This document shows, one piece after another, positions 1-64,000 of a stretch of 64,000 nucleotides of DNA. Within the stretch, counting starts at the first letter, position 1; each line of letters begins with the position of its first letter. Source of the DNA: an uncultured Elusimicrobia bacterium (lineage in GTDB: Bacteria; Elusimicrobiota; Elusimicrobia; F11); NCBI GenBank assembly GCA_964405835.1, contig CAYOPN010000002.1, positions 24,571 through 88,570 of the forward strand. The letters run 5' to 3'. The position numbers were made by a program, and so were the translations under genes. Below the pieces are notes generated by a model. That model did not search any database, had not been told where the DNA came from, and saw only the letters and a program-made list of their open reading frames with translations.

Positions 1-556
1 CCTTGTTTTGCGCGTCGTTCTGGTTCAGCAGTTTGAATTTATCCTGGATGCCGAGGTAGACCACATGCATTGACTTGCCCTGGGGCGCGAGATATTTTTT
101 CACGTCGGAAAGCGTCCAGTCCGTGTCCGCAATGATCGCGTCCGCGCGATGGACCGACGGCGGGATCAAGATTTTGTTGACCAGCAAATTCATTGGCTTC
201 ATGGTTTTCGGAAAAACGTAATGGACCAGATCGTGCACGGTCAGCACCGCTTTTATTTTTGAAGGCAAAAGGACCGGCAGTGTGTGCTGGGTCCCCCAAA
301 AAACGTCCACCTTGTCATGGGAAAGGGCGAGAGGCAGTTCGGTTTGCATCCACAACGTGCCATAGCGAGCGATGCTCCCCGGACGTTTGGAAAAATTCGG
401 CCCCGGCAACTCATAATCAAAATCTTTGTGGACATACAGCAGGTATTCGTTTTTTTTGTCGATACGGGCCAGCGCGGAAAGCAGGCTGCGCACGAACATC
501 GGGATCCCGCTGGTTTGTTTTTCGCGCAACGGCCGCGCGTCAATGCCGATACGCAT
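1..556 (-). CDS. Glycosyltransferase, GT4/RfaB-like (GT-B fold), 5' part only; gene runs off the left edge
   Basis: Not in the ORF track because there is no stop inside the window. My minus-strand translation from the ATG at 556 reads MRIGIDARPLREKQTSGIPMFVRSLLSALARIDKKNEYLLYVHKDF...DVFWGTQHTLPVLLPSKIKAVLTVHDLVHYVFP. This is the usual N-terminal half of GT4 enzymes. There is a 1-nt gap to the flippase stop at 558. Confidence 0.7.
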   Translation of the reverse strand, partial: MRIGIDARPLREKQTSGIPMFVRSLLSALARIDKKNEYLLYVHKDFDYELPGPNFSKRPGSIARYGTLWMQTELPLALSHDKVDVFWGTQHTLPVLLPSKIKAVLTVHDLVHYVFPKTMKPMNLLVNKILIPPSVHRADAIIADTDWTLSDVKKYLAPQGKSMHVVYLGIQDKFKLLNQNDAQNK

Positions 557-557
557 A

Positions 558-1805
558 TTAGGAAGCTTCGCCAGGTCGCCAAACGGCGCGGCGACCAAGT
601 CTCCATTGCCGGAGCAGCGATGCCGATGTAATGACCAGCCGGAATGATTCCGCGCCAATCAAGGCGTAGGCCGCGCCGAAACCGCCATGGGTCGGCACCA
701 ACACGACATTCAAAAGAAATCCCACAATAAACGCGAGCCCTTCGTTCAACGCGTGGCGCTTCTGCAAATCTAGAACGACCATAAGATTGGTCACCAGATA
801 CGTCAAAAAGACCAATGCGCCGGCAATGCCCAGCAACGCCAGGTAAGGCGCGGCGGCAATGAAGCGCTCCCCATAAAGCATCCGGGTGACAAACGGCGCG
901 CCCACATAAAGAAAAACCCCCCAAGCTAGGGCCGCCCCCACCATACCGGCCGCCAACCGGCGCGCTTTTTTCATGAACGTATCCCGTCCAACCTGCAACG
1001 CCGCCGACAGATGGGGCACCGAAATACTCATGATCGCGGCTGGAAACAGATAAGAAATCTCAAACACGCGAAACGCCGCCGAATATTCTCCGACCGTTTG
1101 CGCCGCCCAATACCACGCCATAATAATTCCACCGATCCGGATGTACCAAAGCCCAAACGCGGCGCCGACGCCGAGCGGAAAAGCCGTTATGAATATCCGC
1201 TTCCATTCCGTTTTTTTACCCCGCCAGGAAACCGACATACCGAGCGTGCGGTGCGACCGCCAATTCGACACCAGCGATCCGATGACGGAACCAAGCGACA
1301 ACCCAATCAATACGCCGGGCAGTGTCGGGAAAAACAAAAGCGAGATGGCCACACCCGCCAACACGAACAGGCGTTGCACCACCATGACGTCCCGCGCCAC
1401 GTCGATGCGGCCGAGACCGTTGCACACGAACTGGTTGAAGTCGAGCAGCGAGTTCGAAAGCATCCAAACGAAAGCGAGAAACAACAACCAAGGACGGTCC
1501 CATTGCCAGAAAAAAAACCCGGCACAGCAGAACAAGAGCGTCGTTCCAAACAGCAGAACTAGCTTTAACTCAAAATAGTCGGCCCACTTCTGCCCCTGCT
1601 CTTTAACGAGTTGTGGGCCAATGCCCATGTCGGTGAACACATAAAAAATCTGTGTGATGACAACGGCCGTGGCGAATTTTCCGAAATCCGAGGCGCCCAA
1701 CGCGCGCGCGATCAGGACATTGATCAGGAAAAAAATCCCGCGCGACCCCACGTCCAGCACCATGCGCCAGCTGACTTTCTCCAAGAAAGACGACGGCGCG
1801 GTCAT
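558..1805 (-). CDS. Polysaccharide/oligosaccharide flippase, MOP superfamily (Wzx-like)
   Basis: Track ORF 558..1823. Polytopic hydrophobic protein with the N-terminal pattern SRGIFFLINVLIARALGASDFGKFATAVV typical of Wzx/polysaccharide-biosynthesis-protein family members. Start moved to the ATG at 1805 (MTAPSSF), which gives an ATGA overlap with the upstream stop at 1802. Confidence 0.7.
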   Translation of the reverse strand: MTAPSSFLEKVSWRMVLDVGSRGIFFLINVLIARALGASDFGKFATAVVITQIFYVFTDMGIGPQLVKEQGQKWADYFELKLVLLFGTTLLFCCAGFFFWQWDRPWLLFLAFVWMLSNSLLDFNQFVCNGLGRIDVARDVMVVQRLFVLAGVAISLLFFPTLPGVLIGLSLGSVIGSLVSNWRSHRTLGMSVSWRGKKTEWKRIFITAFPLGVGAAFGLWYIRIGGIIMAWYWAAQTVGEYSAAFRVFEISYLFPAAIMSISVPHLSAALQVGRDTFMKKARRLAAGMVGAALAWGVFLYVGAPFVTRMLYGERFIAAAPYLALLGIAGALVFLTYLVTNLMVVLDLQKRHALNEGLAFIVGFLLNVVLVPTHGGFGAAYALIGAESFRLVITSASLLRQWRLGRRAVWRPGEAS

Positions 1806-2647
1806 CTGGAGGCCGCCACCCAAATCGTGTTGTAGAAATTGACGCCGAACACTTTGTTAAGCAGCGAATGGAATGCGTAATAGGTTTTGTGGGCCCACAA
1901 CTTGAATCCCGACACCGCGAAATATGGATCAAGCGAGGCCTCGACAACGTTAAAACCCAACCCCTCGAGTGAACGCACCAGGGACGCCGTCGTAAATTGA
2001 GACAAATGGATTTCGTCCACGCTGCCGTCCAAAACAATCGGTGGAATCCCGAATTTTCCGATCTTTCGCTTGAGGTTGCGCAAGCGCAACTCCATGGACT
2101 TCAAATCGTTCGGCACCGCAACAATCAACATGCCATTCTCACTGAGCAGCGACTTGCATTTTTCGAGCACGAAGCGCGGATCGTGAACATGCTCCAGCAC
2201 ATGGAACAACGTGATGTTCTCGTATTTTTTATTGAAATCGAGCTCTTCTATTGTCCCCTGACGGATGCTGAGGCCGTACTTCTCGCGCGCGATGGCGATG
2301 GCGCTCGAGGAAATCTCAAGTCCGTCCACTTCTTCGAAATCCTGGCGGGCCTTGTGCAAAAGTTGGCCGATGCCGGCGCCCACGTCGAGCAATTTCCCCG
2401 GGCGTTTCACACGACGGATTTTCTTGAGCCGGCGGCCCCACAACACGTCGCGCGCTTCTATTTGATCAAGCCAGACATCGTATTTGGAGGGTTTCGAATA
2501 ATATTGTTTGAGGTCGGAGAGACTGGGACGCGGGCTCACAAAAACATAACCACAGTCGCGGCATTCCACGAGATGGGCGGTCTTGTCGAGGTCGGAAAAA
2601 TTCTTCGATGCGCAAAAATTACACTTCTCGACAGTTTCGACTGGCAC
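1802..2647 (-). CDS. Class I SAM-dependent methyltransferase with N-terminal Cys4 zinc ribbon
   Basis: Track ORF 1802..2911. The first 88 residues are Arg-rich and overlap pdxA, so they were rejected. GTG at 2647 gives VPVETVEKCNFC...CRDCGYVF (zinc ribbon), then LLDVGAGIGQLL (SAM motif I) and ITLFHVLEHVHDP. The start codon is uncertain. Confidence 0.75.
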   Translation of the reverse strand: MPVETVEKCNFCASKNFSDLDKTAHLVECRDCGYVFVSPRPSLSDLKQYYSKPSKYDVWLDQIEARDVLWGRRLKKIRRVKRPGKLLDVGAGIGQLLHKARQDFEEVDGLEISSSAIAIAREKYGLSIRQGTIEELDFNKKYENITLFHVLEHVHDPRFVLEKCKSLLSENGMLIVAVPNDLKSMELRLRNLKRKIGKFGIPPIVLDGSVDEIHLSQFTTASLVRSLEGLGFNVVEASLDPYFAVSGFKLWAHKTYYAFHSLLNKVFGVNFYNTIWVAASR

Positions 2648-2649
2648 GT

Positions 2650-3555
2650 TTATTCCCCCGCCATTTTGGCCGCCAACTTGATCGCGTCGACGAGGCTCTC
2701 TTCGGACGCTTTCCCCTTGCCGGCGATTTCGTAGGCCGTGCCGTGTGCGACCGACGTGCGCACAATTGGAAGTCCCAGCGTCACATTGACGCCGCGAACC
2801 AGTGTATTTTTCCCGGTGGATGAGAACGACGAAAGTTTGATCGGAATCTGGCCTTGGTCGTGGTACATCGCCACGCCCGCGTCGTACACGCCGTCGCGCA
2901 CGAGCGGCCACACCGTGTCGGCGGACAGCGGACCTTCGGCGCGGACCTTTTTTTGTTTTGCTTTTCGGATGGCGGGCGCGATCACGGTCCGTTCCTCTTT
3001 GCCGAGCAACCCGCCGTCACCGGCATGCGGATTAAGACCACAGACCGCGATACGCGGATTTTTGATTCCCATTTTTCGAAGCGCTTGATGGGTCAACAGA
3101 ATCGTTTCGAGCACGCGCGAAACGGTCAATGCCGACGCCACCTTCTTCAAGGGAATATGCGACGTTACGTGGACGGCGCGCAGTGGGCCATGCACGAGCA
3201 TAAGCGCCACGCGCCGGGCCCCCGTAAGTTTGGCGAACATTTCGGTGTGTCCAGTAAATTTCTTTCCCCACCCGCCCATGCGGAACGACTGTTTGTTGAT
3301 CGGCGCCGTGACCACGGCATCTATTTGTTTGGTCAGCGCGGCTTGAATGGCGGCTTCAATGTAGATACCGCTGGCTTTGCCGTTGGCGGCGGTGGCAACG
3401 CCGTAACGGAAACTTTTATTGGAAGGAACACCGAGATCGCCGAAGGTGACGGGAACGCAGATCTGGAGGACATCGGGACGATGGAGGGCCTTACGGACAA
3501 TCTCCGGTCCGACGCCTGCCGGATCCCCGATGGTTATGCCGATGCGCGGCTTCAC
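2650..3555 (-). CDS. pdxA: PdxA-family NAD-dependent 4-hydroxythreonine-4-phosphate dehydrogenase-like oxidoreductase
   Basis: PdxA-family motifs: MKPRIGITIGDPAGVGPEI, GLNPHAGDGG, MYHDQGQIPIK, GLPIVRTSVAHGTAYEIAGKG. GTG start in a GTGA overlap with the kpsF stop (3552). Confidence 0.8.
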   Translation of the reverse strand: MKPRIGITIGDPAGVGPEIVRKALHRPDVLQICVPVTFGDLGVPSNKSFRYGVATAANGKASGIYIEAAIQAALTKQIDAVVTAPINKQSFRMGGWGKKFTGHTEMFAKLTGARRVALMLVHGPLRAVHVTSHIPLKKVASALTVSRVLETILLTHQALRKMGIKNPRIAVCGLNPHAGDGGLLGKEERTVIAPAIRKAKQKKVRAEGPLSADTVWPLVRDGVYDAGVAMYHDQGQIPIKLSSFSSTGKNTLVRGVNVTLGLPIVRTSVAHGTAYEIAGKGKASEESLVDAIKLAAKMAGE

Positions 3556-4529
3556 TTCGCGGAGACAAGGCCTTTTCGGACCAAATCGTGCAAATGGACC
3601 ATGCCGACGGAGCGATGCTTGCGGTCGATGACGGGCAGGACAGTAAGTGGTTTTTTCCGCGTTTCCATGATTTCCAGCGCGCGCACGGCCATTTCGTCGG
3701 AGTAAATAAAGATGGGGCTGGGATTCATGATCTGACGAATTTTCACGTTGCGGATTGCCAGGCCTTTCGCGAACGCCTGCCGCACGTCATAATCGGTGAC
3801 AAGCCCCACCATGCGGCCCTTTCCATTGACCACCGAGACCGCGCCCGTCCATTTGCGTGACATTTCGATCAAAAGATTGGTCATTGAATCGTTCACGTTG
3901 GCAACCGGGTTGAGATCTCCCGCGCGCATCACATCGGACATTTTCAGCAGGAGCCGCCGCCCCAAAAGCCCGCCCGGATGGTACAGCGCGAAATTTTTCT
4001 CGTTGAAACCGCGCATTTTCATAAGCGCAATCGCGATCGCGTCGCCGATCACGAGCGATACCGTCGAACTGGTCGTGGGAGCAAGATTTAATGGACAGGC
4101 TTCGCGTTTGATGGGGACCGCCAATACAATGTCTGATTGATGGGCCAAGGTGGAATGGCTTTCGGCCGTCAGGCACATGATTTTGGCCCCGATCTTCCGG
4201 ATTGCGGGCAGGATACCCAGCAGTTCTTCGCTTTCACCGGATTTGCCGATCGCGAACACCACGTCGTGCTTCTGCAAAACGCCGAGGTTGCCGTGCATGC
4301 CTTCGACCGGATGAAGGAAGATGGCGGGCGTGCCAGTGGACGAGAGCGTGGAGGCGATCTTTTGGGCGATCAAGCCGGATTTTCCGATGCCGGTGACCAC
4401 CACCTTGCCTTTGCAGCGGTAAAGAATCTTAACGGCTTTATCGAAAGATCCATCGATCGATGTTTTTGCCTCAAGCAGGCTTTTTGCCTGGGTGCTGATG
4501 ACGTCTTTTATTTCACTGCGAATGTTCAT
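3552..4529 (-). CDS. kpsF: Arabinose-5-phosphate isomerase, KpsF/GutQ type (SIS domain + CBS pair)
   Basis: SIS motif VVVTGIGKSGLIAQKIASTLSSTGTPAIFLHP, then a C-terminal tandem CBS region (VMRAGDLNPV...GAVSVVNGKGRMVGLVTDYD...LPVIDRKHRSVGMVHLHDL). This is the full KpsF/GutQ architecture. Confidence 0.85.
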   Translation of the reverse strand: MNIRSEIKDVISTQAKSLLEAKTSIDGSFDKAVKILYRCKGKVVVTGIGKSGLIAQKIASTLSSTGTPAIFLHPVEGMHGNLGVLQKHDVVFAIGKSGESEELLGILPAIRKIGAKIMCLTAESHSTLAHQSDIVLAVPIKREACPLNLAPTTSSTVSLVIGDAIAIALMKMRGFNEKNFALYHPGGLLGRRLLLKMSDVMRAGDLNPVANVNDSMTNLLIEMSRKWTGAVSVVNGKGRMVGLVTDYDVRQAFAKGLAIRNVKIRQIMNPSPIFIYSDEMAVRALEIMETRKKPLTVLPVIDRKHRSVGMVHLHDLVRKGLVSAK

Positions 4530-5892
4530 ATTGGTCCTTGCCGGCAGGGGCGGCCATGAGGGCCAATATTCCCCAAAAAAAGAAATTTACTTCAAAGTTT
4601 TTGATGTGGGACCCGAACATAAACGAAACCAACAGGCCGCAAAACCCGGCGAAAGCGCCCCATTGAACAGCGGTTTTGCGCGCGCATTGTAAGAATTCCA
4701 CGCCGAACGAGCCAAGAAGAAATAAAAAGGCCAGTAGTCCAATCATCCCTTGTTCGGCAGCCACTTGCAGATATTGATTTCCCGCATTGTCGTTCACAAT
4801 CTGCTGGATCTTCTCACGGTGGCGCGGCAATTCGATCATGTAGCGACCAAGTCCGCATCCGATGACCGGCGCGTTGCCTATCAAGGCAAATGCTCCGCGC
4901 CACATGTCGCGCCTATTTCCAACCAGGGTCGAAACGGACAATTCTCCGGAGAGCACCGAACTAACGTCCATCAAGAGATAATGAGTACGGAGATGGCGTC
5001 CCGACGCGGCAAACCAATACGTTGTTGCGCCGATGGCAAGTCCAAACACGACAACAAGCGCGGCCATTGCTGCGGCCAGCCGCGGACGTTTTAGAGCGGC
5101 ATATGTAAAAAATACCACCCCTCCCACGGCCGCAGCAATGAACGCCGATCGCGACCCCGAAATGAACAGTAAGAACATCAAAACGCCCCCCCACAGACAC
5201 ACCTGGCGGACCCGAGCAAGCGCAAAGAGAAAGGAAAAAAACAGGGGAAGGAGCAAAGCGCAAACCATTGCTTGCGCGTTGGAATCAGAGAAAAAGCCAT
5301 TGTACTGCGGCCTACCGCTCAAAATAAATGCCGATACCGTTGCAAAAGAGGTGAGGCCAAAATATTGCGCCATGCCGATGAAGATGGGAACGGAAAATGC
5401 CCAGAAGAAATCGCGTGGACAAACACCATGTTCTTTAAACAATCGATAAACAACCGGGCCGGAAAGAACGTAACAAAAATCAAGCGCAATCCAACCCAAC
5501 GCGTTTGATAGAGGGAAAGCCTTATAACCGAAGCTTTTAATACCGGCGACAAATACAGAAAATAACGCGACGCCAACAAACGTACGAGTGGCCAAGGGAT
5601 AAAAAAAACCTTCTTCATTTCGCCGGGAAAGGTTTTCCCCGGCGACTCCGGCATACAAGACGGCCAACATGACTGGAACACCGCGTACATCCGCCAACAA
5701 ATTCAAGAGACCGGTGAGCGGGACCATAAAAATAAGGAACTGAAGAATGCGCTTGGGATATCGAAGCGAAAAAATCAGCCCCGCGGTCGACGCAAATGCT
5801 GTGAAACCAAAAGAACGAAACCCCGAATTCATGGCAATGGCCAGGCAAACAATCCAAGCGGCCAAAGACACCCCGGCCTCAATCTTTCTCAA
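4513..5892 (-). CDS. O-antigen ligase/polymerase family (Wzy_C) polytopic membrane protein
   Basis: Multi-span protein with Wzy_C-like core SGSRSAFIAAAVGGVVFF ... RRDMWRGAFALIGNAPVIGCGLGRY ... NAGNQYLQVAAEQGMIGLLAF. TTG start in a TTGA overlap with the upstream stop (5889). Confidence 0.65.
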   Translation of the reverse strand: MRKIEAGVSLAAWIVCLAIAMNSGFRSFGFTAFASTAGLIFSLRYPKRILQFLIFMVPLTGLLNLLADVRGVPVMLAVLYAGVAGENLSRRNEEGFFYPLATRTFVGVALFSVFVAGIKSFGYKAFPLSNALGWIALDFCYVLSGPVVYRLFKEHGVCPRDFFWAFSVPIFIGMAQYFGLTSFATVSAFILSGRPQYNGFFSDSNAQAMVCALLLPLFFSFLFALARVRQVCLWGGVLMFLLFISGSRSAFIAAAVGGVVFFTYAALKRPRLAAAMAALVVVFGLAIGATTYWFAASGRHLRTHYLLMDVSSVLSGELSVSTLVGNRRDMWRGAFALIGNAPVIGCGLGRYMIELPRHREKIQQIVNDNAGNQYLQVAAEQGMIGLLAFLFLLGSFGVEFLQCARKTAVQWGAFAGFCGLLVSFMFGSHIKNFEVNFFFWGILALMAAPAGKDQYEHSQ

Positions 5893-7022
5893 GCTGACGC
5901 CTTTTCAAATATATGGGCCATTTCGTTCGCCATTTTTTCTATCGAGAAACGATCTGTGACAGTCTGGTTCGTTGCGCCTATACGCGACCGCAACTCCGCG
6001 TTCTCTATCAAGAGAAAAATCTTTTCAACCATGCCGGCCACGTCGCCGGACCGGACGAAAAAACCATGTTCGTCATCACGAAACACTTCCGGAAGCGCTC
6101 CCACCGGCGTCATAATCACCGGCAACCCGGCGCCCATTGCCTCAAGCACAGCCACCGGGAAAGCCTCGGCGTAGGATGGTTGGACAAAAATATCGGCGGC
6201 AGCAAAAAATTCCTCCTTTTTCTTTCCCGTCACAATGCCGTGCAAATGAAAATTTTTCGGGTATTTCTTTAACAACTCAAGCCATTTGTCCCATCCTGAG
6301 GACGCGTCTTTGACAACCGAACTCACATTTCGCTCGACGTCCAGGCGCTCGCCCGCGAATTCGAACCGGGCCCCGGGATATTTTTTTAGGACGGCCTCGG
6401 CAGCAGCCAGCAAATCATAAAAACCTTTGGCCACCGACAAGTGGCCCATATAAGCAATAACAGGCGCTGATTTTTCCCCTATAAGCCGACGGGACTTTGA
6501 GGACGACGGCGGGCAAGCATTGTAAACGACCCGCACGTCGACTCCTGGCAACATCGGGAGAACATCTTGCGCAATCGAATTCGAACATACAACAACCGTA
6601 TGGATCCGCTGCAAATTTCGAACAAAGTACCGTCGGACGGGCCCTGACAGGGATTGAAGGTATTCCGGCAGCTTCGAGCCATGCAAGTGGGCCACAACAG
6701 GAACGCCAAAAAGCCGACAGGCTTTAAGGTAGGCGACATCGCGCGCAAGACCTGAAGCATTCTGAGAAAGCGTCATATACACAACACGTGGACGTTGAAA
6801 CACGAGGCGAAACGTGAGTTGCGCGGCAATCGACAGGACACGGATGATTCCCCGGAGGTCCCACGCCCCTTTTGCGGCGTTCGATGAGCGCACGTTGCTT
6901 TTCAAAATACGCAGGTCGAACCGCGCTTTCAACTCGGACCCGACCAGCAAGGAACTGATCTGCTCAACGCCGGCCCACGGGGGCGGCAAAGGAACGACGA
7001 ACAACACCCTTGGGCGGTTCAA
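5889..7022 (-). CDS. Glycosyltransferase family 4 (GT-B)
   Basis: RVLFVVPLPPPWAGVE N-terminus. C-terminal GT1/GT4 signature FVQPSYAEAFPVAVLEAMGAGLPVIMTPVGALPEV. TTG start in a TTGA overlap with the upstream stop (7019). Confidence 0.8.
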   Translation of the reverse strand: MNRPRVLFVVPLPPPWAGVEQISSLLVGSELKARFDLRILKSNVRSSNAAKGAWDLRGIIRVLSIAAQLTFRLVFQRPRVVYMTLSQNASGLARDVAYLKACRLFGVPVVAHLHGSKLPEYLQSLSGPVRRYFVRNLQRIHTVVVCSNSIAQDVLPMLPGVDVRVVYNACPPSSSKSRRLIGEKSAPVIAYMGHLSVAKGFYDLLAAAEAVLKKYPGARFEFAGERLDVERNVSSVVKDASSGWDKWLELLKKYPKNFHLHGIVTGKKKEEFFAAADIFVQPSYAEAFPVAVLEAMGAGLPVIMTPVGALPEVFRDDEHGFFVRSGDVAGMVEKIFLLIENAELRSRIGATNQTVTDRFSIEKMANEMAHIFEKASA

Positions 7023-7861
7023 GTAATTTCTTGGTTGGCCAATTCGGACGAGGTTTTTTTCTTCAATCTGACTTTGAGCTTGAAATAATCCAGCATAACC
7101 AAGTACACGAAAATAAAATTATCCACCCAGTAACGGCGCCACAGCCGAATGGGCTCTTGTATATAACGAAAAAACCATTCCATGCCGATGTCTTGGATCC
7201 AACGCGGCGCGCGTTTGGCGCGCCCAGCGATCACGTCGAAACTTCCGCCGACGCCCATACAGAATGGGACATTTAATTTACTGACGTTGTTCGACATCCA
7301 ATATTCCTTTTTGGGAGAACCCATTGCGACAAAAAGAATATCCGCGTTTGACGCGGCAATATGGGAAACAACACGGTCATTGTCTTTATCAAGAAAATAC
7401 CCGTCCTGCGCGCCGGCAATGACCAGCCCCGGATATTTTGTCTGGACATGTTTCACCACCGCATCGAGGACCCATTGCATGGCCCCCAAGAAATAAACCC
7501 GGTAATGCCGTTTGTCCGCCTCAATAAATAAGCGTTCCATTAAATCAATGCCGGTGACGCGTTCAGGGATGGGCCTGCCAATCAATTTCAACGCCCAAAC
7601 CACGGACTGGCCATCGGCATTGATCAACGCGCACGAACGAACAATTTCTTTGAGCGCCGGGTCGCGGTGCATTAACACCACTTTTCCGGCGTTTATCACG
7701 CAATGTTGATGAGGACGCCGGTCCTGCACAATTTTATGGACTTCCGTGACCGTATCTTCCAACGAAAGATTGGCGACCGGGCAATCCAACAAATAAACGT
7801 TCTTATTAAAAAGATAAGAGGTCTGCGGAAGGGGCGGGGGTTGTTTCAAAACGGAGTTCAT
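7019..7861 (-). CDS. WecB/TagA/CpsF-family glycosyltransferase (GT26)
   Basis: Family-typical GIDLMERLF...YRVYFLGA...VVKHVQTKYPGLVIAG...DILFVAMGSPKKEYW...GVGGSFDVIAGRAKRAPRW. ATGA overlap with the upstream stop (7858). Confidence 0.8.
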   Translation of the reverse strand: MNSVLKQPPPLPQTSYLFNKNVYLLDCPVANLSLEDTVTEVHKIVQDRRPHQHCVINAGKVVLMHRDPALKEIVRSCALINADGQSVVWALKLIGRPIPERVTGIDLMERLFIEADKRHYRVYFLGAMQWVLDAVVKHVQTKYPGLVIAGAQDGYFLDKDNDRVVSHIAASNADILFVAMGSPKKEYWMSNNVSKLNVPFCMGVGGSFDVIAGRAKRAPRWIQDIGMEWFFRYIQEPIRLWRRYWVDNFIFVYLVMLDYFKLKVRLKKKTSSELANQEIT

Positions 7862-9594
7862 AGACGGAGCCTAAAGAAATAAAAGACAAAAATAAAGCAA
7901 CCAATAAAGAACGGCGGGACCAAATAAAAAATATACGGGGCCAACACCTTGCGAAAGAAGCTTTTTTGTTTGACCTCCTGCTCAACCGAGGCGCTGGAAC
8001 TTGGCACGTCATATTGGCGCCGGAGCCACGATTCCAAAACACCTGCCTTGTACAACGCGAAACATCCTTCGCCCAATGTATTGCCTTGAAACATTGCGGG
8101 AAAAGAAAGTAGACAAGGTGAAGCATCATGCTTTTGAAAATAAATAAGCACCGCTCCTTCTTTCCCAAATTTCTCAAAAAACAAGCTGATGCCTGACCTT
8201 AACGCCGACCGCGATGTTTCGCATCCGGCAACATTCAAGATCTCGACATTTTCTTTGGGGACCGGCGCTCCGAGGTACCGCATGTACAGGTCTGGAACGG
8301 GCAATAACCAACATTGGTCAGATAACACCAACACAGGCCGGTTATAGGACTTCGCCTTTTCGAAAAAAGAAAACTGCGGAGAATAATTCATTGGTGTGCT
8401 GCGAAAACTATTCCAGGCGGCCGCACAATCCCTTCGAAATCTCTGAAAATCATCCACGGAAAAGTGAATGGCCAATCCCGCCACCAACAGTGCGATAGCG
8501 ACAAATATCGCCCGCCCAAATCGGGGCAGATATTTCCTCAGGGAGAAGGCCATGCTGTCCAATCCGATTAAAAAAAAGACAATTGTCGGCGCCACATAAG
8601 CGATCAAATAGCGCTCCTGCATTGGAAACACCGACCTGGCGGTGAATATCAAATGAACAAAATACAAGGCCGGGCCGGTAGCGAATCCCGTAATCCATCC
8701 CAAATATCGCTTGTGACGTTCCGGATGAAATAAGCCCATGATAGAAACGGCGGCATACAAAGGAAGCGGCAAACGGACCCATTGCCAATGCTGCATCAGT
8801 GAATCCCATGACATTCTCCATTTCCAGGACAAGGCATCATTGGATTGCGGCGGGGTGAAGAACATACTGTAAAGCGGATAAACGTTGATAATAATAGTGA
8901 CCGCTAAAACGGAGATGGTGCCTGCCACCAAAATAAGCGCCCACCATTTCTTTTTCTCCTTCGCCAAACCATGAACAAAAACGGCGACAAAGAGCAGCGC
9001 GGCGCTCCCAATATAAGGCCATGCGAAAAAATGGGAGTTCAGCCCGGCAGTAAACGCCGCCAAATAGAACCACAATGCCTTATAGAGGTCCCCGGCATTT
9101 AATTTTGAAAATGCGGTCCCAAACCCCAATACCGCCAGCAACGACATCAAACTTGAGAAGGAATAACACTGCGCCTCATAACTAAAACGCGCTTCAAGTC
9201 CACAACCAAAATAAAGCACAACGCCGATGACGCCGATCTCTTTAAATCGGGTTCCGGGCCAAAATAAAACCAGCAAGAGGGAGAGCCCCGAATAGAACCA
9301 CGGAATGAGCGAGAAGCCGGTTTCTGTTGGTGTGATTAATTTAAACCAACCCCATTTTTTGATCGCAAAATCAGCGACGGGCTTATAGAAATAACAAGTG
9401 GCCCGGCTTAAGTCGTGGAGTGAATTGGGTGCGGAAAGATAAACGTGGTTATTGCAAACCTCGTCTCCCCAAAGCAGATTATGGACCCCACCCAATCTGG
9501 AAGTCTGAGAAACACAAACGAAAAAAAGGCCGATCGCGACAAAGGCTATATTTATCCAGTAATGCCCTTTATTGGCGGCGTCGCGCCAGAACAT
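7858..9594 (-). CDS. Large polytopic membrane protein, possibly GT-C-fold glycosyltransferase
   Basis: 578 aa with more than 10 hydrophobic segments and a soluble C-terminal region. An acidic WGDEV motif follows the first helix, as in the first periplasmic loop of GT-C enzymes. Sits directly downstream of a DPM1-like GT2. Function is inferred only. Confidence 0.45.
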   Translation of the reverse strand: MFWRDAANKGHYWINIAFVAIGLFFVCVSQTSRLGGVHNLLWGDEVCNNHVYLSAPNSLHDLSRATCYFYKPVADFAIKKWGWFKLITPTETGFSLIPWFYSGLSLLLVLFWPGTRFKEIGVIGVVLYFGCGLEARFSYEAQCYSFSSLMSLLAVLGFGTAFSKLNAGDLYKALWFYLAAFTAGLNSHFFAWPYIGSAALLFVAVFVHGLAKEKKKWWALILVAGTISVLAVTIIINVYPLYSMFFTPPQSNDALSWKWRMSWDSLMQHWQWVRLPLPLYAAVSIMGLFHPERHKRYLGWITGFATGPALYFVHLIFTARSVFPMQERYLIAYVAPTIVFFLIGLDSMAFSLRKYLPRFGRAIFVAIALLVAGLAIHFSVDDFQRFRRDCAAAWNSFRSTPMNYSPQFSFFEKAKSYNRPVLVLSDQCWLLPVPDLYMRYLGAPVPKENVEILNVAGCETSRSALRSGISLFFEKFGKEGAVLIYFQKHDASPCLLSFPAMFQGNTLGEGCFALYKAGVLESWLRRQYDVPSSSASVEQEVKQKSFFRKVLAPYIFYLVPPFFIGCFIFVFYFFRLRL

Positions 9595-11050
9595 TTAACT
9601 CCGCTCCCAAAATATAGTGATGGTCCAACACGTCGAAACCTGCGCGGCCCAACGTTTCCGTCAGGGAAGGAAGGCTGTAGTGGGTAATATGTTCGTCGGC
9701 GTATCCATTTGGATGGACCTTTTTATAGAGGTTTTCGATAAATGGCCAATAAGGACGGCCGTAGTCGGGTGTTCCGATCACCATTGTTCCGCCCGGCTTA
9801 ATGACGCGGGCCAGCTCTTGAAACGGCCTATCACCGGCCGGAATATGCTCAATGACTTGCGAGCAAATAATTCCTTCGAAGGTTTGGTCAGCAAACGGCA
9901 GGTCAAAAATACTGCCCTGCACTAACGATGCGCATTTTTGCCGGGTATAACGCAGCTTGTAAAGCGCTACATCAAGGCCCACAATGTTTGGCAAATCTTG
10001 AATGATGCGGCTGGACCCGCATCCGACGTCCAAAATAACTCCATTGATCTTTTTTGCCCAGTTTAACACCACGTTATGGCGTGTCCGTTGCCAATACATC
10101 TGAAGCGGGATAATGCTATTGAACGCGCGTTCGTCATAATCCGCGGACGCGATCGAAGAACGCAAAGCCCACATCGACTTCAAGGTCTTTATCAAGCAAA
10201 TTCCGAACTCGATTAACCGGGCCTTGGATTTCCCATCCACGCGCGGCGCGTATTGGAATGGGATCTCATCGATACGCCATCCGTTCATATGGATCTTGAT
10301 CAAAATCTCTTCCAACGCTTCGAAGTTGGTGCCTTTGATCGTGATCCCTTGAAGCGCTTCGCGGCGGTAGAGGCGGAAACCGCTGGAGATGTCTTTGATG
10401 GGAACGGAAAGAACGCGGGTGAAAACAACATTCAGTATCCGGCTTAATATTTTTCGAAACATGGGCGCTTTAAAATCAGCGCCGGGAACATAGCGGGAGG
10501 CCACAACGACTTCCCCTTTTTTCCGCGCTTTCCAAAGGCTTTCCACAAATCCCGGTGGATGGGACAAGTCCGCGTCCATGGTGAGAACATAGCGCCCGCG
10601 GCTCACCGAAAAACCTTCGTTTAAGGCCTGCCCATATCCGCGCTCTTGCTGGACGATCACCTGCGCTCCGTTGGCGCGGGCCACATCCACGGTCTTGTCT
10701 TTGGAACCGCCGTCGACTACGATAATTTCGTGAGAAACGCCCATCTTCGCCAACAAATGCTTCAAATTCGAGAGAAGCGGGGCGACGTTTTTCTCTTCGT
10801 TTAGCGTCAAAACGAGGACCGAAACCTCAATCGGATAGGCGAGAGGGTTCAATTCGGCCCCGTTTCCATTCAAGAACAACGGGATCCCACGGTAGGTGGG
10901 AAATTTGGCGTTGCACGAGCAGCAAACCGCCTGCCGGTCATGTTCTTCCAGCGGACCTTTCTTGCAGGTCGGACAGGCCCATTTTTCACTGACCAATGGA
11001 CTGACGGACACCCGTTTTTCGGAATTTAATTCTTCGGTTAGAGTCGGCAT
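9569..11050 (-). CDS. Triple-domain fusion: Trm112-like zinc ribbon + GT2 polyprenol-phosphate glycosyltransferase (DPM1-like) + class I SAM methyltransferase
   Basis: N-terminus CPTCKKGPLEEHDRQAVCCSCNAKFPTYRGIPLFL (Trm112/DUF343 pattern). Middle VSVLVLTLNEEKNV...IIVVDGGSKDKT...LTMDADLSHPP (GT2/DPM1-like). C-terminus ILDVGCGSSRI...FDLPFADQTFEGIICSQVIEHI...IKPGGTMVI (methyltransferase). Confidence 0.75.
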   Translation of the reverse strand: MPTLTEELNSEKRVSVSPLVSEKWACPTCKKGPLEEHDRQAVCCSCNAKFPTYRGIPLFLNGNGAELNPLAYPIEVSVLVLTLNEEKNVAPLLSNLKHLLAKMGVSHEIIVVDGGSKDKTVDVARANGAQVIVQQERGYGQALNEGFSVSRGRYVLTMDADLSHPPGFVESLWKARKKGEVVVASRYVPGADFKAPMFRKILSRILNVVFTRVLSVPIKDISSGFRLYRREALQGITIKGTNFEALEEILIKIHMNGWRIDEIPFQYAPRVDGKSKARLIEFGICLIKTLKSMWALRSSIASADYDERAFNSIIPLQMYWQRTRHNVVLNWAKKINGVILDVGCGSSRIIQDLPNIVGLDVALYKLRYTRQKCASLVQGSIFDLPFADQTFEGIICSQVIEHIPAGDRPFQELARVIKPGGTMVIGTPDYGRPYWPFIENLYKKVHPNGYADEHITHYSLPSLTETLGRAGFDVLDHHYILGAELNVLARRRQ

Positions 11051-11063
11051 TGTTTTTTCCCTA

Positions 11064-12734
11064 TCACGTATTTTTTTGTTCTTTAACGTATCTCAGCAGG
11101 AGGCCTAAAAATAACCAAAATGGAACACCCAAGAACGGTCCTTCTAGCGGGACGTTGAAAGCAGCGATCACCATATACCAAACCCAAAAGGCCAGCGCGA
11201 AAACGGCAATCATGTCCTTTCGACGGCAATGTCCCCATAACCTGGAAACAAAAACAAGGTTCAGCAGGAGAAATCCCCCCAAACCAAGAAGCCCCATTCG
11301 AAACAAAATTGCGAGATGAGAATTATGGAAATCGATTCCATACCAATGCTGGGACACAATCCGGCTTATTTCCTCCTGGGTCATGACAAACGGCGGCCTT
11401 GGAACGACATCGTCGGAGGGGTTCCGATATGCGTTTGAAATTCGATTCTTAAACTCATACGTTTTTTTCATTTCGTCTATAGCACGGATGCGTCGTTCCG
11501 GATCTTGAAAGGGATTCATACTCCAGGCAATCAACGGTTCGTCAAATCCAATGCCGATAAAAATATTCCTTTCAAGGACCTGCTCGAGTCCATCGAACCA
11601 GACGGTCAACCGCCATGAAACATTTCCGGCCTCGACATTGGGAGCCAGCGCTTTTAAGATTTTCTCCCTGAACCGTTTAAAGTGAACCATGTGAAGTTTT
11701 TCGGGCGTGAAATCCACGGGCGCCACAGCAGAAGCCGGCACATCCTTTTGCGTGACCATGGCCGGCGAAACCGTTTGAGTGATTTGAACTGGCTCAACTT
11801 TTACCGGTGCAGGAATGACAGGGTCACTTTTTACCGGAGCTGGACCTGGAATTGGAACCACTGGATCGGCGCTCGGCGTCACCACAGGCTCGGAGGGCGG
11901 GGCCAATTTGACGGCAGGGGTTGCCGAAGAAACGATGCGTTGGATACGAAAAAGACGTGTGTATCGGCCAAAACCTTGTGGCTCGCCAAAAATCATCACG
12001 GAAATGCCGGTTGTCACAATGAACAGAAGCCCAAACAGCATTGCATGTTTCAAGAAGTGTTTGGGAACACCGCATACCAAGCCAATAAACAGGATCGTCA
12101 GCGATGTCAACGCTATGGCAATAATCCCAGAGCGAATGGTCGTATAGATGACAAATGTCGCAGCGATGGCACCAATGCTCCGTACCACCCAAACAAAACG
12201 GTCATCATGTTGGGTAAAACCGTATAAGGCCACGTACGCAAACGCAGTCAGCGAAGCAACCCCTGCCAACGCATAACGCGGCCACCATGAAACGGAAAAA
12301 TAGGTAAGTCCGCTCGCAACCATGCATACGGTGCCGCCAACAAACATCCAGCACAATAATTTTCGAACCGTTTTTTGATCGGGCACCAACGCGTATGAGA
12401 GAAAGGCAAACAATGAGTAATAACAAAGGGCGGACCGTTTTAACGTATCGAGCACGTCGGGCCCTTTTTGGCTTAGCACTGGAAACAACGCAATCAAACC
12501 GGCAGACCAATACACGCCGAAAGCCGCATAAAGCCACCGGTCTCGCTTCTCCGGACGCCATTTCCCCCTAACAACCTGGACTGCAAACAGGGCCGTCATG
12601 ACAAGAAGCACAAACTCCGAGACAAACAGAGGGACGGGTCCAACCCAGAAAAAATTATAAGTGAACCCTTTATTGAACCCCAAAAGAAGCGCCAAATAAG
12701 CGCCTAACAGATGCGTGAAGAGCAGGACAATCAT
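11064..12734 (-). CDS. O-antigen ligase/polymerase-family membrane protein with an inserted Pro/Val-rich linker
   Basis: N-terminal multi-span region, then the low-complexity linker PAVKLAPPSEPVVTPSADPVVPIPGPAPVKSDPVIPAPVKVEPV, a soluble segment, and a C-terminal FHNSHLAILFRMGLLGLGGF motif resembling the Wzy_C HN-x-yL...G core. ATGA overlap at 12731. Confidence 0.55.
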   Translation of the reverse strand: MIVLLFTHLLGAYLALLLGFNKGFTYNFFWVGPVPLFVSEFVLLVMTALFAVQVVRGKWRPEKRDRWLYAAFGVYWSAGLIALFPVLSQKGPDVLDTLKRSALCYYSLFAFLSYALVPDQKTVRKLLCWMFVGGTVCMVASGLTYFSVSWWPRYALAGVASLTAFAYVALYGFTQHDDRFVWVVRSIGAIAATFVIYTTIRSGIIAIALTSLTILFIGLVCGVPKHFLKHAMLFGLLFIVTTGISVMIFGEPQGFGRYTRLFRIQRIVSSATPAVKLAPPSEPVVTPSADPVVPIPGPAPVKSDPVIPAPVKVEPVQITQTVSPAMVTQKDVPASAVAPVDFTPEKLHMVHFKRFREKILKALAPNVEAGNVSWRLTVWFDGLEQVLERNIFIGIGFDEPLIAWSMNPFQDPERRIRAIDEMKKTYEFKNRISNAYRNPSDDVVPRPPFVMTQEEISRIVSQHWYGIDFHNSHLAILFRMGLLGLGGFLLLNLVFVSRLWGHCRRKDMIAVFALAFWVWYMVIAAFNVPLEGPFLGVPFWLFLGLLLRYVKEQKNT

Positions 12735-13753
12735 CTTCGAAAAATGGATTTGGCGATGTTTTTATGAAACTTATTATCGGCAACTACCGAAGGAACGCGC
12801 CCAATGCCAGATCTCAACGGCCCTACCGCGGAAGAGAGATCGTGGGTGGCCAGGCGAGGCCAGTAATACATCTTAATCCGCTCCCGCAGCGCCAGTTGTC
12901 GATTGGACAAGGATTCCCCTCCAAAGAGCCGTTGAAATAGCGCATCAAAAGTTGCGAGGACATTTTCGGAGGACGTTCCTGGAGACGGCAAACGGTTGCG
13001 GAGCATGGCCGTCAAATATCCCAAGGAGACGTCATCGACATCCGGCCATAAGCGATTGACCATTGCATCAACGATCCGGTCCAACTCTCCCGACATTGCT
13101 TGGCGATTTTCGTTCGATGTCGATTTCTTGCTGGAACGGTATTGAAATAAAAACTCTGGAATGTTCCGCATTTCACAATCGAAAAACAGCCGCGTCCACA
13201 ATTCGTAATCCTGGGCAAAGCGGATGGACTCGTTGTAACCGCCCCGCTCGCGCAAAACATCGGTTTTCATCATCACGGTCGGATGGGCAAAACAACGGCG
13301 CGTCAGGTCGCCGTCGGACATAAGGTGGCACTTGATTTCGAGCGGATCGACGGGGTAGCGCATGTTCTTGATAAAGCGTCCTTGCTCATCAATTTCTTGG
13401 TGCCATGTTCCCACAACGGCCGTTGCCGGATGCCGCTCAAACGCTTCCACTTGTTTCTGAAAACGGTCTTTCAGAGAAACATCATCGGCGTCCATGCGCG
13501 CCAAATACCGGCCTTTGGCGAGGGCAAGGCCTTTGTTGAGCGCCTTGGTCTGGCCAAGGTCGGTCTCATTTTTAACGAGACGGATGCGGGGGTCTCCAAA
13601 CGATCCGATAATTTCCACGGAGCGGTCAGTGCTCGCGTTGTCCAGCACAAGGAACTCAAAATCACCATACGATTGTTCGAGAATGCTTTTGACGGCTTCG
13701 CCGACAAAACGTTCGCCGTTTTTGACCGACATTAAAACGGAAATATTAGGCAT
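12731..13753 (-). CDS. Glycosyltransferase family 2
   Basis: ISVLMSVKNGERFVGEAVKSILEQSYGDFEFLVLDNASTDRSVEII...ARMDADDVS (GT-A DxD region). Start moved from the track TTG (13777) to the ATG at 13753 (MPNISV), an 8-nt overlap with the upstream stop. Confidence 0.8.
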   Translation of the reverse strand: MPNISVLMSVKNGERFVGEAVKSILEQSYGDFEFLVLDNASTDRSVEIIGSFGDPRIRLVKNETDLGQTKALNKGLALAKGRYLARMDADDVSLKDRFQKQVEAFERHPATAVVGTWHQEIDEQGRFIKNMRYPVDPLEIKCHLMSDGDLTRRCFAHPTVMMKTDVLRERGGYNESIRFAQDYELWTRLFFDCEMRNIPEFLFQYRSSKKSTSNENRQAMSGELDRIVDAMVNRLWPDVDDVSLGYLTAMLRNRLPSPGTSSENVLATFDALFQRLFGGESLSNRQLALRERIKMYYWPRLATHDLSSAVGPLRSGIGRVPSVVADNKFHKNIAKSIFRR

Positions 13754-14624
13754 GCGAATGGGCCAGGTAATGTTCAACGGTTTTCTGAAGCCCGGCGGCG
13801 AGACCGGTGGACGCTTGCCAACCTAGCAACTCGCGCGCTTTCTTAACATCGGCGTAAAGCGACATGTTTTCTCCGGGGCGGTAAGCCACCGCGCCAAACA
13901 CGGGTTCTCCGCCGCCGCACAAGCGGACGATGGTTTCGACCACCGAACGCACGGTCGCCGGGTTGCCGGACGCCAAGTTGATAACATGGCCGCGCGCTTC
14001 TTTTTTCTCCGCCGCCAACATAAGCCCCTTAACAATGTCGTCCACGTAACAAAAGTCCCGCAGCTGCTTGCCTTCGGACGTATCGAACTTTCTTTTCTCA
14101 ACGCAGCCTTTGATGATTTGCGGAATGAAGCGCCTCCCATCCTGCCCGGGGCCGTACGTGAGAAACAAGCGCACGACAATGCCTGGAAATTTCTCGGTCT
14201 TGGCCAGCGCTTGAATCAAATGCGTGGCCGCGGTTTTCCCCACAGAATACGGCGCGATCGGCGACTCCCGGAGATCTTCTTGCTGTGGTGACAATGCATC
14301 GCCGTACTCGTCGCTGCTGCCCACTTGGACGAAAGCCTCGAGCGCCGAAGGATCAATGGCTTCAATAAGATTTTCGACCACCGCAAAATGTTGATCCAAC
14401 ACAGCGCGTCCGCCTTTTAAAAATGGCGTGTGATCGATATAGCCGGCGAGATTGAAGACTTTCTGAAACTTGAGGCCTTTCAACGCCCCAAAAACGGCGG
14501 CACGGTCCCGCAAGTCGAGCTGGCCTTTGGAGAGGACCGTGACGTTGTTTCCGGTTTCGGCCAGCTTGCGAGTGAGATGCGTCCCAATAAACCCCGCTCC
14601 GCCGGCGACGAGGACGTCAGCCAT
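13746..14624 (-). CDS. NAD(P)-dependent epimerase/dehydratase-family protein, probable NDP-4-keto-6-deoxyhexose reductase
   Basis: [17 protein letters not shown] Rossmann motif and an extended-SDR YSVGK catalytic region. It is the last gene of the CDP-hexose module. The reductase role is inferred from context. Confidence 0.75.
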   Translation of the reverse strand: MADVLVAGGAGFIGTHLTRKLAETGNNVTVLSKGQLDLRDRAAVFGALKGLKFQKVFNLAGYIDHTPFLKGGRAVLDQHFAVVENLIEAIDPSALEAFVQVGSSDEYGDALSPQQEDLRESPIAPYSVGKTAATHLIQALAKTEKFPGIVVRLFLTYGPGQDGRRFIPQIIKGCVEKRKFDTSEGKQLRDFCYVDDIVKGLMLAAEKKEARGHVINLASGNPATVRSVVETIVRLCGGGEPVFGAVAYRPGENMSLYADVKKARELLGWQASTGLAAGLQKTVEHYLAHSHA

Positions 14625-15123
14625 GCTTTAAATTCCAATCGTAAGGAATGGAATTTTCAAAAGGGTCCGTCCGGCTGATTTCATCCGGGTCGTGCGGGAT
14701 GGTCGAGCAATTCGCGACGATGGCGGACGCCGTGCCGACGCCTTTAAACCCGTTCCACACATTTGGCGGAATGGTCACGAGCTGATAGTTTTCGGGGCCG
14801 ATGAACAGCTCCATCAATGCGCCGCGCGTTTTGGATTTCGGACGGTCGTCGTAGAGCACGAGTTTGATCTTGCCCGACACCACCGCGTAGTTAAGCGTCA
14901 TCTTCGAATGAATGTGCCAGGCCTTCACCACGCCCGGATGCACGACCGAGAAATAGATCTCACCGAACTTTTCAAAGACCGGTGAATCGTTGCGCAGCAT
15001 GTGCATGATCTTGCCGCGTTCGTCGTTGATTTGACGCAGCAGCGTCACAACAACACCGTCGATGGCCGCGCGTTTGGCGGGCTTGTCCGCCGTTTTTTTG
15101 GCGGATTTTTTTTTACTTCGCAT
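14617..15123 (-). CDS. Cupin-fold NDP-4-keto-6-deoxyhexose epimerase/isomerase (RmlC/WxcM-like) with a Lys-rich N-terminal tail
   Basis: Start moved to the internal ATG at 15123 ([18 protein letters not shown]). Core [10 protein letters not shown]...[35 protein letters not shown]...IPPNVWNGF is a cupin sugar-epimerase-like pattern. 11-nt overlap with the rfbG stop. Confidence 0.65.
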
Positions 15124-16087
15124 AGTTTGCCTCGTACCATTCAATGGTTTTGCTGAGACCTTTTTCCAAATTGAAGACCGGTTTCCATCCGAGCAGCCGC
15201 CGTGCTTTGCGAGACGACAGGTGCTGATCGATGATCTCATTAGAGGCTTGGTTTAAGATCTTCGGTTTTACGTCGGATTTCATGAGTTTTGTCACCGCAG
15301 CGACGATCTGCAGCACCGTCATGGGTTTTTCGTAGCTGAAATTAAACGCCTCGCCATGCACTTTTTCATCTTGCATCGCTTCCGCGGTATGAAGATAGGC
15401 GTCCACACCGTCTTCGACATAGATGTAATCGCGAATGAATTTCCCGTTCGAGCGGATGATGGGCCGTTCTCCCCGCAGCAGCGAGACGATGGTGCCCGGC
15501 ACGATGCGGTTTAAGTTCAAGTCCCCGCCGCCGTAGAAGTTGCCGCAGCGGGTCACGCACACGGGCAACTTGTAGCTTTTGTGGTAAGCATTGCAGAGTA
15601 AATCAGCGCAAGACTTCGAAACATCATAGGGATGCGTGCCATTGAGCGGGGTTTCTTCGGTGTAGGGAAGTTTCTCTTGATCTCCATACGCTTTATCGCT
15701 GGAAGCGACCACCACACGCTTGATCGAAGATGTCTGCCGGCAGGCTTCGAGCACATTCCACGTGCCCTTGATATTGGCCTCGAACGTGCCAAGCGGGCTG
15801 CGATTGGCCGCGCCGACGATCGTCTGGGCCGCCAAATGGAACACCGTTTCAATCTCGTATTCGTTGAGCGCGCGTTCCAGCACCGCCAAATCTTCCACCT
15901 CGCCGCGCACCACATTCACCTTGTCGATTGACCCGTCCAGCACCAGGTTGGATTTCGGCGTCCAGTCCCTGACCAGCGCCGTCACGTTGGCTCCGTCGGC
16001 TGCCAATTTCTTTGTGAGCCACGAACCCAGCAGGCCCGTCGCTCCCGTCACGAACACATTTTTATGTTTCCAAGGGGAAGCTACCAT
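15113..16087 (-). CDS. rfbG: CDP-glucose 4,6-dehydratase
   Basis: Start moved to the ATG at 16087 ([24 protein letters not shown]). Extended SDR with SSDKAYG and YDVSK. Length, C-terminal LGWKP...LSKTIEWY and position directly after rfbF fit RfbG. The track N-terminal extension overlaps rfbF and was rejected. Confidence 0.8.
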
Positions 16088-16803
16088 GATTTCCAAGGGG
16101 CTCCTTTTTTCCAGAGTTTGTTCAAATGGTCCCGCTCGCGCGGCGTGTCCATGCATTGCCAGAAACCGTCGTGCTTGAAGGCGCGCAACTGGCCCGCCTT
16201 GGCCACGCGCTGCAACGCGCCGAATTCCAAATCGCAATCGGACGCGGACGAAAGATACTTCAAAAACTCCCGGCGGAACACAAAGAAACCGCCGTTGATG
16301 TGGCCCGTGCTGAGCTGGGGTTTCTCATCAAACTTCAACACACGGTCACCGGCCAGTTCAATCTCGCCAAAACGCGACGGCGGTCGCACCGCGGTCACGG
16401 TACCCAGTTTGCCGTGGCGCACGTGGTATTCATGGAGCTTCTTGAGATTTGAATTGATCACGCCATCACCGTAGGTCACGTGGAAATGGGGCGCCGTAAG
16501 AAATTTTTCAACGCGTTTAAGCCGGCCGCCTTTTAACGTGCCGGTGCCCGTGTTTACAAAATCGATCTTCCAATGCTTCTCGCCTGAGAAATATTTCCGG
16601 ATGTAATTGCCTTTGAAACCAAGGGGCAAAACAAAATGGCGAAAACCGTGCGCGTCATACGTCTTCATGATGTGCCAAAGGATTGGTTTGCCCCCCACTT
16701 CAACCATGGGTTTGGGGCGGATGTCTCCGTCCTCGCGCATACGCGTTCCCTTGCCACCGCACAAAATAACGACCGGGACCGCGTTCAACATGAGCTTGTT
16801 CAT
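16081..16803 (-). CDS. rfbF: Glucose-1-phosphate cytidylyltransferase
   Basis: [47 protein letters not shown]...TYGDGV...INGGFFVF are RfbF-typical motifs. ATGA overlap with the upstream stop (16800). Confidence 0.85.
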
Positions 16804-17762
16804 GGTTGGACGCCCGCGAGACAGCGGATCCACACGCGATCATCGCCATATTCACGGCAGTGGTACGGGTCTGGGGCCGAAAGCGGATCGGGATGGCCGG
16901 CGTTTTTTTTGGGTTTCAGAAAATTTTTAATCCGGCGGAGTTGGTCGCGCATTGGCAGTTTATCGATCCAACCGTTTCGCGCGCGAATGGCGTCATTCAT
17001 TTCCCGTTGCTTGGTCCAAGGCAAACCGCACGTTTCCAGGTACAGCGAGCGGAAACCGCCGGCTGCCAGCACCTTCGACAGTGATTTTGGTTCAAAGAAC
17101 AACACGTGCGGTTCGAGGTCGAACTTAAACCGGTAGTCCCCGTTCGGCACTTCAATGAACAAATAACCTTCGGGTTTCAAATAGGCCTTCAAATTTTTTA
17201 AATATTCCACGGGAGCATTTATGTGCTCAAAGACGTGGCTGAGAATGATCAAATCGAATTTCTTGTTGGCAAATTCCTCGAGCTCTGCCTTCCAAACTAT
17301 ACCGTGCCGTTCAAGTGATTGTTGGGCTTTTTGGTCCGGCTCTACCGCGAAGCATTGGACTGTTGCGGGAAGAAGCTTGACCAGATAACTCTCGAGCACG
17401 CCATAGCCGGCCCCGATATCGAGCACGTCGATCTGTTTACCGAACTTAAGCCGGTCCTTAATGAAATCCACGCGCGCCTGCGCTTGATGGTGATAGGTCG
17501 GGATATCAAACGGTGTTTTGTCCGCCACGTGGCCCCAGAAGGTCCCGCTGTTGTAATAGGCGTTCAACATGTCGGTGGACGCCATCGGGTACATATAGAC
17601 AAGGCCGCAATCGACACAACGGGCGACCGTGCGACTCAGGAACAATTGGTTGTGCGCCGGATACGTCATCACATGTTGATGGGCGCGTTGGCGGCAAAGC
17701 GGGCATTCAAGCCCGCGGACAGTGTTCCCTCCGGCCGGTTTGGTGATTGTCGCTTCAGGCAT
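16800..17762 (-). CDS. Class I SAM-dependent methyltransferase with N-terminal zinc ribbon
   Basis: Start at the internal ATG 17762 (MPEATITKP). CPLCRQ...CVDCGLVYMYP ribbon, VLDIGAGYGVLE motif I, FDLIILSHVFEHI, LKPEGYLFIEVP. Confidence 0.75.
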   Translation of the reverse strand: MPEATITKPAGGNTVRGLECPLCRQRAHQHVMTYPAHNQLFLSRTVARCVDCGLVYMYPMASTDMLNAYYNSGTFWGHVADKTPFDIPTYHHQAQARVDFIKDRLKFGKQIDVLDIGAGYGVLESYLVKLLPATVQCFAVEPDQKAQQSLERHGIVWKAELEEFANKKFDLIILSHVFEHINAPVEYLKNLKAYLKPEGYLFIEVPNGDYRFKFDLEPHVLFFEPKSLSKVLAAGGFRSLYLETCGLPWTKQREMNDAIRARNGWIDKLPMRDQLRRIKNFLKPKKNAGHPDPLSAPDPYHCREYGDDRVWIRCLAGVQP

Positions 17763-18705
17763 ACACCGTCCCTTTTTTACTTGCTTTGAAAAATTCCACG
17801 ATGTTTTGTGCAGCGCGCAATTCCATGGCCACGCGCGAAGCATTGGTCAGCGTGGCCACGTGCGGCGTGCAAATCACATTGGAACGGCCCATGAGCGGAC
17901 CTTTGTAGGGTTCGTTCTCGTAAACGTCGAGCGCCGCGCCGCCGAGCCGTTTTTCATCCAGCGCTTTCACCAAAGCATTTTCGTCGATCATATAGCCGCG
18001 CGCGGTGTTCACGAGGAACGCCCCTTGCTTCATCTTGGCGAACTCAACCGTGCTCATCAAATGACCGTCCGATGGCTGGCGCGATGCGTGGAGCGACACC
18101 ACGTCCGATTCTGCGAGAAGCGCGTTGAAATCTTTCAGTTCGACGCCTTCAGGGACATCCGTTTTCTTCAACACCGGGTCCGACACCAGCACATGCGCGC
18201 CGAACGGAGAGAGCAAGCGCGCCACGGCGCGACCAATGCGGCCAAAACCAACCAGGCCGACCGTCCATTCGGAAAGCAATACGCCGGTATGCTTCTTCCA
18301 TTGGGAGGACTGGGAATCAAGCACGTGGGATGGAATGTTCCGCGCAAGCGCCAGGATCATCGCCACCGTCATCTCGGCCACCGGCTGAATCACCTCTTCG
18401 ATCGTTACCAGAACGGACACTCCATGTTGTTTGGCCGCAGCTAGATCAACCGCATCGGTCCCAATACCACAACGGCTCACGCATTTGAGCTCCGGAAGTG
18501 CCGCGAACAACGCCGCGTCGTATGGTTCGACGCCGGCCAGCACCGCATCGACGCATTTGAGCTCCGCTTCCATTTCTTCGCGTTTAAGCCGGTGGCCCAG
18601 CTTGTTTAAGTGGACCTCCATACCGGCGCGTTCCATGGCTTTGAGCGGTTCCTGCGACGTTTCGCAGAATTGCTGCAGCGCAACGTAGACCACCGGTCTC
18701 TTCAT
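17755..18705 (-). CDS. D-isomer-specific 2-hydroxyacid dehydrogenase (phosphoglycerate/glycerate dehydrogenase-like)
   Basis: TVGLVGFGRIGRAVARLL NAD motif, LLAESDVVSLH, FLVNTARG, AALDVYENEP...NVICTPHVA. Full-length D-2-HADH pattern. ATGA overlap at 18702. Confidence 0.8.
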   Translation of the reverse strand: MKRPVVYVALQQFCETSQEPLKAMERAGMEVHLNKLGHRLKREEMEAELKCVDAVLAGVEPYDAALFAALPELKCVSRCGIGTDAVDLAAAKQHGVSVLVTIEEVIQPVAEMTVAMILALARNIPSHVLDSQSSQWKKHTGVLLSEWTVGLVGFGRIGRAVARLLSPFGAHVLVSDPVLKKTDVPEGVELKDFNALLAESDVVSLHASRQPSDGHLMSTVEFAKMKQGAFLVNTARGYMIDENALVKALDEKRLGGAALDVYENEPYKGPLMGRSNVICTPHVATLTNASRVAMELRAAQNIVEFFKASKKGTVYA

Positions 18706-19475
18706 GCTGCGCTGCCCGTCTTGCTCAAGATATTTTCGAGCACGGCCAATTGCCGCTGGTCTTCTTTCAAATATTTTTCAACGAGCTCCACTTCGCGCGG
18801 CTCGTTGATGCCCGGGTAACCTTTGCTGAACGGCACACCTTGGATCATTACATCGTGCTCAAGTGTGCGGTTCTGATCGAGAGATTCTTGTATTTCGAGC
18901 GGCGTCCGGCTGAAAGCGCCGACTTGTTTGAGGAACTTCTTTTCAAACGCGAGGATCCCAAGCACAATCCGCACCGTCTCCGGCTTCATGTGCGAAAAGA
19001 TCCGCGAGCAAAACATGAGCCGGTCCGATGCCGACACCACGCATTTCACAATTGACTTGTCGCTGAGCTCGGCCGCGTCCGATATCGGGGCCGTCGCGTT
19101 CCATACGGGGCCCGCCGGATTGGACTTGATGGCGGCGACCAGGTTCTTCAAATCGTCTGGGAGGATTAGGATCTCGTCGCCTTGCACGTTCACCACATGC
19201 GTGCAATCGAGAGCATCGGCGGCCTCCGCTACACGGTCGGTGGCGCCAGGATGATTGGGATTGGTCATGATCACGCGGCCACCGAAACCTTCAATCGCGT
19301 CCTTCACTTCTTTATCGCAGGCCGCCACGACCACATCCGAGAAAACCCCCGCAAGGACCGCGCGGCGACGGACATGTTCGACCATAGGGATCCCGCGAAA
19401 CGGAAGCAACGGTTTCCCCGGAAAACGCGTGGAAGCCATGCGCGCAGGAATGATGGCGGCGACTTTTACGCTCAT
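18702..19475 (-). CDS. kdsB: 3-deoxy-manno-octulosonate cytidylyltransferase-like (KdsB/KpsU family)
   Basis: Start at the internal ATG 19475 (MSVKVAAIIPARMASTRFPGKPL). HPGATDRVAEA, VNVQGDEI and a LDQNRTLEH-type region parallel E. coli KdsB motifs as I recall them. The true substrate is unknown. ATGA overlap at 19472. Confidence 0.75.
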   Translation of the reverse strand: MSVKVAAIIPARMASTRFPGKPLLPFRGIPMVEHVRRRAVLAGVFSDVVVAACDKEVKDAIEGFGGRVIMTNPNHPGATDRVAEAADALDCTHVVNVQGDEILILPDDLKNLVAAIKSNPAGPVWNATAPISDAAELSDKSIVKCVVSASDRLMFCSRIFSHMKPETVRIVLGILAFEKKFLKQVGAFSRTPLEIQESLDQNRTLEHDVMIQGVPFSKGYPGINEPREVELVEKYLKEDQRQLAVLENILSKTGSAA

Positions 19476-20185
19476 TGCGGCAAAGTTCCGCAATCGACGT
19501 TCACGCATTGCCCCGTGATCGCCGAAGCGGCCGGACTTGCCAGAAAAAACACGGCCTCCGCCACTTCACGTTCGGTCGGCAAACGGCCAAGCGCCGTTTG
19601 GGTCTTTGCAAAATTCTTAAGGTACGCGGCCACGTTCGCCCCAAGCGGCGGCGCCGACTTTTCTTTCAGTGACTCCAAAATTGTTTTCGTGGCCACATAG
19701 ACCGGACACACGGCATTTACGCGAATACCTTTCGGTCCAAGTTCCTTTGCAAGTGACTGCGTGATGCCGTTCACAGCGAATTTTGACGCGCAATAGGCGC
19801 TGTTGTTGGCACTGCCGCGTTTGCCGGCCAGGCTTGACACGTTCACGATCGCGCCTCCCTTCTTCATCACGGAAGCAGCTGCCGCGCAGCCCCACATCGT
19901 TCCGAGCACATTGGTCTCATAAACCTGCGCCATAAAAGATTCATCAATGTCGGCGACCGGTTTCCAACGCGATACGCCCGCGCAATTCACCACCACATCG
20001 AGGCGTCCGTGCTTTTTCCGCACGGATTCGGCGAACGACATCACATCACGGCGCCGGCGCACATCACCGCCGTTCGAGCGCGCGTACACCTCCACTTTTG
20101 CGCCGCGGGACGAAAAAAGTTTCGCAATGGCGAGGCCGATGCCGCGTGTGCCGCCGGTGACGATGACGACGGGCGCCTTGATCAT
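19472..20185 (-). CDS. Short-chain dehydrogenase/reductase (classical SDR)
   Basis: Start at the internal ATG 20185 (MIKAPVVIVTGGTRGIGLAIA). NCAG, SSLAG...YCASK catalytic motif. ATGA overlap at 20182. Confidence 0.8.
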   Translation of the reverse strand: MIKAPVVIVTGGTRGIGLAIAKLFSSRGAKVEVYARSNGGDVRRRRDVMSFAESVRKKHGRLDVVVNCAGVSRWKPVADIDESFMAQVYETNVLGTMWGCAAAASVMKKGGAIVNVSSLAGKRGSANNSAYCASKFAVNGITQSLAKELGPKGIRVNAVCPVYVATKTILESLKEKSAPPLGANVAAYLKNFAKTQTALGRLPTEREVAEAVFFLASPAASAITGQCVNVDCGTLPQ

Positions 20186-20943
20186 ATGGTCATCGCGGTG
20201 AACCCGCCATCCACGGCAACGATGGAACCGGTCACGAAGCTCGCGGCGTCCGAGACGAGCCACAACACCGCGCCCACCAACTCCTCCGGCTTTCCATAAC
20301 GGCCCATCGGCGTGTGCCCGAGGATCTTGGCCTCACGGTCTTTGTCGATAAAATTTTTCATGCTCCATTCGGTCGGGAAAAAACCGGGCCGCAGCGCGTT
20401 CACGCGCACGCCTTGCGTCGCCCATTCGCGCCCCAGGTTCTGCGTGATGCTCGAGATGCCCGCTTTCGCCACCGAATACACAAACGCTTTCGAAAGCGGC
20501 GGACCCGAGGAGGCCGACGCAAAGTTCACAATGCTGCCGCTTCTCTGTTTCAACATGGTTTTACCGAAGACCTGGCAGGCGAGCAGCGTCGCGGTCACGT
20601 GGCTGTCGAAAATGCGGTGGACTTCTTCTTCGGTGATATCAAAGAACGGCGTCGGCGCGTTGACGCCCGCGCCGTTCAAGAGCACGTCGACGCGGCCGTG
20701 CTTCTTCAAAATTTCGTCGTGGCAACGCTGCAGGTCGGCCTTCTTGGTGACGTCACACGTCATGTCGGTCACCGCGACCTTTGACTTGTCGAGCGCGCTG
20801 GCCTTGATGTCAACGATCACGACCCTCATGCCCGATTCCGCCATGGCTTGCGCGATCGCCGAGCAGAGAAACCCGGCGCCGCCGACCACGACGGCCACTT
20901 TGTCTTTCAAATTAAAACGCTGGTCGATGGTGACGTGACTCAC
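20182..20943 (-). CDS. Short-chain dehydrogenase/reductase (classical SDR)
   Basis: KVAVVVGGAGFLCSAIAQAM, NGAG, FASASS...YSVAK. I propose the GTG at 20943 (VSHVTIDQ), a GTGA overlap with the upstream stop. The track extension overlaps the HAD gene. Confidence 0.75.
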   Translation of the reverse strand: MSHVTIDQRFNLKDKVAVVVGGAGFLCSAIAQAMAESGMRVVIVDIKASALDKSKVAVTDMTCDVTKKADLQRCHDEILKKHGRVDVLLNGAGVNAPTPFFDITEEEVHRIFDSHVTATLLACQVFGKTMLKQRSGSIVNFASASSGPPLSKAFVYSVAKAGISSITQNLGREWATQGVRVNALRPGFFPTEWSMKNFIDKDREAKILGHTPMGRYGKPEELVGAVLWLVSDAASFVTGSIVAVDGGFTAMTI

Positions 20944-21566
20944 GCGGCCTCCTTTAAAGAAACAAAATCTTTTATGAAGGGGCCGGAGGCCAGCGCCGCG
21001 TTCGCGACACCGATGAATGGACAACCCGCCGCCGCGGCGGAGCGCGCATCTTCGGCGGTGTCACCGAAAAAAACCAATTCGTAGCCGGCCAATCCCAGTC
21101 TTCCCCGGGCGGCGGTGAGCCATTCCGCCTTGTTCACCGGCGCCCCTTGGATCAGATCAAAATGGGGCGCCCAGTTACGTCCATTCAGAATCTCGGAAAG
21201 GTACTCGTGCGGCGTGCTGGAGAGCAGCGCGGTCTTGCGCGCGCTTTTCATTTGCAGCACAAAATCCAGCGCGCCCGGGATTTCGGGCGCCGCGATGATG
21301 GCCTTGGTGGTGGCCGCCGCGTACCGGGCCGTCAAATCTTCCTCTATGGCGGCCGTGTACGGTTTTTTCAGAATTGTCTCGTACACATAACGGAACTTCA
21401 CTTTGCGCGTGACATGGTGGTTGTTGTGGCAATAGTCGCGGATCTCGTTTGCGTGGGACGGAAAATCCGCGAAACAGAGATCGAACGCGCGGTATTTGAT
21501 GGGATTGGAATCCACGAGCGTTCCATCGAAATCAAAAATGACCAGCTTGACGTTATCCGGCAGCAA
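20940..21566 (-). CDS. HAD-superfamily phosphatase (HAD-IA, phosphoglycolate-phosphatase-like)
   Basis: Motif I LVIFDFDGTLVDSNP, motif II LLSSTP, motif IV VFFGDTAEDARSA. Start uncertain: TTG at 21566 puts the DxDGT motif about 10 residues from the N-terminus, whereas the track start 21629 overlaps the aldolase by 61 nt. Confidence 0.7.
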   Translation of the reverse strand: MLPDNVKLVIFDFDGTLVDSNPIKYRAFDLCFADFPSHANEIRDYCHNNHHVTRKVKFRYVYETILKKPYTAAIEEDLTARYAAATTKAIIAAPEIPGALDFVLQMKSARKTALLSSTPHEYLSEILNGRNWAPHFDLIQGAPVNKAEWLTAARGRLGLAGYELVFFGDTAEDARSAAAAGCPFIGVANAALASGPFIKDFVSLKEAA

Positions 21567-21568
21567 GA

Positions 21569-22348
21569 TTAAACGCGGACCTGTCTGACGGTTTTGAGCA
21601 ACTCGTTGGTGCGCTCCCCCCACTTCCACAACAGGAACACATCGGACGACAAGACCACGAACGTGTAACCGGCCGTAAGCGCTTCGGCAACGTTTTTCTC
21701 ATTTGGATCAACAACTTGCGTGCCGCAGGCCTTGCCGTGTTTCTCACAGGCCTTGACCACCCGTTCGCAAGCCGCGGCCACTTCGGGATGAAACAGTTGC
21801 CCCGGAACTCCCATGGAACCGGACAAATCGTAAGGCCCCACCATCACGCCGTCGATTTCCTTGAGTGAAAGAATGGAATCAATCGCTTCAACACCCTGGA
21901 CCGATTCGATCTGCACAATCAACGTGGACTGTTCATTCCAGGACTTGGTGTAGGAATCAAAATTGTGGCCGTATCCCTGAGCGCGACCCACGCCAAAGCT
22001 GCGTTTCCCGACCGGCGAATATTTCGACCATTCAATGATCTTCTGTGCTTCTTCTTTCGAGTTGACCATGGGGACGATGAGACCGTCCGCGCCGGAATCG
22101 AGCACGCGCTTGATCTGTTCGGCATTGTGGGAAGAGATGCGCGGCAGGCAAGGAATGCCGGCGGCCTGGCTGGTGGCGATGATGCCTTGCGCCTGTTCCA
22201 AACTGATGGTGCTGTGCTCAAGATCGATGCCAATGAAATCAACGCCCGCTTTTGTGAACGCTTCGGTGATGGAAAGATGCCCCAGCGACGTCCACGCGCC
22301 GAAAACCGATGAACGATTTTTTATTTTGGATCGGAAGTCAGTTCGCAA
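21569..22348 (-). CDS. HpcH/HpaI-family class II (metal-dependent) pyruvate aldolase
   Basis: SVFGAWTSLGHLSITEAFTKAGVDFIGIDLEHS...LIVPMVNSKEEAQKII...IVQIESVQGVEAIDSIL...DGVMVGPYDLSGSMG aligns along its length with HpaI/RhmA-type aldolases as I recall them. TTG start preceded by an AAGGGAG Shine-Dalgarno. Confidence 0.8.
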   Translation of the reverse strand: MRTDFRSKIKNRSSVFGAWTSLGHLSITEAFTKAGVDFIGIDLEHSTISLEQAQGIIATSQAAGIPCLPRISSHNAEQIKRVLDSGADGLIVPMVNSKEEAQKIIEWSKYSPVGKRSFGVGRAQGYGHNFDSYTKSWNEQSTLIVQIESVQGVEAIDSILSLKEIDGVMVGPYDLSGSMGVPGQLFHPEVAAACERVVKACEKHGKACGTQVVDPNEKNVAEALTAGYTFVVLSSDVFLLWKWGERTNELLKTVRQVRV

Positions 22349-22360
22349 AGATTATCTCCC

Positions 22361-23332
22361 TTACCACAAGATGTCGGACGGCCCCCAACTCTTGGGAGCC
22401 ACCGCATTGGAAAATCGCTGAAACCAGCGCGCCAGCCAATAGCGGCCGCGGACATTCGGAAGTTTCCCCAACAGACCCGGGCCGGCCAGAATGTGGCGGC
22501 GAATGTCGCGGGCTTCGGTTTCGGAAAAAAGTCCTTTTTCCTTTCCGATTTGCGCGAGCTCGGCCACATAATCATTTTTCTCGTACAAAATGGCGATCAA
22601 AATATTTTTCAACAACCGCTGCTTTGACAGCGATCCGTTGGCAGCGGAAAGGTCTTTAAAATAAAGCGCGTCTCCGAAAATAAGCTGACCGCGGTGATTC
22701 GCGGTCTTTTGCCCGCCTTCCCGTTTCCACCAGCAACGTTTCAAATCGAACAGCGAAAAACCTTTGGCGCGCAGCGCCTCGTCAATGTGCGAGAAGAGCG
22801 GCTGCCCTTTATAAAGTTCGGCGAATTCGACTTCCACCTCGATGCCGAGCAGCTTGTCGCACGACGCCAGGGCCCCTTTCAACACGTCCACTTCGCCGCC
22901 CTGCACGTCCAACTTCATGAAATCGGGAGAGACCTTCAACCCAGCGAGCACATTGTCCAGCGTGTCCACCGGCACCTCGACGGTCCTCTGAATGTCCCAC
23001 CGGCCGGAATCCGGAAAACGGGAGAGGAACGCGCGGTTGGGTTCGAGCATCGAGGAACATCCCGGCGCGCGCGTGAGGTTTAGTTTTCGCTGACCCGGCC
23101 GGTCCGCCAACGCCGTGGCCACAAAAGTTTGCCCGCCTTTGGCCGCGCTGTTGAGGCGGCTGCATTCGGCGGCATCCGGTTCGAAACCGACGACCCGCAA
23201 ATCAATACCCAAAGCGGCCCACCGGTCGTGGATGCCGGCCCGCGCGCCGACATCAATAAGAGTTATGGGATCGTTCTCGACCGCCGAGCGGAACAAAGGG
23301 GTTTGAAGCAAGGTCTTAAGGAGAGAAGACAT
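22361..23332 (-). CDS. FkbM-family methyltransferase
   Basis: Start moved to the ATG at 23332 (MSSLLKTLL), a TAATG 1-nt overlap. LIDVGARAGIHDRW, VVGFEPDAAEC, DFMKLDVQGGEVDVLKGA are FkbM-family signatures. Confidence 0.75.
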   Translation of the reverse strand: MSSLLKTLLQTPLFRSAVENDPITLIDVGARAGIHDRWAALGIDLRVVGFEPDAAECSRLNSAAKGGQTFVATALADRPGQRKLNLTRAPGCSSMLEPNRAFLSRFPDSGRWDIQRTVEVPVDTLDNVLAGLKVSPDFMKLDVQGGEVDVLKGALASCDKLLGIEVEVEFAELYKGQPLFSHIDEALRAKGFSLFDLKRCWWKREGGQKTANHRGQLIFGDALYFKDLSAANGSLSKQRLLKNILIAILYEKNDYVAELAQIGKEKGLFSETEARDIRRHILAGPGLLGKLPNVRGRYWLARWFQRFSNAVAPKSWGPSDILW

Positions 23333-24126
23333 TAGCGTGCGAACTCCGGTTTTGTTTCCCGTTCCCAAATTTCCGTGTTGTATTGGCGGTCCGGTTTTTG
23401 AAACACGTTCGACAGGCCGGACCGGGCCAGCAGTTCGCGCACGCGCGCGTCTTTTTGATCAAGGGAATCCATTTCAACGAGCAACGATTTCATGGCGGGG
23501 CCCGCGACGGTATTCACCGCTCCCTGCAATACATCGAGTTCGGTCCCGTCCACGTCGATTTTCAGCGCGGTCGGTTTGATGCCCGTTGCTTCCACGAAAT
23601 CGTCCAGCTTCATGGCCCAAATTCCTTCCTGATACACGACCGGCTGGCCGTTGTGCGTTATCGCCATGGGAGAACGCGATTCCGAATGGAGCGCCGCTCC
23701 GGGCGTCAGGTCCTGAACGTGCAGATGGCTAATCCCGGTCACGGCGCTGAGGCCGATTGAATAAACATCGATCACATCTTGAAGATGGTTCGCGGCCACG
23801 TTGTCCCGCAACAAATGAAGGTTTGAATATTCGGGTTCAAAGCAGACCACGCGAAGCCCCGGATGCCGGAGCGCCGCGTACAACGAGTAAACGCCGACAT
23901 TGGCGCCGACATCAAACAACACGTCGGTAGGCCCCAGCGATTTGTCGATCCAATCAAGCGTTTCTGGTTCTTTTGTGTTGAACGAGCTCCAACGGTAACT
24001 GGTGATGGGGTTGTCGCAAGCGAGCGTAAAGTGAAGGCCGCGCGAATGCACCGTACGGCGCGGCGTCAGCGAATGGATTAATTTCCAGCGAAGCTGGCCC
24101 AGTTTTCCGGAAAGGCGTGAGAGCAT
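23332..24126 (-). CDS. FkbM-family methyltransferase
   Basis: Start at the internal ATG 24126 (MLSRLSGKL), a TGATG 1-nt overlap. LFDVGANVGVYSLYAA, VVCFEPEYSNLHLL, ALKIDVDGTELDVLQGA. Confidence 0.75.
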   Translation of the reverse strand: MLSRLSGKLGQLRWKLIHSLTPRRTVHSRGLHFTLACDNPITSYRWSSFNTKEPETLDWIDKSLGPTDVLFDVGANVGVYSLYAALRHPGLRVVCFEPEYSNLHLLRDNVAANHLQDVIDVYSIGLSAVTGISHLHVQDLTPGAALHSESRSPMAITHNGQPVVYQEGIWAMKLDDFVEATGIKPTALKIDVDGTELDVLQGAVNTVAGPAMKSLLVEMDSLDQKDARVRELLARSGLSNVFQKPDRQYNTEIWERETKPEFAR

Positions 24127-24755
24127 CAGCGCGCCGGCGCCGCGGCGGCCGGGACCGAGGTCTCCCATTTGTTTCCTTGCGCCATCAAACGCGGATCGGA
24201 AACGATGCCGTGCCAGACGACGCCTTGGAACGCTTCGGAATGCGGCGTGACGTTGTTGGGGTTGACCGTGGGCACCACGACCACAATGTCGCCGCGCTGC
24301 TTGGTGTATCCGCCATCGCGGCCGACAATGCCCAAGACCGTCATACCGCGGGTCTTGGCTTCGTCGATCGCGGAAACCAAATTGGGGCTGATGTTCTTTT
24401 CGCGATTGCCGCCGCCCACGGAAAAAATCAGGACCGCGTCTTTCGGGCCGCCCTTGCTGACCTTGAGCCAGGCGGCGAATACCGTGTCCCAGCCTTCGTC
24501 GTTCGTGCGCGCCGTGAGCTCGGAAACGTTATCGGTCGGCGCGTAGGCCTCGATGCCGGCCAGTTTTCGAAAATCGTTCACGGCGTGGCCGCAATTGCCG
24601 GCGCTGCCGCCGACGCCAAGCAGGAACAGCCGGCCGCCGTCTTCGCGCAGCTTGACCAGACGCTGGACCATCCGGTCGATCGCTTGGCGGTCCAACCCGC
24701 GCGCCACCTGCTCCACTTCGGACAAGTACGTCTCAATGAAATTTGTTTTTTCCAT
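24126..24755 (-). CDS. SIS-domain sugar-phosphate isomerase, GmhA (sedoheptulose-7-phosphate isomerase)-like
   Basis: RLFLLGVGGSAGNCGHAVNDFRK ... DAVLIFSVGGG ... GMTVLGIVGRDGG. Single-SIS protein of GmhA size and layout. Confidence 0.7.
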   Translation of the reverse strand: MEKTNFIETYLSEVEQVARGLDRQAIDRMVQRLVKLREDGGRLFLLGVGGSAGNCGHAVNDFRKLAGIEAYAPTDNVSELTARTNDEGWDTVFAAWLKVSKGGPKDAVLIFSVGGGNREKNISPNLVSAIDEAKTRGMTVLGIVGRDGGYTKQRGDIVVVVPTVNPNNVTPHSEAFQGVVWHGIVSDPRLMAQGNKWETSVPAAAAPAR

Positions 24756-24764
24756 TCCGGTCCC

Positions 24765-25496
24765 TCAGGCCTTGCTCATCTGGCGCAAAACGAACCCGGC
24801 TTTCTTCGCGTCGTTGTAAAACATCTTCACGGTGTCCAAAGAAAATTCGCCGAGGTCTTTTCCGTTCAGCGACAGCTTTTCAATCAAATCATCGGTGGCG
24901 GTGATGATATGGCAGCCGGCGGAGTCCGCCTGATAGATATTCAACGTCTCGCGCGGGCTTGCCCAAAGGACCTTGGCCTTGGGAAATGGCGCGAAGTCCT
25001 TTACGGCTTTTTGCATGACGGGCAATGGATCAACGCCGGTGTCGGCGATGCGTCCGGCGAAAATGGAAACAATGATATCGTCCTGCGGCTTGAGCGCCGC
25101 GCGGAGCCCGTCCAATTGCGCTTGCGTAAGAATGGCTGTAACGTTCAGCTTCACCCCTTTATCAAACAACCGCCGGATCAACGGCACCGACGATTCGCCG
25201 CGTGTGTTCGTGATCGGAATTTTCACGTTCACGTTCTCGCCCCAGGTGGCAATCAACGCCGCCTGCTCCTCCATCTCGGCGAACTCATCAGAAAAAACCT
25301 CGAATGAAATCGGCAGGTCCTTCACTTCGGCCAGCACCGTTTTCGCGAACTGCTCGTAATCGCTGATCCCCGCCTTCGCCATGAGCGTGGGGTTGGTGGT
25401 GAACCCTTTCACGAATCCCTGGCGATACCGCTTTAAGATGGTCTCCACATTGGCGCCATCTCCAAACACGGCGATTTTTAATTTGGGCAAAGACAT
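24765..25496 (-). CDS. Transaldolase-family protein (short TalC/fructose-6-phosphate-aldolase type)
   Basis: GFTTNPTLM, the catalytic-lysine region NVNVKIPIT, and VSIFAGRIAD correspond to the GVTTNPS / VKVP / NRID motifs of type 3B transaldolase/FSA enzymes. Confidence 0.8.
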   Translation of the reverse strand: MSLPKLKIAVFGDGANVETILKRYRQGFVKGFTTNPTLMAKAGISDYEQFAKTVLAEVKDLPISFEVFSDEFAEMEEQAALIATWGENVNVKIPITNTRGESSVPLIRRLFDKGVKLNVTAILTQAQLDGLRAALKPQDDIIVSIFAGRIADTGVDPLPVMQKAVKDFAPFPKAKVLWASPRETLNIYQADSAGCHIITATDDLIEKLSLNGKDLGEFSLDTVKMFYNDAKKAGFVLRQMSKA

Positions 25497-25507
25497 AGTT
25501 TCTCCTC

Positions 25508-26461
25508 TTAGCGTTTCTTCGCGACGATCCGGGCAAACGAACTGAGCCCGGCTTTTTGCAAAAACGATTGGAATTCTTTTTTCACATCGGCCCCGGACGC
25601 CATGAGTTCGCGTTCAAATGACGAGAGGGACAGGTCGGCGTTCTGGTCCACGTGCGCCTGCACAATTTCGACATCGAGCACGCCCGGTGTGCTTACTTCC
25701 TGCAGCGCAAAGCCGTTCTTTTCCAGAAGCAGCTCGAGTCCTTTCAACGTGAAACAATTGGTGCGGTCCGGCGGACAAAAATAAAGATTGTTGAAGCCGA
25801 GTAGGGTCATATCAAAACCCGAAGCGACCAGCGCGGTGATAAACAACAACCCGCCCGGCGCCAAGCGTTCCGCCACGGCCGTGAGCAATTTCTGAGGGTC
25901 GTTCACGTGGTCCAAATTCTCAAGCATCACCGCGGCCTGCGCCGCCGGCCCTTTCGGCGCTTTACCGGCAACCAAATCCATTTCTCCCAGGGAACGCACA
26001 TCACGGAACGCTTCGCTCAAAAGCGCCGTGAACCGGCTTTGGGGCGGCGCCACTTCCAAGACCGACGGCTTGTCGACGCCTTGGATCTGTAGCGTGCGCT
26101 GGATCCAATCCAATTTCGGCAAATACACGTTCTCGGTGCGGCTGCCGGCCACGCCCGCGTGAAACCCATCGGGAGACTGACGGCGGCGCGTTACCTCCGA
26201 CAAGACCGCCTCCCACGCGGCGGCGTCGGGCAAATTGAGCAGGAAAAGACTTCCGGTCGCAGGGCAACGCCCGTATTCCAGTCCTTCCACGGCCCCCGCG
26301 GGGACCAAGGGACTGCCGAGAGGAGAGAGCCCGCGCTTGGCCGACTTTGCGGCCAGCGCTTTCTTGGTTGTTTCAATGCAAAACTGCCGGTACGCGCGCA
26401 ACCCATCCAGCGCTTTCACCGACGATAATGGGAACGCAACGTTGGTCTCGGTCAAAATCAT
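25508..26461 (-). CDS. Putative SAM-dependent methyltransferase
   Basis: C-terminal half has VLEVAPPQSRF, AAVMLENLDHVNDPQKLL and LAPGGLLFITALV (class I methyltransferase post-I/III motifs). The N-terminal part is unassigned. Confidence 0.55.
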   Translation of the reverse strand: MILTETNVAFPLSSVKALDGLRAYRQFCIETTKKALAAKSAKRGLSPLGSPLVPAGAVEGLEYGRCPATGSLFLLNLPDAAAWEAVLSEVTRRRQSPDGFHAGVAGSRTENVYLPKLDWIQRTLQIQGVDKPSVLEVAPPQSRFTALLSEAFRDVRSLGEMDLVAGKAPKGPAAQAAVMLENLDHVNDPQKLLTAVAERLAPGGLLFITALVASGFDMTLLGFNNLYFCPPDRTNCFTLKGLELLLEKNGFALQEVSTPGVLDVEIVQAHVDQNADLSLSSFERELMASGADVKKEFQSFLQKAGLSSFARIVAKKR

Positions 26462-26462
26462 A

Positions 26463-27479
26463 TTACTCCCTCCCCACAGACAGCACGTCCCGCTTCGCGT
26501 ACACGTCGCGGATGATTTCCATCACTTGCCGCGCTTCGTCCAGCGTCCCGTGTGTCGCCGGCCGCTTCTCTTTAATCGCCGCCAGGAATTCGTTCACTTC
26601 CTTGTCCCAGGACTCGTCGCGGTCAAAATGGATGATTTCCTCGCGCGGGTTGCCGAGCGCGAACGCCTCGTCTTCAAATTGGCGTTTTCCGATGACGAGT
26701 TGCTCGCGGCCGTAGCTGCCCGTGCGAGAAAGCAGGCCCGAAGCGATCAGATAGCCGTTCTCGCAGCCGATCTCAAAACGGAATGTGTGCTTCCACAGCG
26801 TGGCGGAAGAATGAAGAAAGGCGGGAACGCCTTTTTCGGAGCGGAGCAGCAGGAACGCGTTGTCTTCGACGCCGCACTTCCAGAACGAATCGCTGAGCAC
26901 ACCGTCGGTGACCTGGCAGGGGCCGAGAAAATTCAAAAAGATGTCGAGCATGTGAATGCCTTGATCAAGCAGGATGCCGCCGCCAGAAACCTGTTTGTCG
27001 TTGCGCCAGCTCTGCCGGTAATGCACGCCCCCCGACTTACCGTAAGTGCCCTTCATGTAAAGAATTTGGCCGAGGCTGCCCCCTTTAAGGAGCGACTTGG
27101 CGGTCACAACGGAAGGATGAAGCCGGTGATTAAATCCAAAAACGACGGTGTGGTTGGGGGTCGCTGCGGCCGCGTCCGCAATGCGGGAAAAATCATCCCA
27201 ATTGCGGCCCGGCGGTTTTTCACAGAAAACGTGGCGGCAATTCTTAATCGCTTCCACGCAGAGGTCGGAGGTGACGTTGTTGGGAGTGCAGATAAAAGCG
27301 GCGTCAAACTGGTCCCAAGGGATCCGTTCGCTGGTTGAAAGGGGCGTTCCAACAATGTCTTTCTGATGGGGGTCCAGCGCCGGGTCGTAGATCTTCACGT
27401 CGCTCACGTCCGGGTGTTGTTTAAGGACTTTGGCGCGGATCCGTCCCATATAGCCGTAACCAATTACAATGCATCGCAT
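26463..27479 (-). CDS. Gfo/Idh/MocA-family NAD(P)-dependent oxidoreductase
   Basis: MRCIVIGYGYMGRIRAKVL Rossmann start, VFCEKPP (EKP motif), and a C-terminal alpha/beta domain of the expected size. Confidence 0.8.
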   Translation of the reverse strand: MRCIVIGYGYMGRIRAKVLKQHPDVSDVKIYDPALDPHQKDIVGTPLSTSERIPWDQFDAAFICTPNNVTSDLCVEAIKNCRHVFCEKPPGRNWDDFSRIADAAAATPNHTVVFGFNHRLHPSVVTAKSLLKGGSLGQILYMKGTYGKSGGVHYRQSWRNDKQVSGGGILLDQGIHMLDIFLNFLGPCQVTDGVLSDSFWKCGVEDNAFLLLRSEKGVPAFLHSSATLWKHTFRFEIGCENGYLIASGLLSRTGSYGREQLVIGKRQFEDEAFALGNPREEIIHFDRDESWDKEVNEFLAAIKEKRPATHGTLDEARQVMEIIRDVYAKRDVLSVGRE

Positions 27480-27491
27480 AAGGGCGGGATT

Positions 27492-29060
27492 CTACAATAG
27501 GAAACGGGCAAATTTACCGACGGAATCGGCGGTCATCGGCTCAACCATGGCATCCACATCTCGGCAGGCCGCGGCCCAATCCGGACGCAGGGAAGCCCCG
27601 TCCGAACCGCGAAAAACGTTCAATATGCGCTCAAACTCCTCCGGCGCGCCGGCATGTTCCTTCCATTTGGCGATCAGATAGAGCGGATCGACAACCGGTC
27701 CGGGCTCCCCCGCCCAATAGATGGGCTTGACCCCATCCAACACCGAATAAATCGCGGCCGAAGAGCCGCGGTAAACCAGCGCCGAACACTCCACAAAATC
27801 ATCGTGAATGGCGGGGCGCGTGGACAGATGGATATTTTGAAATTCGTCTTTCTTTCGTTTGAGGAAAGGCGCCGCTTTTTCGTACGGAAGGACCGGGTGG
27901 CAGCGGAAAACAAACTCATGATCCGGCAAACGGGCCGCCAGGTCCATCGCCAAATCAAACAGCAACACCATCTCTTTTAAGATCCCTTCCGGGAGAACCA
28001 GCACCCGCTTCTTCGCAGGACGTGGAGCGGTCGGCTCCGGCGCTTGCGCGGGCCGCCGATGCGAACCGAGCACCAACAAATTTGATTGGAAGGGACGGAA
28101 ACCGGCATCCATGCGCTGACGTGTCCCCTCTCCGGTGCACAAAACGATTTCGGGCGCAGCGATATCCCCTTCCACCGATTGCGGGTTTAACAACGCCAAA
28201 CAATGCGGCAACAAAACCGTGTGTTGATATCCCGCCAACTTCACGGCAGAATCGGCTGCTTTGGCGCCTTTCCAAAAAACCTTTTCCCAAGGCTGCCCCT
28301 CGAACAACGTGACCACGCTGCGCGGCCGCCAGGTTTGAACGGCGCGTTTCGCAATCCAATAAAACATGTGGTTCTTGGTGGTGTAGGGCCGCAGCACGTC
28401 CAGCACCGCCATCGCGGCCACGCGTCGAAGGAGTCCGCTGGATTGGCGCGCCAATCGACGCAAACGCAGAGCACAACCGAATTGCTGGAGGACGCTCAAA
28501 AGCGGCGCCCACCATGGAATCAACAGGAACTCCGGAAAGCGCAGCTTATTCGGATTCCCCACGCAGGCCCCGGCAAAAAGCAGCGCGGTCCAACCGACCT
28601 TCAATTTGGCGGACAAACTGCCGTCATCGGACTTGGCGTCGCCGACCAGAAAAAGCGCCCGCACATTGTTTTCGGCGAGGAGGTCCCTCAGGGGTCCAAA
28701 ATAAAAATCCGATGCCTTGCTCAATCCTTCCCGGCCGGGCACCCATGATTTAATGAGAATGTCCGGTTTCCCGTATTTGTACCGGTCCCCTATAAAAATG
28801 ATCGAACAAAAAAGCAGCAACAACGCATCGTAGACAGCGGAGAAAAGGCCAATGGAGGTCTTCAGCAAACAAGTGAAGATACCCGGAACATTGACGGGCG
28901 CTTGTTTGGATTCCTCTTCCAGCAAACGAAGATGTTCCGGCGGCACGGAATGGCGCGGATGAACAAGGCTCGTGGCGAGCAGCACGCGGTCGCGGACCGC
29001 GCGTCTCAATTCAAGGACAGCGTCAGCGAGCGACGCGTAGAGTTGGGAGGACGTTTCCAT
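27492..29060 (-). CDS. Uncharacterised protein, possibly GT-B-like surface-carbohydrate transferase
   Basis: 522 aa with no recognisable catalytic motif. The C-terminal half (RVLVLPEGILKE...FVFRCHPV...ALVYRGSSAAIYSVLDGVKPIY) resembles the nucleotide-sugar-binding half of GT-B/capsule-type transferases. ATG at 29060 overlaps the upstream gene by 38 nt. Confidence 0.35.
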   Translation of the reverse strand: METSSQLYASLADAVLELRRAVRDRVLLATSLVHPRHSVPPEHLRLLEEESKQAPVNVPGIFTCLLKTSIGLFSAVYDALLLLFCSIIFIGDRYKYGKPDILIKSWVPGREGLSKASDFYFGPLRDLLAENNVRALFLVGDAKSDDGSLSAKLKVGWTALLFAGACVGNPNKLRFPEFLLIPWWAPLLSVLQQFGCALRLRRLARQSSGLLRRVAAMAVLDVLRPYTTKNHMFYWIAKRAVQTWRPRSVVTLFEGQPWEKVFWKGAKAADSAVKLAGYQHTVLLPHCLALLNPQSVEGDIAAPEIVLCTGEGTRQRMDAGFRPFQSNLLVLGSHRRPAQAPEPTAPRPAKKRVLVLPEGILKEMVLLFDLAMDLAARLPDHEFVFRCHPVLPYEKAAPFLKRKKDEFQNIHLSTRPAIHDDFVECSALVYRGSSAAIYSVLDGVKPIYWAGEPGPVVDPLYLIAKWKEHAGAPEEFERILNVFRGSDGASLRPDWAAACRDVDAMVEPMTADSVGKFARFLL

Positions 29061-31158
29061 TTTTTATTTCAACGATCTTATCGGCGCCCCAGGCGTCCGC
29101 GTAACGTTCCGCGGCCATGGCCAACACCTGGTCGCGCTGCTTTCCTGCTTTGAATCCTTGCAGCAACCATTGCAAATAGGCCCCTATGCGTTGGGCGGCC
29201 TTTCCGTCGCGGAACGGGTCCATAAGCGGCAAGACCGGCGACCAGTCGCCAAAACCGGCGATGCCGCCCTGTCTGGTGAAATGTTCGTGGCACGCGGGCC
29301 AAAGATCTTCCCAGCGTTTAAAGAAGACCCGCCCTTCTCCCAATTGGTGGAACGGGCTCACGTGCCAGCCTTCGATGTCCAACAGCAGCGTCGGGACGCC
29401 GGCGAGCGCGGCTTCCAAACCGGCGGTCCCCGCAAAAAGACTGTTGTGGATGGCGAGGTCGGAGGCCAAGGCGGCCGTGGCGGGCGTGTGGGCCCCCATG
29501 CGTTCACCTTCCTGCAAAACCACGCAGCGCCCGGTGGCCTCGGCTTCTTTGAGCAAATTGGCGTAAGGGCCGAGACGCGTCCGGACGGTCCGTGGAATTT
29601 TCGGTTTAAAAATCACGCCAAGCCAAGGCTCCCGCAACACCTTTTCGCACAAGAGACGGTATCCAAGCGCTTGCAGGTCGTGCCCGGTGTTCCAACGGTC
29701 GTCCGCCATCGAATTTTCGTCGAAGAACGTGATGATTTTGCGCGCGCCATTTTTCAACAGCGATTCGCGCAGCGCCTGCGCCTGTTTTTTTACGAGCGAA
29801 TACCGGTAGTCGCCGATGTAACCGGACGCCACGCAGTACGAAATCTTGGACAGCGATTGGCGCTCAATGTCGAAGGAATAAGGCGAAAACACAAAATCCA
29901 CGTCGGCCGTGACCGCCAAATCCGGCGCGCCGAGCGCGTCGAAGGAACGTTGGAAAAGCGCGGTCACGCCGCCGTTTTCCTCCATGGCCTCCGCAATCGC
30001 GCAGTGGTCGGCCGTGTAACGGTACCACGTGAAATACACTTTCAAATTTTCTGACCGGAACACGTCCAACCAATTGGATTTCAACGCGCTGAAACGCGCC
30101 AACGCGTCGTTGATTTGCCGGGCCTCTGAACTTTTCGACACGACCGTTATGGCGGGGTTGTATTTCCGTTTCCGTCCGACATTGTAGATGGGCGCCGAAA
30201 AAACCCGCGTCGCTTCGGGCCGGAGCACCACGGGAGAAATCCCATGCGGCGCCATCTCCGCCTGTTTCAATTGATCGTACGGCATGAACGGGCCGCCGAA
30301 GAGAAGCGCCACATCGGCCCCCGGAAACTGGGCCTGTTGCCAAAAGAAAAGATCGGAAAACGCCCCAGGTTTGTTGATGTTGAGCTGGCCGTAATAATCC
30401 ACGCCGATCCGCGGGTCCGCCGGCGCAGCCGGACGCGGGCGTTTAACAAGCCATTTCAATAGAGACCGCCGGTAACCGGCATTTTTTAAATCCGCTTTGC
30501 GATGACGGTAAATGTTCCCCCACTCGATGGCCCATTGGGGCAATAGCGCTTTGATTTTTTTCTGCAGGGCCTCGAACAGGCGGAACGCGGGCGGAACGAA
30601 CACCAGGTCCATTTTCATTTGACCGGCGTAACTCTTTAAGACCTCGCGCCACGGCGTAATTTCGAGGAAAAGCGTTATCGCCGAAGCGGACGGCAACTCC
30701 AATTGGCGGCGTTTCCAATCCGCCACCTGGATCAAATACACAACGCGCCCCATGGTCCCGCGAAACGGGATCATCACATCGCACAGCGACTTGTACACAA
30801 ACGTTTCCACGCGCCCTTTGAGCGCGCCCACTTTTTCAAACTGACGGTAGAGCGGATCGCGCCGGACCGCTTCGTAAATGTGGGCGAGTTCCATGAAGGC
30901 CACGCGCAGTTGCACGAGAAGACCAGCGGCGTCTTTCACGTCGATCATGCGAAAGCGGAACATTTCGACGCGGAAACCAAAAAAGAACGCAGTCGCGCGG
31001 GCAGCCCACCAACCGGGCAACGAACGGTCAATTAGAAAACAGGTAAGTGAGCTGAAGGGTTTCTTTTGGGTGCGATCGCGCCAAAGCCGGGGAAGGATGT
31101 GAAACAGCCAGACGCGCGCCGTGCAATGTTCGACGATGGTGAGAAAAGGCGGGTTCAA
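29023..31158 (-). CDS. Uncharacterised large protein, possibly GT-B-like surface-carbohydrate transferase
   Basis: About 711 aa from the TTG at 31158 (TTGA overlap with the aminotransferase stop). The C-terminal region LASDLAIHNSLFAGTAGLEAALAGVPTLLLD is GT-B-like. Otherwise there is no family I can name. Confidence 0.35.
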   Translation of the reverse strand: MNPPFLTIVEHCTARVWLFHILPRLWRDRTQKKPFSSLTCFLIDRSLPGWWAARATAFFFGFRVEMFRFRMIDVKDAAGLLVQLRVAFMELAHIYEAVRRDPLYRQFEKVGALKGRVETFVYKSLCDVMIPFRGTMGRVVYLIQVADWKRRQLELPSASAITLFLEITPWREVLKSYAGQMKMDLVFVPPAFRLFEALQKKIKALLPQWAIEWGNIYRHRKADLKNAGYRRSLLKWLVKRPRPAAPADPRIGVDYYGQLNINKPGAFSDLFFWQQAQFPGADVALLFGGPFMPYDQLKQAEMAPHGISPVVLRPEATRVFSAPIYNVGRKRKYNPAITVVSKSSEARQINDALARFSALKSNWLDVFRSENLKVYFTWYRYTADHCAIAEAMEENGGVTALFQRSFDALGAPDLAVTADVDFVFSPYSFDIERQSLSKISYCVASGYIGDYRYSLVKKQAQALRESLLKNGARKIITFFDENSMADDRWNTGHDLQALGYRLLCEKVLREPWLGVIFKPKIPRTVRTRLGPYANLLKEAEATGRCVVLQEGERMGAHTPATAALASDLAIHNSLFAGTAGLEAALAGVPTLLLDIEGWHVSPFHQLGEGRVFFKRWEDLWPACHEHFTRQGGIAGFGDWSPVLPLMDPFRDGKAAQRIGAYLQWLLQGFKAGKQRDQVLAMAAERYADAWGADKIVEIKNGNVLPTLRVAR

Positions 31159-32318
31159 AATTTTTTCAGGCCGTCTTTGACCGCTTGCACGCAAGTGTCC
31201 AGTTCCCCTGCGGTCAGCCCAACGCTGGAGGGAAGGCTGATGCCGCGCGCATACAGGTCTTCCGAGACTTCAAGCGGACCCGCGTCGCAATCGCGAAACG
31301 GCGGCAACCCCTGCAGCGGATGCCAGAAAGGACGGGCCTGGATGTTGCTCTCACGAAGCGACGCCAAGAACGCCTTGCGTTTCTCCAAGGTCGTGCGCTC
31401 CGGCAACAGGAACGTGTACAGCCAAAACGTGGCGTCGGTGCCGGCGGGTGTGGGCATCAGCGTGATGCCCGGAAAATCCTTGAGCGCGGCCGCGTAGGTC
31501 TGCGCGTTTTTCTTTTTAATGCGGACGAACTCGCCCAACGATTCCATTTGGGCCAAGCCGAGCGCCGCTTGCAAACTGGTCAACCGGTAATTGAACCCCA
31601 CTTCCTTGTGATAACTCTCGGTCTCATCGTCCTTGGATTGCGTCGACCAATACCGGATGCGGTCCGCGCGCGCCTTATCGGCGGTCACCACCGCGCCGCC
31701 GCCGCCCGTCGTCACAATTTTATTGCCGTTAAAACTGAAAACACCGGCGTCGCCGAAGATCCCGGCCGCTTTCCCTTGATATTTCACGCCCATGGCTTCG
31801 GCCGCGTCTTCCACCACGGCGAGGTTGTGCCGCCGCGCCACCGGAACAATTTTGTCCATCGCGCAGGCAAGCCCGAGAATGTGGACCGGCATTACCGCGC
31901 GCACCGTGCGGCCGGATTTCTTGTGGATGCAGCGTCCGTCTTTCTGTTGCGTGTTCGCTTCCAGGTATTTTTCGAATTTCACGGGGTCCATCTGCCAAGC
32001 GGAGGGTTCGGCGTCGATGAAGATCGGGTCCGCGCCGCAGTGCCGGATGGCGTTCGCGGAAGCGACAAAGGTCAGATTGGAGACAACGACAAGATCGCCC
32101 GGCCCGACCCCGACAGAACGCAACGCCAAATGCAGCGCCGCGGTACCGCTGGCCAGCGCGACCGCATGCGGAACACCGGCGGTCTTCGCGATAATATTTT
32201 CAAACTCGGTAACGAACGGGCCGGCGGACGAAACCCAGCCGGAATCCAAACATTTCTTCAGGTAAGTCCAGGACGATTCGGTGAGCGTGGGGACGGAAAG
32301 CGGGATGTTAGACGGCAT
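31155..32318 (-). CDS. DegT/DnrJ/EryC1/StrS-family PLP-dependent sugar aminotransferase (LegC-like by context)
   Basis: Start at the internal ATG 32318 (MPSNIPLSVP). GWVSSAGPFVTEFE, ALASGTAALHLAL, FSFNGNKIVTTGGGG (PLP lysine region). Sits next to the LegB-like dehydratase. Confidence 0.8.
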   Translation of the reverse strand: MPSNIPLSVPTLTESSWTYLKKCLDSGWVSSAGPFVTEFENIIAKTAGVPHAVALASGTAALHLALRSVGVGPGDLVVVSNLTFVASANAIRHCGADPIFIDAEPSAWQMDPVKFEKYLEANTQQKDGRCIHKKSGRTVRAVMPVHILGLACAMDKIVPVARRHNLAVVEDAAEAMGVKYQGKAAGIFGDAGVFSFNGNKIVTTGGGGAVVTADKARADRIRYWSTQSKDDETESYHKEVGFNYRLTSLQAALGLAQMESLGEFVRIKKKNAQTYAAALKDFPGITLMPTPAGTDATFWLYTFLLPERTTLEKRKAFLASLRESNIQARPFWHPLQGLPPFRDCDAGPLEVSEDLYARGISLPSSVGLTAGELDTCVQAVKDGLKKF

Positions 32319-33291
32319 ACCTATCGACACGGTAAATGTCTTTGTGGCGGCGGACCCACTCGATGGTTTTGGACAATCCTTCTTCAAGACCCACGCGCGG
32401 CGCCCACTTCAAAATCTTCTTGGCTTTTTTGACGTCGGCCAGCAACCGTTCCACTTCGCTTTTTGCGGGGCGCAAACGCTGCTTATCGGCCTCAAATTGA
32501 ACGGGGCGTCCCATAAGTTTGCCGATCAGTTTGGCCAAGTCTCCGATCCGGATTTCGCGACCGGTGCCGAGATTGATGACCTCGCCGACTGCCTTTGGTG
32601 CTTCAGCTGCGCGGATGAATCCTTCCACGGTATTGGAAACAAAATTCAGGTCGCGGGTCGGATGCAGATTGCCAAGCTTTAATTTTTGACCGGACAAACA
32701 TTGCGCGATGATGGTTGGGATCACGGCGCGCGCCGATTGACGCGGACCGAATGTATTGAACGGCCGCACCGTCACGACCGGCAGGTTAAACGACAGAAAA
32801 AACGATTCGGCGATTTTATCCCCAGCGATTTTTGTGGCGGAATAGGGTGATTGCGCTTGCAGCGGATGTTCTTCGGTAATCGGCACGAAGCGAGCGGTGC
32901 CGTACGCTTCGCTCGTGGAAGTATGAATGACCTTTTCGATGTCCCAGCGCCGGGCCGATTGCAGCACGTTTAAGGTCCCCTGAACATTGGTCTTCACATA
33001 CGAATCGGGCGCTATGTAGGAGTAGGGGATCCCGATCAACGCCGCCAAATGAAAAACAATATCAGCGTTCTTAACAGCCTGGTCGACAAAACTCTGGTCT
33101 TGAACGTCCCCCGAAATAACGTGAATGTCTTTTTTCCGGGCCGACGAATCCATCCACCCCCACGACCCATCCCCGCGGTAATGAACGAACGCCGTGGTTT
33201 TGGCGCCGAGCTCCACCAATTTTTCGGTGAGGTGGCTTCCAATAAATCCGCCCGCCCCCGTCACCAACACTTTTTTACCAGCCCATTTCAT
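32308..33291 (-). CDS. Extended-SDR NDP-sugar 4,6-dehydratase (LegB-like by context)
   Basis: KVLVTGAGGFIGSHL, STSEAYG, YSATK, and the C-terminal [19 protein letters not shown]. The substrate (GDP- versus UDP-GlcNAc) cannot be read from sequence. Confidence 0.75.
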   Translation of the reverse strand: MKWAGKKVLVTGAGGFIGSHLTEKLVELGAKTTAFVHYRGDGSWGWMDSSARKKDIHVISGDVQDQSFVDQAVKNADIVFHLAALIGIPYSYIAPDSYVKTNVQGTLNVLQSARRWDIEKVIHTSTSEAYGTARFVPITEEHPLQAQSPYSATKIAGDKIAESFFLSFNLPVVTVRPFNTFGPRQSARAVIPTIIAQCLSGQKLKLGNLHPTRDLNFVSNTVEGFIRAAEAPKAVGEVINLGTGREIRIGDLAKLIGKLMGRPVQFEADKQRLRPAKSEVERLLADVKKAKKILKWAPRVGLEEGLSKTIEWVRRHKDIYRVDRYAV

Positions 33292-33335
33292 GGGCGTGTC
33301 TCTATCAAAAATTGGCTACGGCGGCTATCAGCTAA

Positions 33336-33362
33336 CTTGAGGTCACAAACTGTGACCTCAAG
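33336..33362. repeat. Perfect hairpin/palindrome P1: CTTGAGGTCACA-aac-TGTGACCTCAAG
   Basis: 12-nt arms with a 3-nt loop, ending 3 nt before the ORF6N stop codon (33366-33368), with the T5 run that follows on the plus strand extending into that stop codon. Its 11-nt arm core is identical to palindrome P2 inside the ORF6N gene. Confidence 0.9.
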
Positions 33363-33365
33363 TTT

Positions 33366-33905
33366 TTAGTCTGGTCGAACAAATCCACGGACATCCACCT
33401 GTTTTTCTGGTTTATCCAGTATTTTTTGGATCGTCGCAAAAACTTCGGTGAACCTACCGTCGTATTTCTCTTCCAGCTTTCTAATTTTCTCCTGCAAGTC
33501 CCGATGCGAGGTCAAATACTCACGCAACTTGGTAAATGCGCGCATTATCTGAATATTTACCTCGATCGCCGTTTTGCTTCGCAGGACCGATGAAAGCATG
33601 GCAATGCCATTTTCGGTAAAGGCATAAGGGGCATAGCGGCGTCCCCCTCTCCCTTCGTTTGAGGTCACAATTTGTGACCTCAAAGAAACTTGTTCATCCT
33701 CAGTTAGTTGGAACATAAAATCAGCTGGAAATCGCTCCTGGTTTCTATTTACGGATTGGATGAGAACCTTAACTTTGACGCCATACAGCTGAGCCAAATG
33801 GCTATCCAGCATAATTCTATTGCCTCGAAACAGGAATATTTTATCTTCTATGGCGCGAATTTGAAGTTGAGTATTGTTCACGTGTGTCTCCTTTTTTGAA
33901 GGCAT
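33366..33905 (-). CDS. ORF6N-domain (KilA-N-like DNA-binding) protein
   Basis: IRAIEDKIFLFRGNRIMLDSHLAQLYGV...FPADFMFQLTEDE...LRSQIVTS...GGRRYAPYAFTENGIAMLSSVLRS is the conserved ORF6N pattern. The gene is flanked by the two largest minus-strand intergenic gaps apart from 49858-49984. GC is visibly lower than its neighbours. Confidence 0.8.
   Translation of the reverse strand: MPSKKETHVNNTQLQIRAIEDKIFLFRGNRIMLDSHLAQLYGVKVKVLIQSVNRNQERFPADFMFQLTEDEQVSLRSQIVTSNEGRGGRRYAPYAFTENGIAMLSSVLRSKTAIEVNIQIMRAFTKLREYLTSHRDLQEKIRKLEEKYDGRFTEVFATIQKILDKPEKQVDVRGFVRPD
33658..33684. repeat. Perfect palindrome P2 inside the ORF6N coding sequence: TTTGAGGTCACA-att-TGTGACCTCAAA
   Basis: 12-nt arms with a 3-nt loop. 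It encodes the conserved LRSQIVTS peptide on the minus strand. Core TTGAGGTCACA/TGTGACCTCAA is identical to P1. Confidence 0.9.
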
Positions 33906-33942
33906 TCCGTGAAGGGGTGCGGATTTTACGTCGGAGGGGTTC

Positions 33943-35016
33943 TTAAGGTTTGCTGGCCCAGCTTTCTACTAAACGTTGGGCCTCTTCGTAGTTTTGGTGG
34001 TGGCCGATGTCGATCCACTCTTCCATGATGGGGAAGCTGACCACGGTCTTTTTCTGGGCGATGAAGCGTTTGATGAGGTCTGGCATGTCGCAGTGCTCGC
34101 CTTTCTTTTGGATGGGGCCCAGCGCGGATGGTTCGATCAAGTAAATTCCGGCATTCACGAACAGGTTGTAGACAGGTTTCTCGATCACATCGGTGATGAC
34201 TTCCTCGTTGCAATTAATCACGCCGTAAGGAACTTTCACGTCGTATTTACGGACCGCCACCGTGCAGTCGGCGTTGTGTTCTTTGTGAAAAGCGATCATG
34301 GAACGGAAATCCATATCGGTCAAAATATCGCCGTTCATGACGAGCAGCGTATCGTCGGTTTTCTCCAGCAACCCCAGCGCGCCCGCCGTTCCCAGCGGCT
34401 CTTCTTCATCCAAATAGGAGACCTGGATGTCGAATTTCTTTCCGTCTTGGAAATGGTTCACGATTTCTTCGCTCTTGTGATGGGTGGTGATCTTCACTTT
34501 GCGGATTCCGGATTTTCGCAGGTTGCGAATGATGATTTCCATGAGCGGCTGGTCGCCAACGGGCAACATGGGTTTGGGGGTGTTCATCGTCAAAGGCATC
34601 AAACGTTTTCCCTGGCCGCCCGCCATCAGCACGGCCTGAACGGAGAGATCGCGGCCGGGCATTAAATCGTCCAGACACAACAAGTCAAGGACCCGGCCTG
34701 CTTCATCGACGATCGGAAGATGGAGAACGTTGTACTTGTTGAGTATTTTCAAGTAGGCCTCGGGCGGTTGCCCCGGGAGGGCCGTGATGGGTTTCGCGAA
34801 CCGGGTCCCCTGCTTTTTGGTGAGCAAGGTTGAAATGGGAAGCGCGAAATTCATGTGGTCAAGAACGGCCCGGCGCATGTCGCCGTCGGTCACGGTTCCC
34901 AATAAAATCCGTTGGGCGTCGGCCACCAAAACAATTCCCCACTGCGTGCGGTCGAGAACTTGAAACGCATCGCTGATGGGTTTGTCCGGAGCAATTAATA
35001 TGGGGTCCAAATTCAC
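33943..35016 (-). CDS. CBS-pair + sugar-phosphate nucleotidyltransferase (PtmE-like)
   Basis: N-terminal CBS pair (GIVLVADAQRILLGTVTDGDMRR...LPIVDEAGRVLD), then AVLMAGGQGKRLMPLTMNTPKPMLPVG...LGTAGALGLL (NTP_transferase). Same architecture as the GlcN-1-P guanylyltransferase of the Campylobacter legionaminic acid route. GTG start in a GTGA overlap at 35013. Confidence 0.8.
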   Translation of the reverse strand: MNLDPILIAPDKPISDAFQVLDRTQWGIVLVADAQRILLGTVTDGDMRRAVLDHMNFALPISTLLTKKQGTRFAKPITALPGQPPEAYLKILNKYNVLHLPIVDEAGRVLDLLCLDDLMPGRDLSVQAVLMAGGQGKRLMPLTMNTPKPMLPVGDQPLMEIIIRNLRKSGIRKVKITTHHKSEEIVNHFQDGKKFDIQVSYLDEEEPLGTAGALGLLEKTDDTLLVMNGDILTDMDFRSMIAFHKEHNADCTVAVRKYDVKVPYGVINCNEEVITDVIEKPVYNLFVNAGIYLIEPSALGPIQKKGEHCDMPDLIKRFIAQKKTVVSFPIMEEWIDIGHHQNYEEAQRLVESWASKP

Positions 35017-35678
35017 TTAATGACCACCTCGCGGGTCGCAAAAATTTGATTCTTAAAGTTTTCGTAAAGCTTCAGCCCAGCAGGTCCGCTGCGTTCCGGA
35101 TGGAATTGGCACGCGAAGACTTTCCCCACCTGCACGCTCGAACAAAATGTCACGGGCCCGTAAGTCGTTTGCGAAAGCGCGGCCGAGGGTGCGGTGGGAC
35201 GCACATGGTACGAATGAACAAAATAAAAAGACGTCCCTTCGGGCGTGCCTTCCAATCCTGTCCCCTCCCACGTCCGTCCGGCAGGACGAGAAATGCTGTT
35301 CCATCCCACCTGCGGCACTTTGTGGGCGCCGGGCTCGATCTTTACCACATCGCCCTCGATAAGCCCAAGTCCTTTGTGGCGGCCAAATTCATGGCTCTCC
35401 GTCATGAGCAACTGAAGGCCCAAACATATCCCCATAAACGGCTTCCCGCTGACGGCCGCGTCCTTTAACACCTGCACCAGATCAAGCCGTCGCAACGTCT
35501 CCATCGCATTGCCAAATGCGCCAACCCCCGGGAGGATGACGGCATCCGCGTTTTCAATATCGGTCTTTGCATTCGATAGAGTTCCCATCAACCCCACGTG
35601 TTCGCAGGCGCGTAAGATACTGAACACGTTGCCGAGCCCATAATCGACGATGACCACATTGCCTTGTTTCTGCTGCAT
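35013..35678 (-). CDS. hisH: Imidazole-glycerol-phosphate-synthase-like glutamine amidotransferase subunit (HisH paralogue, WbuY-like)
   Basis: VVIVDYGLGNVFSI, PGVGAFG, GICLGLQLL (catalytic Cys), FYFVHSY, QFHPERS. No other his genes nearby, and it is adjacent to the HisF paralogue. Confidence 0.85.
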   Translation of the reverse strand: MQQKQGNVVIVDYGLGNVFSILRACEHVGLMGTLSNAKTDIENADAVILPGVGAFGNAMETLRRLDLVQVLKDAAVSGKPFMGICLGLQLLMTESHEFGRHKGLGLIEGDVVKIEPGAHKVPQVGWNSISRPAGRTWEGTGLEGTPEGTSFYFVHSYHVRPTAPSAALSQTTYGPVTFCSSVQVGKVFACQFHPERSGPAGLKLYENFKNQIFATREVVIK

Positions 35679-36509
35679 TTAGGCCGCCTTGACCTTCAGG
35701 AAATCTTTGACTTGGGCAATGGTCCCTTGTTCGATGCTCCGGATGATGCGGCTGCCGCGAAGCGAATCCGCATTGATGCCGTCGGTATTCCCCTCCGCGA
35801 TGGCGCGCTTCATAAAATTAAAATGGAACAACGACGCCACGCTGACCGCGTCGGCATGACCATCTTGAATAACCGCTTCGATGTCCTCGGGCGCTCCCGC
35901 GCCGCCCGCGGCAATGACCGGAATGGAAACCATATCGGCCATTTTGCGCGTGAGCTCCACGTCGTACCCTTTGCCCGCGCCTTCTTTGTCGATGGAGGTG
36001 AGCAAAATCTCGCCGGCCCCCAATTCTTGCGCGCGCTGGGCCCATGCAAAGGCCTCAACGCCGGTGTTTTCCCGTCCGTTGTTTGTGAAGCAAAGATAGC
36101 CGCCGTTCGGCTGGCGAATAACTTCGATAGACACGACGATCGTCGATGAACCAAAAATACGGGACGCTTCGCCGATAAGCTGCGGCTGGTTAATGACGGC
36201 GGTATTTAACGACACCTTGTCGGCCCCGGCGCGCAGGACTTGGCGGATATCTTCAATGGTCCGCAAACCGCCGCCGACCGTGAGCGGGATGAAAATCTCC
36301 TTGGAAATGCGCTTTACGATGTCCAACAAACTGTTTCGTTCGTAAAGGCTGGCCACCACATCCATAAAAATCAATTCATCGGCGCCCTGGTCGTAATAAT
36401 GCCGCGCGAAAATTTCGGGACGGCCCAAGACCCGCAAACCTTCCAGGTGGATTCCTTTGACGAGATTCGGGCCTTTGATATCGAGGCGGGGAATGATTCG
36501 GATTGCCAT
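35679..36509 (-). CDS. hisF: Imidazole-glycerol-phosphate-synthase-like cyclase subunit (HisF paralogue, WbuZ-like)
   Basis: RIIPRLDIKG...VKGI, DELIFMDV, PLTVGGGLR, ADKVSLNTA, GAGEILLTSIDKEGAGKGYD, PVIAAGGAG. Its stop abuts the hisH start with no gap. Confidence 0.85.
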   Translation of the reverse strand: MAIRIIPRLDIKGPNLVKGIHLEGLRVLGRPEIFARHYYDQGADELIFMDVVASLYERNSLLDIVKRISKEIFIPLTVGGGLRTIEDIRQVLRAGADKVSLNTAVINQPQLIGEASRIFGSSTIVVSIEVIRQPNGGYLCFTNNGRENTGVEAFAWAQRAQELGAGEILLTSIDKEGAGKGYDVELTRKMADMVSIPVIAAGGAGAPEDIEAVIQDGHADAVSVASLFHFNFMKRAIAEGNTDGINADSLRGSRIIRSIEQGTIAQVKDFLKVKAA

Positions 36510-36540
36510 ATTAATAGCCCCTCATTTATCAAAATTTCAA

Positions 36541-36569
36541 TTGTCCGACTACCGGGATTTCTTTATACT
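36541..36569 (+). promoter_or_regulatory. Candidate sigma70-type promoter for the plus-strand operon
   Basis: TTGTCC (36541-36546), a 17-nt spacer, then TATACT (36564-36569), 19 nt upstream of the ATG at 36588. It lies in the only divergent intergenic region (36510-36587). Sequence match only. Confidence 0.35.
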
Positions 36570-36587
36570 CGCCCGTCGTAAAATCCC

Positions 36588-37517
36588 ATGAAAGTTAATC
36601 CTTCCGGCATCATGTTTCACCACTTCCACAACGACGTCCACCCGATGTCGCAAGGCTCCATCTCGGCCGGTGATTTGGACCAAATACTCCGGCATATCGG
36701 ACGCGACAACATCCTCTCCCCCAATGAATGGCGCCAACATGCGGACCGCGGGGAGTTGGCCCCCCATCACACCTGCATCACACTCGATGACACGCTGCTT
36801 TGCCAATACGACGTGGCCAAACCGGTGTTGGACAAATGGAACATCAAGGCATTTTGGTTCGTCAATTCGGGCCCGCTCCTCGGCCAACTGGAACCGCTTG
36901 AAATTTACCGTCATTTCCGGACCATGGAATACCCAGACATCGCCGCTTTTTACGCGGATTTCTTCGAGGCGGCCGGCCGGTCGCCCTATCAATCCAAATT
37001 CAAACAGGCGCTCGGTTCTTTTGTCCCGGAAAACTATTTAAAGGAATTCCCTTTTTATACGCCGCAGGACCGCACGTTCCGTTTTGTTCGCGACCGCGTG
37101 CTGGGAAAGGCCGCTTACGACGACGTAATGCAAAGCCTCATGAAATCGCGAAGATACGACGTTCAAGCCGCTTCCCGGCTGCTCTGGATGAAGGAAAGCC
37201 AAGTGAAACAACTCCAAGAGGAAGGACATGAAATCGGGATGCATTCGCACACGCACCCGACAACGCTCGGTGAATTGGACCGCGCGGAACAACAAAAAGA
37301 ATACGAGCTCAATTTCTCTTTCTTAAAAAAGCTCCTAAACGTCTCCCCCACCAGCATGTCGCATCCCTGCAACTCCTACAGCGGCGTTACGCTCGACATC
37401 CTCCGCAATATGGGAATCACCGTTGGGTTTCGGTCGAACCCCAGCCAACCGGAATTTACCAACCTGGAATTTCCGCGCATTGACCACGCGGTGCTCATGG
37501 CAGAAGTGGCGCGATGA
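36588..37517 (+). CDS. Polysaccharide deacetylase-family (NodB-like) protein
   Basis: CITLDDTLLCQYDVAKPVLDKWNIKAFWFVNS (TFDD-like metal/acid motif) and GHEIGMHSHTHP (His-rich second motif). Confidence 0.65.
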   Translation: MKVNPSGIMFHHFHNDVHPMSQGSISAGDLDQILRHIGRDNILSPNEWRQHADRGELAPHHTCITLDDTLLCQYDVAKPVLDKWNIKAFWFVNSGPLLGQLEPLEIYRHFRTMEYPDIAAFYADFFEAAGRSPYQSKFKQALGSFVPENYLKEFPFYTPQDRTFRFVRDRVLGKAAYDDVMQSLMKSRRYDVQAASRLLWMKESQVKQLQEEGHEIGMHSHTHPTTLGELDRAEQQKEYELNFSFLKKLLNVSPTSMSHPCNSYSGVTLDILRNMGITVGFRSNPSQPEFTNLEFPRIDHAVLMAEVAR

Positions 37518-38308
37518 AAATCACGGTCTTCACAAGCAACCAACCCCGCCACCTAAACCTGGTCCGCCAACTTTCGGAAATTTCCGATGAGGTTTTTGCC
37601 TGCCTTGAGTGCAGCACGCTCTTTCCCGGCGAGGTCGAGGATTTTTATCACAAGTCGGAAACGTTCCAGGCGTATTTCCGGCATGTCATATCGGCGGAGC
37701 GCGCGCTTTTCAAGGCCCCTTCTTTTCATCCCAAAAATGTCCGCACGCTCAGCATGAAGATGGGCGACCTAAACCGCCTCACGATGGAAGAACTGGCCCC
37801 CACGCTCGACGCCGATCATTATGTGGTGTTTGGGGCCAGTTTTATTAAAGGCCCTCTCTGTGATTTCCTGGTCGAGCGCAAAGCGCTCAACATCCACATG
37901 GGTCTTTCCCCTTACTATCGCGGCAACTCTTGCAATTTCTGGGCCCTGCAAGACGGAAGACCCGAGATGGTGGGCGCTTCCATCATTCACTTGGCCAAAG
38001 GATTGGACACCGGAGAAATTCTTTTTCATTCCGTCCCCCCGGCCAAGGCCTACGCTCCCTTTGAACTCGGCATGCAGGCGGTGGCCTCCGCCCAACTCGC
38101 GCTGGTCAACATGATCAAGGAAAAGAAAATCCGCTCGTTCGCGCCGGTCGCGCAAGACAAAAGCCAAGAATTGCGTTACACGCGAAAAAACGATTTCACG
38201 GACCAGGTGGCCGCCGCGTTTATGGCCCAGCCACCGTCCTCAAACGATATTTTCAAGAAACTGAAAGAACGCCGGCTTGAAACATTCATCAACCCGGTCG
38301 TCTGCTGA
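37514..38308 (+). CDS. Formyltransferase-domain protein (Fmt/PurN N-terminal fold)
   Basis: ALNIHMGLSPYYRGNSCNFWALQDGRPEMVGASIIHLAKGLDTGEILF parallels the NxHxSLLPxxRG...GxTxxxxxxxxDxGxI core, with the catalytic His and Asp present. ATGA overlap at 37514. Confidence 0.65.
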   Translation: MKITVFTSNQPRHLNLVRQLSEISDEVFACLECSTLFPGEVEDFYHKSETFQAYFRHVISAERALFKAPSFHPKNVRTLSMKMGDLNRLTMEELAPTLDADHYVVFGASFIKGPLCDFLVERKALNIHMGLSPYYRGNSCNFWALQDGRPEMVGASIIHLAKGLDTGEILFHSVPPAKAYAPFELGMQAVASAQLALVNMIKEKKIRSFAPVAQDKSQELRYTRKNDFTDQVAAAFMAQPPSSNDIFKKLKERRLETFINPVVC

Positions 38309-38326
38309 CATGGAGATCCCAGAGTA

Positions 38327-39703
38327 ATGATAAAGTTCCCCGCGCCCCAAACCGGCCTTGCCCTTTTCGACGTGCCGGAAGAGAAGCTCGACATCAAATA
38401 CGGCCTGCCACGGGAAGTGGCCTTCTGCCAGTCCTGCGTCATTTCCAACCAGAAACCGACTTCGGCGGTGGAATACAAACACACGGCCGCCTCGAAAAAA
38501 GAGACCGTGGCGATCGGGGAAGACGGAATTTGCAGCGCGTGCCGCGTTTCGGAAGAGAAAAAGAAAATCGATTGGGCGGAACGGCGCAAAGAACTGAAAG
38601 AGCTTTGCGACAAACACCGCAAGAACGACGGCTCGTTCGACTGCCTGGTCCCCGGTTCCGGCGGCAAAGACAGTTTTTACACGGCCCACATTCTCAAGCA
38701 CGAATTCGGAATGCATCCGTTAACGATCACATGGGCGCCGCACATTTACACCGACTGGGGCTGGAAGAACATGCAGTCCTGGATCCACGCCGGGTTCGAC
38801 AATATATTGATGACGCCCAATGGAAAAGTCCACCGTTTGCTGACCCGCCTCGCCGTTGAAAACTTGTTTCATCCTTTCCAGCCCTTCTTTTACGGGCAAA
38901 AGGCATTGGCTCCGAAATTGGCCAGCAAGTTCAATATCCCGCTTATTTTTTACGGAGAGAACGAAGCCGAATATGGCAACAAAGCCGCCACATTTAAGAA
39001 CCCGAAACAAGACACCAAGTATTTCGCGATCCCCTCCCAAAGCGATATTTATCTTGGAGGTGTTTCCATGCGCGAATTGATCGAAGACTTTAAACTTGTC
39101 GACAACGACTTAAATCTCTACATGCCGGCCGACCCCAACGAACTTTCCGCGCGCAACACCGAGGTGCATTATTTAGGCTATTACCTGAAATGGCACCCGC
39201 AGTCCTGCTACTACTACGTGTGCGAGCACAGCGATTTTCAAGCTTGCCCCGAACGCAACCCCGGCACGTTCAGCAAATACGCCAGCCTCGATGACAAGAT
39301 CGATGACTTAAATTTCTATACCACCTACATCAAGTTCGGAATTGGACGCGCCACCTACGATGCCTCGCAAGAAATCCGCTCCGGCGATATTACCCGTGAA
39401 GAAGGCGTGGGCCTGGTGAAACGCTACGACGGCGAGTTCCCCGAACGGTTCATGAAAGAGTTGCTTGAATATTTGAGCCTGCCCGAGCGTCAATTCGGCG
39501 AGGTTTCGAAATTTTTCGAGAGCCCCGTCATGACACGGGCGTATTTTGATCTGTTGTGCGACAAGTTCCGTTCGCCCCATCTTTGGAAGCGCGAAGGAAA
39601 CCAATGGCAGTTGCGTCACCGCGTATGGGACAAAGAAACCCTTCCCGCCACGACGGGCCCTTCGTGGAAAAAAGAATACGACGCGAAATGGAACCTATCT
39701 TAA
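38327..39703 (+). CDS. N-acetyl sugar amidotransferase (PP-loop ATP-pyrophosphatase; WbuX/PseA/LfnA-like)
   Basis: N-terminal Cys cluster CQSCVISNQKPTS...CSAC, PP-loop CLVPGSGGKDS, and HPLTITWAPHIYTDWGWKN. This family is normally partnered with HisH/HisF paralogues, which lie divergently at 35013-36509. Confidence 0.8.
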   Translation: MIKFPAPQTGLALFDVPEEKLDIKYGLPREVAFCQSCVISNQKPTSAVEYKHTAASKKETVAIGEDGICSACRVSEEKKKIDWAERRKELKELCDKHRKNDGSFDCLVPGSGGKDSFYTAHILKHEFGMHPLTITWAPHIYTDWGWKNMQSWIHAGFDNILMTPNGKVHRLLTRLAVENLFHPFQPFFYGQKALAPKLASKFNIPLIFYGENEAEYGNKAATFKNPKQDTKYFAIPSQSDIYLGGVSMRELIEDFKLVDNDLNLYMPADPNELSARNTEVHYLGYYLKWHPQSCYYYVCEHSDFQACPERNPGTFSKYASLDDKIDDLNFYTTYIKFGIGRATYDASQEIRSGDITREEGVGLVKRYDGEFPERFMKELLEYLSLPERQFGEVSKFFESPVMTRAYFDLLCDKFRSPHLWKREGNQWQLRHRVWDKETLPATTGPSWKKEYDAKWNLS

Positions 39704-40584
39704 AACGCTGCGCGCTTTACATCCCCACAAAAGACCGTCCTCAACAACTCGACCGGCTTTTGACCGCTTACAAAACGGCCGGCTTTCGCTCCTCGATGTA
39801 TATCGGCGATGCAAGCACGAATGAGGCTTCCGCTCTCCTCTCCGAAAACATTGCAAAACAGCACGCGGAAGGACTCATGGTCCATTACCGCCGCCTGGCC
39901 AGCCGGGGGATTCACGAGGGACTGCTGGACCTGCTCGAAAACGGACAGGAAGATTTCGCGGCCTTTGTGGAAGACGACAATTTCGTATCGCCCGAAGGCC
40001 TCGCCGAGTGCGCGAAATTTTTATCGGACCATCCGGATTACCGCACGGCCTGCGGTACCGGTGAGACCTTTCACGAAAACAATCCGCAAAGGACCTCCGC
40101 CTATCCCATGGGATCCAACGAACGGGAGCGGCCGATGGACCGTTTGTCAAGCTACTTTAACGGCGGCTTGTTTCTCCCCTATCTTTCCGTCCATCGCCGA
40201 AGCGAATTTATTGAAGACCTCGCGCCTGTTCGCCGCTGCCGCGACGTTAATTTCATTGAAATACTGGTGAACGGTTTAAGCATCCTGCGCGGCAAGGCGA
40301 AATGTATCGATACGTTTTACATCCGCCGGCAGGTCCCGCGGCCGGGAGAGTACGGCATTCCACCGGCCGTCGAGTGGATCACGAGTGAGGGTTGGCGTGA
40401 TGCCGCCCTAATTTTCCTAAGCGAAATCGCCAAAGCGCTGGTTGACGCGGGCGAAGAGGCGGCAACGGCGCACGCGGCGGCGGAAACCGCGCTTTATGAC
40501 TATTTGACTGTCCGGTTCAAAGCCTGCACCCCGCCCCAACCCCTGTTGAAGAAGATTTTTAAAATGATAAAGAGCCCGGCATGA
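39688..40584 (+). CDS. Putative GT-A-fold (GT2-like) glycosyltransferase-domain protein
   Basis: Start at the internal ATG 39688 (MEPILKRCALYIPTKDRPQQL). IPTKDRP and FVEDDN resemble the GT2 N-terminal strand and DxD motifs. Weak assignment. Confidence 0.4.
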   Translation: MEPILKRCALYIPTKDRPQQLDRLLTAYKTAGFRSSMYIGDASTNEASALLSENIAKQHAEGLMVHYRRLASRGIHEGLLDLLENGQEDFAAFVEDDNFVSPEGLAECAKFLSDHPDYRTACGTGETFHENNPQRTSAYPMGSNERERPMDRLSSYFNGGLFLPYLSVHRRSEFIEDLAPVRRCRDVNFIEILVNGLSILRGKAKCIDTFYIRRQVPRPGEYGIPPAVEWITSEGWRDAALIFLSEIAKALVDAGEEAATAHAAAETALYDYLTVRFKACTPPQPLLKKIFKMIKSPA

Positions 40585-41537
40585 AAGATTTCGCTGTCAT
40601 CGGCTGCGGCGGACTGGGAGCGCGGCACGCGCAAGCCTTGTCCAAAACCAAAGAGTCTATCCGGGTATGGGCCGTCGACACTTCCGCGACCGCTCTCGAA
40701 GCGTGCCGGGACATTATTGAAAAGACGCCGGGCCGTAATCCCAAAAGCGAATTCCAATACGCGTCCGGACTCGAATCCCTTCCCAAAAAGTTGGCTTTCG
40801 TGATCATTGCGACCACGAACCGGCCGCGCCTTGGCATTTTGAAGACGTTGGTTGAAAAACATGAAGTGACGGGAATGCTGCTTGAGAAAATCCTTTTTCC
40901 GAAATGGGCCGATTACGATGAATGTGAAAAGCTTCTTAAAAAAGGCCTGCCCCCCACTTGGGTCAATACCAACATGACAATGGTCCCTCACTACCGGGAC
41001 CTAAAACCCTTTTCCCAGGGCGCGCCCGTGTCCTTGAATCTTGTCGGTGGCGACATCCGGATTGCCTCCAATTTCATTCACTACATCGACTACATTCATT
41101 TCCTGACAGGGGCCACGGAATACGAGCCCCTCATCGACCCGCGCTTTGTGACGGTCATCGACAGCAAACGGGCGGGATTCAAGGAGCTCGAAGGCGAAGC
41201 GTATTTCCGCTTCAAGGACGGCAGTTCGGTCCATATCTCGACCCGGAACAACTCCGACAATCCCTTTCAGATAGAGGTTTCAACCAAGGACGCGCATTTG
41301 TTCTCCCGGGACCGGGAAGAAAAATCGTGGCTGGCCACACGCGAAGGCAAATGGGCTTGGAAAGAATCCGTGACACCGACGCCGTTTCAAAGCCGGCTGA
41401 CCACGGAGTTGGCCGATCAGTTTATGGCGGGTCAAAAGCTTCCCCTCACCGGCCTGGAAATGTCGATCAAATTGCACCGTCCGCTCGTCCAAGCCCTGCT
41501 CAAATTGGGCAATACCGATGAAATACCCTTCACGTGA
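40581..41537 (+). CDS. Gfo/Idh/MocA-like NAD(P)-binding oxidoreductase
   Basis: MKDFAVIGCGGLGARHAQAL Rossmann motif and MLLEKIL (EKP-like position). ATGA overlap at 40581. Confidence 0.5.
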   Translation: MKDFAVIGCGGLGARHAQALSKTKESIRVWAVDTSATALEACRDIIEKTPGRNPKSEFQYASGLESLPKKLAFVIIATTNRPRLGILKTLVEKHEVTGMLLEKILFPKWADYDECEKLLKKGLPPTWVNTNMTMVPHYRDLKPFSQGAPVSLNLVGGDIRIASNFIHYIDYIHFLTGATEYEPLIDPRFVTVIDSKRAGFKELEGEAYFRFKDGSSVHISTRNNSDNPFQIEVSTKDAHLFSRDREEKSWLATREGKWAWKESVTPTPFQSRLTTELADQFMAGQKLPLTGLEMSIKLHRPLVQALLKLGNTDEIPFT

Positions 41538-41558
41538 TTTTTTTCTACCATCCGGGAC

Positions 41559-42533
41559 ATGAGCAAACAATCTCTTCGTAACGCCGCCAAAGAAGCGCTA
41601 AAAGTCGCTTTTTCAATCCCCCGGAAAAACGCGCTGCGCCGCACGGCGGACCTGTACTCCAACATGCCGATCGACCCCTCGGAGATTTCCCCAAAAAGGT
41701 CGAAGACCATCAAGAGCTACATTGCCAAACGCGCGTTCGGGTCCGAATCCGTCGATTTTTTTGAACACATCCGCCGGAACTACGGGAAGTCTTTCGAACA
41801 CGGCGCCAGCCTGGGATCGCATCACGCGAACTTTGAGCGCGACCTGATGACACGCGGACTCGTGCGCAACATGGACTGTTACGAAATATCCCCTGGCGCC
41901 ATTGTTAAAGCCAAAGCGCTCGCGCAAAACGACGGCCTTACCAACATCCGCTTTTTCGAACAGAACCTGAACGACATGAAGTTCGAACGCGCCAAATACA
42001 ACGCGATCTTCGCGTTCAAGAGCCTGCACCACGTTGAAAATCTGGAAGGCCTGTTTGAACGTGTCCGCGCCGCCTTGCTGCCGGATGGCTACTTCTTTGT
42101 GGACGATTTCTTCGGTCCCCGGCGCCTGCAATGGACAGACGAACAGCTTCGCATCACCAATGAAATTCTCGCGCTGCTTCCCGACGAACTAAAGGTGGAC
42201 CTGGGGTCGTTCCGTCCCAAAATCCATGGCGAACGAAAACGCAGCAGCATTGAGGAAAACATTGCGATCGATCCCTCCGAAGCGGTCCGTTCGGATGATG
42301 TACTGCCGGTCCTGAAGAAATATTTTGAGGTCATCGAAGAGAAAGACTACGGCGGGAACATCTACTTGCTGCTGTTCAACAAGATCATGGGCAACTTCCG
42401 GGACGACCATCCGTTATCGCAAACGATTATCCGGCTGATCATGTACATCGAAGAGCAGGCGCTCAAGACCGGCACCCTCAAAAGCAGCGACTTTAAATAC
42501 CTCATCGCCCGCCCCCTTCCAAAAACCAACTAG
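41559..42533 (+). CDS. Class I SAM-dependent methyltransferase
   Basis: NMDCYEISPGAIVKAK, IRFFEQNLNDMKF, YNAIFAFKSLHHVENLEGLF, LLPDGYFFVDDF. Confidence 0.7.
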   Translation: MSKQSLRNAAKEALKVAFSIPRKNALRRTADLYSNMPIDPSEISPKRSKTIKSYIAKRAFGSESVDFFEHIRRNYGKSFEHGASLGSHHANFERDLMTRGLVRNMDCYEISPGAIVKAKALAQNDGLTNIRFFEQNLNDMKFERAKYNAIFAFKSLHHVENLEGLFERVRAALLPDGYFFVDDFFGPRRLQWTDEQLRITNEILALLPDELKVDLGSFRPKIHGERKRSSIEENIAIDPSEAVRSDDVLPVLKKYFEVIEEKDYGGNIYLLLFNKIMGNFRDDHPLSQTIIRLIMYIEEQALKTGTLKSSDFKYLIARPLPKTN

Positions 42534-43717
42534 CTTCTTTTGCGCCGTCCGATGAAGTCGAAGAGATAAGATGAAATCGGCTTTCTTTCCGAAAAGAAAA
42601 AGGCCTTCCTGACGAAATAGTGCGTGAACAGCGGGTTCACGTCAAACAGAAACGTTTCAAAATCATCCAGAGGATAGTCCCGCACGCTGGTGCCGGTATT
42701 GTGGGTCGGGTCCATGCGCGGACCGGAAACAAATCGGTTGCTCGTGAAAAAGAACTCCGCGCTTTTAAACGATTCACAGTCCAAATAATGGTCGAACCAC
42801 TCACGGGACATCTCTCCAAAGGACACGAAGTTGGTCAGCATGTCATAGGAACCGGCTGCCAATTTCTTGTACCAATCAACCGGGACCAGAACAAAATCGT
42901 ATTGGTCGATGAACTCCCGGGAGATCACTTCCTTGTCGGAAAAATCCGCCAAGGTCGCCATCCGGGCCTCCGGAAACGCACGGCCGAGATAATAGGCGGC
43001 CAAAAGAAGTTGGTCCGGAAAATCGACGAGGATATGCGTGGTCTTCGGATATTCGGACTTAAACAAGTTCGAAAAAACGCCGTACGCGCTGCCCAAGTCG
43101 AGGCTGACGAACTTCTGCCGTGACGACAATTCCTTCCCGAGATGCCGGCGCAGCAAATTAATGAAGTAGATGTGGCGTGCCCAGCGGACATTAAAGGTAT
43201 GGCCCTGATGGCGATACGCGTACGGATTTCCCGGCGATGTCGACACATCGTATTTCTGAAGAAGGTCCAGGGCCCCTTCTTTTTTCAAAATCTCAAAATA
43301 CTCGAGCAAGATGCGGTTGAAATGCCGCGTATACCCGTTGAATGTTTGCCGCGCGATATCGATCGCGCCCATGATGGGATTTTTCAAGAACGGGGCCGCC
43401 CAATAACGCGGGTTCCAGTTCGAATAATCGGTGATGGGTCCGCTATCGGGAATGAAAACGTCCATGCGCCGGAAATTTTCGAACACGGACATCCTGATTT
43501 TCCCCTCCGCCGTGAACAACAGAGATGGGGCGGCCTCGACCCTTTTCTTCCAGGTATCGGCGAGTGAATCGGTCGACAGTTCCGTTTTGGAACGGTGATA
43601 GGCGTTCATTGATTCAAGCCGCTGAGTCAATTGGGCGGGAGTATGGTTGGTGGCATGCGCTTCATCCAAATTGCGGGCCTTCCGCCAATTCGTGAAGACT
43701 TTTTCGAGGGTATTCAA
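42530..43717 (-). CDS. Putative sugar O-methyltransferase-like protein
   Basis: FVSLDLGSAYGVFSNLF (motif-I-like), HILVDFPDQLLLAAYYL, and a large N-terminal helical region. The track start is TTG with no obvious Shine-Dalgarno. Stop codons of this gene and 41559..42533 share one CTAG. Confidence 0.45.
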   Translation of the reverse strand: MNTLEKVFTNWRKARNLDEAHATNHTPAQLTQRLESMNAYHRSKTELSTDSLADTWKKRVEAAPSLLFTAEGKIRMSVFENFRRMDVFIPDSGPITDYSNWNPRYWAAPFLKNPIMGAIDIARQTFNGYTRHFNRILLEYFEILKKEGALDLLQKYDVSTSPGNPYAYRHQGHTFNVRWARHIYFINLLRRHLGKELSSRQKFVSLDLGSAYGVFSNLFKSEYPKTTHILVDFPDQLLLAAYYLGRAFPEARMATLADFSDKEVISREFIDQYDFVLVPVDWYKKLAAGSYDMLTNFVSFGEMSREWFDHYLDCESFKSAEFFFTSNRFVSGPRMDPTHNTGTSVRDYPLDDFETFLFDVNPLFTHYFVRKAFFFSERKPISSYLFDFIGRRKRS

Positions 43718-43725
43718 AGCTGTTC

Positions 43726-44448
43726 TTACTTTATCGCCAAATAACCTTCGAAGCAGACGTACTTAAACACGGTGATGACGTCTTTGAAACCGGCACGCGT
43801 CAGAAGATCGTTGTTACCCTGCGTCGAAAATGGCTCGAGCACGCCCTTGAGGCTGCGCGCCTTGGCGATGATCTCGTTCGGAGAATATCCCTTCGCCAAT
43901 TTGTAGTCGGTATAAAGCGAGGTCATGATGTCTTGAAAACGGGCGTCGGAAGAGCGGACCTTTTCAAACCAGATGAAGGCGCCGCCCCAATTGAGCGATT
44001 CGTAAATCCGGTTAAGGAGGATCTGCCGGTTCTTCGGATGGACAAACTGAATGGTGTAGTAGGAGGTGATTAGATCGGAGGGAGCGAACTGAATATTCAT
44101 CAAGTCATCGCTCACAAAGGAAACATTGGAATAGGCCGCGCAATTCTTCCGGGCCTGCTCAACCATGTCCGCTTCGCGGTCGATGCCGATAAAATCAACT
44201 TTCTTGCTCTTGTTGTGCTCCGCCAATACCGAGGTGAGTTTGCCGGTGGACGAACCAATCTCATAGGCGGTCGATCCGTTGGAAAGGAAGAAATCGGAGA
44301 GTTTTACGACGAGATCGTGGCCTTCGTGGTAGAAAGGGACGGATTTTTCGACATGCTGATCAAATTTTTTCGCTACTTCACCACCGAAGGACCAATTGGC
44401 ATTTTCAGCGACGATGTCATCACCGGTCAAATTTGATGCCGTTGTCAT
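43726..44448 (-). CDS. CmoA-family (carboxy-SAM synthase-like) methyltransferase-fold protein
   Basis: Collinear with E. coli CmoA as I recall it: NWSFGGEVAKKFDQHVEKSVPFY (vs [23 protein letters not shown]), YEIGSSTG, SYYTIQFVHPKNRQILLNRIYESLNWGGAFIWFEK, KGYSPNEIIAKARSL, CFEGYLAIK. Strong AGGAGG Shine-Dalgarno 7 nt upstream. Confidence 0.75.
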   Translation of the reverse strand: MTTASNLTGDDIVAENANWSFGGEVAKKFDQHVEKSVPFYHEGHDLVVKLSDFFLSNGSTAYEIGSSTGKLTSVLAEHNKSKKVDFIGIDREADMVEQARKNCAAYSNVSFVSDDLMNIQFAPSDLITSYYTIQFVHPKNRQILLNRIYESLNWGGAFIWFEKVRSSDARFQDIMTSLYTDYKLAKGYSPNEIIAKARSLKGVLEPFSTQGNNDLLTRAGFKDVITVFKYVCFEGYLAIK

Positions 44449-44494
44449 AGAGGCCTCCTTTCCTGGGATGGGTGCTTATCGACGGAGCTGACTA

Positions 44495-46312
44495 TCATTT
44501 TGACCCCGGACGGTCAATCTGCCGCGCCGGCGAGCCCACAACGGTCGTGCCGGGCGCCACGGCGCGCAATACAACCGCGCCTGCTCCGACCACAGCATTT
44601 TTTCCAATCAAAATCCCTTGTTTCACCACCGCGCGCGCGCCCACATGCGCCTCCGCGCCCACATTGACCAACCCCGCCAAACAAGCGGCGGGCGCGATAT
44701 GCGCGTGGTCTCCGATACGACAATCGTGCTCAATGATGGCACCCGTGTTCAAAATGACATTCCGTCCGATTTTTGCGCCCGGATTGATCTTCACACCGGC
44801 AAATACCACGCTGCCCGCGCCGATCACGGCATCATTGGCAACAACCGCCGATGGATGCACCACTGTCAATGGCGATAGACCTTGCGCTAGCGCCGCGTTG
44901 AAAAGTTTTTTCCGTAACCGGCTATCGCCCACGGAACCGACGCCGATCACGAACGCGGTCGCGCCCAATCGTTTGGCCAAAGCGATCTTTTGATCATTGC
45001 CCAATACCGGCACACCGAGGACCCGTTTTCCCCAAAGCTTTCGGTCCGGGTCCACAATGCCCACCGGCGTTGCGGCCTTCGATTGCAGCAGCGCGTCGAT
45101 CACGACCTTCGCGTGCCCTCCGCCGCCGATCACGACACAACCGACGGCGCCCGGCACAACAGACGCGTCCACAAATTTTTTCACGAGCAACCGGCTGCCC
45201 AGCTTCAATTGCTTGATGCCATCCACAATCCGCTGCGCGGCCTTGCCATCGCCATAGGGATTGGATTTCCCTTTGAGACCGGAGCGGAAGGACGGGGCCA
45301 GCGCCTTTTGGAGGGCCTTAAGAATTTCCCGGCGCTTCGGCGCGCAATCAATAACATTGTTCGCCCGCAAACGTCCTTTCTGGCGATCGCCGATATTGAC
45401 CACCGGCAACCCGAACGACGGCGCTTCAATCAGACCGCTCGATGAATTGCCCAACATCGCGGCGGCCCATTTCATCATGCTGAAATACCCTTGCACGCCG
45501 AAACTCTCCACCAAGCGCGCCGAAGGATTTTCTTTCAAATAGGCCTCGATCCGCTTGCGGACGCGCGAACCATTGGTGTCGTTGCTGGGCGCGGTGAAAA
45601 CCACGGGCCTGCGCGATGCCTTGAGCGCGGCGAGCAATTCGCCGGTATGCGCTTCCGTCTCCTCCGCTTCCATGGTCTCCGGATGAAAGGTCACGAGCAA
45701 AGGCGGTGTGCGTCCCGCCAATCCGAATTTGCGGGCAAGTTGTTGCGGCAAAAGCGTTTTCAGTTGGGAAATATTGTCGAGGCCCGGAGCGCCCGAAACG
45801 TGCACGCGCCAAGGCTCCTCTCCCATCTGGACCACGCGCGCGCGATGTTGCTCATTGGAAACAAAATGTATGTGCGCGAGCTTCGTCATCGCATGACGAA
45901 AAGAATTGTCGATCGCGCCTTCGGTGATTTCGCCGCCATGAATATGGGCGAGAGGAATCAAAAGCGGCGTGGCGGCCGCGGCGGCCGCGAACATTTCAAA
46001 CCGGTCCCCTAGGACCAGCAGCAGGTCCGGACGGCGGCGTTGAAATGCGCGGGCGAAACTTTGCGTCGCTTGCCCCATCGTTCTGGCGATCCCGGCCGGT
46101 GAATCATCTGTCAAATCAAGCGGCACGCGTTCGATGGGGCCAAATTTGTCCGATTCAATCGCTGTCACGGTATTTCCATGCTTGGCAGACAGATGGGCGC
46201 CGGAGACATACAAAACCAATTTCAAACCGCGGTCTTTTGCGATGCGGCGCAGGATAGGACGGTACAATCCGTAATCCGAACGGTTGGTCGTGACAACGCC
46301 GACCGTTCTCAT
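44495..46312 (-). CDS. Fusion: hydrolysing NDP-sugar 2-epimerase (NeuC/LegG-like) + hexapeptide-repeat N-acetyltransferase (NeuD/PglD/LegH-like)
   Basis: N-terminus MRTVGVVTTNRSDYGLYRPIL...LLVLGDRFE...HIHGGE...HFVSN (NeuC type). C-terminus VVIGGGGHAKVVIDAL...GVPVLG, then left-handed beta-helix repeats (IGAGSVVFAGVKINPGAKIGRNVILNTGAIIEHDCRIGDHAHIAP). Confidence 0.8.
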   Translation of the reverse strand: MRTVGVVTTNRSDYGLYRPILRRIAKDRGLKLVLYVSGAHLSAKHGNTVTAIESDKFGPIERVPLDLTDDSPAGIARTMGQATQSFARAFQRRRPDLLLVLGDRFEMFAAAAAATPLLIPLAHIHGGEITEGAIDNSFRHAMTKLAHIHFVSNEQHRARVVQMGEEPWRVHVSGAPGLDNISQLKTLLPQQLARKFGLAGRTPPLLVTFHPETMEAEETEAHTGELLAALKASRRPVVFTAPSNDTNGSRVRKRIEAYLKENPSARLVESFGVQGYFSMMKWAAAMLGNSSSGLIEAPSFGLPVVNIGDRQKGRLRANNVIDCAPKRREILKALQKALAPSFRSGLKGKSNPYGDGKAAQRIVDGIKQLKLGSRLLVKKFVDASVVPGAVGCVVIGGGGHAKVVIDALLQSKAATPVGIVDPDRKLWGKRVLGVPVLGNDQKIALAKRLGATAFVIGVGSVGDSRLRKKLFNAALAQGLSPLTVVHPSAVVANDAVIGAGSVVFAGVKINPGAKIGRNVILNTGAIIEHDCRIGDHAHIAPAACLAGLVNVGAEAHVGARAVVKQGILIGKNAVVGAGAVVLRAVAPGTTVVGSPARQIDRPGSK

Positions 46313-47352
46313 GACACCATCGATTCCGTGATGACCTTTCCGGCGGGAATACGCCGCCCCGCTTTTTTCCCCAGCAGGCGGGACAGGTGGTGTGGCGGAA
46401 GCCCGGTGCCGGGACGTCGCACGGTCAATACGTCGGGAGTAAACACGTCGCCTTTTTCGATGGAGCGCAGCGCAACCAAACTTTTTCGGGCGACTTTCGC
46501 GGTGTCGGACTCGGAAACCGCGCGCTCTTTGCGGCCATGGCCGAGCGCTTTCTCGATGGCCCGGATTCCGGCAACGAGCCGCGCGAATTCGGCGGGTTCT
46601 ACCGATGCCGCGTGATCGGGGCCCCTCATGTTCCGGTCGAGCGTTAAATGTTTCTCAATCACGCAAGCACCGAGCGCGACCGCGGCCAGCGCCACGTCGA
46701 TGCCCAGCGTATGGTCGGAATAACCGACCGGAACGCCAAATGTTTTACGCATGGTTTGCATGGCGCGCAAATTCACATCTTCCGGCGAGGCCGGATAATT
46801 GCTCACGCAATGCAACAAGATAAGCGGCGGATTTCCGGCGCGCTTGATGGCGCGGACCGCGTCCGCCACCTCATTCAAATCCGACATTCCGGTGGAAACA
46901 ATCATGGGCTGGGACTTTTTCGCGACATGCGCGAGAAACGCGTGGTTGGTTAGTTCGCCCGACGGCAATTTGTAGGCCGGCAATGCGAGCGTTTCCAACA
47001 GGTCGGCGGAAATTTCATCAAACGGCGTCGAGAGAAATAGGATCCCCGCCTTCTTGCAATAGTCGAGCAAGACACGATGGTCCGACGCGGACAATTCCAA
47101 ACGCTTGAGCATCTGGAGTTGGGACTCGGCGGCGGACGTGTTCTTCAACTGATACCCGGCTTTGGGCGCTTCGGGGGTCACGAGCCGTTCGGCGGAAAAG
47201 GTTTGAAACTTGACGGCGTCGGCGCCCGCTTTCTTGGCAGCGTCAATCAATCGCTTCGCAATTTTTATTTCTCCATTGTGGTTGACGCCGGCTTCGGCGA
47301 TCACGAAACACGGCCGGCCTTCACCGATGCGTCGGCCACTGATCCGGATCAA
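46309..47352 (-). CDS. neuB: N-acylneuraminate/legionaminate synthase (NeuB/LegI family)
   Basis: PCFVIAEAGVNHNG, AVKFQTF, LSTPFD, YKLPSGE, MIVSTGMS, LLHCVSNYPA, GYSDHT, EKHLTLD and a C-terminal SAF domain. I propose the TTG at 47352 (TTGA overlap). The track start overlaps the upstream gene by 61 nt. Confidence 0.85.
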   Translation of the reverse strand: MIRISGRRIGEGRPCFVIAEAGVNHNGEIKIAKRLIDAAKKAGADAVKFQTFSAERLVTPEAPKAGYQLKNTSAAESQLQMLKRLELSASDHRVLLDYCKKAGILFLSTPFDEISADLLETLALPAYKLPSGELTNHAFLAHVAKKSQPMIVSTGMSDLNEVADAVRAIKRAGNPPLILLHCVSNYPASPEDVNLRAMQTMRKTFGVPVGYSDHTLGIDVALAAVALGACVIEKHLTLDRNMRGPDHAASVEPAEFARLVAGIRAIEKALGHGRKERAVSESDTAKVARKSLVALRSIEKGDVFTPDVLTVRRPGTGLPPHHLSRLLGKKAGRRIPAGKVITESMVS

Positions 47353-48098
47353 TGCGCGGCTCCTTTGGTTTCCAGCCATGGCAGCGGAAACTGTCCGCTT
47401 TTGACCCATACTTCGGCGCGGTTGAATTCCTCGAGCGTGTCGATCGAAATCGATGCGTAGTCGGGCGTTTCATAAAGAAGCATGCGACTGTCTTTGCGCC
47501 AACCGTCTTTCCTTTCACGCACGAATTCGGTCCTCCACATGTAAATCGAACCGTTGATCCGGTAAATAACGGGCGCGTCTTGCCGCCGGACAATCGATGA
47601 CCCTTCAGGGAACAAATCCTGCATGTAACCGTCTTTCTGTACCACCGAATGCCAAATCGGATTGAATTCCGGCTTGGAAGCGCCGATGATGCCGTCCGCA
47701 TCGGGCTCCACCATCATGCGTTGGAAACATTCGTACACGTAAATAGGCAGGCGGCAAGGCGTTGTCGGGTCGAGCAACAACAATTGACGGTATTCTTCGC
47801 CCTTCTTCTCGACCGCATCGAGCGCGTGGCGCAGCACGGGCCAGAGCGCCGTGTCATCCTTGGAAAGTTCGGGTGGTCGCAGGAACGGCACTTCGGCGCC
47901 ATATTTTTTTGCGACCTCGGCAATCTCCGGCGAATCGGTGCTAACGATTGTGCGCACCACCTCACTGCAGCTCTTGGCCAACAAAATGGAATGGGCAATC
48001 AAGGGCAACCCGCAGAACGGCCGGATATTTTTCCCGGGCAGTCCTTTGGAACCGCCGCGCGCCGGAATGACCGCCAGAATTCCCGTTGATGTATCCAT
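47349..48098 (-). CDS. Acylneuraminate cytidylyltransferase family (NeuA/LegF-like CMP-nonulosonate synthetase)
   Basis: Start at the internal ATG 48098 (MDTSTGILAVIPARGGSKGLPGKNIRPFCGLPLIAHSI). TAATG 1-nt overlap with the upstream stop. Confidence 0.8.
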   Translation of the reverse strand: MDTSTGILAVIPARGGSKGLPGKNIRPFCGLPLIAHSILLAKSCSEVVRTIVSTDSPEIAEVAKKYGAEVPFLRPPELSKDDTALWPVLRHALDAVEKKGEEYRQLLLLDPTTPCRLPIYVYECFQRMMVEPDADGIIGASKPEFNPIWHSVVQKDGYMQDLFPEGSSIVRRQDAPVIYRINGSIYMWRTEFVRERKDGWRKDSRMLLYETPDYASISIDTLEEFNRAEVWVKSGQFPLPWLETKGAAH

Positions 48099-49096
48099 TA
48101 GTAACGCACCTTCTGTACACGTTGCGACTTTGAAGACAAGCGGGCGGCATCGCACACGGCCAGCGCACGGAAACCATCCAGTCCGCTCGCCAAATACGCA
48201 GGCGTTTTCTTTTCGAACACCGCTTCTTGAAATTCTTGCAACTGGTCCGCGTACATCCGATCGCGGTCCTGTTTGATTTGGTGGCGCGCGGCGCGGCCGG
48301 CGGAAGGAATGTGCGTCACCTGATTAAGCACGCCGTCCCATTCCAATATGCCGCTCTCGCCGTAGGCCGCCATGCGGCGCTGGGTGGGGCGCGTCAGATA
48401 ATCCAAATGAAGCGAGACCGTTGTTCCGGATTTGGTGGTCCACAGCAGATCGGCGGACTCTTCGGACTGGATCTTGAGGCGGCCTTGATTACTGAGCCGG
48501 GCCTGCAGAACGTCGGGCCAGCCAAAAATCCAGCCGGCGTAATCGATTTCGTGGATGAGGTCGCGTAAGACGCCGCCTTCGGATGCGCGCGCGGAGTAAC
48601 TGTTCTTGTAATCGCGGGAAGGCCGCCATTGAGGGAGATAGGACTGGCATTCAATGCGGACGTAATGGACTTTCTTCAATTGCGCGAGGGAGTCGCGAAA
48701 ATGGTTCAACGAACCCGAGAACCGCAGTACACAGGCGGTATAAATTTTTCGGCGCGCTTTTTTTGCCGCTTTCAGTAGCTGCTTGGCATTGGACGCATCG
48801 ACCGACAACGGCTTCTCAACCAACAAATCAAAACCGGCCGCGAGCGCTTTCTCGGCATCCTGCCTGTGCCGGCCCGTGTCCGTGGCGATCACGCAAGCGC
48901 GCGCGCCGTCTTTCCATGCCTGCCGCAAACTGTCCACGGTCGCGTAGCCCGCGCCTTGTAACTCGCGGCGTCGCGACGGCCGCACCGGCAACGCCAGCGC
49001 GCGCGTGGAATCCAGCCGTGACAGCAATTGCAAATGCCGGAACCCAATGCTCCCGGTCCCGTAAACAACGATGGGTGAAAGTGTTTGTGTTACCAA
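48098..49096 (-). CDS. Gfo/Idh/MocA-family oxidoreductase (PtmF-like by context)
   Basis: The track ORF (490 aa) has a 158-residue Arg/Gly-rich N-terminus lying entirely over the SDR gene, which I rejected. TTG at 49096 gives (M)VTQTLSPIVVYGTGSIGFRHLQLL, followed by LLVEKPLS. Confidence 0.65.
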   Translation of the reverse strand: MVTQTLSPIVVYGTGSIGFRHLQLLSRLDSTRALALPVRPSRRRELQGAGYATVDSLRQAWKDGARACVIATDTGRHRQDAEKALAAGFDLLVEKPLSVDASNAKQLLKAAKKARRKIYTACVLRFSGSLNHFRDSLAQLKKVHYVRIECQSYLPQWRPSRDYKNSYSARASEGGVLRDLIHEIDYAGWIFGWPDVLQARLSNQGRLKIQSEESADLLWTTKSGTTVSLHLDYLTRPTQRRMAAYGESGILEWDGVLNQVTHIPSAGRAARHQIKQDRDRMYADQLQEFQEAVFEKKTPAYLASGLDGFRALAVCDAARLSSKSQRVQKVRY

Positions 49097-49857
49097 GCCG
49101 TCCAACCGCCATCGACCGCTATATTTTGGCCCGTCACGTAGGCCGACAAATCGCTCACCAGGTAAATCACGGCGCCTTTTAAATCTTCTTCGGTGGCCAT
49201 GCGGCCGAGCGGCGTTTTCGCGATGTACTTCTTTTGAAATTCGGAATGCTGGCCTCTCGCCACGCCGCCGGGAGAAATCACATTGACCCGGACTTTGGGC
49301 GCGAACCGCGTGGCCAAATAACGCATCAATTGGATCAACCCGCCTTTGGAAGCCGCGTAACCGGCCGGGTTTTGCATTTCCGTTCCTTGATAAATCCCAA
49401 AATCCGGACCGGTCATGCCGTATATCGATGAAAAAAGAATAACGGAACCGTGGCCCGACGCTTCCAAACTTTTTTGGCATTCTTGCGCCAGCACAAAGGC
49501 CGCCGTTAAATTCACGCGCATCGCGGTGTCCCAGGCCGCCACGGTCTGTTCGGGGAAAGGTTTCGCCCACCCTTCCAGTTTGGTCTCGCCCACAAATGCT
49601 GCGCAGTGAATCAAAATATCGAGACCACCCAATTCTTTGATGACGGCTTTTGCCGCATTGCGCGTTGAGGTTTCATCTTTCAAATCACATTCAAAAGAAA
49701 GCACACCCGCGATATCGGATTTTTTTTGGTCGACAACAGCGACGCGACAACCCAGTTCGACCAGTCCTTCAACGATTGTCCGGCCGATATTTCCGGCCCC
49801 ACCGGTGACAAGCGCCCGGCGGTTGGACAGGTTTATTAGCTCTTTTATGGTTCGCAT
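49090..49857 (-). CDS. Short-chain dehydrogenase/reductase (PtmA-like by context)
   Basis: RALVTGGAGNIGRTIV, HCAA, FSSIYG...YAASK. First gene after the 127-nt gap, with an AAGG Shine-Dalgarno-like element upstream. Confidence 0.8.
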   Translation of the reverse strand: MRTIKELINLSNRRALVTGGAGNIGRTIVEGLVELGCRVAVVDQKKSDIAGVLSFECDLKDETSTRNAAKAVIKELGGLDILIHCAAFVGETKLEGWAKPFPEQTVAAWDTAMRVNLTAAFVLAQECQKSLEASGHGSVILFSSIYGMTGPDFGIYQGTEMQNPAGYAASKGGLIQLMRYLATRFAPKVRVNVISPGGVARGQHSEFQKKYIAKTPLGRMATEEDLKGAVIYLVSDLSAYVTGQNIAVDGGWTAW

Positions 49858-49984
49858 ATAGATGCCTTAATTTCCTTTTTTGGCTGTTAAAACTGCGTTT
49901 AAATCGAGATTCGGCCGGCTTTTTAATTCATGCTGCAAAAACAACGTGAATTTGACTGCGTAGGATTTGATTTGCCGGATTTGC

Positions 49985-51031
49985 CTAACTCTGATATCCA
50001 AAAATATCCTCGGTAAAACGGGTTAAACGTTCGGTTTGAAACAAATCCAACAAGCCCACCGCGGCCTCGATTTCCGGATCAACCAACGCCGCCAATTGCT
50101 CGGCAATGCCGGTCTTCAACGTGGAATCAAAAGTGGAAATGGCTACGTCCTCCCACTCTCCCAACGACATTTTCTTTTGTTGAAGTTTTTCGAGCGGGCA
50201 AAACCGGTAGGCCGATTTGGAAGTGAAAACTTCAACAACCCATCTCCCCGCGCTTCCCCAATCCGCGTGATAGTTAAACGGAATTCCCTGTTCGGTCGTG
50301 CCCGCGCCCACGTACAACGAACCGCTTGGATGCCACGGCCAACTTCCCTGCCGGATCCCATTCCATTTTTCCGGAAACCCAATAAGCCCATGGGCCAAGT
50401 TCATGACGTGAATGCTGTTGGCGACGCCCCAGCGCTTTAATTCCTCTTCGGAAAATTGTTTCGGATTGATCCGGTGAACGAGCTCGGTGAATGTGTAGGT
50501 AGCGGAAGTTGCCCCGCCATCCTGCGCAATCCGCCACCGGGCTTCAATGACGGCGGGATAAGCGATCCGGTTGAAAGCGCACAGCAAACGGACGCCCGCC
50601 TTGTCGCCTTCTTCCGCAAGCTTTCGTATCTCGGAAGACCAAAGGGAAACCGGTTTTTCGCACAGGATCGTTTGATAACCCAGCGTGATGAGGTGGCGGA
50701 CGCAGGGCGCCAGTTCGGCGGTGATGGTGGAAACGACGGCGACAGCATCGGAAGAAACGGGGCCCGCCATGTTCGTGTACCCACCGCCCACGGTTTGGAT
50801 ATTGTCGCTTTTAAGCGGGGCCAGCTTTTCGAGCGACCTGGAACACACGGTGATACGATCGGCCTTTAACGATTTCAACGCTTTGACGTATTCCTGCCCC
50901 ATAAATCCATAACCGACCACTGTCACAGGACGGCTTGACCAGCGAAAACGGCCCATTAAACCGGCGAGGTCCTCGGAGCGCATCGGTCGGATTTCGGATT
51001 TGCGGGAGGCGGAAAGAATGTCGGGTGTCAT
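49985..51031 (-). CDS. Gfo/Idh/MocA-like oxidoreductase
   Basis: VTVVGYGFMGQEYVKAL Rossmann motif after about 35 N-terminal residues, and ILCEKPVS. ATGA overlap at 51028. Confidence 0.65.
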   Translation of the reverse strand: MTPDILSASRKSEIRPMRSEDLAGLMGRFRWSSRPVTVVGYGFMGQEYVKALKSLKADRITVCSRSLEKLAPLKSDNIQTVGGGYTNMAGPVSSDAVAVVSTITAELAPCVRHLITLGYQTILCEKPVSLWSSEIRKLAEEGDKAGVRLLCAFNRIAYPAVIEARWRIAQDGGATSATYTFTELVHRINPKQFSEEELKRWGVANSIHVMNLAHGLIGFPEKWNGIRQGSWPWHPSGSLYVGAGTTEQGIPFNYHADWGSAGRWVVEVFTSKSAYRFCPLEKLQQKKMSLGEWEDVAISTFDSTLKTGIAEQLAALVDPEIEAAVGLLDLFQTERLTRFTEDIFGYQS

Positions 51032-52896
51032 AGCGCGGCGGAGGAAAGCGCGTTCATTTTGATTCGCATTTGGTACCAGATCGAAAAATTGACCATTCTC
51101 CAGAGTCCGTAGACCGCCTCCGAATTAAGCTTGTCGTAATCTTTGATCACCGCCGCCGCGTCAAAAAAATTCTCTGCCCGCAACGACGAAAGGTACTCTA
51201 CAAAAAGCGTTTTATTTTCAGCCATCCAGGTCTTGATCGGGAACGGAAATCCCATTTTGTTTTTTCGCCAGACCACGCTTGCCGGAATTTTATTTTCTAT
51301 CGCTTTGCGCAAAATCCACTTTGTCCACCCCTGATGAAACAACGCGGTCTCCGGCAATTTCAAACAGAACTCGGCCACCTCGAAATCAAAGAACGGATAG
51401 CGTCCTTCAATGGGAATGCTCATCAACGAACGGTCCATGGCCCGCAACCAGTACGGCACCTTGAATTCCGTATACCAATGAAAAATTTTCTCGCTGAAAC
51501 CGAACTCATCGGTGTTGTACGCCCCTTCAAGCGGGTTTGTCATGTATTGGGCAATCAAACGTTGATAGGGCACGTTGTAATTTTTAACGGCATCCAAATT
51601 TTCCAAGACCTTGGCGGGGTCCAATTTCTTTTCGGAATAGGCGTCCAATTCAGCCAACGCTTCGCGTTCGCGGCCGGTTTTCTTCAGTTGTTCGATGAAC
51701 AGGTAAAAAAATTCCTCGGGATATCCCCCCAGCAATTCATCGCCACCGGACCCCGACAAACAAATGCGGTTACCGTCCTGCGCGATGCGTTCCACCAACG
51801 TCCGGTACGTAAACCCACCCGACCCTCCCGGCGAAAATATGGGTTCCTCCATGATCGCGATGTTCTTTTCCAGGTCGGCCAAAATATCTTTGTTGTCGGG
51901 ACGGAGCACGTGGTAATGAAACGATTTACCGTGATGCTCATGAATGGCGCGCGCAAACGGTTCTTCGTCCTGGTTTTCTTGCTCAAACTTGACCGTGTAC
52001 GTGTGGATGCGCTCGGGTGGCAACAGTTCAAGCGCGGCGGCAACAATGGCGGACGAATCCAGCCCCCCGCTCATTTCAAAAGCGAACGGAACGTTTCCCA
52101 CCAAACGTTTTTCAACCGCCCGTTTAAAGACGTTCCAAAAACCGCCCACCAATTCCTCCCGCTCCGCAGCGGACGGAGAGGGCCCTCTCTCAAACAATTT
52201 GAGCCGATAATTTGACACTGGTGTAATTTTTTCTATGGGGAGTTGGCGCAAATTGATCTCACTGTGAGATCCCTTTGGAAAATGGCGGATACCGTTAAAA
52301 AACGTTTCCTGGTCGACGTCTTTGGCCGCGTAAACCAGATAACGTGTCGCGGCGCTGCGGTTGACGGACGGGGAGAGCTCGGGGAGCAATTTAAACAGGG
52401 CCGTTATATTGGAAGCCCAGGCAATGCCGCCGTTTATCGTGGCGTAATAAAAAGGCGCCTTTCCCATCTTGTCCCGGGCAAAAAGGACTTTTTCTTTCCG
52501 CTTGTCGTAAAGGACCACGGCCCAAAATCCGTCAAACCGTTCAAAGCAAGATGTTCCCCACCGCTCATAGGCGGCCAAAACAACTTCGGTGTCCGATTCG
52601 GTCCGGAACGAGACACCCTCGGCGACCAAAGCGGCGCGAACGGATTGGTAATTGTAAATCTCTCCGTTAAAAATGACGGAAAGTGTTTTTGAGGAATTCC
52701 AGAAGGGTTGGTTCGACCGCTCGTTGAGATCGATGATCGAAAAACGCGTGTGCAGAAAAGCAAGTTCGAACGAATCGTTCTTCTCGACAAAAAAGGAAGA
52801 GTTGTCCGGTCCGCGTGTTCTCAGATGAGACAGGCAGGCCGGGATATCGGCCTTAAGCGTGCCAGCGGGCGCCAAATAACCGGCAATGCCGCACAT
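51028..52896 (-). CDS. asnB: Asparagine synthase (glutamine-hydrolysing)-family amidotransferase
   Basis: MCGIAGY Ntn nucleophile, RGPD, and the synthetase PP-loop-like FEMSGGLDSS. 622 aa, a typical AsnB-like paralogue of glycan clusters. The symbol denotes the family only. Confidence 0.8.
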   Translation of the reverse strand: MCGIAGYLAPAGTLKADIPACLSHLRTRGPDNSSFFVEKNDSFELAFLHTRFSIIDLNERSNQPFWNSSKTLSVIFNGEIYNYQSVRAALVAEGVSFRTESDTEVVLAAYERWGTSCFERFDGFWAVVLYDKRKEKVLFARDKMGKAPFYYATINGGIAWASNITALFKLLPELSPSVNRSAATRYLVYAAKDVDQETFFNGIRHFPKGSHSEINLRQLPIEKITPVSNYRLKLFERGPSPSAAEREELVGGFWNVFKRAVEKRLVGNVPFAFEMSGGLDSSAIVAAALELLPPERIHTYTVKFEQENQDEEPFARAIHEHHGKSFHYHVLRPDNKDILADLEKNIAIMEEPIFSPGGSGGFTYRTLVERIAQDGNRICLSGSGGDELLGGYPEEFFYLFIEQLKKTGREREALAELDAYSEKKLDPAKVLENLDAVKNYNVPYQRLIAQYMTNPLEGAYNTDEFGFSEKIFHWYTEFKVPYWLRAMDRSLMSIPIEGRYPFFDFEVAEFCLKLPETALFHQGWTKWILRKAIENKIPASVVWRKNKMGFPFPIKTWMAENKTLFVEYLSSLRAENFFDAAAVIKDYDKLNSEAVYGLWRMVNFSIWYQMRIKMNALSSAAL

Positions 52897-52899
52897 GCT

Positions 52900-53772
52900 T
52901 TATTTCGCCGCGACGCCGGGAATCGGGTGCAGCTTCTTTTTCAAACGGTGCGCGGTGCGGACCCAAGAGAAGTAACGAATGCCCGTAATAAAAAGAAGGA
53001 ACGGAAGAATCGCGGCGAACTCCCAAAGTTTTACTTGTTTGAATGTGGCGATGACTTCGGTCTCAAACGGATGAAACCACGACTTTAGTTTGCGGGCGAA
53101 GGTCCAGTCGCCCGAGTAGGTCGTGTAAAACAAACAATCCCCGCGGCCGTAGCGCTGCCAGCGCTCAAGCACAAAGTCCAAACTCGTGAACCCCACTTCG
53201 ATGCAATCCACATCGGCGATCGCGAAGCGATGCCCGTCGCGCGCCATGCGTTCGCACAGGTCGGTATCGTCGCTGTTCGTGAAAAACGGGTTGTACTTGT
53301 ATTTGCGGATGACCTCGGTCTCAAACAAAATCGGCGTTCCCACCACCGACTTAAAACCGGGCGTGTATTTACGCTTGTAAATATCCTGTGCCCAGCCGAT
53401 GTAACTGCCTTTGTCGCGGAGCACCGTGCGCGTGCTGACGCCCGAGCATTTGTGTTCCTCCATGTATTCGATCATGCGGCGCAGCGAACCTTTCGGCATG
53501 ATGTTGTCCGGCCCTACGAACGAAACATACTTGGTCGTGGCGTTATCGACGCCCAAGTTCCGCGCGATCGCGAGCCCGCGCCCCGGATCTTTGAGCATGC
53601 GCGTTATGAAAGGCTTGGAGAGCTCCACGGTGCGGTCCGTGGAGTTTCCATCGATGAAAAGAATATCTTTCGGCTGGTTCTCCACCACGGACTTCAAGGC
53701 GTCGACCACCATGTTCTCGACGTTCTTCGTGCACACCACCACCGTCAAATCCAGCGTATCGGTTTCGTTCAC
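52900..53772 (-). CDS. Glycosyltransferase family 2
   Basis: I propose the GTG at 53772 (GTGA overlap). LTVVVCTKNVENMVVDALKSVVENQPKDILFIDGNSTDRT...FVGPDN, with a C-terminal hydrophobic tail. Confidence 0.7.
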   Translation of the reverse strand: MNETDTLDLTVVVCTKNVENMVVDALKSVVENQPKDILFIDGNSTDRTVELSKPFITRMLKDPGRGLAIARNLGVDNATTKYVSFVGPDNIMPKGSLRRMIEYMEEHKCSGVSTRTVLRDKGSYIGWAQDIYKRKYTPGFKSVVGTPILFETEVIRKYKYNPFFTNSDDTDLCERMARDGHRFAIADVDCIEVGFTSLDFVLERWQRYGRGDCLFYTTYSGDWTFARKLKSWFHPFETEVIATFKQVKLWEFAAILPFLLFITGIRYFSWVRTAHRLKKKLHPIPGVAAK

Positions 53773-55139
53773 CAGTAGAGCCCCTCGTAGGCGATCTTCG
53801 GCTGGCCTTGTAATTCTTTGAGCCCAACCAAGTCGAACACCTGAATGGATTTCGTTAAAAGGTTGGGCACCGTGTGGAAATCCGGATGATCGTTGCTGAC
53901 CACCAGGCACTCGCTGGCGTCCACGACTTCTTTTAAATCGTGCGCGAGCAATTCGGTGATGTGCGGAATATGTTTATCCAAATATTCTTTGTTGGACCCC
54001 GTTAGATAGGAATAGGTGATCTGCGGGTCGTAGATCTTAAGCTTGTAGCCTTTACCGAGCAAGTATTCGATCAAGTCAACGGTCGGGCTTTCGCGCAAGT
54101 CGTCAGTATTTTCTTTAAAGCTCATGCCGAGAAATCCGATCGGCGCCTTCTCGCGTTTCATGATGCGCTTTAAAATATCGTCGATCCGGTTCTTGTTACT
54201 TTCCATGATGCTGTTGATGATCGGCAACTGCAGATTTTTGTCCACCGAGACCCGTTTCATCGCGCGCAAATCCTTCGGCAGGCAGGAACCCCCGAAAGGT
54301 TTGCCCGGTTTCAGATACTTTGGCGAGATGTTTAACTGCGTGTCCGCGAGGAAAATGTCCATTAGCTTGTGCGCGTCGATGCCCAAGCTGTTGCAGAACG
54401 TGCCCACCTCGTTGCCAAATCCGACTTTCAAAGCATGGAAAACGTTGTTCACAATCTTGATGACTTCCGCCACTTTGGGATCGGTGACGAACAGCGGCCC
54501 GGTCTTCCCGCGAAAAATGGCGGCCACCTTCTCTGCGACGTCCTTTTTCTCCGATCCGATGACGGTCTTCCCCGGAGAGAAGAAATCGCGGATGGCGGTC
54601 CCTTCGCGCAAGAACTCCGGCAGCACCACCACGTGGATGTCGCGGCCCAACCGCTCTCCGACAAAGGAGCGCAACAGCGGGATAATTTTGGTTTCGGTGG
54701 TGCCGGGCTGGAGCGTGCTGCGATAAATCAAGATGAAGGGTTTTTGCAGGTCCTTGAGCACCGTACCGATTTCTTCGGTGACCTTCAGCACATACTCCAT
54801 GTTAAGCGAGCCCGCCTCCAACGACGGAGTCCCGACGCAGATGAAGCAAGCGTCGCTGCCTTCCACGGCCGCGCTCACGTTTTCAACCGTCACCAAGCGC
54901 TTGGAATCGACGGCGTCTTTCAAATAGCTATCCAGTTCCGGTTCGAAGATGGGCGAGAGGCCTTCGGCCAGCCGGCGCGATTTCTTGAGGTTCACGTCCA
55001 GGCCGATCACGTTGAGACCGTTCTTGGCGAGGCACGCCGCCGAAACGCATCCGACGTATCCCAAACCGAAGATCGATAAATTTTGAATGGCCGCGCCTTT
55101 CTCCGGCGATCCCACTTTTTCTTCTGTTTTTATTGCCAC
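53769..55139 (-). CDS. UDP-glucose/GDP-mannose dehydrogenase-family nucleotide-sugar 6-dehydrogenase
   Basis: LSIFGLGYVGCVSAACLA, FICVGTP, GGSCLPKD (catalytic Cys), LGMSFKENTDDLRESP. GTG start with a GAGGGG Shine-Dalgarno. Substrate not assignable. Confidence 0.85.
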   Translation of the reverse strand: MAIKTEEKVGSPEKGAAIQNLSIFGLGYVGCVSAACLAKNGLNVIGLDVNLKKSRRLAEGLSPIFEPELDSYLKDAVDSKRLVTVENVSAAVEGSDACFICVGTPSLEAGSLNMEYVLKVTEEIGTVLKDLQKPFILIYRSTLQPGTTETKIIPLLRSFVGERLGRDIHVVVLPEFLREGTAIRDFFSPGKTVIGSEKKDVAEKVAAIFRGKTGPLFVTDPKVAEVIKIVNNVFHALKVGFGNEVGTFCNSLGIDAHKLMDIFLADTQLNISPKYLKPGKPFGGSCLPKDLRAMKRVSVDKNLQLPIINSIMESNKNRIDDILKRIMKREKAPIGFLGMSFKENTDDLRESPTVDLIEYLLGKGYKLKIYDPQITYSYLTGSNKEYLDKHIPHITELLAHDLKEVVDASECLVVSNDHPDFHTVPNLLTKSIQVFDLVGLKELQGQPKIAYEGLYW

Positions 55140-55154
55140 GTTTCGTTCCCCTCT

Positions 55155-57305
55155 TTAATTAAATGACGAACGGCCGCCCAAAACGGGGGCCGCGGTTTCT
55201 TCCGCCGCTTCCGGCGACAAATTCAATGAAGCGCGGATGACAGGCTGGATGATGTCGCCCTCGATCCATTCCCGCACGCACTTCTTCTCCACCGCTTCTT
55301 TCACGACAGCCAGCGCGCGGCCAAAAACATTTAGGGTCTCATCCAAATCGTAATTGCTGTGGGCCAATGACATAAATGGCGCGGAGCGCGTCAACACGCC
55401 TTGCCGGACGACTTCCTGCTGCAACAGCGTCAATAATTCTTCGGTTGAGAATCCGGCCACTGGCTCGAACAGGTATTCGGGCCAGAAATCCAGGCCGATG
55501 CAAGAAACAAAAGGCGTGCCGATCTTTTTGGTCAACGCGTTAAACCCGCTTTTAAATGTCCGGCCCAGCTCGGCGATCCGAGCCGTGCCCTTCTCGCGTT
55601 CCATGATCTCAATGGTTTTCAACGCCGCCGCCATCGACGGCAACTCGCCGCCGAACGTGAACGAGAAGAAAACTTCTTCCAATGCCTGCATGATCTCCGC
55701 CTTACCGCAAAGGACCGAGACCGGATAGCCGTTCCCCATCGCTTTGCCGAACGTGGAGAGGTCCGGCGTCACCCCGAAGTATTTCTGGGCGCCGCCCATG
55801 TCGATGCGGAACCCGGTGATGGTTTCATCAAAAATCAAAAGAGCGCCGTTTTTGCGGCACAGGTCCTGCACTTTTTCCAGGAAGTGGTCTTCCGGCGCGA
55901 AAAAATTCACGGGTTCCAAAATAACAGCGGCCACATTGTCTTTGTTCTCATCAAATATTTTCTGAAGCGTATCGATCTTGTTGTAAGTGAACGGCTTGGT
56001 GAGCTTCCGGACGGCATCGGGCACCCCTTTGTGACGGGAGGTTGAGCCGATGAACCAGTCCTGCCAGCCATGATAACCACAACAGGCGATAACTTCCCTG
56101 TTCGTGACGCCGCGCGCCAAACGGACCGCGCCGGCCGTGGCGTCCGAGCCGTTTTTTCCGAAACGGACCATCTCCGCCGCCGGCACCAGCGACACGATTT
56201 TCTCCGCGAGTTTGGTTTCGAGCGGATGGGCCATGGACGGAGCGTTGAAAAATTCGTTGGCGCATTCGTAAGCGGCACGGTTGACCTCGGGATGGCTGTG
56301 GCCCAAGATGACCGGCCCCAAACTCAGCGTGTAGTCGATGTACTCGTTGCCGTCCAAGTCCCATACTTTTGAACCGCGTCCGCGAACCAGCATGCTCGGC
56401 GCCACGCCGTTAACGTATTGGGCCGGCGACTTCGAAAATGTTTGGGCCCCGCCGGGGACCAGCGTCAGCGCTTTTTTCCACGCCTGCTCGGTTTTCTCCC
56501 GCTTCAACGGAAGCGCGCGTTGAATCTCGAGCTGTCCTTGCTTCGCATCCTTTTCCAACGCGGACTTCCACCCCTCTCCGTAAATGTGCGGCTGGTCCAT
56601 TAACTTCGGATGCGCGTCCAAATAGGCAAGGATTTCCTCCAACGAGCCGAAAATCTTCTCTTTCTCAAAATGCTCGACCAACTTTTTAATGACGGCAAGG
56701 TCTTCAGGATAATCAACCGTTAGGCGGACTTTGCTCCTGTCCGTTTTGTAATCCACGCGTTTAATTTTAAAGAGCTCGGGTTGTTTCCAAAAATAAAAGG
56801 TCACGTGTTCACGTTCGGACGGTTTCTTTGCCTCACCCCAGGCCCGTTCCAATACTGGGAAAGAAAAAACCTCAACATCCATTCCGTCCGGAAACGTGCC
56901 GGGCGTCGGCACATTATTGCCTGCAAAATCAATCTTTCCCTTGCCCGCTTGAAACGCGCCCACGACACTGTCCACCACCACCGGGTCTACTAACGGACAA
57001 TCGGAAGTCAATCGCACGACAGTACTGGCGCCGTTTTCTTTGGCGGCGCGGTAATAACGGTCAAGAACGTCGTTTTCGGAACCGCGAAACACCGCGACAT
57101 TCAACGCGCGGCATTCGGCCACGATCACGTCGTCCGCCGGCGCGCCGGTCGTCGCAATGACTACCTTGTCGAGTGTTTTCGACGATGCGAGCCGTTCGAT
57201 CATGATCTGCAACAGCGTCCGCCCATTGATCTTCTCGAGGACCTTGTTGGGGAAACGCGTGGACGCGCAGCGCGCTTGGATGATGGCAATGACCTTCTGC
57301 TTCAT
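55155..57305 (-). CDS. Fusion: SpsF/NeuA-type cytidylyltransferase + class III PLP aminotransferase (glutamate-1-semialdehyde 2,1-aminomutase-like)
   Basis: Start at the internal ATG 57305 (MKQKVIAIIQARCASTRFPNKVL...LTSDCPL). C-terminal domain GGAQTFSKSP...GSKVWDLDGNEYIDY...GPVILGH...IFDETITGFR...STFGKAMGNGYPVS, with the PLP lysine present. Confidence 0.8.
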   Translation of the reverse strand: MKQKVIAIIQARCASTRFPNKVLEKINGRTLLQIMIERLASSKTLDKVVIATTGAPADDVIVAECRALNVAVFRGSENDVLDRYYRAAKENGASTVVRLTSDCPLVDPVVVDSVVGAFQAGKGKIDFAGNNVPTPGTFPDGMDVEVFSFPVLERAWGEAKKPSEREHVTFYFWKQPELFKIKRVDYKTDRSKVRLTVDYPEDLAVIKKLVEHFEKEKIFGSLEEILAYLDAHPKLMDQPHIYGEGWKSALEKDAKQGQLEIQRALPLKREKTEQAWKKALTLVPGGAQTFSKSPAQYVNGVAPSMLVRGRGSKVWDLDGNEYIDYTLSLGPVILGHSHPEVNRAAYECANEFFNAPSMAHPLETKLAEKIVSLVPAAEMVRFGKNGSDATAGAVRLARGVTNREVIACCGYHGWQDWFIGSTSRHKGVPDAVRKLTKPFTYNKIDTLQKIFDENKDNVAAVILEPVNFFAPEDHFLEKVQDLCRKNGALLIFDETITGFRIDMGGAQKYFGVTPDLSTFGKAMGNGYPVSVLCGKAEIMQALEEVFFSFTFGGELPSMAAALKTIEIMEREKGTARIAELGRTFKSGFNALTKKIGTPFVSCIGLDFWPEYLFEPVAGFSTEELLTLLQQEVVRQGVLTRSAPFMSLAHSNYDLDETLNVFGRALAVVKEAVEKKCVREWIEGDIIQPVIRASLNLSPEAAEETAAPVLGGRSSFN

Positions 57306-58159
57306 TATTTTTTCTTCAACTCCGCGCACGCAACACCCTTGGCCTGGGCGAGCATCGTTCCCGCTTGACCGTCAACACCGGCTGCTGAACCTTCTTCGAT
57401 CCATCCCGCCGCGCCACCGTCCCGGAAAAAGCGCTGTTCCACGACATGCAGGCCGCTTTCATCCACCAATTTTTTCCAATCGGAAGCAGAGTATTCCTTG
57501 TAGAACCAATACAGGCCCTTGGAATCTTGCGTGTAAGTAATACCACCGTTACCCATGGGAACGGTGAGCAAAATCGACCCGCCGGGACTGAGGATCCTTT
57601 TCAATTCGGCCAATACTTTTTTGTCGTCGTCACGGTATTCCGGTTTCTTCGTAGGCAGGTCTTTGGGACGGTTGAAAACCGTACCCGCCTCGGAATTCGA
57701 ATTAAACTCATCGAAACCGATGTGCTCGATCGTTGAAATAATAAAAATTAGATCAAACGTGTTGTTGTCGAACGAGGACTGTCGCGCGTCCCCCTGATGA
57801 AATTTGAAAATGGAAGTAACGTCTTCTTCCAAGTTGATGAAGCGGTTACGAACGCGGTTAATGTCGACAATGTCAAGCGCCGACAGATCAAATTTCGCCA
57901 CTTTCTTAAGTTCAACCTGCGCGCTTACAAGCGTCATGTCCGCCAAAGAAAGCCCCACTTCGAGCACGTTCTTTTGGCCCGCGTAGCGCGAGATGGCCCA
58001 TGGAATTTCAATGCAGCGTTCGGAAATTCCGGGGAACCAGGGGGTGGGCTTGGCTTCAAAACGGGCCGGCCACTTTTTTCTCTCCAATTCCTCCATCACC
58101 GCCGCGTACCAATCCCTGTTGATCGAGAACTGTTTTTTGGCCAAGGCTTCTGTCGTCAT
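57305..58159 (-). CDS. Putative class I SAM-dependent methyltransferase
   Basis: VLEVGLSLADMT, FDLIFIISTIEHIGFDEF, LSPGGSILLTVPMG. Stop overlaps the downstream ATG by 1 nt. Confidence 0.6.
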   Translation of the reverse strand: MTTEALAKKQFSINRDWYAAVMEELERKKWPARFEAKPTPWFPGISERCIEIPWAISRYAGQKNVLEVGLSLADMTLVSAQVELKKVAKFDLSALDIVDINRVRNRFINLEEDVTSIFKFHQGDARQSSFDNNTFDLIFIISTIEHIGFDEFNSNSEAGTVFNRPKDLPTKKPEYRDDDKKVLAELKRILSPGGSILLTVPMGNGGITYTQDSKGLYWFYKEYSASDWKKLVDESGLHVVEQRFFRDGGAAGWIEEGSAAGVDGQAGTMLAQAKGVACAELKKK

Positions 58160-58175
58160 ATCATCTCCCTCATTT

Positions 58176-59453
58176 TTAATTGACCCATCCCATGTGTTGC
58201 ATCTTCATCCAGCACGCGCGGATTACGCGCGCATCATCAATGGCTTTGTGCCGTTTGTTCGGTGTTTTTAATCCGGCAAATTCGTAGCGGTCCAGCGTCG
58301 GGTCCAAACCGTGCAGCGAAAACAACGTGTCAATATCCAGATGCGCCCGGTGCTCGATATGGTACGGCAACTTCTTGTCCCACGAACGCAAGCGACTACC
58401 GGCTTCCACACGCGACCACATGTTGTAAAGCAAAATATCGTCGATCTGTTTTCCCGAGGAGACCATCTGGACCTTCTTTCCACCGGCGATTTCCTCGAAC
58501 CACGACTCAATTTTCTTAGTGGCTTCCGAGGTCGACACGGCATTGCCATCAAGCAGGTTCAAAATATTTTCTTCAAGCCACGGAGTTACTTGCTCTTTGT
58601 CGTAATCGTTAAGCTCAATGTACAGCTCGTCCCCTTTTTCCGAAACAAAACCGATCGATATCAGCGTCGTATTCTGTCCCCCGCGCGTGAATTCGGTGTC
58701 AAAAAATACCTTTATGAAATTGTCCGGCTGAAGAAATGCCGGGCTCATCGCCGCCGGTCGCGCGTATTTCCGGAAATAGAAAGACAACAATTCCAAATCT
58801 TCGGGCGTATCGACGTCCACCGACCGCTGGCGAGGCATGTAATAACCGACAGACTTCTTCGGCATCCATGTTTTTTCCTTGATTAGTGCCGGAACCCGCA
58901 CCCACGCGAGAGATCCGTTGTCGACAAACGTGGGGGCCAAATCTTGCCCCCGCACCGAAGTCATGTTTTCAAATATTACCAACGGCTTAATAAAGCCTTT
59001 TTCATCATTGATGTGGGCCGGGTAATAATGAAAGCAGTCCGTGGTGCCGATGACCGCATCCGCCTCTTTTTTCCCTTCCAGCATTTTATAGGCCTTCCGG
59101 ATGTCCTCGGCATTTCGCAATGGAGAAGTGGCCCATAACAAACACAGGTTGTCGTACGACTTACCTTTTTTTTTCATTTCCTCGAGCGCGTGGATCAAAA
59201 CATCATTCAAGGAAACCGTGTCTCCGCCCAGTTCGGCCGGACGAACAAACGGGACGGGAATGGAGCGTTGGCGGCAGATTTCCAATGCTTCGTCCGAATC
59301 GGTCGATATCACGACATCGTCAAACACGCCGGACTCCACCGCCGCGTCGTACGTGTGGACAAACATCGGCTTTCCGAAGAAATCGATGAAATTCTTCTTT
59401 TTGACCCGCGTGGACCCTCCCCGCACAGGAATAACGGCGATATTTCTAGCCAC
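58176..59453 (-). CDS. Fusion: acylneuraminate-cytidylyltransferase-family domain + DEDDh-type 3'-5' exonuclease-like domain
   Basis: I propose the GTG at 59453 (VARNIAVIPVRGGSTRVKKKNF...VISTDSDE...WATSPLR). The C-terminal approx 190 aa carries VFFDTEF (Exo I DxE), DDILLYN (Exo II-like) and HKAIDDAR (Exo III H-x4-D). Confidence 0.7.
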   Translation of the reverse strand: MARNIAVIPVRGGSTRVKKKNFIDFFGKPMFVHTYDAAVESGVFDDVVISTDSDEALEICRQRSIPVPFVRPAELGGDTVSLNDVLIHALEEMKKKGKSYDNLCLLWATSPLRNAEDIRKAYKMLEGKKEADAVIGTTDCFHYYPAHINDEKGFIKPLVIFENMTSVRGQDLAPTFVDNGSLAWVRVPALIKEKTWMPKKSVGYYMPRQRSVDVDTPEDLELLSFYFRKYARPAAMSPAFLQPDNFIKVFFDTEFTRGGQNTTLISIGFVSEKGDELYIELNDYDKEQVTPWLEENILNLLDGNAVSTSEATKKIESWFEEIAGGKKVQMVSSGKQIDDILLYNMWSRVEAGSRLRSWDKKLPYHIEHRAHLDIDTLFSLHGLDPTLDRYEFAGLKTPNKRHKAIDDARVIRACWMKMQHMGWVN

Positions 59454-60384
59454 GATTGGCCTTGTCGGTTGACCAGTGTTCGGTCGTGTAATAATAGAAC
59501 TGAATTGCCCAACGCTCGCCGGCGGTAACGTTGGTGGCGCTGTGAATGATATTTCCACTGAAACAAAATAGCGACCCCGCCGGAAGCGCGGCATAACTGA
59601 ACGGCTTTATTCCATACCGTCGCAAATCTTCCAACGTGAACTTCTTTTCCCGTTTGGCCATGATTTCGTAAAGCATCTGCGGATACATCTTCCAGTGGTG
59701 AGATCCTTCGGAATAAGCAAACGCGCCGGTTTTGACGTCGACATCGCTAAGATACAGGTAAGCTTTCAGGGTGCTCGAATACGTATCGAAATGGATTTGG
59801 TTGTAATTCTTCCCGGTTGTCAACGTTTTCCGTTCCAACTTGATTGTCACCGGCCGGAGGTTCCCCCCGTTTGCATACTTCGCGATCCCTTCCACGATGG
59901 GATTTTCAACCACTTCGCGTAAGACGGGAAACTGCTGGAATAATTCTTCCATGGTGAAATAGTTGTTTTTCTGCTGGAGCGCGATTTTTTCCGGGCCGTA
60001 AACCATTGAATAGAGTTTATGCGTTGGGTCATCGACAACCCATTGCAAGGTCCCCTCAGGGCCATTGATCGACCATTGACGTCGTTTCGAATCCACATGC
60101 TGAAATGGAGTCCCTTCTTTTAAGGACTTTTCAAAAAGTTGACTGGCTTCATGAAATTCGTTCTTGACCTCGCTTAAGAAACCGGCGATGGGGCGAGACG
60201 GAGAAAAGCCTGGGATAACGGCCAATCCTTTTTCGTAAAGATCCATTCGTGAACGGTCCAACTCCGGATTCACGGAAATTTCAGGCCGTTTCAGAAACGG
60301 TTCGCCGGTCAAATAGTTGGCCTTACCACCCAACATCCAACGCGCTATCTTAAATTTTCTATTGATTGACGCTTTGATGTCCAA
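59446..60384 (-). CDS. PhyH-like Fe(II)/2-oxoglutarate-dependent dioxygenase
   Basis: IHFDT (HxD facial-triad candidate), AFAYSEGSHHW, and GNIIHSATNVTAGERWAIQFYY (distal His plus Arg). TTG start with a GAGGA Shine-Dalgarno. Confidence 0.55.
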   Translation of the reverse strand: MDIKASINRKFKIARWMLGGKANYLTGEPFLKRPEISVNPELDRSRMDLYEKGLAVIPGFSPSRPIAGFLSEVKNEFHEASQLFEKSLKEGTPFQHVDSKRRQWSINGPEGTLQWVVDDPTHKLYSMVYGPEKIALQQKNNYFTMEELFQQFPVLREVVENPIVEGIAKYANGGNLRPVTIKLERKTLTTGKNYNQIHFDTYSSTLKAYLYLSDVDVKTGAFAYSEGSHHWKMYPQMLYEIMAKREKKFTLEDLRRYGIKPFSYAALPAGSLFCFSGNIIHSATNVTAGERWAIQFYYYTTEHWSTDKANRG

Positions 60385-60395
60385 AATTATCCTCG

Positions 60396-61514
60396 TTAAT
60401 TGGAGGCGTTGCTTCCGATAACTCCGGAAGATGCCGTTTGATGGGGCGACAGATCAACGCCGCCGTGAGATAACACAACTTCTTTTAATGCCCTTAGCGC
60501 CGCGAATTGATCATCGGAAGGTTTCCGGAGCAAGTCTCCATGTCCGCCGGACATCCCGTAGATCACGGTGGGCCGGTTGATGTTGTCGACGATAATTTCT
60601 CCGTGCCGGGCCAAAAGCCCTACCGAGGCGACCGGATGACCTGCTATGACGGTGCGCCCCATTCCCGCTTTTAAGATGGCCTCCATTCTCAAAACCTGGG
60701 CCACAGTCCCTTCAAAGCCGGCTTGCACATCAAAACGAAATATATTGAGCTCGCGTTTTTCCGCCGCATCAATGGCGGCGGGAGACAAACAACCTTTGCC
60801 GCCATCCATAATGATGGCGCCGTCGGAAACAACCGCGATAAGGTCTTCCGTTATGCTGGGCGAACTTCCACTCGATGTTCCAATTAAAATATTGGCGCCG
60901 GTGGCAGCGGCCGCATTGTCCGTTGAGCCGTGCACTTCGGCCACGGTTTCTTGGGGTTTGATGATATTGATCGCTTTGACGATGGTGCTCAATTTCGCCT
61001 CGTCGCGACGTGTTAGATACACATGGGCACCACGTTCCACCAGCTTCATCGCAAGTTTGGAGCCCAAATTTCCCGCTCCGATAATGGCCACGCGAAGCCC
61101 GCCGATTGACGGCACGATCTGCGCCAACAGCGTATCCACGGACTCCACGGTCATGTCATTGGCTTTGTATGTGTAGACCTTGGCGTGCTTTACGACGCCC
61201 CGGACTTCTTTCTCGATATTGCAAAGGTCGACGATGTCGGTCCTGATAGGTGCGATTTTTTTCTCGGTATCCACAAAAATGTAGCGAACGCGCCCATCCA
61301 CCACGCGCGCCACTTCGCGCGCATGCTGGTTCTCGCTCACGATAATACTGCCGGCCACTACCAACGATGTTTCCCGGAGCGGCGAGAAATAATAGGCCGA
61401 AGAATCGACTTTCCGCGTGTTGCCGATACAAAAAGCCGGGATTTTCCCCCGCGCATCCGCACGGGCGAGAACGCTTTTCAGCACGGCCTCGGTTTTTTCA
61501 ATAAGGTTCATCAT
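60396..61514 (-). CDS. NAD(P)-binding Rossmann-domain protein, family unresolved
   Basis: Central LRVAIIGAGNLGSKLAMKLVERGAHVYLTRRD dinucleotide-binding motif, flanked by approx 140-aa N-terminal and approx 190-aa C-terminal regions I cannot assign. ATGA overlap at 61511. Confidence 0.45.
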   Translation of the reverse strand: MMNLIEKTEAVLKSVLARADARGKIPAFCIGNTRKVDSSAYYFSPLRETSLVVAGSIIVSENQHAREVARVVDGRVRYIFVDTEKKIAPIRTDIVDLCNIEKEVRGVVKHAKVYTYKANDMTVESVDTLLAQIVPSIGGLRVAIIGAGNLGSKLAMKLVERGAHVYLTRRDEAKLSTIVKAINIIKPQETVAEVHGSTDNAAAATGANILIGTSSGSSPSITEDLIAVVSDGAIIMDGGKGCLSPAAIDAAEKRELNIFRFDVQAGFEGTVAQVLRMEAILKAGMGRTVIAGHPVASVGLLARHGEIIVDNINRPTVIYGMSGGHGDLLRKPSDDQFAALRALKEVVLSHGGVDLSPHQTASSGVIGSNASN

Positions 61515-62791
61515 GCGGCGACAGCCTCTTTGATTTTTAAAAACTCCGCCACCGTGGGACGATTTTCATCCAACGGCGCAGGGACATCAATATGGCCGGG
61601 GCGGAGAGTTTCCGTTTCATCGATCCATTGGATGCCTTCCGAATTCCCAAGGACCCACGGCCCTTCATGGCTGCACTGCTCCCCCCCACCGATAAGGCCG
61701 AGTACAAAAATGTTAGGAGCGGCGGCCCGCGCAATCCGAAGCGCGCCGGAATAAGCGCCCAGCACGCCGGCGTACTCGCGCGCAATTTCAATCAGCGAAG
61801 CGCCGGTGGCCGGCAACGTTTTTATGGTCACAGGGAGCGACGCAAGTTTTTCTTTCATACGCGCTGGCCAAACCAAAGTTTCTCGAGTCCGCGGATGAAA
61901 CCGCAGATGCACTTCATTCAGAGAAGCCATGGCGACTGCCTGCCCGATAACCCGCACCCAAAAATTCATTTTCTCCTCTGTCATTTCCACCGTATACGAG
62001 CTGAACAGGACCAAGAGTTTTTTCGTCCGATCCAACGCCACCCCCCCCGTTGTTTTTAGAGGCGACCGCGCCGGATGCTTGGTCACGACGGCGTTCTTTA
62101 ATACCGGCACCGCGCGTTGGTACGCGCTGGCGTCAAACGTATCGTAAAACAACACCACGTCGCCGCGTCCGGCCGTGAAAGCAAACCGGTCGTACGGACT
62201 TACGGAAAAAACCTTGTTCCACAAAATTCGAGGGATCACGTAACGATCGACATACAAACGAGCGTGCTTAAAGGAGCGGCGCAACAGGGAAAAACCTTTT
62301 TTCCATAGACGGACCGCCATGGAAGGCTTGGCCAATTGCATCTTTTTCACATTCCGCTCCATGCCGAGGGAAGCCAAATGACGCAGCAGAATTCCGGGAT
62401 CCAAAAGATTGGTGTGCATGACAACGACCTTCGCGCCCAATTCCCTGGCCAGTGCTATCAAGTAACGATCCATGAGATAAAAATCGGTCCCCAACAAAAG
62501 CACTTTGAATGGCTTCTGTTTTATTTGCTCCAACAAGCTGATAATCATCCGTTGGTAGCTCCATGCGCCCTGGGAAGATTGTGACGGCACGCGCTGAAAG
62601 GTGGAGATGCTTCCATTTTTTAAATACTGACTTATCCAATTGTCCGCCGATGCAGAACGGGCCTCGTCGGCCTCCAAGTAGTCGATCGCCCAATCCTGGC
62701 CCAAATCGGGAATGATCGGCACGAAGTAGTCCATGGACACCGTGCCGCTCCCGGAATAAATCAAGATCCGCGGCTTCAGATGTCCTCCCAT
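61511..62791 (-). CDS. Uncharacterised protein, possibly GT-B-like transferase
   Basis: 426 aa with no named motif. Layout (KVLLLGTDFYL...KKLLVLFSSYTVE...HLRFHPR...YAGVLGAYSGALRIA) recalls two Rossmann-like halves. Contains G8 and G7 homopolymers on the coding strand. Confidence 0.35.
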   Translation of the reverse strand: MGGHLKPRILIYSGSGTVSMDYFVPIIPDLGQDWAIDYLEADEARSASADNWISQYLKNGSISTFQRVPSQSSQGAWSYQRMIISLLEQIKQKPFKVLLLGTDFYLMDRYLIALARELGAKVVVMHTNLLDPGILLRHLASLGMERNVKKMQLAKPSMAVRLWKKGFSLLRRSFKHARLYVDRYVIPRILWNKVFSVSPYDRFAFTAGRGDVVLFYDTFDASAYQRAVPVLKNAVVTKHPARSPLKTTGGVALDRTKKLLVLFSSYTVEMTEEKMNFWVRVIGQAVAMASLNEVHLRFHPRTRETLVWPARMKEKLASLPVTIKTLPATGASLIEIAREYAGVLGAYSGALRIARAAAPNIFVLGLIGGGEQCSHEGPWVLGNSEGIQWIDETETLRPGHIDVPAPLDENRPTVAEFLKIKEAVAA

Positions 62792-63984
62792 GTGATGGGA
62801 TACTCCGCCTTGATTTCCCGTTTTGCGGGCCGGCCTTCGACGATTTCCAAATACACGGGCTGCAGGCCGCCGCCGGGGCCTTTTATGGCGATGGCGTCGC
62901 GTGAAATTATTTCGCCTTTGCGGATGTCGGTCCGCGCGTAGAGACTCTTGCGCTGGGAATTGATCGTGTCGTATTCGCTTGGCTGGATCTTTTTCACGCC
63001 ATCGCCCATGATTTGACTCATCAGATTGGCGGCGCGCACAATCTCGCGCATTTCGGCCGGCTCGGAGGAAAGAATGTGGTCAGGACCTTCCAATGTACGG
63101 TCCAGCGTGAAATGACGCTCAATAACGTTCGCGCCAATCGCCAAAGCCGACTGAGAAACCAAATTTCCCAATGTGTGGTCTGAAAGACCCACCGGAACGT
63201 TAAAGGCTTTTTTCATGGTCTCAATTGCTTGCAAGTTCATGTCTTCCGGTGCGGCGGGATACGCGGACACACAATGCAGCAGAACAACATTGGGATTACC
63301 CACACTCTTGATGGCTTCCAAAGCTTCCTCAATCTGTGCCAAGTTCGACATTCCGGTCGACAAAATCATCGGCTTCATGGTTTTGGCGACGTATTTCAAT
63401 AACGGCGTGTTGACCAGGTCGAATGACGCCAGCTTGTAATAGGGATTGCCGACCGACTCCAATAAATCAACGGACTCAAAATCGAACGGCGTCGAGAAAA
63501 TATCGATTCCTTTCTTTTTCGCGTACTCAAATATTTGTTTGTGGTCGTCCAAGCTCAATTCCATTCGCTTGAACATTTCCACCAGCGTCTCTTCCGTACC
63601 GAGTATGGTTTCGGCGTACCGGACTTTTTTTACCTTCCCCGAAACGCGGTTTTCGGTCTTGTAGGTTTGAAATTTAATGGCGTCGCATCCGATTTCGACC
63701 GCGCGGTCAATCAGCCGGCACGCCATCTCCATACTTCCATTGTGATTAAGCCCCGCTTCGGCAATGACAAACGGCTTATGTCCGTTACCGACCGTCTTAT
63801 CGCCAAGCTTCACTTCGTTGTTGAATTTGGAAACGGCCTGCTTCCGTTTCACTTGAGAGAAATCCGAATACTGGTCCGTCAAAATGTCCACCAAGTCGAA
63901 TGCTTTCTGGAACAGGATTTGACTGTCGGCGTAACTAAATTCCCCGGTGGTCCCAATCGAATAGAGTTGATTGAACTTGCCCAA
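62776..63984 (-). CDS. Second NeuB-family nonulosonate/sialic-acid-type synthase with an N-terminal extension; 5' end unresolved
   Basis: PFVIAEAGLNHNG, AIKFQTY, STPFD, YKLASFD, MILSTGMS, LLHCVSAYPA, GLSDHT, ERHFTLD and a SAF domain. The track start is TTG at 63984, but the frame stays open to the window end, so the gene may begin outside the window or be fused to an upstream domain. Confidence 0.8.
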   Translation of the reverse strand: MGKFNQLYSIGTTGEFSYADSQILFQKAFDLVDILTDQYSDFSQVKRKQAVSKFNNEVKLGDKTVGNGHKPFVIAEAGLNHNGSMEMACRLIDRAVEIGCDAIKFQTYKTENRVSGKVKKVRYAETILGTEETLVEMFKRMELSLDDHKQIFEYAKKKGIDIFSTPFDFESVDLLESVGNPYYKLASFDLVNTPLLKYVAKTMKPMILSTGMSNLAQIEEALEAIKSVGNPNVVLLHCVSAYPAAPEDMNLQAIETMKKAFNVPVGLSDHTLGNLVSQSALAIGANVIERHFTLDRTLEGPDHILSSEPAEMREIVRAANLMSQIMGDGVKKIQPSEYDTINSQRKSLYARTDIRKGEIISRDAIAIKGPGGGLQPVYLEIVEGRPAKREIKAEYPITWEDI

Positions 63985-64000
63985 ATGGCTTTGGATCCGC

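Follow-up and report, generated by a model that had tools for sequence, protein, structure and literature searches.

A conserved gene module in which a pyruvate aldolase probably replaces the PEP-dependent synthase of a CMP-activated sugar acid pathway

Introduction

Which enzyme makes the substrate of a KdsB-like cytidylyltransferase when no KdsA- or NeuB-type synthase is encoded beside it? This question is raised by a run of minus-strand genes from an uncultured Elusimicrobia bacterium, found in a stretch of 64,000 nucleotides that was analyzed as a whole (hereafter, the window), where such a gene is accompanied by one for an HpcH/HpaI pyruvate aldolase. The original prediction was that 7 of these genes form a cassette, which may build and CMP-activate a 3-deoxy-2-ulosonic acid by a pyruvate-aldolase route. 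Here, we report that the seven genes make up the downstream two-thirds of a larger biosynthetic module, conserved and about ten genes long, in which the pyruvate aldolase probably replaces the PEP-dependent synthase for a Kdo- or sialic-acid-like CMP-sugar acid. Support for this proposal comes from gene content, from retained catalytic residues, and from synteny shared across loci, while its chemistry is predicted from homology and synteny. No description of a pyruvate-aldolase route to a CMP-activated sugar acid was found in the searchable literature.

Results and discussion

The seven genes are a slice of a longer array

Seven minus-strand open reading frames were indeed present at 16800-22348, with the domains originally assigned to them (Table 1). 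Their junctions, read directly, comprise a 4-nt GTGA start/stop overlap at 20940-20943, 4-nt ATGA overlaps at 20182-20185, 19472-19475, and 18702-18705, and an 8-nt overlap at 17755-17762, all as predicted, while 2 nt separate the aldolase stop codon (TAA, 21569) from the start codon of the HAD phosphatase gene (TTG, 21566). The aldolase gene, which starts with TTG at 22348 with GGGAG ahead of it, had been thought to be the first gene of a unit. However, the 12-nt gap on its 5' side begins right after the stop codon of an FkbM methyltransferase gene (22361) and a promoter would not fit there, so that the gene is not located at a unit boundary. In addition, the transaldolase, SIS, methyltransferase, and MocA genes further upstream are equally conserved (20 to 22 of 24 loci). 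Neither are the seven genes self-contained: the stop codon of the terminal methyltransferase gene (16800) overlaps, via ATGA, with the start codon (ATG, 16803) of an RfbF-like nucleotidyltransferase gene. As co-directional overlaps extend downstream, the proposed cassette is a slice of a long minus-strand array, which runs from ~33.3 kb down to less than 1 kb in the window.

The setting is a Wzx/Wzy-type glycan locus, with genes for glycosyltransferases, a flippase, and Wzy_C proteins. A legionaminic-acid-type pathway is encoded in the window as well, along with two NeuB genes (46309-47409 and 62776-63984). The stretch from 16.8 to 33.3 kb showed neither a KdsA-type (DAHP_synth_1) nor a NeuB domain, in agreement with the claim that the cassette contains no such synthase.

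Table 1. Genes of the module and its flanks in the window, in order of transcription.
Position	Strand	Predicted product	Evidence	Loci
29023..31194	-	Divergent GT-B fold protein (~711-723 aa), candidate glycosyltransferase	Fold match, no Pfam family	
27492..29060	-	Divergent GT-B fold protein (522 aa), candidate transferase for the module CMP-sugar	Fold match, His-Pro motif	
26463..27479	-	GFO/IDH/MocA NAD(P) oxidoreductase, core	Pfam GFO_IDH_MocA N- and C-terminal domains	20/24
25508..26461	-	Methyltransf_23 SAM methyltransferase, core	Pfam	20/24
24765..25496	-	Transaldolase	TIGR02134, 325.9 bits (cutoff 281.95)	21/24
24126..24755	-	GmhA-like SIS_2 sugar-phosphate isomerase, core	Pfam SIS_2	22/24
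22361-23368, 23332-24168	-	Two FkbM-family methyltransferases, accessory, between isomerase and aldolase	Pfam Methyltransf_21	
21569..22348	-	HpcH/HpaI class II metal-dependent pyruvate aldolase	Pfam PF03328 HpcH_HpaI, 1.5e-32	
20940..21566	-	HAD-superfamily phosphatase with cap domain, phosphoglycolate/sugar-phosphatase-like	Pfam HAD, 2.3e-17; Hydrolase and HAD_2	25/31
20182..20943	-	SDR oxidoreductase 1, core	adh_short_C2, 1.3e-52	29/31
19472..20185	-	SDR oxidoreductase 2, core	adh_short_C2, 2.5e-51	28/31
18702..19475	-	KdsB/KpsU-like cytidylyltransferase, altered sugar pocket, core	CTP_transf_3, 2.6e-36	29/31
17755..18705	-	D-2-hydroxyacid dehydrogenase, short, phosphoglycerate-dehydrogenase-like, core	2-Hacid_dh_C, 1.3e-52	26/31
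16800..17762	-	Methyltransf_23 methyltransferase, accessory	Pfam, 1.3e-19	13/31 (minority)

A module of about ten genes recurs across loci

We examined 8 loci by gene table, along with 80 metagenome loci; downstream counts refer to the 31 loci in which 5 kb or more of sequence follows the orthologous aldolase gene, and upstream counts to the 24 loci with flank on that side. Genes for a transaldolase, a GmhA-like SIS isomerase, the HpcH aldolase, the HAD phosphatase, two SDRs, the KdsB-like cytidylyltransferase, and the 2-hydroxyacid dehydrogenase recurred, preceded by those for a MocA oxidoreductase and a methyltransferase, often with a divergent, Pfam-less GT-B protein alongside. The same ten families surrounded aldolase orthologues in L001, L003, L005, L007, L016, L017, and L018. 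De novo clustering of open reading frames in 27 long loci yielded no further core families, and the core contained no ligase, ATP-grasp enzyme, N-acyltransferase, or other acyl-activating or acyl-transfer enzyme. In the window, L001, and L003, a DegT aminotransferase gene precedes the module.

Conservation of the aldolase-cytidylyltransferase adjacency in other genomes had been suggested as a comparative check. The pair was found in 29 of the 31 loci, and was seen in contigs from Elusimicrobia, Margulisiibacteriota, Omnitrophota, and Planctomycetia, which supports a functional link between the two genes. With its neighbors recurring in dozens of unrelated contigs, the arrangement of the module is far from chance. 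A NeuB gene was present within 10 kb in none of these loci (0/31 downstream, 0/24 upstream), leaving the cytidylyltransferase without a PEP-dependent partner nearby.

KpsF (3552-4529) was originally suggested as a possible source of the sugar phosphate. The window gene is a genuine KpsF/KdsD homologue, but KpsF was found beside the module in none of the 24 metagenome loci with upstream flank; a better candidate is the transaldolase-SIS pair, which is conserved.

The aldolase retains its catalytic residues, while the cytidylyltransferase has an altered sugar side

Members of the aldolase orthologue clade share 56-82% identity, and at least 547 relatives were found in metagenome contigs. The window protein scored under every cutoff of the HpaI, GarL, and RhmA equivalog models. 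Its DxEH, PR, QIE, and GPYD positions nonetheless align with the structures of GarL, YfaU, and HpaI, and the catalytic residues are all retained (His45, Arg70, Glu148, and Asp174, in its own numbering). The enzyme would carry out the step in which a C-C bond is formed. Two points weigh against this: HpcH enzymes typically act in catabolism, and aldol additions of pyruvate are reversible. Use of the enzyme for biosynthesis requires a pull from downstream.

The cytidylyltransferase scored 207.9 (cutoff 255) and 192.1 (cutoff 193) against KdsB subfamily models, and its nearest PDB structure is that of KpsU, the capsule CMP-Kdo synthetase of E. coli (1gq9, 1.3e-34). The CMP-Kdo-synthetase motifs ascribed to it were only partly borne out. 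The CTP loop IPARxxSxRxPGKPL and the QGDE motif are retained, but His181, found in all three aligned KdsB/KpsU references, is never kept in the clade (Q, T, L, or V), and the LEQLR motif has become xDxxR throughout. Additionally, GVDTP reads GINEP in the window protein, by which the Asp that is the second Mg-A ligand is replaced by Asn; this ligand, described as strictly conserved in KdsB (PMC3149649), is retained in only part of the clade, a point against the proposed function. The clade-wide changes on the sugar side agree with a non-Kdo substrate, and the enzyme is predicted to activate a ulosonic acid with CMP.

Taken together, the conserved pairing (29/31), the absence of NeuB nearby (0/31 and 0/24), and the retained catalytic residues are consistent with the predicted route, in which a pyruvate aldolase would provide a ulosonic acid for activation with CMP, although KpsF is not supported as the source of sugar phosphate.

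Enzymes predicted to supply and tailor the sugar

The window transaldolase retains the Schiff-base Lys and a transaldolase-type Phe, and is predicted to supply the ketose phosphate of the pathway. It shares only 33% identity with the module-type transaldolase, the one encoded beside the aldolase in 21 of 24 other loci, and its TIGR02134 match likewise assigns it to a different lineage, indicating that the function was retained through gene replacement. The SIS enzyme would convert the ketose phosphate to an aldose phosphate. Phosphoheptose isomerases are its nearest relatives in PDB and NCBIfam, but the similarity is low (~1e-14, far under cutoff). In place of the STSG of GmhA, its phosphate loop has SVGGGN and an insertion of 6 residues. 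This distance from GmhA counts against the scheme. A pairing of this kind is known from lincomycin biosynthesis, in which a transaldolase and a SIS isomerase, LmbR/LmbN, make a higher aldose phosphate (PMC5854111).

A DFDGT motif is present in the HAD protein, which matches phosphoglycolate and sugar phosphatases in NCBIfam weakly and is presumed to catalyze a dephosphorylation. SDR1 is closest to sugar-acid dehydrogenases: D-mannonate oxidoreductase ranks first in NCBIfam (241 bits, cutoff 281), and gluconate 5-dehydrogenase and KduD, the substrate of which is a 2-keto-3-deoxy acid, match as well. The MocA protein, 90% identical to its L001 counterpart, weakly matches inositol 2-dehydrogenase and levoglucosan dehydrogenase, and may oxidize a sugar hydroxyl or reduce a keto group during tailoring. 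Outside the window, the FkbM pair was confined to L001 and a small number of further loci.

Proposed pathway and alternatives

We propose, with slightly better than even confidence, that the module encodes a transaldolase-fed analogue of the four-step Kdo pathway, leading to a tailored, O-methylated CMP-ulosonic acid of C8 to C11. An aldose phosphate would receive a dihydroxyacetone unit from the transaldolase, and the resulting ketose phosphate would be isomerized to an aldose phosphate by the SIS enzyme. The aldolase would then add the enolate of pyruvate (or, alternatively, of oxaloacetate or hydroxypyruvate) to the aldehyde, giving a 4-hydroxy-2-oxo acid, here a 3-deoxy-2-ulosonic acid carrying a terminal phosphate. 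The HAD phosphatase would remove this phosphate and, in doing so, pull the reversible aldol reaction toward its product. Epimerization, oxidation, and O-methylation of the sugar would fall to the two SDRs, the MocA oxidoreductase, and the methyltransferases, after which the KdsB-like enzyme would couple it to CMP. The product, a Kdo- or Kdn-like acidic 2-ulosonic acid, would be destined for a surface polysaccharide. The SIS, aldolase, HAD, and KdsB-like steps thus match KdsD, KdsA, KdsC, and KdsB one for one, but the first three would be carried out by enzymes that are not orthologous to those of the Kdo pathway. The 2-hydroxyacid dehydrogenase, with PGDH as its top NCBIfam match (215 bits, cutoff 454), has no obvious place in this scheme: reduction of the product at C2 would destroy the anomeric center required by the cytidylyltransferase, which counts against the scheme.

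One variant of this pathway provides such a place. The dehydrogenase and the HAD phosphatase could make hydroxypyruvate from 3-phosphoglycerate, and the aldolase would use it as donor to yield a 3-hydroxylated, Ko-like 2-ulosonic acid. The HAD protein is indeed nearest to phosphoglycolate-type small-molecule phosphatases rather than KdsC, "hydroxyketoacid aldolases" of the HpcH family are among the solved structures matching the aldolase (6r62), and an altered sugar pocket could fit a 3-OH group. Still, we consider this quite improbable, as no phosphatase would remain for the sugar phosphate produced by the transaldolase and isomerase, the dehydrogenase and HAD family scores are all far under curated cutoffs, and the sequences do not discriminate between the two donors. 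Somewhat less doubtful, though unlikely, is that ordinary CMP-Kdo or CMP-Kdn is made by the module, as an alternative route or as one dedicated to the capsule. Arabinose-5-P or mannose-6-P would come from the SIS enzyme and be joined to pyruvate by the aldolase to form Kdo-8-P or Kdn-9-P, after which the HAD and KpsU-like enzymes would complete the pathway. The oxidoreductases and methyltransferases would work at a later stage, on the polymer or on different sugars. Such a route exactly matches the logic of the four-step Kdo pathway, and fits the close relation to KpsU, the near-cutoff KdsB subfamily score, and the genuine KpsF/KdsD gene in the window. That gene does not accompany the module elsewhere, however, and ribulose-5-P or fructose-6-P could be obtained without a dedicated transaldolase. 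Four oxidoreductases and a methyltransferase are moreover conserved like pathway enzymes and translationally coupled to them, and the loss of the reference His and the change in LEQLR extend across the cytidylyltransferase clade.

The original prediction also offered an alternative, in which the cassette supplies one of the nonulosonic acids with a hydroxy-acid substituent that is glycerate- or lactate-like and perhaps O-methylated. Such a side chain, which could also be 3-deoxyhexonate-like, would be attached to a NeuB-derived nonulosonic acid of the window. As a comparable product, the flagellin sugar of Treponema denticola bears a 2-methoxy-4,5,6-trihydroxyhexanoyl group, going by the structure as cited in PMC13439194, and exactly this group would follow from addition of pyruvate to glyceraldehyde(-3-P), dephosphorylation, reduction at C2, and O-methylation. 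The reduction would fall to the 2-hydroxyacid dehydrogenase, and the two NeuB genes, the legionaminic-acid-type pathway, and the DegT aminotransferase genes in the window, L001, and L003 would fit as well. On the other hand, the module occurs without NeuB nearby (0/31 and 0/24 loci), its core offers no enzyme to activate or transfer an acyl group, and the core cytidylyltransferase, transaldolase, and SIS isomerase would be without a role; we therefore regard this explanation as very unlikely.

Candidate glycosyltransferases upstream of the module

In the favored pathway to a CMP-ulosonic acid, transfer of the sugar to the glycan would probably fall to the neighboring His-Pro GT-B protein (27492..29060). 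No Pfam family was assigned to it; its AlphaFold2 model (pLDDT 93.1) matched the GT-B glycosyltransferases SnogD and CalG1, as well as TagF, in Foldseek. R386, H388, P389, Y430, R431, G432, and S434 are invariant among 25 homologues, and in at least 16 of the 27 long loci a relative is encoded immediately before the MocA gene. An HP motif is common to β-Kdo and CMP-sialic-acid GT-B enzymes (PMC10148158), and the dipeptide is weak evidence for a role as CMP-sugar transferase. The second protein (29023..31194) had no Pfam match even at E<=1. Its model (pLDDT 88.5) best matched UDP-GlcNAc 2-epimerases, TagF, and other GT-B glycosyltransferases, with target-normalised TM scores of ~0.5-0.6. Both models matched sialyl- and Kdo-transferases no better than generic GT-B enzymes. 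Only a minority of loci, namely L001, L003, L005, and 6 of the 27 long loci, encode a homologue of the second protein ahead of the module.

The aldolase cassette lies within a longer gene array

All seven consecutive minus-strand ORFs described in the original prediction were present, and their Pfam matches agreed with its domain calls: HpcH_HpaI, HAD, two classical SDRs, CTP_transf_3, D-2-hydroxyacid dehydrogenase, and Methyltransf_23. The junctions were also confirmed by direct reading: start and stop codons share 4 nt at 20940, 20182, 19472, and 18702, neighboring genes share 8 nt at 17755, and GGGAG stands ahead of the aldolase TTG start (22348). The aldolase had further been proposed as the first gene of a unit. 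This is rejected, as conserved genes lie upstream of it and the stop codon of a coding gene, for an FkbM methyltransferase, immediately precedes the 12 nt on its 5' side. At the other end, the stop codon of the last gene, at 16800, shares an ATGA with the start of an RfbF-like nucleotidyltransferase gene. The cassette is therefore a section of an extended array of closely spaced genes that share one direction.

Scanning 15.5-34.5 kb for promoters and terminators revealed no site marking a boundary at the aldolase, and promoter-like sites occurred at chance level (7 found versus 7.3 expected). The sole sizeable intergenic gap of the minus-strand array is a 650-bp stretch between the end of a dehydratase gene (33291) and the start of a PtmE-like gene (33943). 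It holds a hairpin with a perfect 14-bp stem (AACTTGAGGTCACA...TGTGACCTCAAGTT), followed by a T-run, which may represent a transcription boundary.

Coordinates of features in the window, with strand where assigned.
Feature	Position	Strand
PdxA-family dehydrogenase and KpsF/KdsD pair	2650-4529	
Pfam-less ORFs	7858-9594	-
	11064-12734	-
	38327-41537	+
	42530-43717	-
	61511-62791	-
Seven-gene cassette	16800-22348	-
Transaldolase	24765-25496	
522-aa protein with GT-B fold	27492-29060	
Hairpin followed by T-run	33334-33364	
Polysaccharide deacetylase and formyltransferase pair	36588-38308	+
NeuB of the legionaminic-acid-type set	46309-47409	
Second NeuB	62776-63984	
Regions with NeuB-type synthases and further CTP_transf_3 proteins	46309-48155, 55155-57329, 58176-59594, 62776-63984	

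A wider module is conserved around the aldolase

The best 120 matches to the aldolase were 60-100% identical to it, forming a large set of close relatives that includes a protein from an Elusimicrobia MAG at 82% identity; a single-protein pattern search of genome contigs returned two close relatives only. In the gene tables of seven contigs with aldolase relatives, the neighbors and their order were identical: a Pfam-less protein (500-620 aa), MocA, Methyltransf_23, SIS_2, transaldolase, HpcH, HAD, SDR, SDR, CTP_transf_3, and 2-Hacid_dh. Their sources were Elusimicrobia, Margulisiibacteriota, and Omnitrophota, along with unassigned bacteria from groundwater. One more contig, the eighth (L008), from the Planctomycetia, carries the upstream half of this module only and ends at the aldolase.

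A pattern scan of metagenome contigs yielded at least 547 further aldolase relatives, of which the best 80 (56-66% identity) were kept and searched with the window proteins. Loci were scored where at least 5 kb of flank was available, which gave 31 loci on the downstream side and 24 on the upstream side. The original prediction had called for a check on whether the aldolase and the KdsB-like gene are neighbors elsewhere, and the cytidylyltransferase was indeed found downstream of the aldolase in 29 of 31 loci. The 2 SDRs (29/31 and 28/31), the 2-hydroxyacid dehydrogenase (26/31), and the HAD protein (25/31) were likewise downstream of the aldolase in most loci. On the upstream side were the SIS protein (22/24), the transaldolase (21/24), the methyltransferase, and MocA (both 20/24). 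NeuB was found in none of the 31 downstream or 24 upstream flanks, and a KdsA-type domain was absent from all ORFs scanned in the window, in agreement with the description of the cassette as lacking a PEP-dependent synthase. KpsF had been put forward as a precursor source, but it was present in none of the 24 loci with upstream flank and is rejected in this role.

Unsupervised clustering of the ORFs of 27 long loci revealed no further core family, and the core contained no kinase, aminotransferase, dehydratase, or acyl-activating enzyme. The accessory families in these loci were extra methyltransferases, FkbM enzymes, a hexapeptide acyltransferase, B12-radical-SAM enzymes, and glycosyltransferases. 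B12-binding radical-SAM enzymes accompany the module in 9 of the 27 (L005, L017, L019, and 6 others) and the hexapeptide-repeat acyltransferase in 10 (L072 and 9 others), which suggests that the product is variably methylated by radical-SAM enzymes and O-acylated.

Sequence features of the module enzymes

The aldolase matched PF03328 with 113.2 bits (Pfam gathering score 25) and could be aligned end to end with GarL, YfaU, and HpaI, keeping the catalytic His, Arg, Glu, and Asp. Its DLEH, PRI, QIES, and GPYDLS segments line up with the motifs of 1dxe, 2vws, 4b5s, and 3qz6. Across 32 clade members, H45, R70, and the metal ligands E148 and D174 do not vary; many further residues, including S73-H74-N75, Y126, W241, and W243, are invariant in the clade as well. 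The protein scored far below the NCBIfam equivalog cutoffs for HpaI (153.4 versus 368.8), GarL (147.3 versus 406.75), and RhmA (125.6 versus 441). Judged by these features, it is predicted to work as a class II pyruvate aldolase and belongs to a clade of its own. It resembles the catabolic HpcH/HpaI aldolases (HpaI, GarL, RhmA/YfaU), whose known substrates include 2-keto-3-deoxy sugar acids, in fold and catalytic residues, but its context is glycan biosynthesis rather than aromatic or sugar-acid catabolism.

The closest solved relative of the cytidylyltransferase is Escherichia coli KpsU (1gq9, 1.3e-34). None of the curated KdsB models was passed (NF009905, 207.9 versus 255; NF003952, 192.1 versus 193; NF003950, 162.1 versus 234; NF003948, 135.8 versus 281; TIGR00466, 114.9 versus 155.2), although the shortfall for NF003952 was about one bit. 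The CMP-Kdo-synthetase motifs ascribed to this protein in the original prediction held in part. The window protein contains the CTP-binding loop (PARxxSxRxPGKP; IPARMASTRFPGKPL) and QGDEI, which carries the first Mg-ligand Asp; of 26 clade members, almost all retain the loop and QGDE. The second Mg-A ligand, an Asp described as strictly conserved in KdsB (D219 in Aquifex KdsB, in a GVDTP motif; PMC3149649), is missing, as the window protein has GINEP (Asn, then Glu) at this place; the clade splits into members with GVDR(P/E) and members with G(I/V)NEP, the window protein being among the latter. Also lost is the sugar-side His of K/R-H-V/I-G-I-Y-A-Y, which is present in all three aligned KdsB/KpsU references and kept in 0 of the 26 clade members, where it is replaced by Q, T, V, or L (Leu in the window protein). 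Similarly, LEQLR of the three references becomes LDQNR or xDxxR in the clade. These motifs point to a KdsB-like enzyme with a remodeled sugar pocket.

The window transaldolase passed TIGR02134 (Staphylococcus type; 325.9 versus a cutoff of 281.95), and its Schiff-base Lys (NVKIPIT) and Phe (SIFAGR) align with those of 1vpx and 3s0c; fructose-6-phosphate aldolase has Tyr at the position of this Phe. A SIS gene and 2 FkbM genes separate it from the aldolase. It is only 33% identical to the protein at 9312-10004 of L001, another locus with an aldolase relative, which represents the fsa/talC-like type found beside the aldolase in 21 of 24 other loci, while for its neighbors the identity is 55-90%. 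This appears to be a non-orthologous replacement of the transaldolase within an otherwise conserved module, and retention of the function across such a replacement argues that it is needed. The SIS protein shares the SIS_2 fold, with only distant kinship to GmhA (TIGR00441 missed, 54.7 versus 209.45); its phosphate loop reads SVGGGN with a 6-residue insertion, versus STSG in GmhA. SDR1 is nearest to sugar-acid dehydrogenases (mannonate oxidoreductase, KduD).

A candidate pyruvate-dependent route to a CMP-activated ulosonic acid

On balance, we favor a role for the module in combining pyruvate with a sugar phosphate of transaldolase origin into a CMP-activated 2-ulosonic acid, a chemistry deduced entirely from gene content and sequence. 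Its steps would parallel those of the CMP-Kdo pathway (KdsD/KpsF, KdsA, KdsC, KdsB/KpsU): the SIS_2 isomerase would take the place of KdsD, the HpcH aldolase that of KdsA as the C3-adding synthase yielding a 2-keto acid phosphate, the HAD phosphatase that of KdsC, and the KdsB-like enzyme, a true homolog of KdsB/KpsU, that of KdsB in a predicted CTP-dependent activation. The module differs from the CMP-Kdo pathway in that C-C bond formation would fall to a class II pyruvate aldolase (PF03328) instead of the PEP-dependent KdsA, its isomerase is GmhA-like and lacks CBS domains, its HAD protein has a cap domain and is phosphoglycolate-phosphatase-like rather than KdsC-like, and its cytidylyltransferase has altered sugar-pocket motifs. 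In addition, a transaldolase would act ahead of the Kdo-like steps, and 4 oxidoreductases and a methyltransferase would tailor the product. The aldol reaction, which is reversible, would be drawn toward product by the phosphatase and by the activation with CTP.

The same genes could in principle be a different way of making ordinary Kdo or Kdn. The altered sugar pocket of the cytidylyltransferase, the transaldolase dedicated to the module, and the tight coupling of tailoring enzymes to the pathway genes all speak against this, and we consider it unlikely. Less likely still is a variant of our own model, in which the 2-hydroxyacid dehydrogenase, together with the HAD protein, would provide hydroxypyruvate as the donor, giving a 3-hydroxylated, Ko-like product. 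The alternative offered in the original prediction, a hydroxy-acid side chain for a nonulosonic acid, is chemically attractive, as pyruvate and glyceraldehyde, followed by C2 reduction and O-methylation, would lead to the acyl group of the Treponema denticola flagellin sugar. It fails on distribution, however, because the module occurs without NeuB in the flanks scored, and it gives the cytidylyltransferase, transaldolase, and isomerase nothing to do; of the readings weighed here, we give it the least credence.

A CMP-activated ulosonic acid would place the product of the module in the same class as those of the NeuB-type pathways (Neu5Ac, Kdn, legionaminic, and pseudaminic acids), that is, CMP-activated alpha-keto sugar acids for surface glycans. 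Unlike these pathways, which are also represented inside the window, the module lacks NeuB, and its core has neither an aminotransferase nor an N-acetyltransferase, so that its product is probably a non-amino, polyhydroxy acid. The CMP-activated C10 ulosonic acids of Magnetospirillum are N-acetylated and Pse/Leg-like (SugarBase preprint, which gives no gene cluster in the passages searched), and no link to them is claimed.

In lincomycin biosynthesis, the transaldolase LmbR and the SIS isomerase LmbN form an octose 8-phosphate (PMC5854111). By described roles, the module would resemble this pair: a transaldolase dedicated to the pathway and a GmhA-like isomerase would together produce a higher aldose phosphate, and on this precedent a chain longer than C9 is conceivable. 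The lincomycin octose phosphate continues through a kinase, a phosphatase, and a guanylyltransferase, whereas the sugar phosphate of the module would pass to the pyruvate aldolase and the CMP-transferase. In its fullest and most tentative form, which we hold to be possible but rather doubtful, our proposal is a new PEP-independent route from a transaldolase-built heptose or octose phosphate and pyruvate to a heavily O-methylated, CMP-activated C10 or C11 3-deoxy-2-ulosonic acid, widespread in uncultivated Elusimicrobiota, Omnitrophota, Margulisiibacteriota, and Planctomycetota and served by its own unclassified family of GT-B transferases.

Both the class of product and the family of the cytidylyltransferase are known already; what would be new is the way in which the carbon skeleton is made. 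Full-text searches of the available literature found no paper joining an HpcH/pyruvate aldolase with a cytidylyltransferase in glycan or ulosonic-acid biosynthesis, and to our knowledge, every characterized CMP-activated ulosonic acid (Kdo, sialic acids, Kdn, legionaminic, and pseudaminic acid) is built by a PEP-dependent KdsA/NeuB-type synthase. Genome surveys consequently look for such synthases and, if our model is true, overlook an entire group of acidic surface sugars, chiefly in candidate phyla known from metagenomes only. The model would also provide a natural set of aldolase, phosphatase, and cytidylyltransferase for the biocatalysis of activated ulosonic acids from pyruvate, and a likely function for 2 unannotated families of GT-B proteins.

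Two proteins with a predicted GT-B fold

The 2 large Pfam-less proteins encoded upstream of the cassette gave no match by Pfam at E<=1 or in PDB sequence and profile searches. Structure prediction alone revealed divergent GT-B folds (AlphaFold2 pLDDT of 93 for the 522-aa protein and 88.5 for the other). The 522-aa protein has an invariant Arg-x-His-Pro, including H388-P389, and an invariant Tyr-Arg-Gly-x-Ser motif. An HP motif is common to beta-Kdo and CMP-sialic-acid transferases, and the retaining beta-Kdo glycosyltransferases (GT99/GT107: WbbB, KpsC, KpsS) combine it with a QXXXD nucleophile motif (PMC10148158). The 522-aa protein has no invariant QxxxD but an invariant Q279 followed by H-T-V, and no beta-Kdo glycosyltransferase was among its top 50 fold matches; its HP motif is at most suggestive of a CMP-sugar transferase.

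In one homolog of this protein, P0140, a HAD domain lies at the N terminus; its LDRDGT motif is typical of GmhB/histidinol-phosphatase-type enzymes. This fusion was considered as a direct link between the GT-B protein and the HAD protein of the module and rejected, as the 2 HAD domains are kin at the superfamily level only and are not orthologs.

Other genes of the window

The window as a whole is a large surface-glycan locus. Upstream of the cassette lie genes for 2 FkbM methyltransferases, the SIS_2 protein, the transaldolase, Methyltransf_23, a MocA oxidoreductase, and the 2 Pfam-less proteins, and beyond these a DegT aminotransferase and a 4,6-dehydratase. Downstream are a CDP-hexose-type pathway, GT2, GT4, and WecG-type glycosyltransferases, Wzy_C proteins, and a flippase. 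At the far end of the array, a gene for a PdxA-family dehydrogenase (1.2e-96) is translationally coupled to one for a genuine KpsF/KdsD arabinose-5-phosphate isomerase; as the module elsewhere comes without KpsF, the two genes may belong to another sugar-acid pathway.

A legionaminic-acid-type set comprises NeuB, a PseF-like cytidylyltransferase, an epimerase fused to an acetyltransferase, and a PtmE-like enzyme. Including the KdsB-like enzyme, the window encodes 4 CTP_transf_3 proteins alongside its 2 NeuB-type synthases. One of the 4 is fused to a class-III aminotransferase (724 aa) and another to an Rv2179c-like 3'-5' exoribonuclease-like domain (472 aa), both of which are unusual fusions.

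Seven more ORFs of 318-578 aa were Pfam-less at E<=1e-5, two of which (7858-9594 and 11064-12734) had no Pfam match even at E<=1. They stand among glycosyltransferase and methyltransferase genes and may encode unclassified glycan enzymes or Wzy-like membrane proteins. Finally, the polysaccharide deacetylase and formyltransferase genes of the window are divergent from the array, and such a pair also occurs directly upstream of the module in locus L017 (1-1678); the SugarBase preprint mentions a deacetylase and a formyltransferase for a nonulosonic-acid cluster of Ca. Kuenenia.

Follow-up and report, generated by a model that had tools for sequence, protein, structure and literature searches.

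Comparison with known pathways

The octose of lincomycin and celesticetin is made by the transaldolase LmbR, the isomerase LmbN, the kinase LmbP, the phosphatase LmbK and the guanylyltransferase LmbO, followed by the tailoring enzymes LmbL, LmbZ, LmbM and LmbS (PMC4351081, PMC12945683). The window (i.e., the whole 64-kb stretch of DNA analysed here) resembles this pathway in having a dedicated transaldolase with an adjoining GmhA-like isomerase (Table 1), and the enzyme families of LmbR/N/P/K/O/L/Z/M were matched gene for gene in the loci of relatives, the likeness being at family level. Lawsonia intracellularis plasmid 3 and Rhizobium jaguaris pRCCGE525c each encoded a GHMP kinase, HAD-IIIA phosphatase, nucleotidyltransferase, NDP-sugar dehydrogenase, Gfo/Idh/MocA oxidoreductase and SDR/epimerase; loci of the HldE type added a DegT aminotransferase. 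Unlike the lincomycin pathway, the cassette in the window lacked a kinase, a sugar-1-phosphate nucleotidyltransferase and an NDP-sugar dehydrogenase, and it belongs to a surface-glycan island rather than an antibiotic cluster. The acceptor in the window would be ribose-5-P or erythrose-4-P.

The GDP- and ADP-heptose pathways (GmhA with HddA/GmhB/HddC, or with HldE/GmhB) recall the relatives' loci, in which SIS_2 genes stood beside HddA-, GmhB-, HddC- or HldE-like genes. Scores against the heptose equivalogs, with cut-offs in brackets, were 51-55 for SIS (209), 179-189 for HddA-like (600), 93-95 for HddC-like (300) and 129-159 for HldE-like proteins (521), the last having their domain order reversed. 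Throughout the SIS clade of the window, Asp stood in place of E. coli GmhA's catalytic Glu65. To our knowledge, canonical heptose loci contain no transaldolase. On family resemblance, LmbR/LmbN logic is a live reading of the pair; the sequence-only reading had suggested a C7 or C8 aldose phosphate, a fair statement given that relatives carry the Lmb enzyme families and fall far below the canonical heptose cut-offs.

The Kdo pathway (KdsD, KdsA, KdsC, KdsB) follows the same order of steps as that proposed below, namely SIS-fold isomerase, C3 extension, HAD phosphatase and a CTP_transf_3 enzyme of KdsB/KpsU type; the line of Kdn-9-P synthase, phosphatase and CMP-Kdn synthetase is analogous. However, KdsD combines SIS with CBS domains whereas the window isomerase is a GmhA-type SIS_2 protein; KdsA and NeuB are PEP-dependent whereas the window aldolase belongs to the pyruvate-dependent class II HpcH/HpaI enzymes; and the place of KdsC is taken by a HAD-IA or GmhB-like phosphatase. 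If the transaldolase feeds the cassette line, the acceptor would have seven or eight carbons, and the product C10/C11 instead of C8/C9.

Similarly, the legionaminic acid pathway (PtmE, PtmF, PtmA, LegB, LegC, LegG/H, LegI, LegF) resembles the island, which contained LegB/LegC-like, PtmE-like, NeuB, epimerase-acetyltransferase and cytidylyltransferase genes, and the Gfo/Idh/MocA and SDR enzymes of the cassette belong to the families of PtmF and PtmA. PtmF is a 326-aa oxidoreductase; the window SIS protein is not PtmF. Unlike this pathway, the Bacteroidota cassette was without Leg genes, the aldolase is not of the NeuB type and the cytidylyltransferase is not of the NeuA type.

Table 1. Features of the window considered in this analysis.
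Feature	Position	Strand	Evidence and remarks
D-2-hydroxyacid dehydrogenase, PGDH/glyoxylate-reductase-like	17755..18705	-	2-Hacid_dh_C 178 bits
KdsB/KpsU-like cytidylyltransferase	18702..19508	-	CTP_transf_3 125.7 bits
SDR oxidoreductase 2	19472..20263	-	adh_short_C2 174.3 bits; 38-64% homologs in 7/8 variant loci
SDR oxidoreductase 1, sugar-acid dehydrogenase-like	20182..21024	-	adh_short_C2 178.7 bits
HAD-IA phosphatase	20940..21629	-	PF00702 64 bits
HpcH/HpaI class II pyruvate aldolase	21569..22348	-	PF03328 113 bits; in 8/8 variant loci
FkbM-family methyltransferase 2	22361..23332	-	TIGR01444 61.6 bits (cut-off 37.7)
FkbM-family methyltransferase 1	23332..24126	-	TIGR01444 84.3 bits (cut-off 37.7); Methyltransf_21 50 bits
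Single-domain SIS_2 ketose-phosphate isomerase, GmhA-related clade	24126..24755	-	209 aa; SIS_2 38.2 bits
Short-type transaldolase, TIGR02134 clade	24765..25496	-	243 aa; TAL_FSA and TIGR02134 profiles
Methyltransf_23 methyltransferase	25508..26461	-	PF13489 39.4 bits; directly upstream of the transaldolase/SIS pair
Gfo/Idh/MocA oxidoreductase, family of LmbZ and PtmF	26463..27479	-	GFO_IDH_MocA_C3 81.6 bits
Conserved GT-B-fold protein, 522 aa	27492..29060	-	No Pfam match; TIGR04326 weakly; 8/8 variant loci
Accessory block	29023..35016	-	723-aa protein, LegC-family aminotransferase, LegB-like 4,6-dehydratase, ORF6N gene, CBS + nucleotidyltransferase (PtmE-like)

Transaldolase, isomerase and their junctions

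The sequence-only reading had described four minus-strand genes at 22361-25496, encoding a transaldolase, a single-domain SIS isomerase and two FkbM methyltransferases; their coordinates and junctions were confirmed from the ORFs and the sequence. The TGA stop of the transaldolase (24767-24765) was separated from the ATG of the SIS gene (24755) by 9 nt (gggaccgga). The SIS stop and first FkbM start overlapped in TGATG at 24126, as did the stop of that gene and the second FkbM start in TAATG at 23332.

In profile searches the transaldolase matched Pfam TAL_FSA (131.6 bits) and exceeded the cut-off of NCBIfam TIGR02134 'transald_staph' (325.9 bits against 281.95). Inspection showed that it retained Asp (FGDGAN), Glu (SFEVFS), Lys (NVKIP) and Phe (SIFAGR), which is the signature of a transaldolase rather than a fructose-6-P aldolase, the NVKIP lysine being the Schiff-base residue. 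The best NCBIfam match of the isomerase was gmhA, but its 54.7 bits fell far short of the cut-off (209); it is therefore GmhA-like, as had been proposed, but not a standard GmhA. Its best PDB match was B. pseudomallei GmhA (55 bits). His57 and Asp61 were invariant in the SIS clade, the latter at the position of Glu65 in E. coli GmhA, and the phosphate loop carried a six-residue insertion.

That the transaldolase clears TIGR02134, a model reportedly derived from Staphylococcus and Coxiella enzymes that were presumed to be housekeeping, would suit a pentose-phosphate transaldolase and an LPS-core GmhA that came to lie in the island by chance. Such an origin is extremely improbable, as the genes are translationally coupled within a glycan operon, the pair is syntenic with sugar-activation genes across phyla, and the isomerase scored so far beneath the gmhA cut-off. 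Housekeeping transaldolase and GmhA identities are contradicted by synteny.

Pairing across genomes

Using the transaldolase alone, 80 genome loci were retrieved and an SIS gene of the same clade was sought within 10 kb. One was present in 67 of the 80 loci, where transaldolase homologs were 45-81% identical; the SIS gene was directly adjacent in 35, within 2 kb in 61 and on the same strand in 62. This association is far above chance. The earlier interpretation had been staked on synteny of the two genes in related glycan loci, and the pair proved syntenic across phyla; its view that a dedicated transaldolase is unusual in such a locus did not hold, since the arrangement is not rare and the isomerase clade alone comprised 391 clusters at 50% identity.

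In most paired loci there was also a kinase (GHMP or HldE-like), together with a nucleotidyltransferase and a HAD-IIIA phosphatase; an epimerase, an NDP-sugar dehydrogenase and a Gfo/Idh/MocA oxidoreductase were frequent additions. Kinases were of the GHMP type in 47 of the 80 transaldolase loci and of the HldE type in 13, a kinase/NDP route thus being present in 60. Since the pair is followed elsewhere by kinase, phosphatase and nucleotidyltransferase, it would deliver an aldose phosphate in need of activation. The window SIS protein was 56-58% identical to those of the kinase-containing loci L006 and L007, and in a neighbour-joining tree the SIS proteins of the kinase-less variant described below nested among those of the kinase type. 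One position distinguished them, being Asp in 6/6 aligned proteins of this variant and in 117/120 closest homologs, as against His in 50/55 of the kinase type; hence, the substrate or product could differ from that of kinase-type loci.

A variant without a kinase

Eight independent loci (the window, L001, L003, L004, L054, L065, L103 and L104), spread over Elusimicrobiota, Omnitrophota and Bacteroidota, had neither kinase nor sugar-1-phosphate nucleotidyltransferase in the cassette. All eight contained the transaldolase, SIS, HpcH, a HAD phosphatase, the Gfo/Idh/MocA oxidoreductase and the GT-B-fold protein. The KdsB-like enzyme and the 2-hydroxyacid dehydrogenase were present in six, the other two loci stopping short of that position. 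In Bacteroidota all ten cassette genes were contiguous. Five of the eight had a transaldolase from another clade of TAL_FSA, with 31-36% identity and TIGR00875 as its nearest model; as the transaldolase residues were kept, the activity was retained through non-orthologous replacement. The phosphatase was likewise replaceable, a GmhB-like HAD-IIIA protein substituting for HAD-IA in L003, L004 and L103 (and being fused to the GT-B protein in L103); HpcH adjoined the HAD gene in the window, L001, L054, L065 and L104.

The methyltransferases were less constant. Homologs of the first FkbM protein (53%) adjoined the transaldolase in L004, L103 and L104 and were missing from L001, L003, L054 and L065; among the eight loci, a homolog of the second (38%) occurred in L004 only. 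The first is probably a semi-conserved decoration through O-methylation, and the two FkbM genes, previously counted as part of the branch, look like variable O-methyl decoration rather than core. Homologs of the Methyltransf_23 protein (47-56%) lay immediately upstream of SIS in L001, L003, L004, L103 and L104.

No kinase was found in any of the eight loci with their 10-kb flanks, and the whole 64-kb window yielded nothing homologous to the GHMP kinase, HldE-like or GmhB-like proteins encoded by the relatives, in agreement with the earlier remark that it shows no anomeric sugar kinase. A kinase could lie beyond the flanks or the window. In that case the pair might belong to an ordinary NDP-heptose or NDP-octose branch. 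Activation of heptose-7-P or octose-8-P would then fall to a kinase, a phosphatase and a nucleotidyltransferase whose genes lie beyond the window, or else to the CBS-nucleotidyltransferase at 33943-35016, and HpcH, HAD and the KdsB-like enzyme would make a separate sugar, e.g., a Kdo-like acid from KpsF-derived arabinose-5-P. This seems unlikely, although the prevalence of the kinase/NDP route among transaldolase loci speaks for it, as do the GmhB-like phosphatases of L003, L004 and L103, the presence of KpsF in the window, and the linkage of PtmE-like nucleotidyltransferase and LegB-like dehydratase to the cassette in the window, L004 and L103. Besides the missing kinase, it is opposed by the Bacteroidota cassettes, which lacked nucleotidyltransferase and Leg genes and in which transaldolase and SIS nevertheless formed an unbroken run with HpcH, HAD and the KdsB-like gene. 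KpsF homologs were absent from every related locus; the earlier idea that KpsF could supply an acceptor pentose phosphate is therefore unsupported.

The accessory block and the GT-B-fold protein

In the accessory block, TIGR04181 was matched at 452.5 bits (above its cut-off of 420) and TIGR04180 at 460.5 (cut-off 475). The block, which lies upstream, accompanied the cassette in L003, L004, L103 and L104, and no such linkage existed in L001, L054 and L065. A second set, comprising epimerase plus acetyltransferase, NeuB and cytidylyltransferase, occurred at 44495-48155. With these two sets, a PGDH-like dehydrogenase and two O-methyltransferases at hand, the cassette might supply a side chain or other modification for a legionaminic-type nonulosonic acid of the same island, such as 2,3-di-O-methylglyceroyl made through the 2-hydroxyacid dehydrogenase and two FkbM enzymes, with transaldolase and SIS as mere precursor feeders. 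We consider this improbable, because FkbM was missing in half of the loci and Leg genes from L001, L054 and L065, where the cassette was nevertheless intact, and because the KdsB-like enzyme and the strict pairing of transaldolase with SIS would be left unexplained.

An AlphaFold model of the 522-aa protein (pLDDT 93.1, pTM 0.91) was matched by Foldseek to GT1 glycosyltransferases, UDP-GlcNAc 2-epimerases and TagF (E ~1e-8). By this model the protein is of the GT-B fold rather than a kinase; it may be the transferase that acts on the product, or else an enzyme akin to 2-epimerases and hydrolases. Were it an NDP-sugar hydrolase or 2-epimerase, another source of aldehyde would be implied.

Proposed pathway

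The genes at 17755-22348 (HpcH, HAD, two SDRs, the KdsB-like enzyme and the 2-hydroxyacid dehydrogenase) lie directly downstream of the four genes above and went unmentioned in the sequence-only reading.

HpcH aligned over its full length with GarL (1dxe), YfaU (2vws) and 3qz6, and its motifs (DxEH, Arg, QIE, GPxDL) were intact. The cytidylyltransferase fell just below the KdsB subfamily cut-offs (NF009905, 207.7 bits against 255; NF003952, 191.8 against 193), both of which were cleared by its counterpart in L054. Its best PDB match was E. coli KpsU (1gq9, 123 bits, full-length), with NeuA-type enzymes at 35 bits or less; by these matches it is KdsB/KpsU-like and not NeuA-like. The closest NCBIfam models for the first SDR were D-mannonate oxidoreductase (240 bits), gluconate 5-dehydrogenase and KduD, and homologs (54-72%) occurred in 7/8 variant loci. 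The 2-hydroxyacid dehydrogenase scored 215 bits against the PGDH model (cut-off 454). Homologs of the Gfo/Idh/MocA protein were 67-71% identical in Elusimicrobiota and Omnitrophota loci, 47-48% in Bacteroidota and 32-37% in many kinase-type loci.

All substrates, the sequence of reactions and the length of the chain are inferred here from what was observed of the genes: their families and catalytic motifs, their synteny and their co-occurrence. With a probability of about 0.45, the product of the conserved ten-gene cassette (~17755-29060) is a higher-carbon 2-ulosonic acid, activated with CMP and destined for a surface glycan, transaldolase and SIS catalysing two of the steps towards it. The transaldolase would use fructose-6-P or sedoheptulose-7-P as C3 donor and erythrose-4-P or a pentose-5-P as acceptor, giving sedoheptulose-7-P (C7) or octulose-8-P (C8, cf. 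LmbR), and SIS would convert this ketose phosphate to the aldose phosphate, as do GmhA and LmbN. Chain extension is proposed for HpcH, which would join pyruvate to the aldehyde with no anomeric phosphorylation or NDP activation, yielding a phosphorylated 3-deoxy-2-ulosonic acid with a C10 or C11 chain. The HAD-IA enzyme is proposed to strip the terminal phosphate; the Gfo, SDR and 2-hydroxyacid dehydrogenases would tailor the chain, the KdsB-like enzyme would activate the ulosonic acid with CMP, the GT-B-fold protein may transfer it, and the two FkbM and Methyltransf_23 enzymes would methylate it. The activation steps, formerly left unaccounted for, would be explained by the overlooked aldolase, phosphatase and cytidylyltransferase in place of a kinase/NDP route. 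The likeness of the first SDR to sugar-acid dehydrogenases such as KduD counts for an ulosonic acid. Against it, pyruvate aldolases are reversible and usually catabolic; no 10- or 11-carbon ulosonic acid was found in the literature searched.

Alternatively, the Gfo, 2-hydroxyacid dehydrogenase and SDR enzymes could serve an oxidative route that needs no aldolase, in which a dephosphorylated aldose is oxidised at C1 (Gfo) to an aldonic acid and at C2 (2-hydroxyacid dehydrogenase) to a Ko-like hept- or oct-2-ulosonic acid before KdsB-like activation, HpcH acting elsewhere. The Gfo/Idh/MocA family does include aldose 1-dehydrogenases, with a weak match to the D-xylose 1-dehydrogenase Gfo6; similarity to glyoxylate/hydroxypyruvate and 2-keto-acid reductases was seen for the dehydrogenase at 17755-18705; and the enzymes needed have the distribution given above (8/8 or, for the 2-hydroxyacid dehydrogenase and KdsB-like enzyme, 6/8 loci). 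This route is nonetheless rather improbable: it leaves HpcH, always present with intact catalytic motifs, functionless, Gfo homologs are shared with the kinase-type loci, in which C1 is occupied, and KdsB-family enzymes are known for 3-deoxy acids.

Conserved gene order indicates that transaldolase and SIS are a functional pair, recurrent in surface-sugar loci of many phyla, of which the kinase-less variant is a previously unreported form. The cassette in the window is probably a route, so far undescribed, to a long-chain, Kdo-like acidic sugar.

Results

Genes of the cassette

The four genes picked out by the sequence-only reading, encoding a transaldolase, a GmhA-like isomerase and two FkbM methyltransferases, were confirmed at the positions listed in the table; all of the genes concerned were on the minus strand and translationally coupled. 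Directly upstream of these four came the genes of a Methyltransf_23 enzyme, of a Gfo/Idh/MocA oxidoreductase and of a 522-aa protein; directly downstream, on the same strand, came those of the HpcH/HpaI aldolase, the HAD phosphatase, the two SDRs, the cytidylyltransferase and the D-2-hydroxyacid dehydrogenase. The transaldolase passed the thresholds of Pfam PF00923 (TAL_FSA; 131.6 bits, cut-off 27) and of NCBIfam TIGR02134 (325.9 bits, cut-off 281.95), the latter a model derived from enzymes presumed to be housekeeping ones. Asp13, Glu66, Lys92 and Phe146 were invariant in an alignment of both transaldolase clades (alignment A2); Asp, Glu, a Schiff-base Lys, and Phe in place of Tyr form the signature of a transaldolase as opposed to a fructose-6-phosphate aldolase. 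This signature marks the protein as a putative transaldolase, predicted to transfer a C3 unit between sugar phosphates.

Positions of the features described (coordinates of the window unless a locus or replicon is named)
Feature	Position	Strand	Assignment
Short transaldolase, 243 aa	24765-25496	-	TAL_FSA and TIGR02134 clade
Isomerase, 209 aa	24126-24755	-	Single SIS_2 domain; GmhA is the top match among models and solved structures
FkbM methyltransferases	23332-24126, 22361-23332	-	TIGR01444, 84.3 and 61.6 bits (cut-off 37.7)
HpcH/HpaI class II aldolase	21569-22348	-	PF03328, 113.2 bits (cut-off 25)
HAD phosphatase	20940-21629	-	HAD-IA, phosphoglycolate-phosphatase-like (profile matches)
Two SDRs	19472-21024	-	SDR1 resembles sugar-acid dehydrogenases such as KduD
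Cytidylyltransferase	18702-19508	-	KdsB/KpsU-like, not NeuA-like; CTP_transf_3, 125.7 bits
D-2-hydroxyacid dehydrogenase	17755-18705	-	Downstream of the four genes
KpsF and PdxA-family dehydrogenase	2650-4529	-	KpsF (SIS + CBS) adjoins the dehydrogenase
723-aa protein	29023-31194	-	Conserved; follows LegC-like gene
ORF6N-domain gene	33366-33905	-	110.7 bits; in glycan operon between PtmE-like and LegB-like genes
Legionaminic-type set	44495-49570, 35013-36509	-	UDP-GlcNAc 2-epimerase/PglD-like acetyltransferase fusion, NeuB, PseF-like cytidylyltransferase, HisH/HisF-like amidotransferase pair
724-aa fusion	55155-57329	-	CTP_transf_3 cytidylyltransferase + class-III aminotransferase domain
472-aa fusion	58176-59594	-	CTP_transf_3 cytidylyltransferase + Rv2179c-like 3'-5' exoribonuclease domain
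PhyH-like dioxygenase	59446-60384		After 472-aa fusion
Second NeuB	62776-63984		After 472-aa fusion
HAD/GT-B fusion (P0260)	L103 5879-7993		GmhB-like HAD phosphatase fused to 522-aa GT-B-fold family
HldE-like proteins	L006 4253-5812, L021 12744-14291, other HldE-type loci		Adenylyltransferase N-terminal, kinase C-terminal
Lawsonia intracellularis plasmid 3 (L105, NC_008014.1)	LI_RS06835-LI_RS06875		Kinase-type cassette
Rhizobium jaguaris pRCCGE525c (L106, NZ_CP032695.1)	~969-977 kb		Nine such genes consecutively

Both FkbM proteins also matched PF05050 (50 and 59.8 bits, cut-off 22.7). The HpcH protein carried DxEH, Arg, QIE and GPxDL motifs matching those of GarL and 3qz6, and its alignment to GarL, YfaU and HpaI spanned the full length with the catalytic motifs intact; the equivalog models for HpaI, GarL and RhmA were not reached (125–153 bits against cut-offs of 369–441). 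The cytidylyltransferase fell just under the cut-offs of NF009905 (207.7 of 255) and NF003952 (191.8 of 193), and aligned over its full length with KpsU (1gq9, 123 bits); its counterpart in a Bacteroidota locus, L054, was above both KdsB-type cut-offs (268 and 246 bits). The 522-aa protein had no Pfam match and was predicted with high confidence to adopt a GT-B fold (pLDDT 93.1), the model resembling GT1 glycosyltransferases, UDP-GlcNAc 2-epimerases and TagF; it is not a kinase. In a related locus a GmhB-like phosphatase was fused to this family (P0260), an arrangement reminiscent of synthase-phosphatase pairs such as OtsA/OtsB; the fusion may mean that a phosphorylated sugar is the substrate of the GT-B enzyme.

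The scores of the isomerase argue against a standard GmhA: 54.7 bits on the gmhA equivalog TIGR00441 (cut-off 209.45) and 40–49 bits on other gmhA models (cut-offs 265–320). Relative to E. coli GmhA, which supplies the numbering, His61 was kept in the isomerase clade, Glu65 was replaced by Asp in 72 of 72 members, Gln172 was matched by Gln in the window protein, and the region of His180 aligned ambiguously. At alignment column 215 (Asp187 in the window) all six aligned isomerases of the window's type had Asp, as did 117 of the 120 closest homologs, whereas 50 of 55 isomerases from loci with a kinase had His; this difference may determine specificity or product stereochemistry. In a neighbour-joining tree, a rough one, isomerases of the window's type nested within the kinase-type isomerases, with which they shared every invariant position. 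Within the clade, fusions were seen with HAD-IIIA or with a nucleotidyltransferase; none of those examined joined the isomerase to a transaldolase, and no LmbN-like carrier domain was found in the N-terminal extensions of two homologs (P0266 and P0267), which had no Pfam domain. PtmF of the legionaminic pathway was also considered as an identity for the isomerase and ruled out, being a 326-aa oxidoreductase.

Distribution of the aldolase-type cassette

The isomerase query returned thousands of homologs with 70–90% identity in Elusimicrobiota and Omnitrophota. Eight loci of the window's type were compared: the window itself, five from the contexts of isomerase homologs (L001, L003, L004, L103 and L104) and two from Bacteroidota, found in a transaldolase scan (L054 and L065). 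The transaldolase, isomerase, HpcH aldolase, HAD phosphatase, Gfo/Idh/MocA oxidoreductase and 522-aa protein occurred in all eight, and SDRs in seven; the KdsB-like cytidylyltransferase and 2-hydroxyacid dehydrogenase were present in six, the remaining two loci ending before that position. In five loci the transaldolase came from the other TAL_FSA clade (31–36% identity, nearest TIGR00875), with its catalytic residues unchanged. The phosphatase was either a HAD-IA enzyme beside HpcH or a GmhB-like HAD-IIIA protein, once fused to the 522-aa protein, while the decorating genes variously encoded FkbM or other methyltransferases, a carbamoyltransferase and a B12 radical-SAM enzyme. Together, the swap of one transaldolase clade for another, the interchangeable phosphatase and the varied decoration indicate that selection acts on the activities as such. 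A metagenome scan with HpcH produced 13 loci, including a single close relative, on a 1.2-kb contig.

No kinase was found in any of the eight loci or elsewhere in the 64-kb window, the latter in agreement with the sequence-only reading. The partners of GmhA (heptose kinase, GmhB and nucleotidyltransferase), which occur with other members of the isomerase clade, were found neither in the window nor in the other seven loci. If a kinase were encoded elsewhere, the genes could serve two separate sugars; this explanation is weakened, since eight loci show no kinase, the Bacteroidota cassette is compact, and no KpsF homolog was found in any related locus. The last result also removes the proposed role of KpsF in supplying the pentose-phosphate acceptor. 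The Bacteroidota cassettes comprised ten contiguous genes without Leg genes. That the cassette builds a side chain for a legionaminic-type acid does not fit the existence of cassettes lacking Leg and FkbM genes.

Kinase-type loci

The transaldolase scan, with one genome per species, gave 80 loci at 45–81% identity, from Elusimicrobiota, Bdellovibrionota, Bacteroidota, Ignavibacteria, Verrucomicrobiota, Alphaproteobacteria, Spirochaetota, Micrarchaeota and others. An isomerase of the same clade (48–67% identical to that of the window) lay within 10 kb in 67 of these; it was adjacent to the transaldolase in 35, within 2 kb in 61 and on the same strand in 62. The two genes thus form a pair, as had been proposed, and with 391 clusters in the isomerase clade (50% identity, E ≤ 1e-30) a dedicated transaldolase in a glycan locus cannot be called unusual, as it had been. 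The view that both are housekeeping genes is contradicted by this synteny and by the operon structure.

A GHMP kinase was present in 47 of the 80 loci, accompanied by a nucleotidyltransferase in 43 and by a GmhB-like HAD in 28. Another 13 had an HldE-like kinase/adenylyltransferase, in most cases alongside an NDP-sugar dehydrogenase, Gfo/Idh/MocA proteins and epimerases; the domain order of E. coli HldE is the reverse of that in these proteins. The Lawsonia cassette encoded the isomerase, a HAD-IIIA protein, transaldolase, nucleotide-sugar dehydrogenase, SDR, Gfo/Idh/MocA protein, a 'galactokinase' and a nucleotidyltransferase. For the R. jaguaris stretch the PLSDB gene table, itself incomplete, listed no genes. 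Both cultured carriers, Lawsonia and R. jaguaris, had the complete LmbR/N/K/P/O/L/Z/M set of families.

The surrounding glycan island

A single large glycan island, with almost all of its genes on the minus strand, occupied the window. It contained two NeuB synthases, 20–40 kb from the cassette, four CTP_transf_3 cytidylyltransferases, an epimerase-acetyltransferase fusion, LegB/LegC-like and PtmE-like genes, a HisH/HisF-like pair, glycosyltransferases, Wzx, a Wzy_C-domain protein (O-antigen ligase/polymerase-type) and KpsF; KdsA was not seen anywhere in the window. Several ulosonic acids seem to be products of this island. The architecture of the 724-aa fusion recalls FrbH of phosphonate biosynthesis, and the ORF6N family is one that typically comprises antirepressor-like proteins of phages. 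The 723-aa protein, conserved best in its C-terminal third, had homologs of 39–43% identity in four loci of the window's type (L003, L004, L103 and L104); it had no Pfam, NCBIfam or PDB match and no P-loop motif, was not significantly similar to the 522-aa family (hhalign), and gave an unusable single-sequence AlphaFold model (pLDDT 34).

Discussion

Kinase-type loci resemble pathways to GDP- or ADP-heptose, yet every enzyme scored far below the curated heptose models: 179–189 bits for HddA-like (cut-off 600), 93–95 for HddC-like (300), 107–113 for GmhB-like (178) and 129–159 for the HldE-like proteins with reversed domain order (521), with 51–55 for the isomerases on the gmhA model (209). We know of no canonical heptose locus with a transaldolase.

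The lincomycin octose pathway is the sole characterised system in which a dedicated transaldolase stands beside a GmhA-like isomerase. After LmbR and LmbN, that pathway continues with a kinase (LmbP), a phosphatase (LmbK), a guanylyltransferase (LmbO) and tailoring by LmbL/LmbZ/LmbM/LmbS (PMC4351081, PMC12945683, PMC5854111). The window shares the same-strand pair, separated by 9 nt, and the kinase-type families of Lawsonia, R. jaguaris and the HldE-type loci, compared by family, match Lmb one for one; the window, however, lacks the LmbP/K/O and LmbL/Z/M types, only the Gfo family being present. Octulose-8-phosphate is not a central metabolite, so that a transaldolase is needed in the Lmb pathway, and the same argument applies to the loci described here. 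Against an octose, the transaldolase of the window fits the model derived from presumed housekeeping enzymes, and a mobile, self-sufficient cassette supplying sedoheptulose-7-phosphate is a sufficient explanation. C7 and C8 products are therefore about equally open, with a slight lean to C8. The LmbR/LmbN comparison made from the sequence stands for the adjacency of the pair and the idea of a C7 or C8 product; it missed the aldolase/CMP branch and made no use of the genes on either side.

That branch resembles Kdo synthesis in its cytidylyltransferase, a KdsB/KpsU-like protein scoring just under the KdsB-type cut-offs. It differs in having an HpcH/HpaI pyruvate aldolase in the place of a PEP-dependent KdsA or NeuB, an SIS_2 isomerase without CBS rather than KdsD (SIS + CBS), and a HAD-IA phosphatase rather than KdsC (HAD-IIIA YrbI); the isomerase and phosphatase would be functional analogues only of KdsD and KdsC. 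GarL, YfaU and HpaI form or split 4-hydroxy-2-oxo acids, in other words 3-deoxy-2-ulosonic acids. Because the HpcH protein aligns with these enzymes, because their type of product is the substrate of KdsB-like enzymes, and because SDR1 resembles KduD, the best reading is that the cassette would follow the Kdo pathway in its logic but draw on different protein families.

From the families, motifs and synteny observed we infer substrates, step order and chain length as follows. The transaldolase would form a C7 or C8 ketose phosphate, which the isomerase would convert to an aldose phosphate; HpcH would add pyruvate, the HAD enzyme would remove the phosphate, and the oxidoreductases would tailor the chain. 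The KdsB-like enzyme would then yield a CMP-sugar, possibly transferred by the GT-B protein, and the FkbM and Methyltransf_23 enzymes would methylate the sugar. A pyruvate-aldolase/CMP line accounts for the activation steps that had appeared to be missing. A rival is an oxidative route, in which the Gfo enzyme oxidises C1 and the 2-hydroxyacid dehydrogenase C2 to give a Ko-like 2-ulosonic acid; it makes sensible use of six core genes, but leaves the invariant HpcH aldolase idle.

In its full form, the Kdo-like reading holds that the product is CMP-3-deoxy-dec-2-ulosonic or undec-2-ulosonic acid (C10/C11), a new class of bacterial sugar that HpcH would build from a heptose or octose phosphate supplied through the transaldolase. 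Variously O-methylated or carbamoylated, this sugar would be exposed on the cells of Elusimicrobiota, Omnitrophota and some Bacteroidota. A corollary is that the far commoner kinase-type cassettes, such as those of Lawsonia intracellularis, Rhizobium jaguaris, Bdellovibrionota and Bacteroidota, would be counterparts, serving glycans, of the lincosamine NDP-octose pathway. This proposal is tentative, and its probability, corollary included, was put at roughly 0.3.

In literature outside subscription journals, no earlier description was found of a glycan cassette with this transaldolase-isomerase pair, of linkage between an HpcH aldolase and a KdsB-like enzyme, or of ulosonic acids with 10 or 11 carbons; the search also brought up nothing relevant on octoses in glycans. 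Kdo and the sialic, legionaminic and pseudaminic acids, all of them acidic keto-deoxy sugars, have central roles in envelope biology, in host recognition and in phage receptors; to our knowledge, all known routes to them use PEP-dependent KdsA/NeuB-type synthases and C5 or C6 acceptors. If the proposal is true, the use of a pyruvate aldolase with a C7/C8 acceptor would widen the chemistry and size range of these sugars, and the cassette would be a genomic marker for them in poorly known phyla. Independently of this, the transaldolase-isomerase pair marks out a large family of 'heptose-like' activation cassettes, today annotated as ordinary heptose genes. Loci of this family in Lawsonia, a pig pathogen, and in a legume symbiont are tractable systems in which to look for octoses in bacterial glycans. 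The comparison also suggests a source for the lincomycin sugar pathway. Should the corollary hold, octoses would be widespread in bacterial envelopes.

Follow-up and report, generated by a model that had tools for sequence, protein, structure and literature searches.

Binding sites that lie inside the gene of the very protein that reads them have been described before: parS is located within parB/spo0J, and the origin iterons of the lambda O protein are located in gene O. Auxiliary operators are also known in or beyond coding sequence, paired with a main operator, as in the case of lacO2 in lacZ and galOI in galE. Palindromes of a different kind are the Rickettsia palindromic elements, which insert in frame into coding genes, and the REP-type palindromes, which are intergenic. 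In the parts of the literature on ORF6N, PDC-S05 or KilA-N that were available to us, no description of a palindrome was found. The ORF6N-domain gene reported here contains one perfect palindrome (P2) in its coding sequence and is followed by a second, non-coding palindrome (P1) directly past its stop codon.

Similar to parS/parB and lambda O, the putative cognate site of the ORF6N protein lies within its own coding sequence and further copies lie outside; dissimilar from both, the ORF6N site occupies an invariant codon position across tens of thousands of gene clusters from many phyla, dictates which amino acids a loop contains, and has variable bases that co-evolve with a residue of the predicted recognition helix; no role in partition or replication is indicated. 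The likeness to lacO2 and galOI consists of a palindromic, repressor-type site in transcribed DNA with a possible second site a few hundred bp away; however, no promoter-proximal operator is present in the window (i.e., the whole 64-kb stretch of DNA that was analysed), the two ORF6N sites lie on either side of the 3' half of the regulator's gene, and looping between P1 and P2 is unsupported by helical phasing. As with Rickettsia palindromic elements and REP sequences, translation of the palindrome into peptide is tolerated in a permissive loop, and both solo and tandem in-frame copies exist, but ORF6N palindromes are restricted to a single gene family and the DNA around it, keep a fixed position, and co-vary with the protein. 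With regard to dispersal of the REP or MITE type, the window holds two copies only. Finally, P1 resembles a Rho-independent terminator in its GC-containing stem and plus-strand T run; unlike a terminator, this pattern has the wrong orientation for all genes of the region.

The window holds a single ORF6N gene (33366..33884, minus strand), which was taken from the list of open reading frames and assigned with Pfam PF10543 (E = 4.4e-32) and PADLOC PDC-S05. Counted from a GTG start, with AAGGAG nine bases ahead of it, the product is 172 amino acids long; a longer alternative starting at an ATG at 33905 is possible, and the TAA stop occupies 33366-33368. The protein is a member of the PF10543 family, scoring 110.7 bits (cut-off 27.8) over profile positions 2-86 of 86, and it matched the PDC-S05 profiles of PADLOC with E = 2.7e-54 and 1.4e-53, at full length on a 177-position profile. 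The ORF6N family is a candidate phage-defence family (PADLOC PDC-S05). In a preprint (10.1101/2024.09.26.614923), one PDC-S05 representative is reported to have lowered the plating of T7 and T5 on E. coli B about 1000-fold, and the protective representative is described there with a RhuM domain. The upstream neighbour of the ORF6N gene is a CBS-domain nucleotidyl-transferase gene of a sugar operon (33943..35016, minus strand; Pfam NTP_transferase and CBS), and the downstream neighbour is an NAD-dependent epimerase/dehydratase gene (32308..33291, minus strand; assigned by Pfam and gene-order comparison). The minus-strand genes between 29023 and 36509, which include a DegT-type aminotransferase, the epimerase, the CBS nucleotidyl-transferase and HisH/HisF-like genes, resemble an operon for the biosynthesis of nonulosonic acid or another surface sugar, and this operon is broken up by the ORF6N gene and its flanks.

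P2 is a perfect 27-nt odd palindrome inside the ORF6N coding sequence (33658..33684, centre 33671). On the plus strand it reads TTTGAGGTCACAA-T-TTGTGACCTCAAA, with arms of 13 nt and 13/13 pairs, and on the minus strand it is translated as TTG AGG TCA CAA ATT GTG ACC TCA, which is LRSQIVTS (L68-S75). The core of P1 occupies 33336-33362; its arms extend to 33334..33364 (centre 33349) and form 14 perfect pairs around a 3-nt centre. The gap between P1 and the ORF6N stop codon is 3 nt, or 1 nt with the extended arms, and the ATG of the epimerase gene follows 42-58 nt downstream of P1. Bases k2-k12, counted outward from the centre, are identical in P1 and P2, and the two centres are 322 nt apart, which corresponds to 30.7 helical turns. 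A prior description made from the letters alone (hereafter, the sequence-only reading) had reported two palindromes with an identical 11-nt core, about 320 nt apart, the one ending 3 nt past the stop codon, and this description holds. The pattern TTGAGGTCACA-N3-TGTGACCTCAA occurs twice in the 64-kb window, where none was expected (100 shuffles), and 677 kb of unrelated control loci contained no palindromes of the P1/P2 type. Of all variants in the family, the shared 11-nt core is seen most often, yet just 20 of 175 internal sites have it on both arms. The GG/CA specificity bases, too, are common to P1 and P2; in its outer part, however, P1 has bases (AACTT...AAGTT) that are typical of an "NLRSQxVTSS" subfamily and unlike those of the subfamily to which P2 belongs, so P1 is not necessarily a local copy of P2.

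In three runs of a single freshwater sample, contigs spanned both sides of P1 as well as the junction with the upstream gene, and no differences were seen; because the contigs are uninterrupted and unchanged over P1 and the junction, the arrangement is not an obvious assembly artefact. Contig word depth over 33323-33369 was 24-45 in three of four runs (5.8 in the fourth), with flanks at about 3-5. The source of this spike is the presence of the same 29-31-mer within ORF6N genes of many other organisms of the metagenome, and a shared word of this kind constitutes a risk of assembly error at such palindromes.

The inner 9+9 bases of the palindrome recurred in no fewer than 120 genome contigs, spread over very many phyla. 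About 70% of the listed matches are ORF6N genes, often in reversed orientation, and the remainder are upstream or solo copies. An unbiased sample was then formed by 80 genome loci chosen by the flanking peptides FPxDFMFQ and PYAFTEQG alone. At least 10 of 13 complementary pairs were present in 76 of the 77 genes with a recognisable motif region in this motif-independent sample, and in each of these the embedded palindrome has its centre on the first codon position of one particular residue, 210 nt from the start of the profile. Complementarity averaged 12.1 of 13 pairs, compared to 5.1 expected from synonymous resampling with each gene's own codon usage; per position, it ranged from 0.74 to 1.0 over k1-k13 and fell to the chance level by k16. 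Codon choice at the site was equally pronounced when compared to the same codons elsewhere in the same genes: GTG for Val (100% vs 30%), TTT for Phe (100% vs 52%), ATT for Ile (97% vs 36%), CAA for Gln (93% vs 41%), and TCA for Ser (85-94% vs 16%). The sequence-only reading had argued that the symmetry needs specific synonymous codons and is not accidental, and had proposed codon usage in homologues of LRSQIVTS as the check; the near-complete retention of the palindrome and the uniform Val and Gln codons answer that check in its favour.

Furthermore, changes in one arm are compensated in the opposite arm, even where the amino acids are altered. The residue pair S...V is encoded with TCA in the 5' arm and TGA in the 3' arm, C...G with TGC and GCA, F...G with TTC and GAA, Y...G with TAC and GTA, and S...A with TCG and CGA. 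Since the amino acids shift with the arms, the peptide follows the DNA and not the reverse. Going by these comparisons of codons and arms, P2 is this gene's copy of a site, TTGArrTnnCAA-N-TTGnnAyyTCAA, that is near-universal in ORF6N genes and is maintained as nucleotides. The LRSQxVTS "protein motif" of the Pfam family is largely a translated DNA element, which matters for annotation and for the reading of selection in coding sequence.

Some ORF6N genes carry in-frame tandem duplicates of the palindrome and its peptide, 60-85 nt apart (L001 at 7733 and 7808, L016 at 192 and 258, L034, L068), and one (P0051) contains four tandem repeats of the palindrome. These in-frame tandems fit a permissive loop that is disordered in the structural model (residues 73-80). 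An apparent non-coding RNA, suggested by stop codons around RSQxVTS, was rejected because the wrong strand had been read: RSQxVTS is encoded by either strand of the palindrome.

The AlphaFold2 model of the ORF6N protein (mean pLDDT 73) consists of two strands, a helix-turn-helix (27-34 and 38-47), a helix at 62-71, the disordered loop at 73-80, and a long helix at 104-140; the P2-encoded peptide forms the end of helix 62-71 plus the loop. A sequence search found no relative among solved structures, and Foldseek returned weak matches (E >= 0.19) to Ski/Dachshund and MarR-type winged helices. In a first alignment of 312 distinct ORF6N family members, the columns sharing most information with the palindrome's variable bases were located entirely in helix 38-47 (mutual information 0.83 and 0.64 bits, compared to at most 0.28 elsewhere), with peaks at alignment columns 37, 38, and 41. 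The predicted recognition helix, residues 38-47 including K38 and Q42, is encoded at 33744..33773 (minus strand), as delimited by the AlphaFold2 model and by covariation.

The analysis was repeated with 149 representatives of 50%-identity clusters, drawn from an exhaustive search that returned 45,147 ORF6N clusters at 50% identity (E up to 0.001). In this set, residue 42 shared 1.12 bits with the class of bases k4/5, compared to 0.38 for the best column outside the helix. Residue 42 was Q in 99 of 101 members of the S/V class (k4/5 = CA), E in 12 of 14 of the S/A class (CG), R in all 9 of the C/G class (GC) and all 3 of the Y/G class (AC), and K or R in all 8 of the F/G class (TC), while residue 38 (K or R) tracks bases k7/8. 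With the helix and motif columns excluded from tree construction, phylogenetically independent pairs differing in site class showed 13.8 changes of residue 42 in the same direction as the site and none in the opposite direction (median p 1.2e-4), with p of about 1 for control columns and about 0.04 for residue 38. Mainly because of this covariation between residue 42 and the bases, we prefer the reading in which the palindrome, as duplex DNA, is most likely the binding site of the ORF6N protein that the gene itself encodes. The recognition helix of the helix-turn-helix would read the site, with K38 corresponding to GG and Q42 to CA in this gene. The palindromes have perfect two-fold symmetry, and the model offers a helix-turn-helix (27-47) and the long helix 104-140, features consistent with a protein that would act as a dimer on a two-fold symmetric site.

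An improbable alternative is that P1 and P2 act as nucleic-acid hairpins and not as duplex sites, in which case P1 would be an intercistronic stem-loop stabilising the upstream mRNA or an antisense terminator, and P2 a structure in mRNA or single-stranded DNA. The predicted sense RNA stems are indeed stable (-24.7 kcal/mol for P1, z -3.4; -19.3 kcal/mol for P2, z -2.9), complementarity is maintained at the variable arm positions, and the plus strand of P1 has a terminator-like 14-bp stem followed by T5, which is the complement of the stop codon plus AAA. However, the sense (minus) strand continues past P1 with UUAGCUG, which contains no U-tract of an intrinsic terminator, and no gene on the plus strand ends at P1; it had been stated correctly that the T5 follows on the plus strand only and could at most terminate antisense transcription. 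The mismatches point in the same direction: 129 distinct internal sites contained 88, divided into 18 sense-strand G-T, 37 A-C, and 33 others, and the few sense-strand G-T mismatches argue against a selected mRNA hairpin. The CAA-N-TTG centre is conserved as well, including the wobble T of the central codon (ATT, TTT, ACT, TCT) and the wobble A of Gln, and non-coding copies that were found by their outer arms alone have CAA-N-TTG centres too. Because this centre is kept though k1 is unpairable and k2 would close a strained 3-nt loop, it indicates a duplex rather than a stem. The arm variation, moreover, follows a residue of the protein's helix, and Rfam contained no family matching the palindromes.

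It is more improbable still that the palindromes are functionless and kept perfect by mutation, through template switching from arm to arm during replication. Compensated double changes and perfect solo copies would fit such a process, but it leaves unexplained why the site sits at one position in about 99% of genes across phyla, why its untemplated centre is conserved, why it co-varies with a residue about 30 codons away, and why upstream copies cluster at -41 and -86.

In about 35 loci from many phyla, the genes for the CBS nucleotidyl-transferase and the epimerase are separated by 0-70 nt, and none of these loci has an ORF6N gene between the two; in the window, the distance is 651 nt. The closest ORF6N relative is 73% identical in protein sequence and lies in an unrelated genomic context. 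Homology to this relative by blastn starts at 33946, right past the stop codon of the upstream gene, and stops within the divergent C-terminus. The 5' end of the inserted unit is a 58-nt leader (33885..33942, minus strand; placed by blastn and alignment) that shares about 90% identity with its counterpart in the closest relative, compared to only about 75% for the coding sequence, and may be a promoter or a 5' untranslated region. The leader, which was compared with L281 (3030-3090) and L284, contains the repeat ACCCCTCC / CACCCCTTC. The adjacency of the gene pair elsewhere, combined with homology from 33946 onward, indicates a compact inserted cassette with P1 at its 3' edge: on the evidence of gene order and alignment, a cassette of about 610 nt, comprising the 58-nt leader, the gene and, last, P1, is inserted between normally adjacent genes of a sugar-nucleotide operon. 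No empty site or orthologous locus was found in the searches, in which the best epimerase relative was 68% identical and the best ORF6N relative 73%.

The position of P1 bears on the proposal, made in the sequence-only reading, that the palindromes are recombination or insertion sites defining a mobile unit. Its location at the 3' edge of the cassette agrees with this proposal; against it, the 5' edge carries no palindrome, and the closest relatives do not have P1. The GTTAGCT that follows P1 is one base short of the integron core GTTRRRY and lacks the paired site of an attC element, and joints of a P1-P2 rearrangement were not seen in the Logan contigs, which are of low depth and drop rare variants.

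The frequency of extra copies was determined in a census of 163 motif-independent loci (180 genes), which contained 175 internal palindrome sites. Copies within 150 nt past the stop codon were rare, with 6 palindromes in 5 of 168 genes (about 3%), and the three closest ORF6N relatives have no extra palindrome; P1 is therefore not a conserved part of the unit. Upstream copies numbered 28 across the 180 genes (163 with enough upstream DNA), about 13% of genes, and clustered at -36 to -45 (about -41) and around -86 from the ORF6N profile start. The upstream palindromes often occur as tandem pairs 36-55 nt apart, in an arrangement similar to promoter operators (L201-L363, e.g., L289, L307, L336, L348, and L349). 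In the window, no palindrome is present upstream of the ORF6N gene, so that a promoter-adjacent operator is lacking there, and no sigma-70-like promoter overlaps P1.

The bases of P1 match the class predicted from K38 and Q42 of this protein. Across other loci, non-coding copies matched the predicted class of the adjacent protein in only 22 of 36 cases, which is about the chance level. P1 is perfect although no coding constraint acts on it, and the background is zero in the control DNA, which counts for reading it as a cognate site. Of the two palindromes, the firmer case is P2, an instance of a putative binding-site palindrome that is encoded by the gene itself and co-evolves with the protein. 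We consider the chances about evenly balanced that P1 is a second cognate site at the edge of the cassette, possibly a roadblock or operator toward the downstream operon gene. The ORF6N protein would then occupy both P2 and P1, bracketing the 3' half of its own gene, and protein bound at P1, shortly ahead of the epimerase gene, would exert a feedback roadblock or operator effect on transcription reading through into the operon. The comparisons establish conservation of the site as nucleotides, compensatory change, covariation of site and protein, and the insertion, and we infer binding of the protein to DNA, bridging by dimers, and any regulatory effect of P1. Looping between the two sites is unsupported, as a separation of 30.7 turns is out of phase, and the distances between upstream and internal sites in other loci showed no helical periodicity. 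Of the roles that had been suggested for the two palindromes, operator sites for the ORF6N protein itself is the best supported, with the base-helix covariation and the predicted bases of P1 speaking for it, and with the out-of-phase spacing and the rarity of downstream copies speaking against it.

P1 could, however, be a functionless leftover, either the junction or by-product of a recombination event or the orphaned upstream operator of a neighbouring ORF6N gene that has been lost, and we regard this as unlikely. The exact location of P1 at the 3' edge of the inserted segment, its outer arms of the other subfamily type, and its absence from the closest relatives are in keeping with a leftover. 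Truncated ORF6N remnants with palindromes also exist elsewhere: L287 (about 1330-1430) has FPEDFMFQ, a stop codon, and then palindromes, and L027 (5095-5235) has an open reading frame that jumps from IRGK to LRSQFATL, fragments which show that the family does undergo deletions with an end at or near the palindrome. Solo palindromes are common in addition, with at least 27 listed that have no ORF6N gene within 8 kb. On the other hand, a neutral relic should decay, but P1 is perfect over 14 pairs, and the 5' edge lacks a partner site. ORF6N coding sequence has left no trace beside P1, where the best local score of the flanks against it was 17, compared to a shuffled median of 18; as the flanks show no similarity beyond chance, P1 is not the visible remnant of the deleted second ORF6N copy that had been suggested. 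"YPPYA"-like codons seen by eye at P1, which had been taken as a candidate remnant of a second gene, were rejected in the same scored comparison with shuffles. Palindromes abutting the stop codon also recur independently in L308, L090, and L058, whose C-termini are unrelated, and in L308 the palindrome likewise lies about 40 nt ahead of the next gene. Rearranged forms were not seen in the same low-depth contigs, which drop rare variants. A second cognate site remains our preferred reading of P1.

More tentatively, and with somewhat less confidence than an even chance would warrant, the ORF6N genes may be viewed as self-contained pairs of a protein and its own site, each gene placing its site in a permissive loop of its product, that diversify together under a code of Q-CA, E-CG, R-GC/CC/AC, and K-TC, with the extra copies (P1 and those at -41/-86) wiring candidate defence genes to themselves, to each other, or to host operons. 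If this were true, the approximately 45,000 ORF6N clusters would constitute a naturally occurring set of DNA-binding helices, each matched to its target site, useful for learning rules of recognition and the control of candidate phage-defence genes. With a site at the 3' edge of a cassette that lies in a surface-sugar operon, expression of the downstream sugar genes could be coupled to the ORF6N protein.

Site types that do not match the adjacent gene were seen repeatedly among the upstream copies. CG-type palindromes (GGTCGCAA-N-TTGCGACC) are over-represented upstream of Q42 genes, for which CA is predicted (L030, L043, L082, L112, L203, and L271), and CA-type sites lie upstream of E-type genes (L014 and L044); such mismatches may reflect cross-regulation between ORF6N paralogues. 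Among the perfect solo palindromes (e.g., L056 at 1741, L008 at 4529, L018 at 3379, L010 at 1682 and 1722, and L113), some are located between convergent genes, and others are located upstream of small, HicA-like genes resembling toxin-antitoxin systems or of a KptA-like gene.
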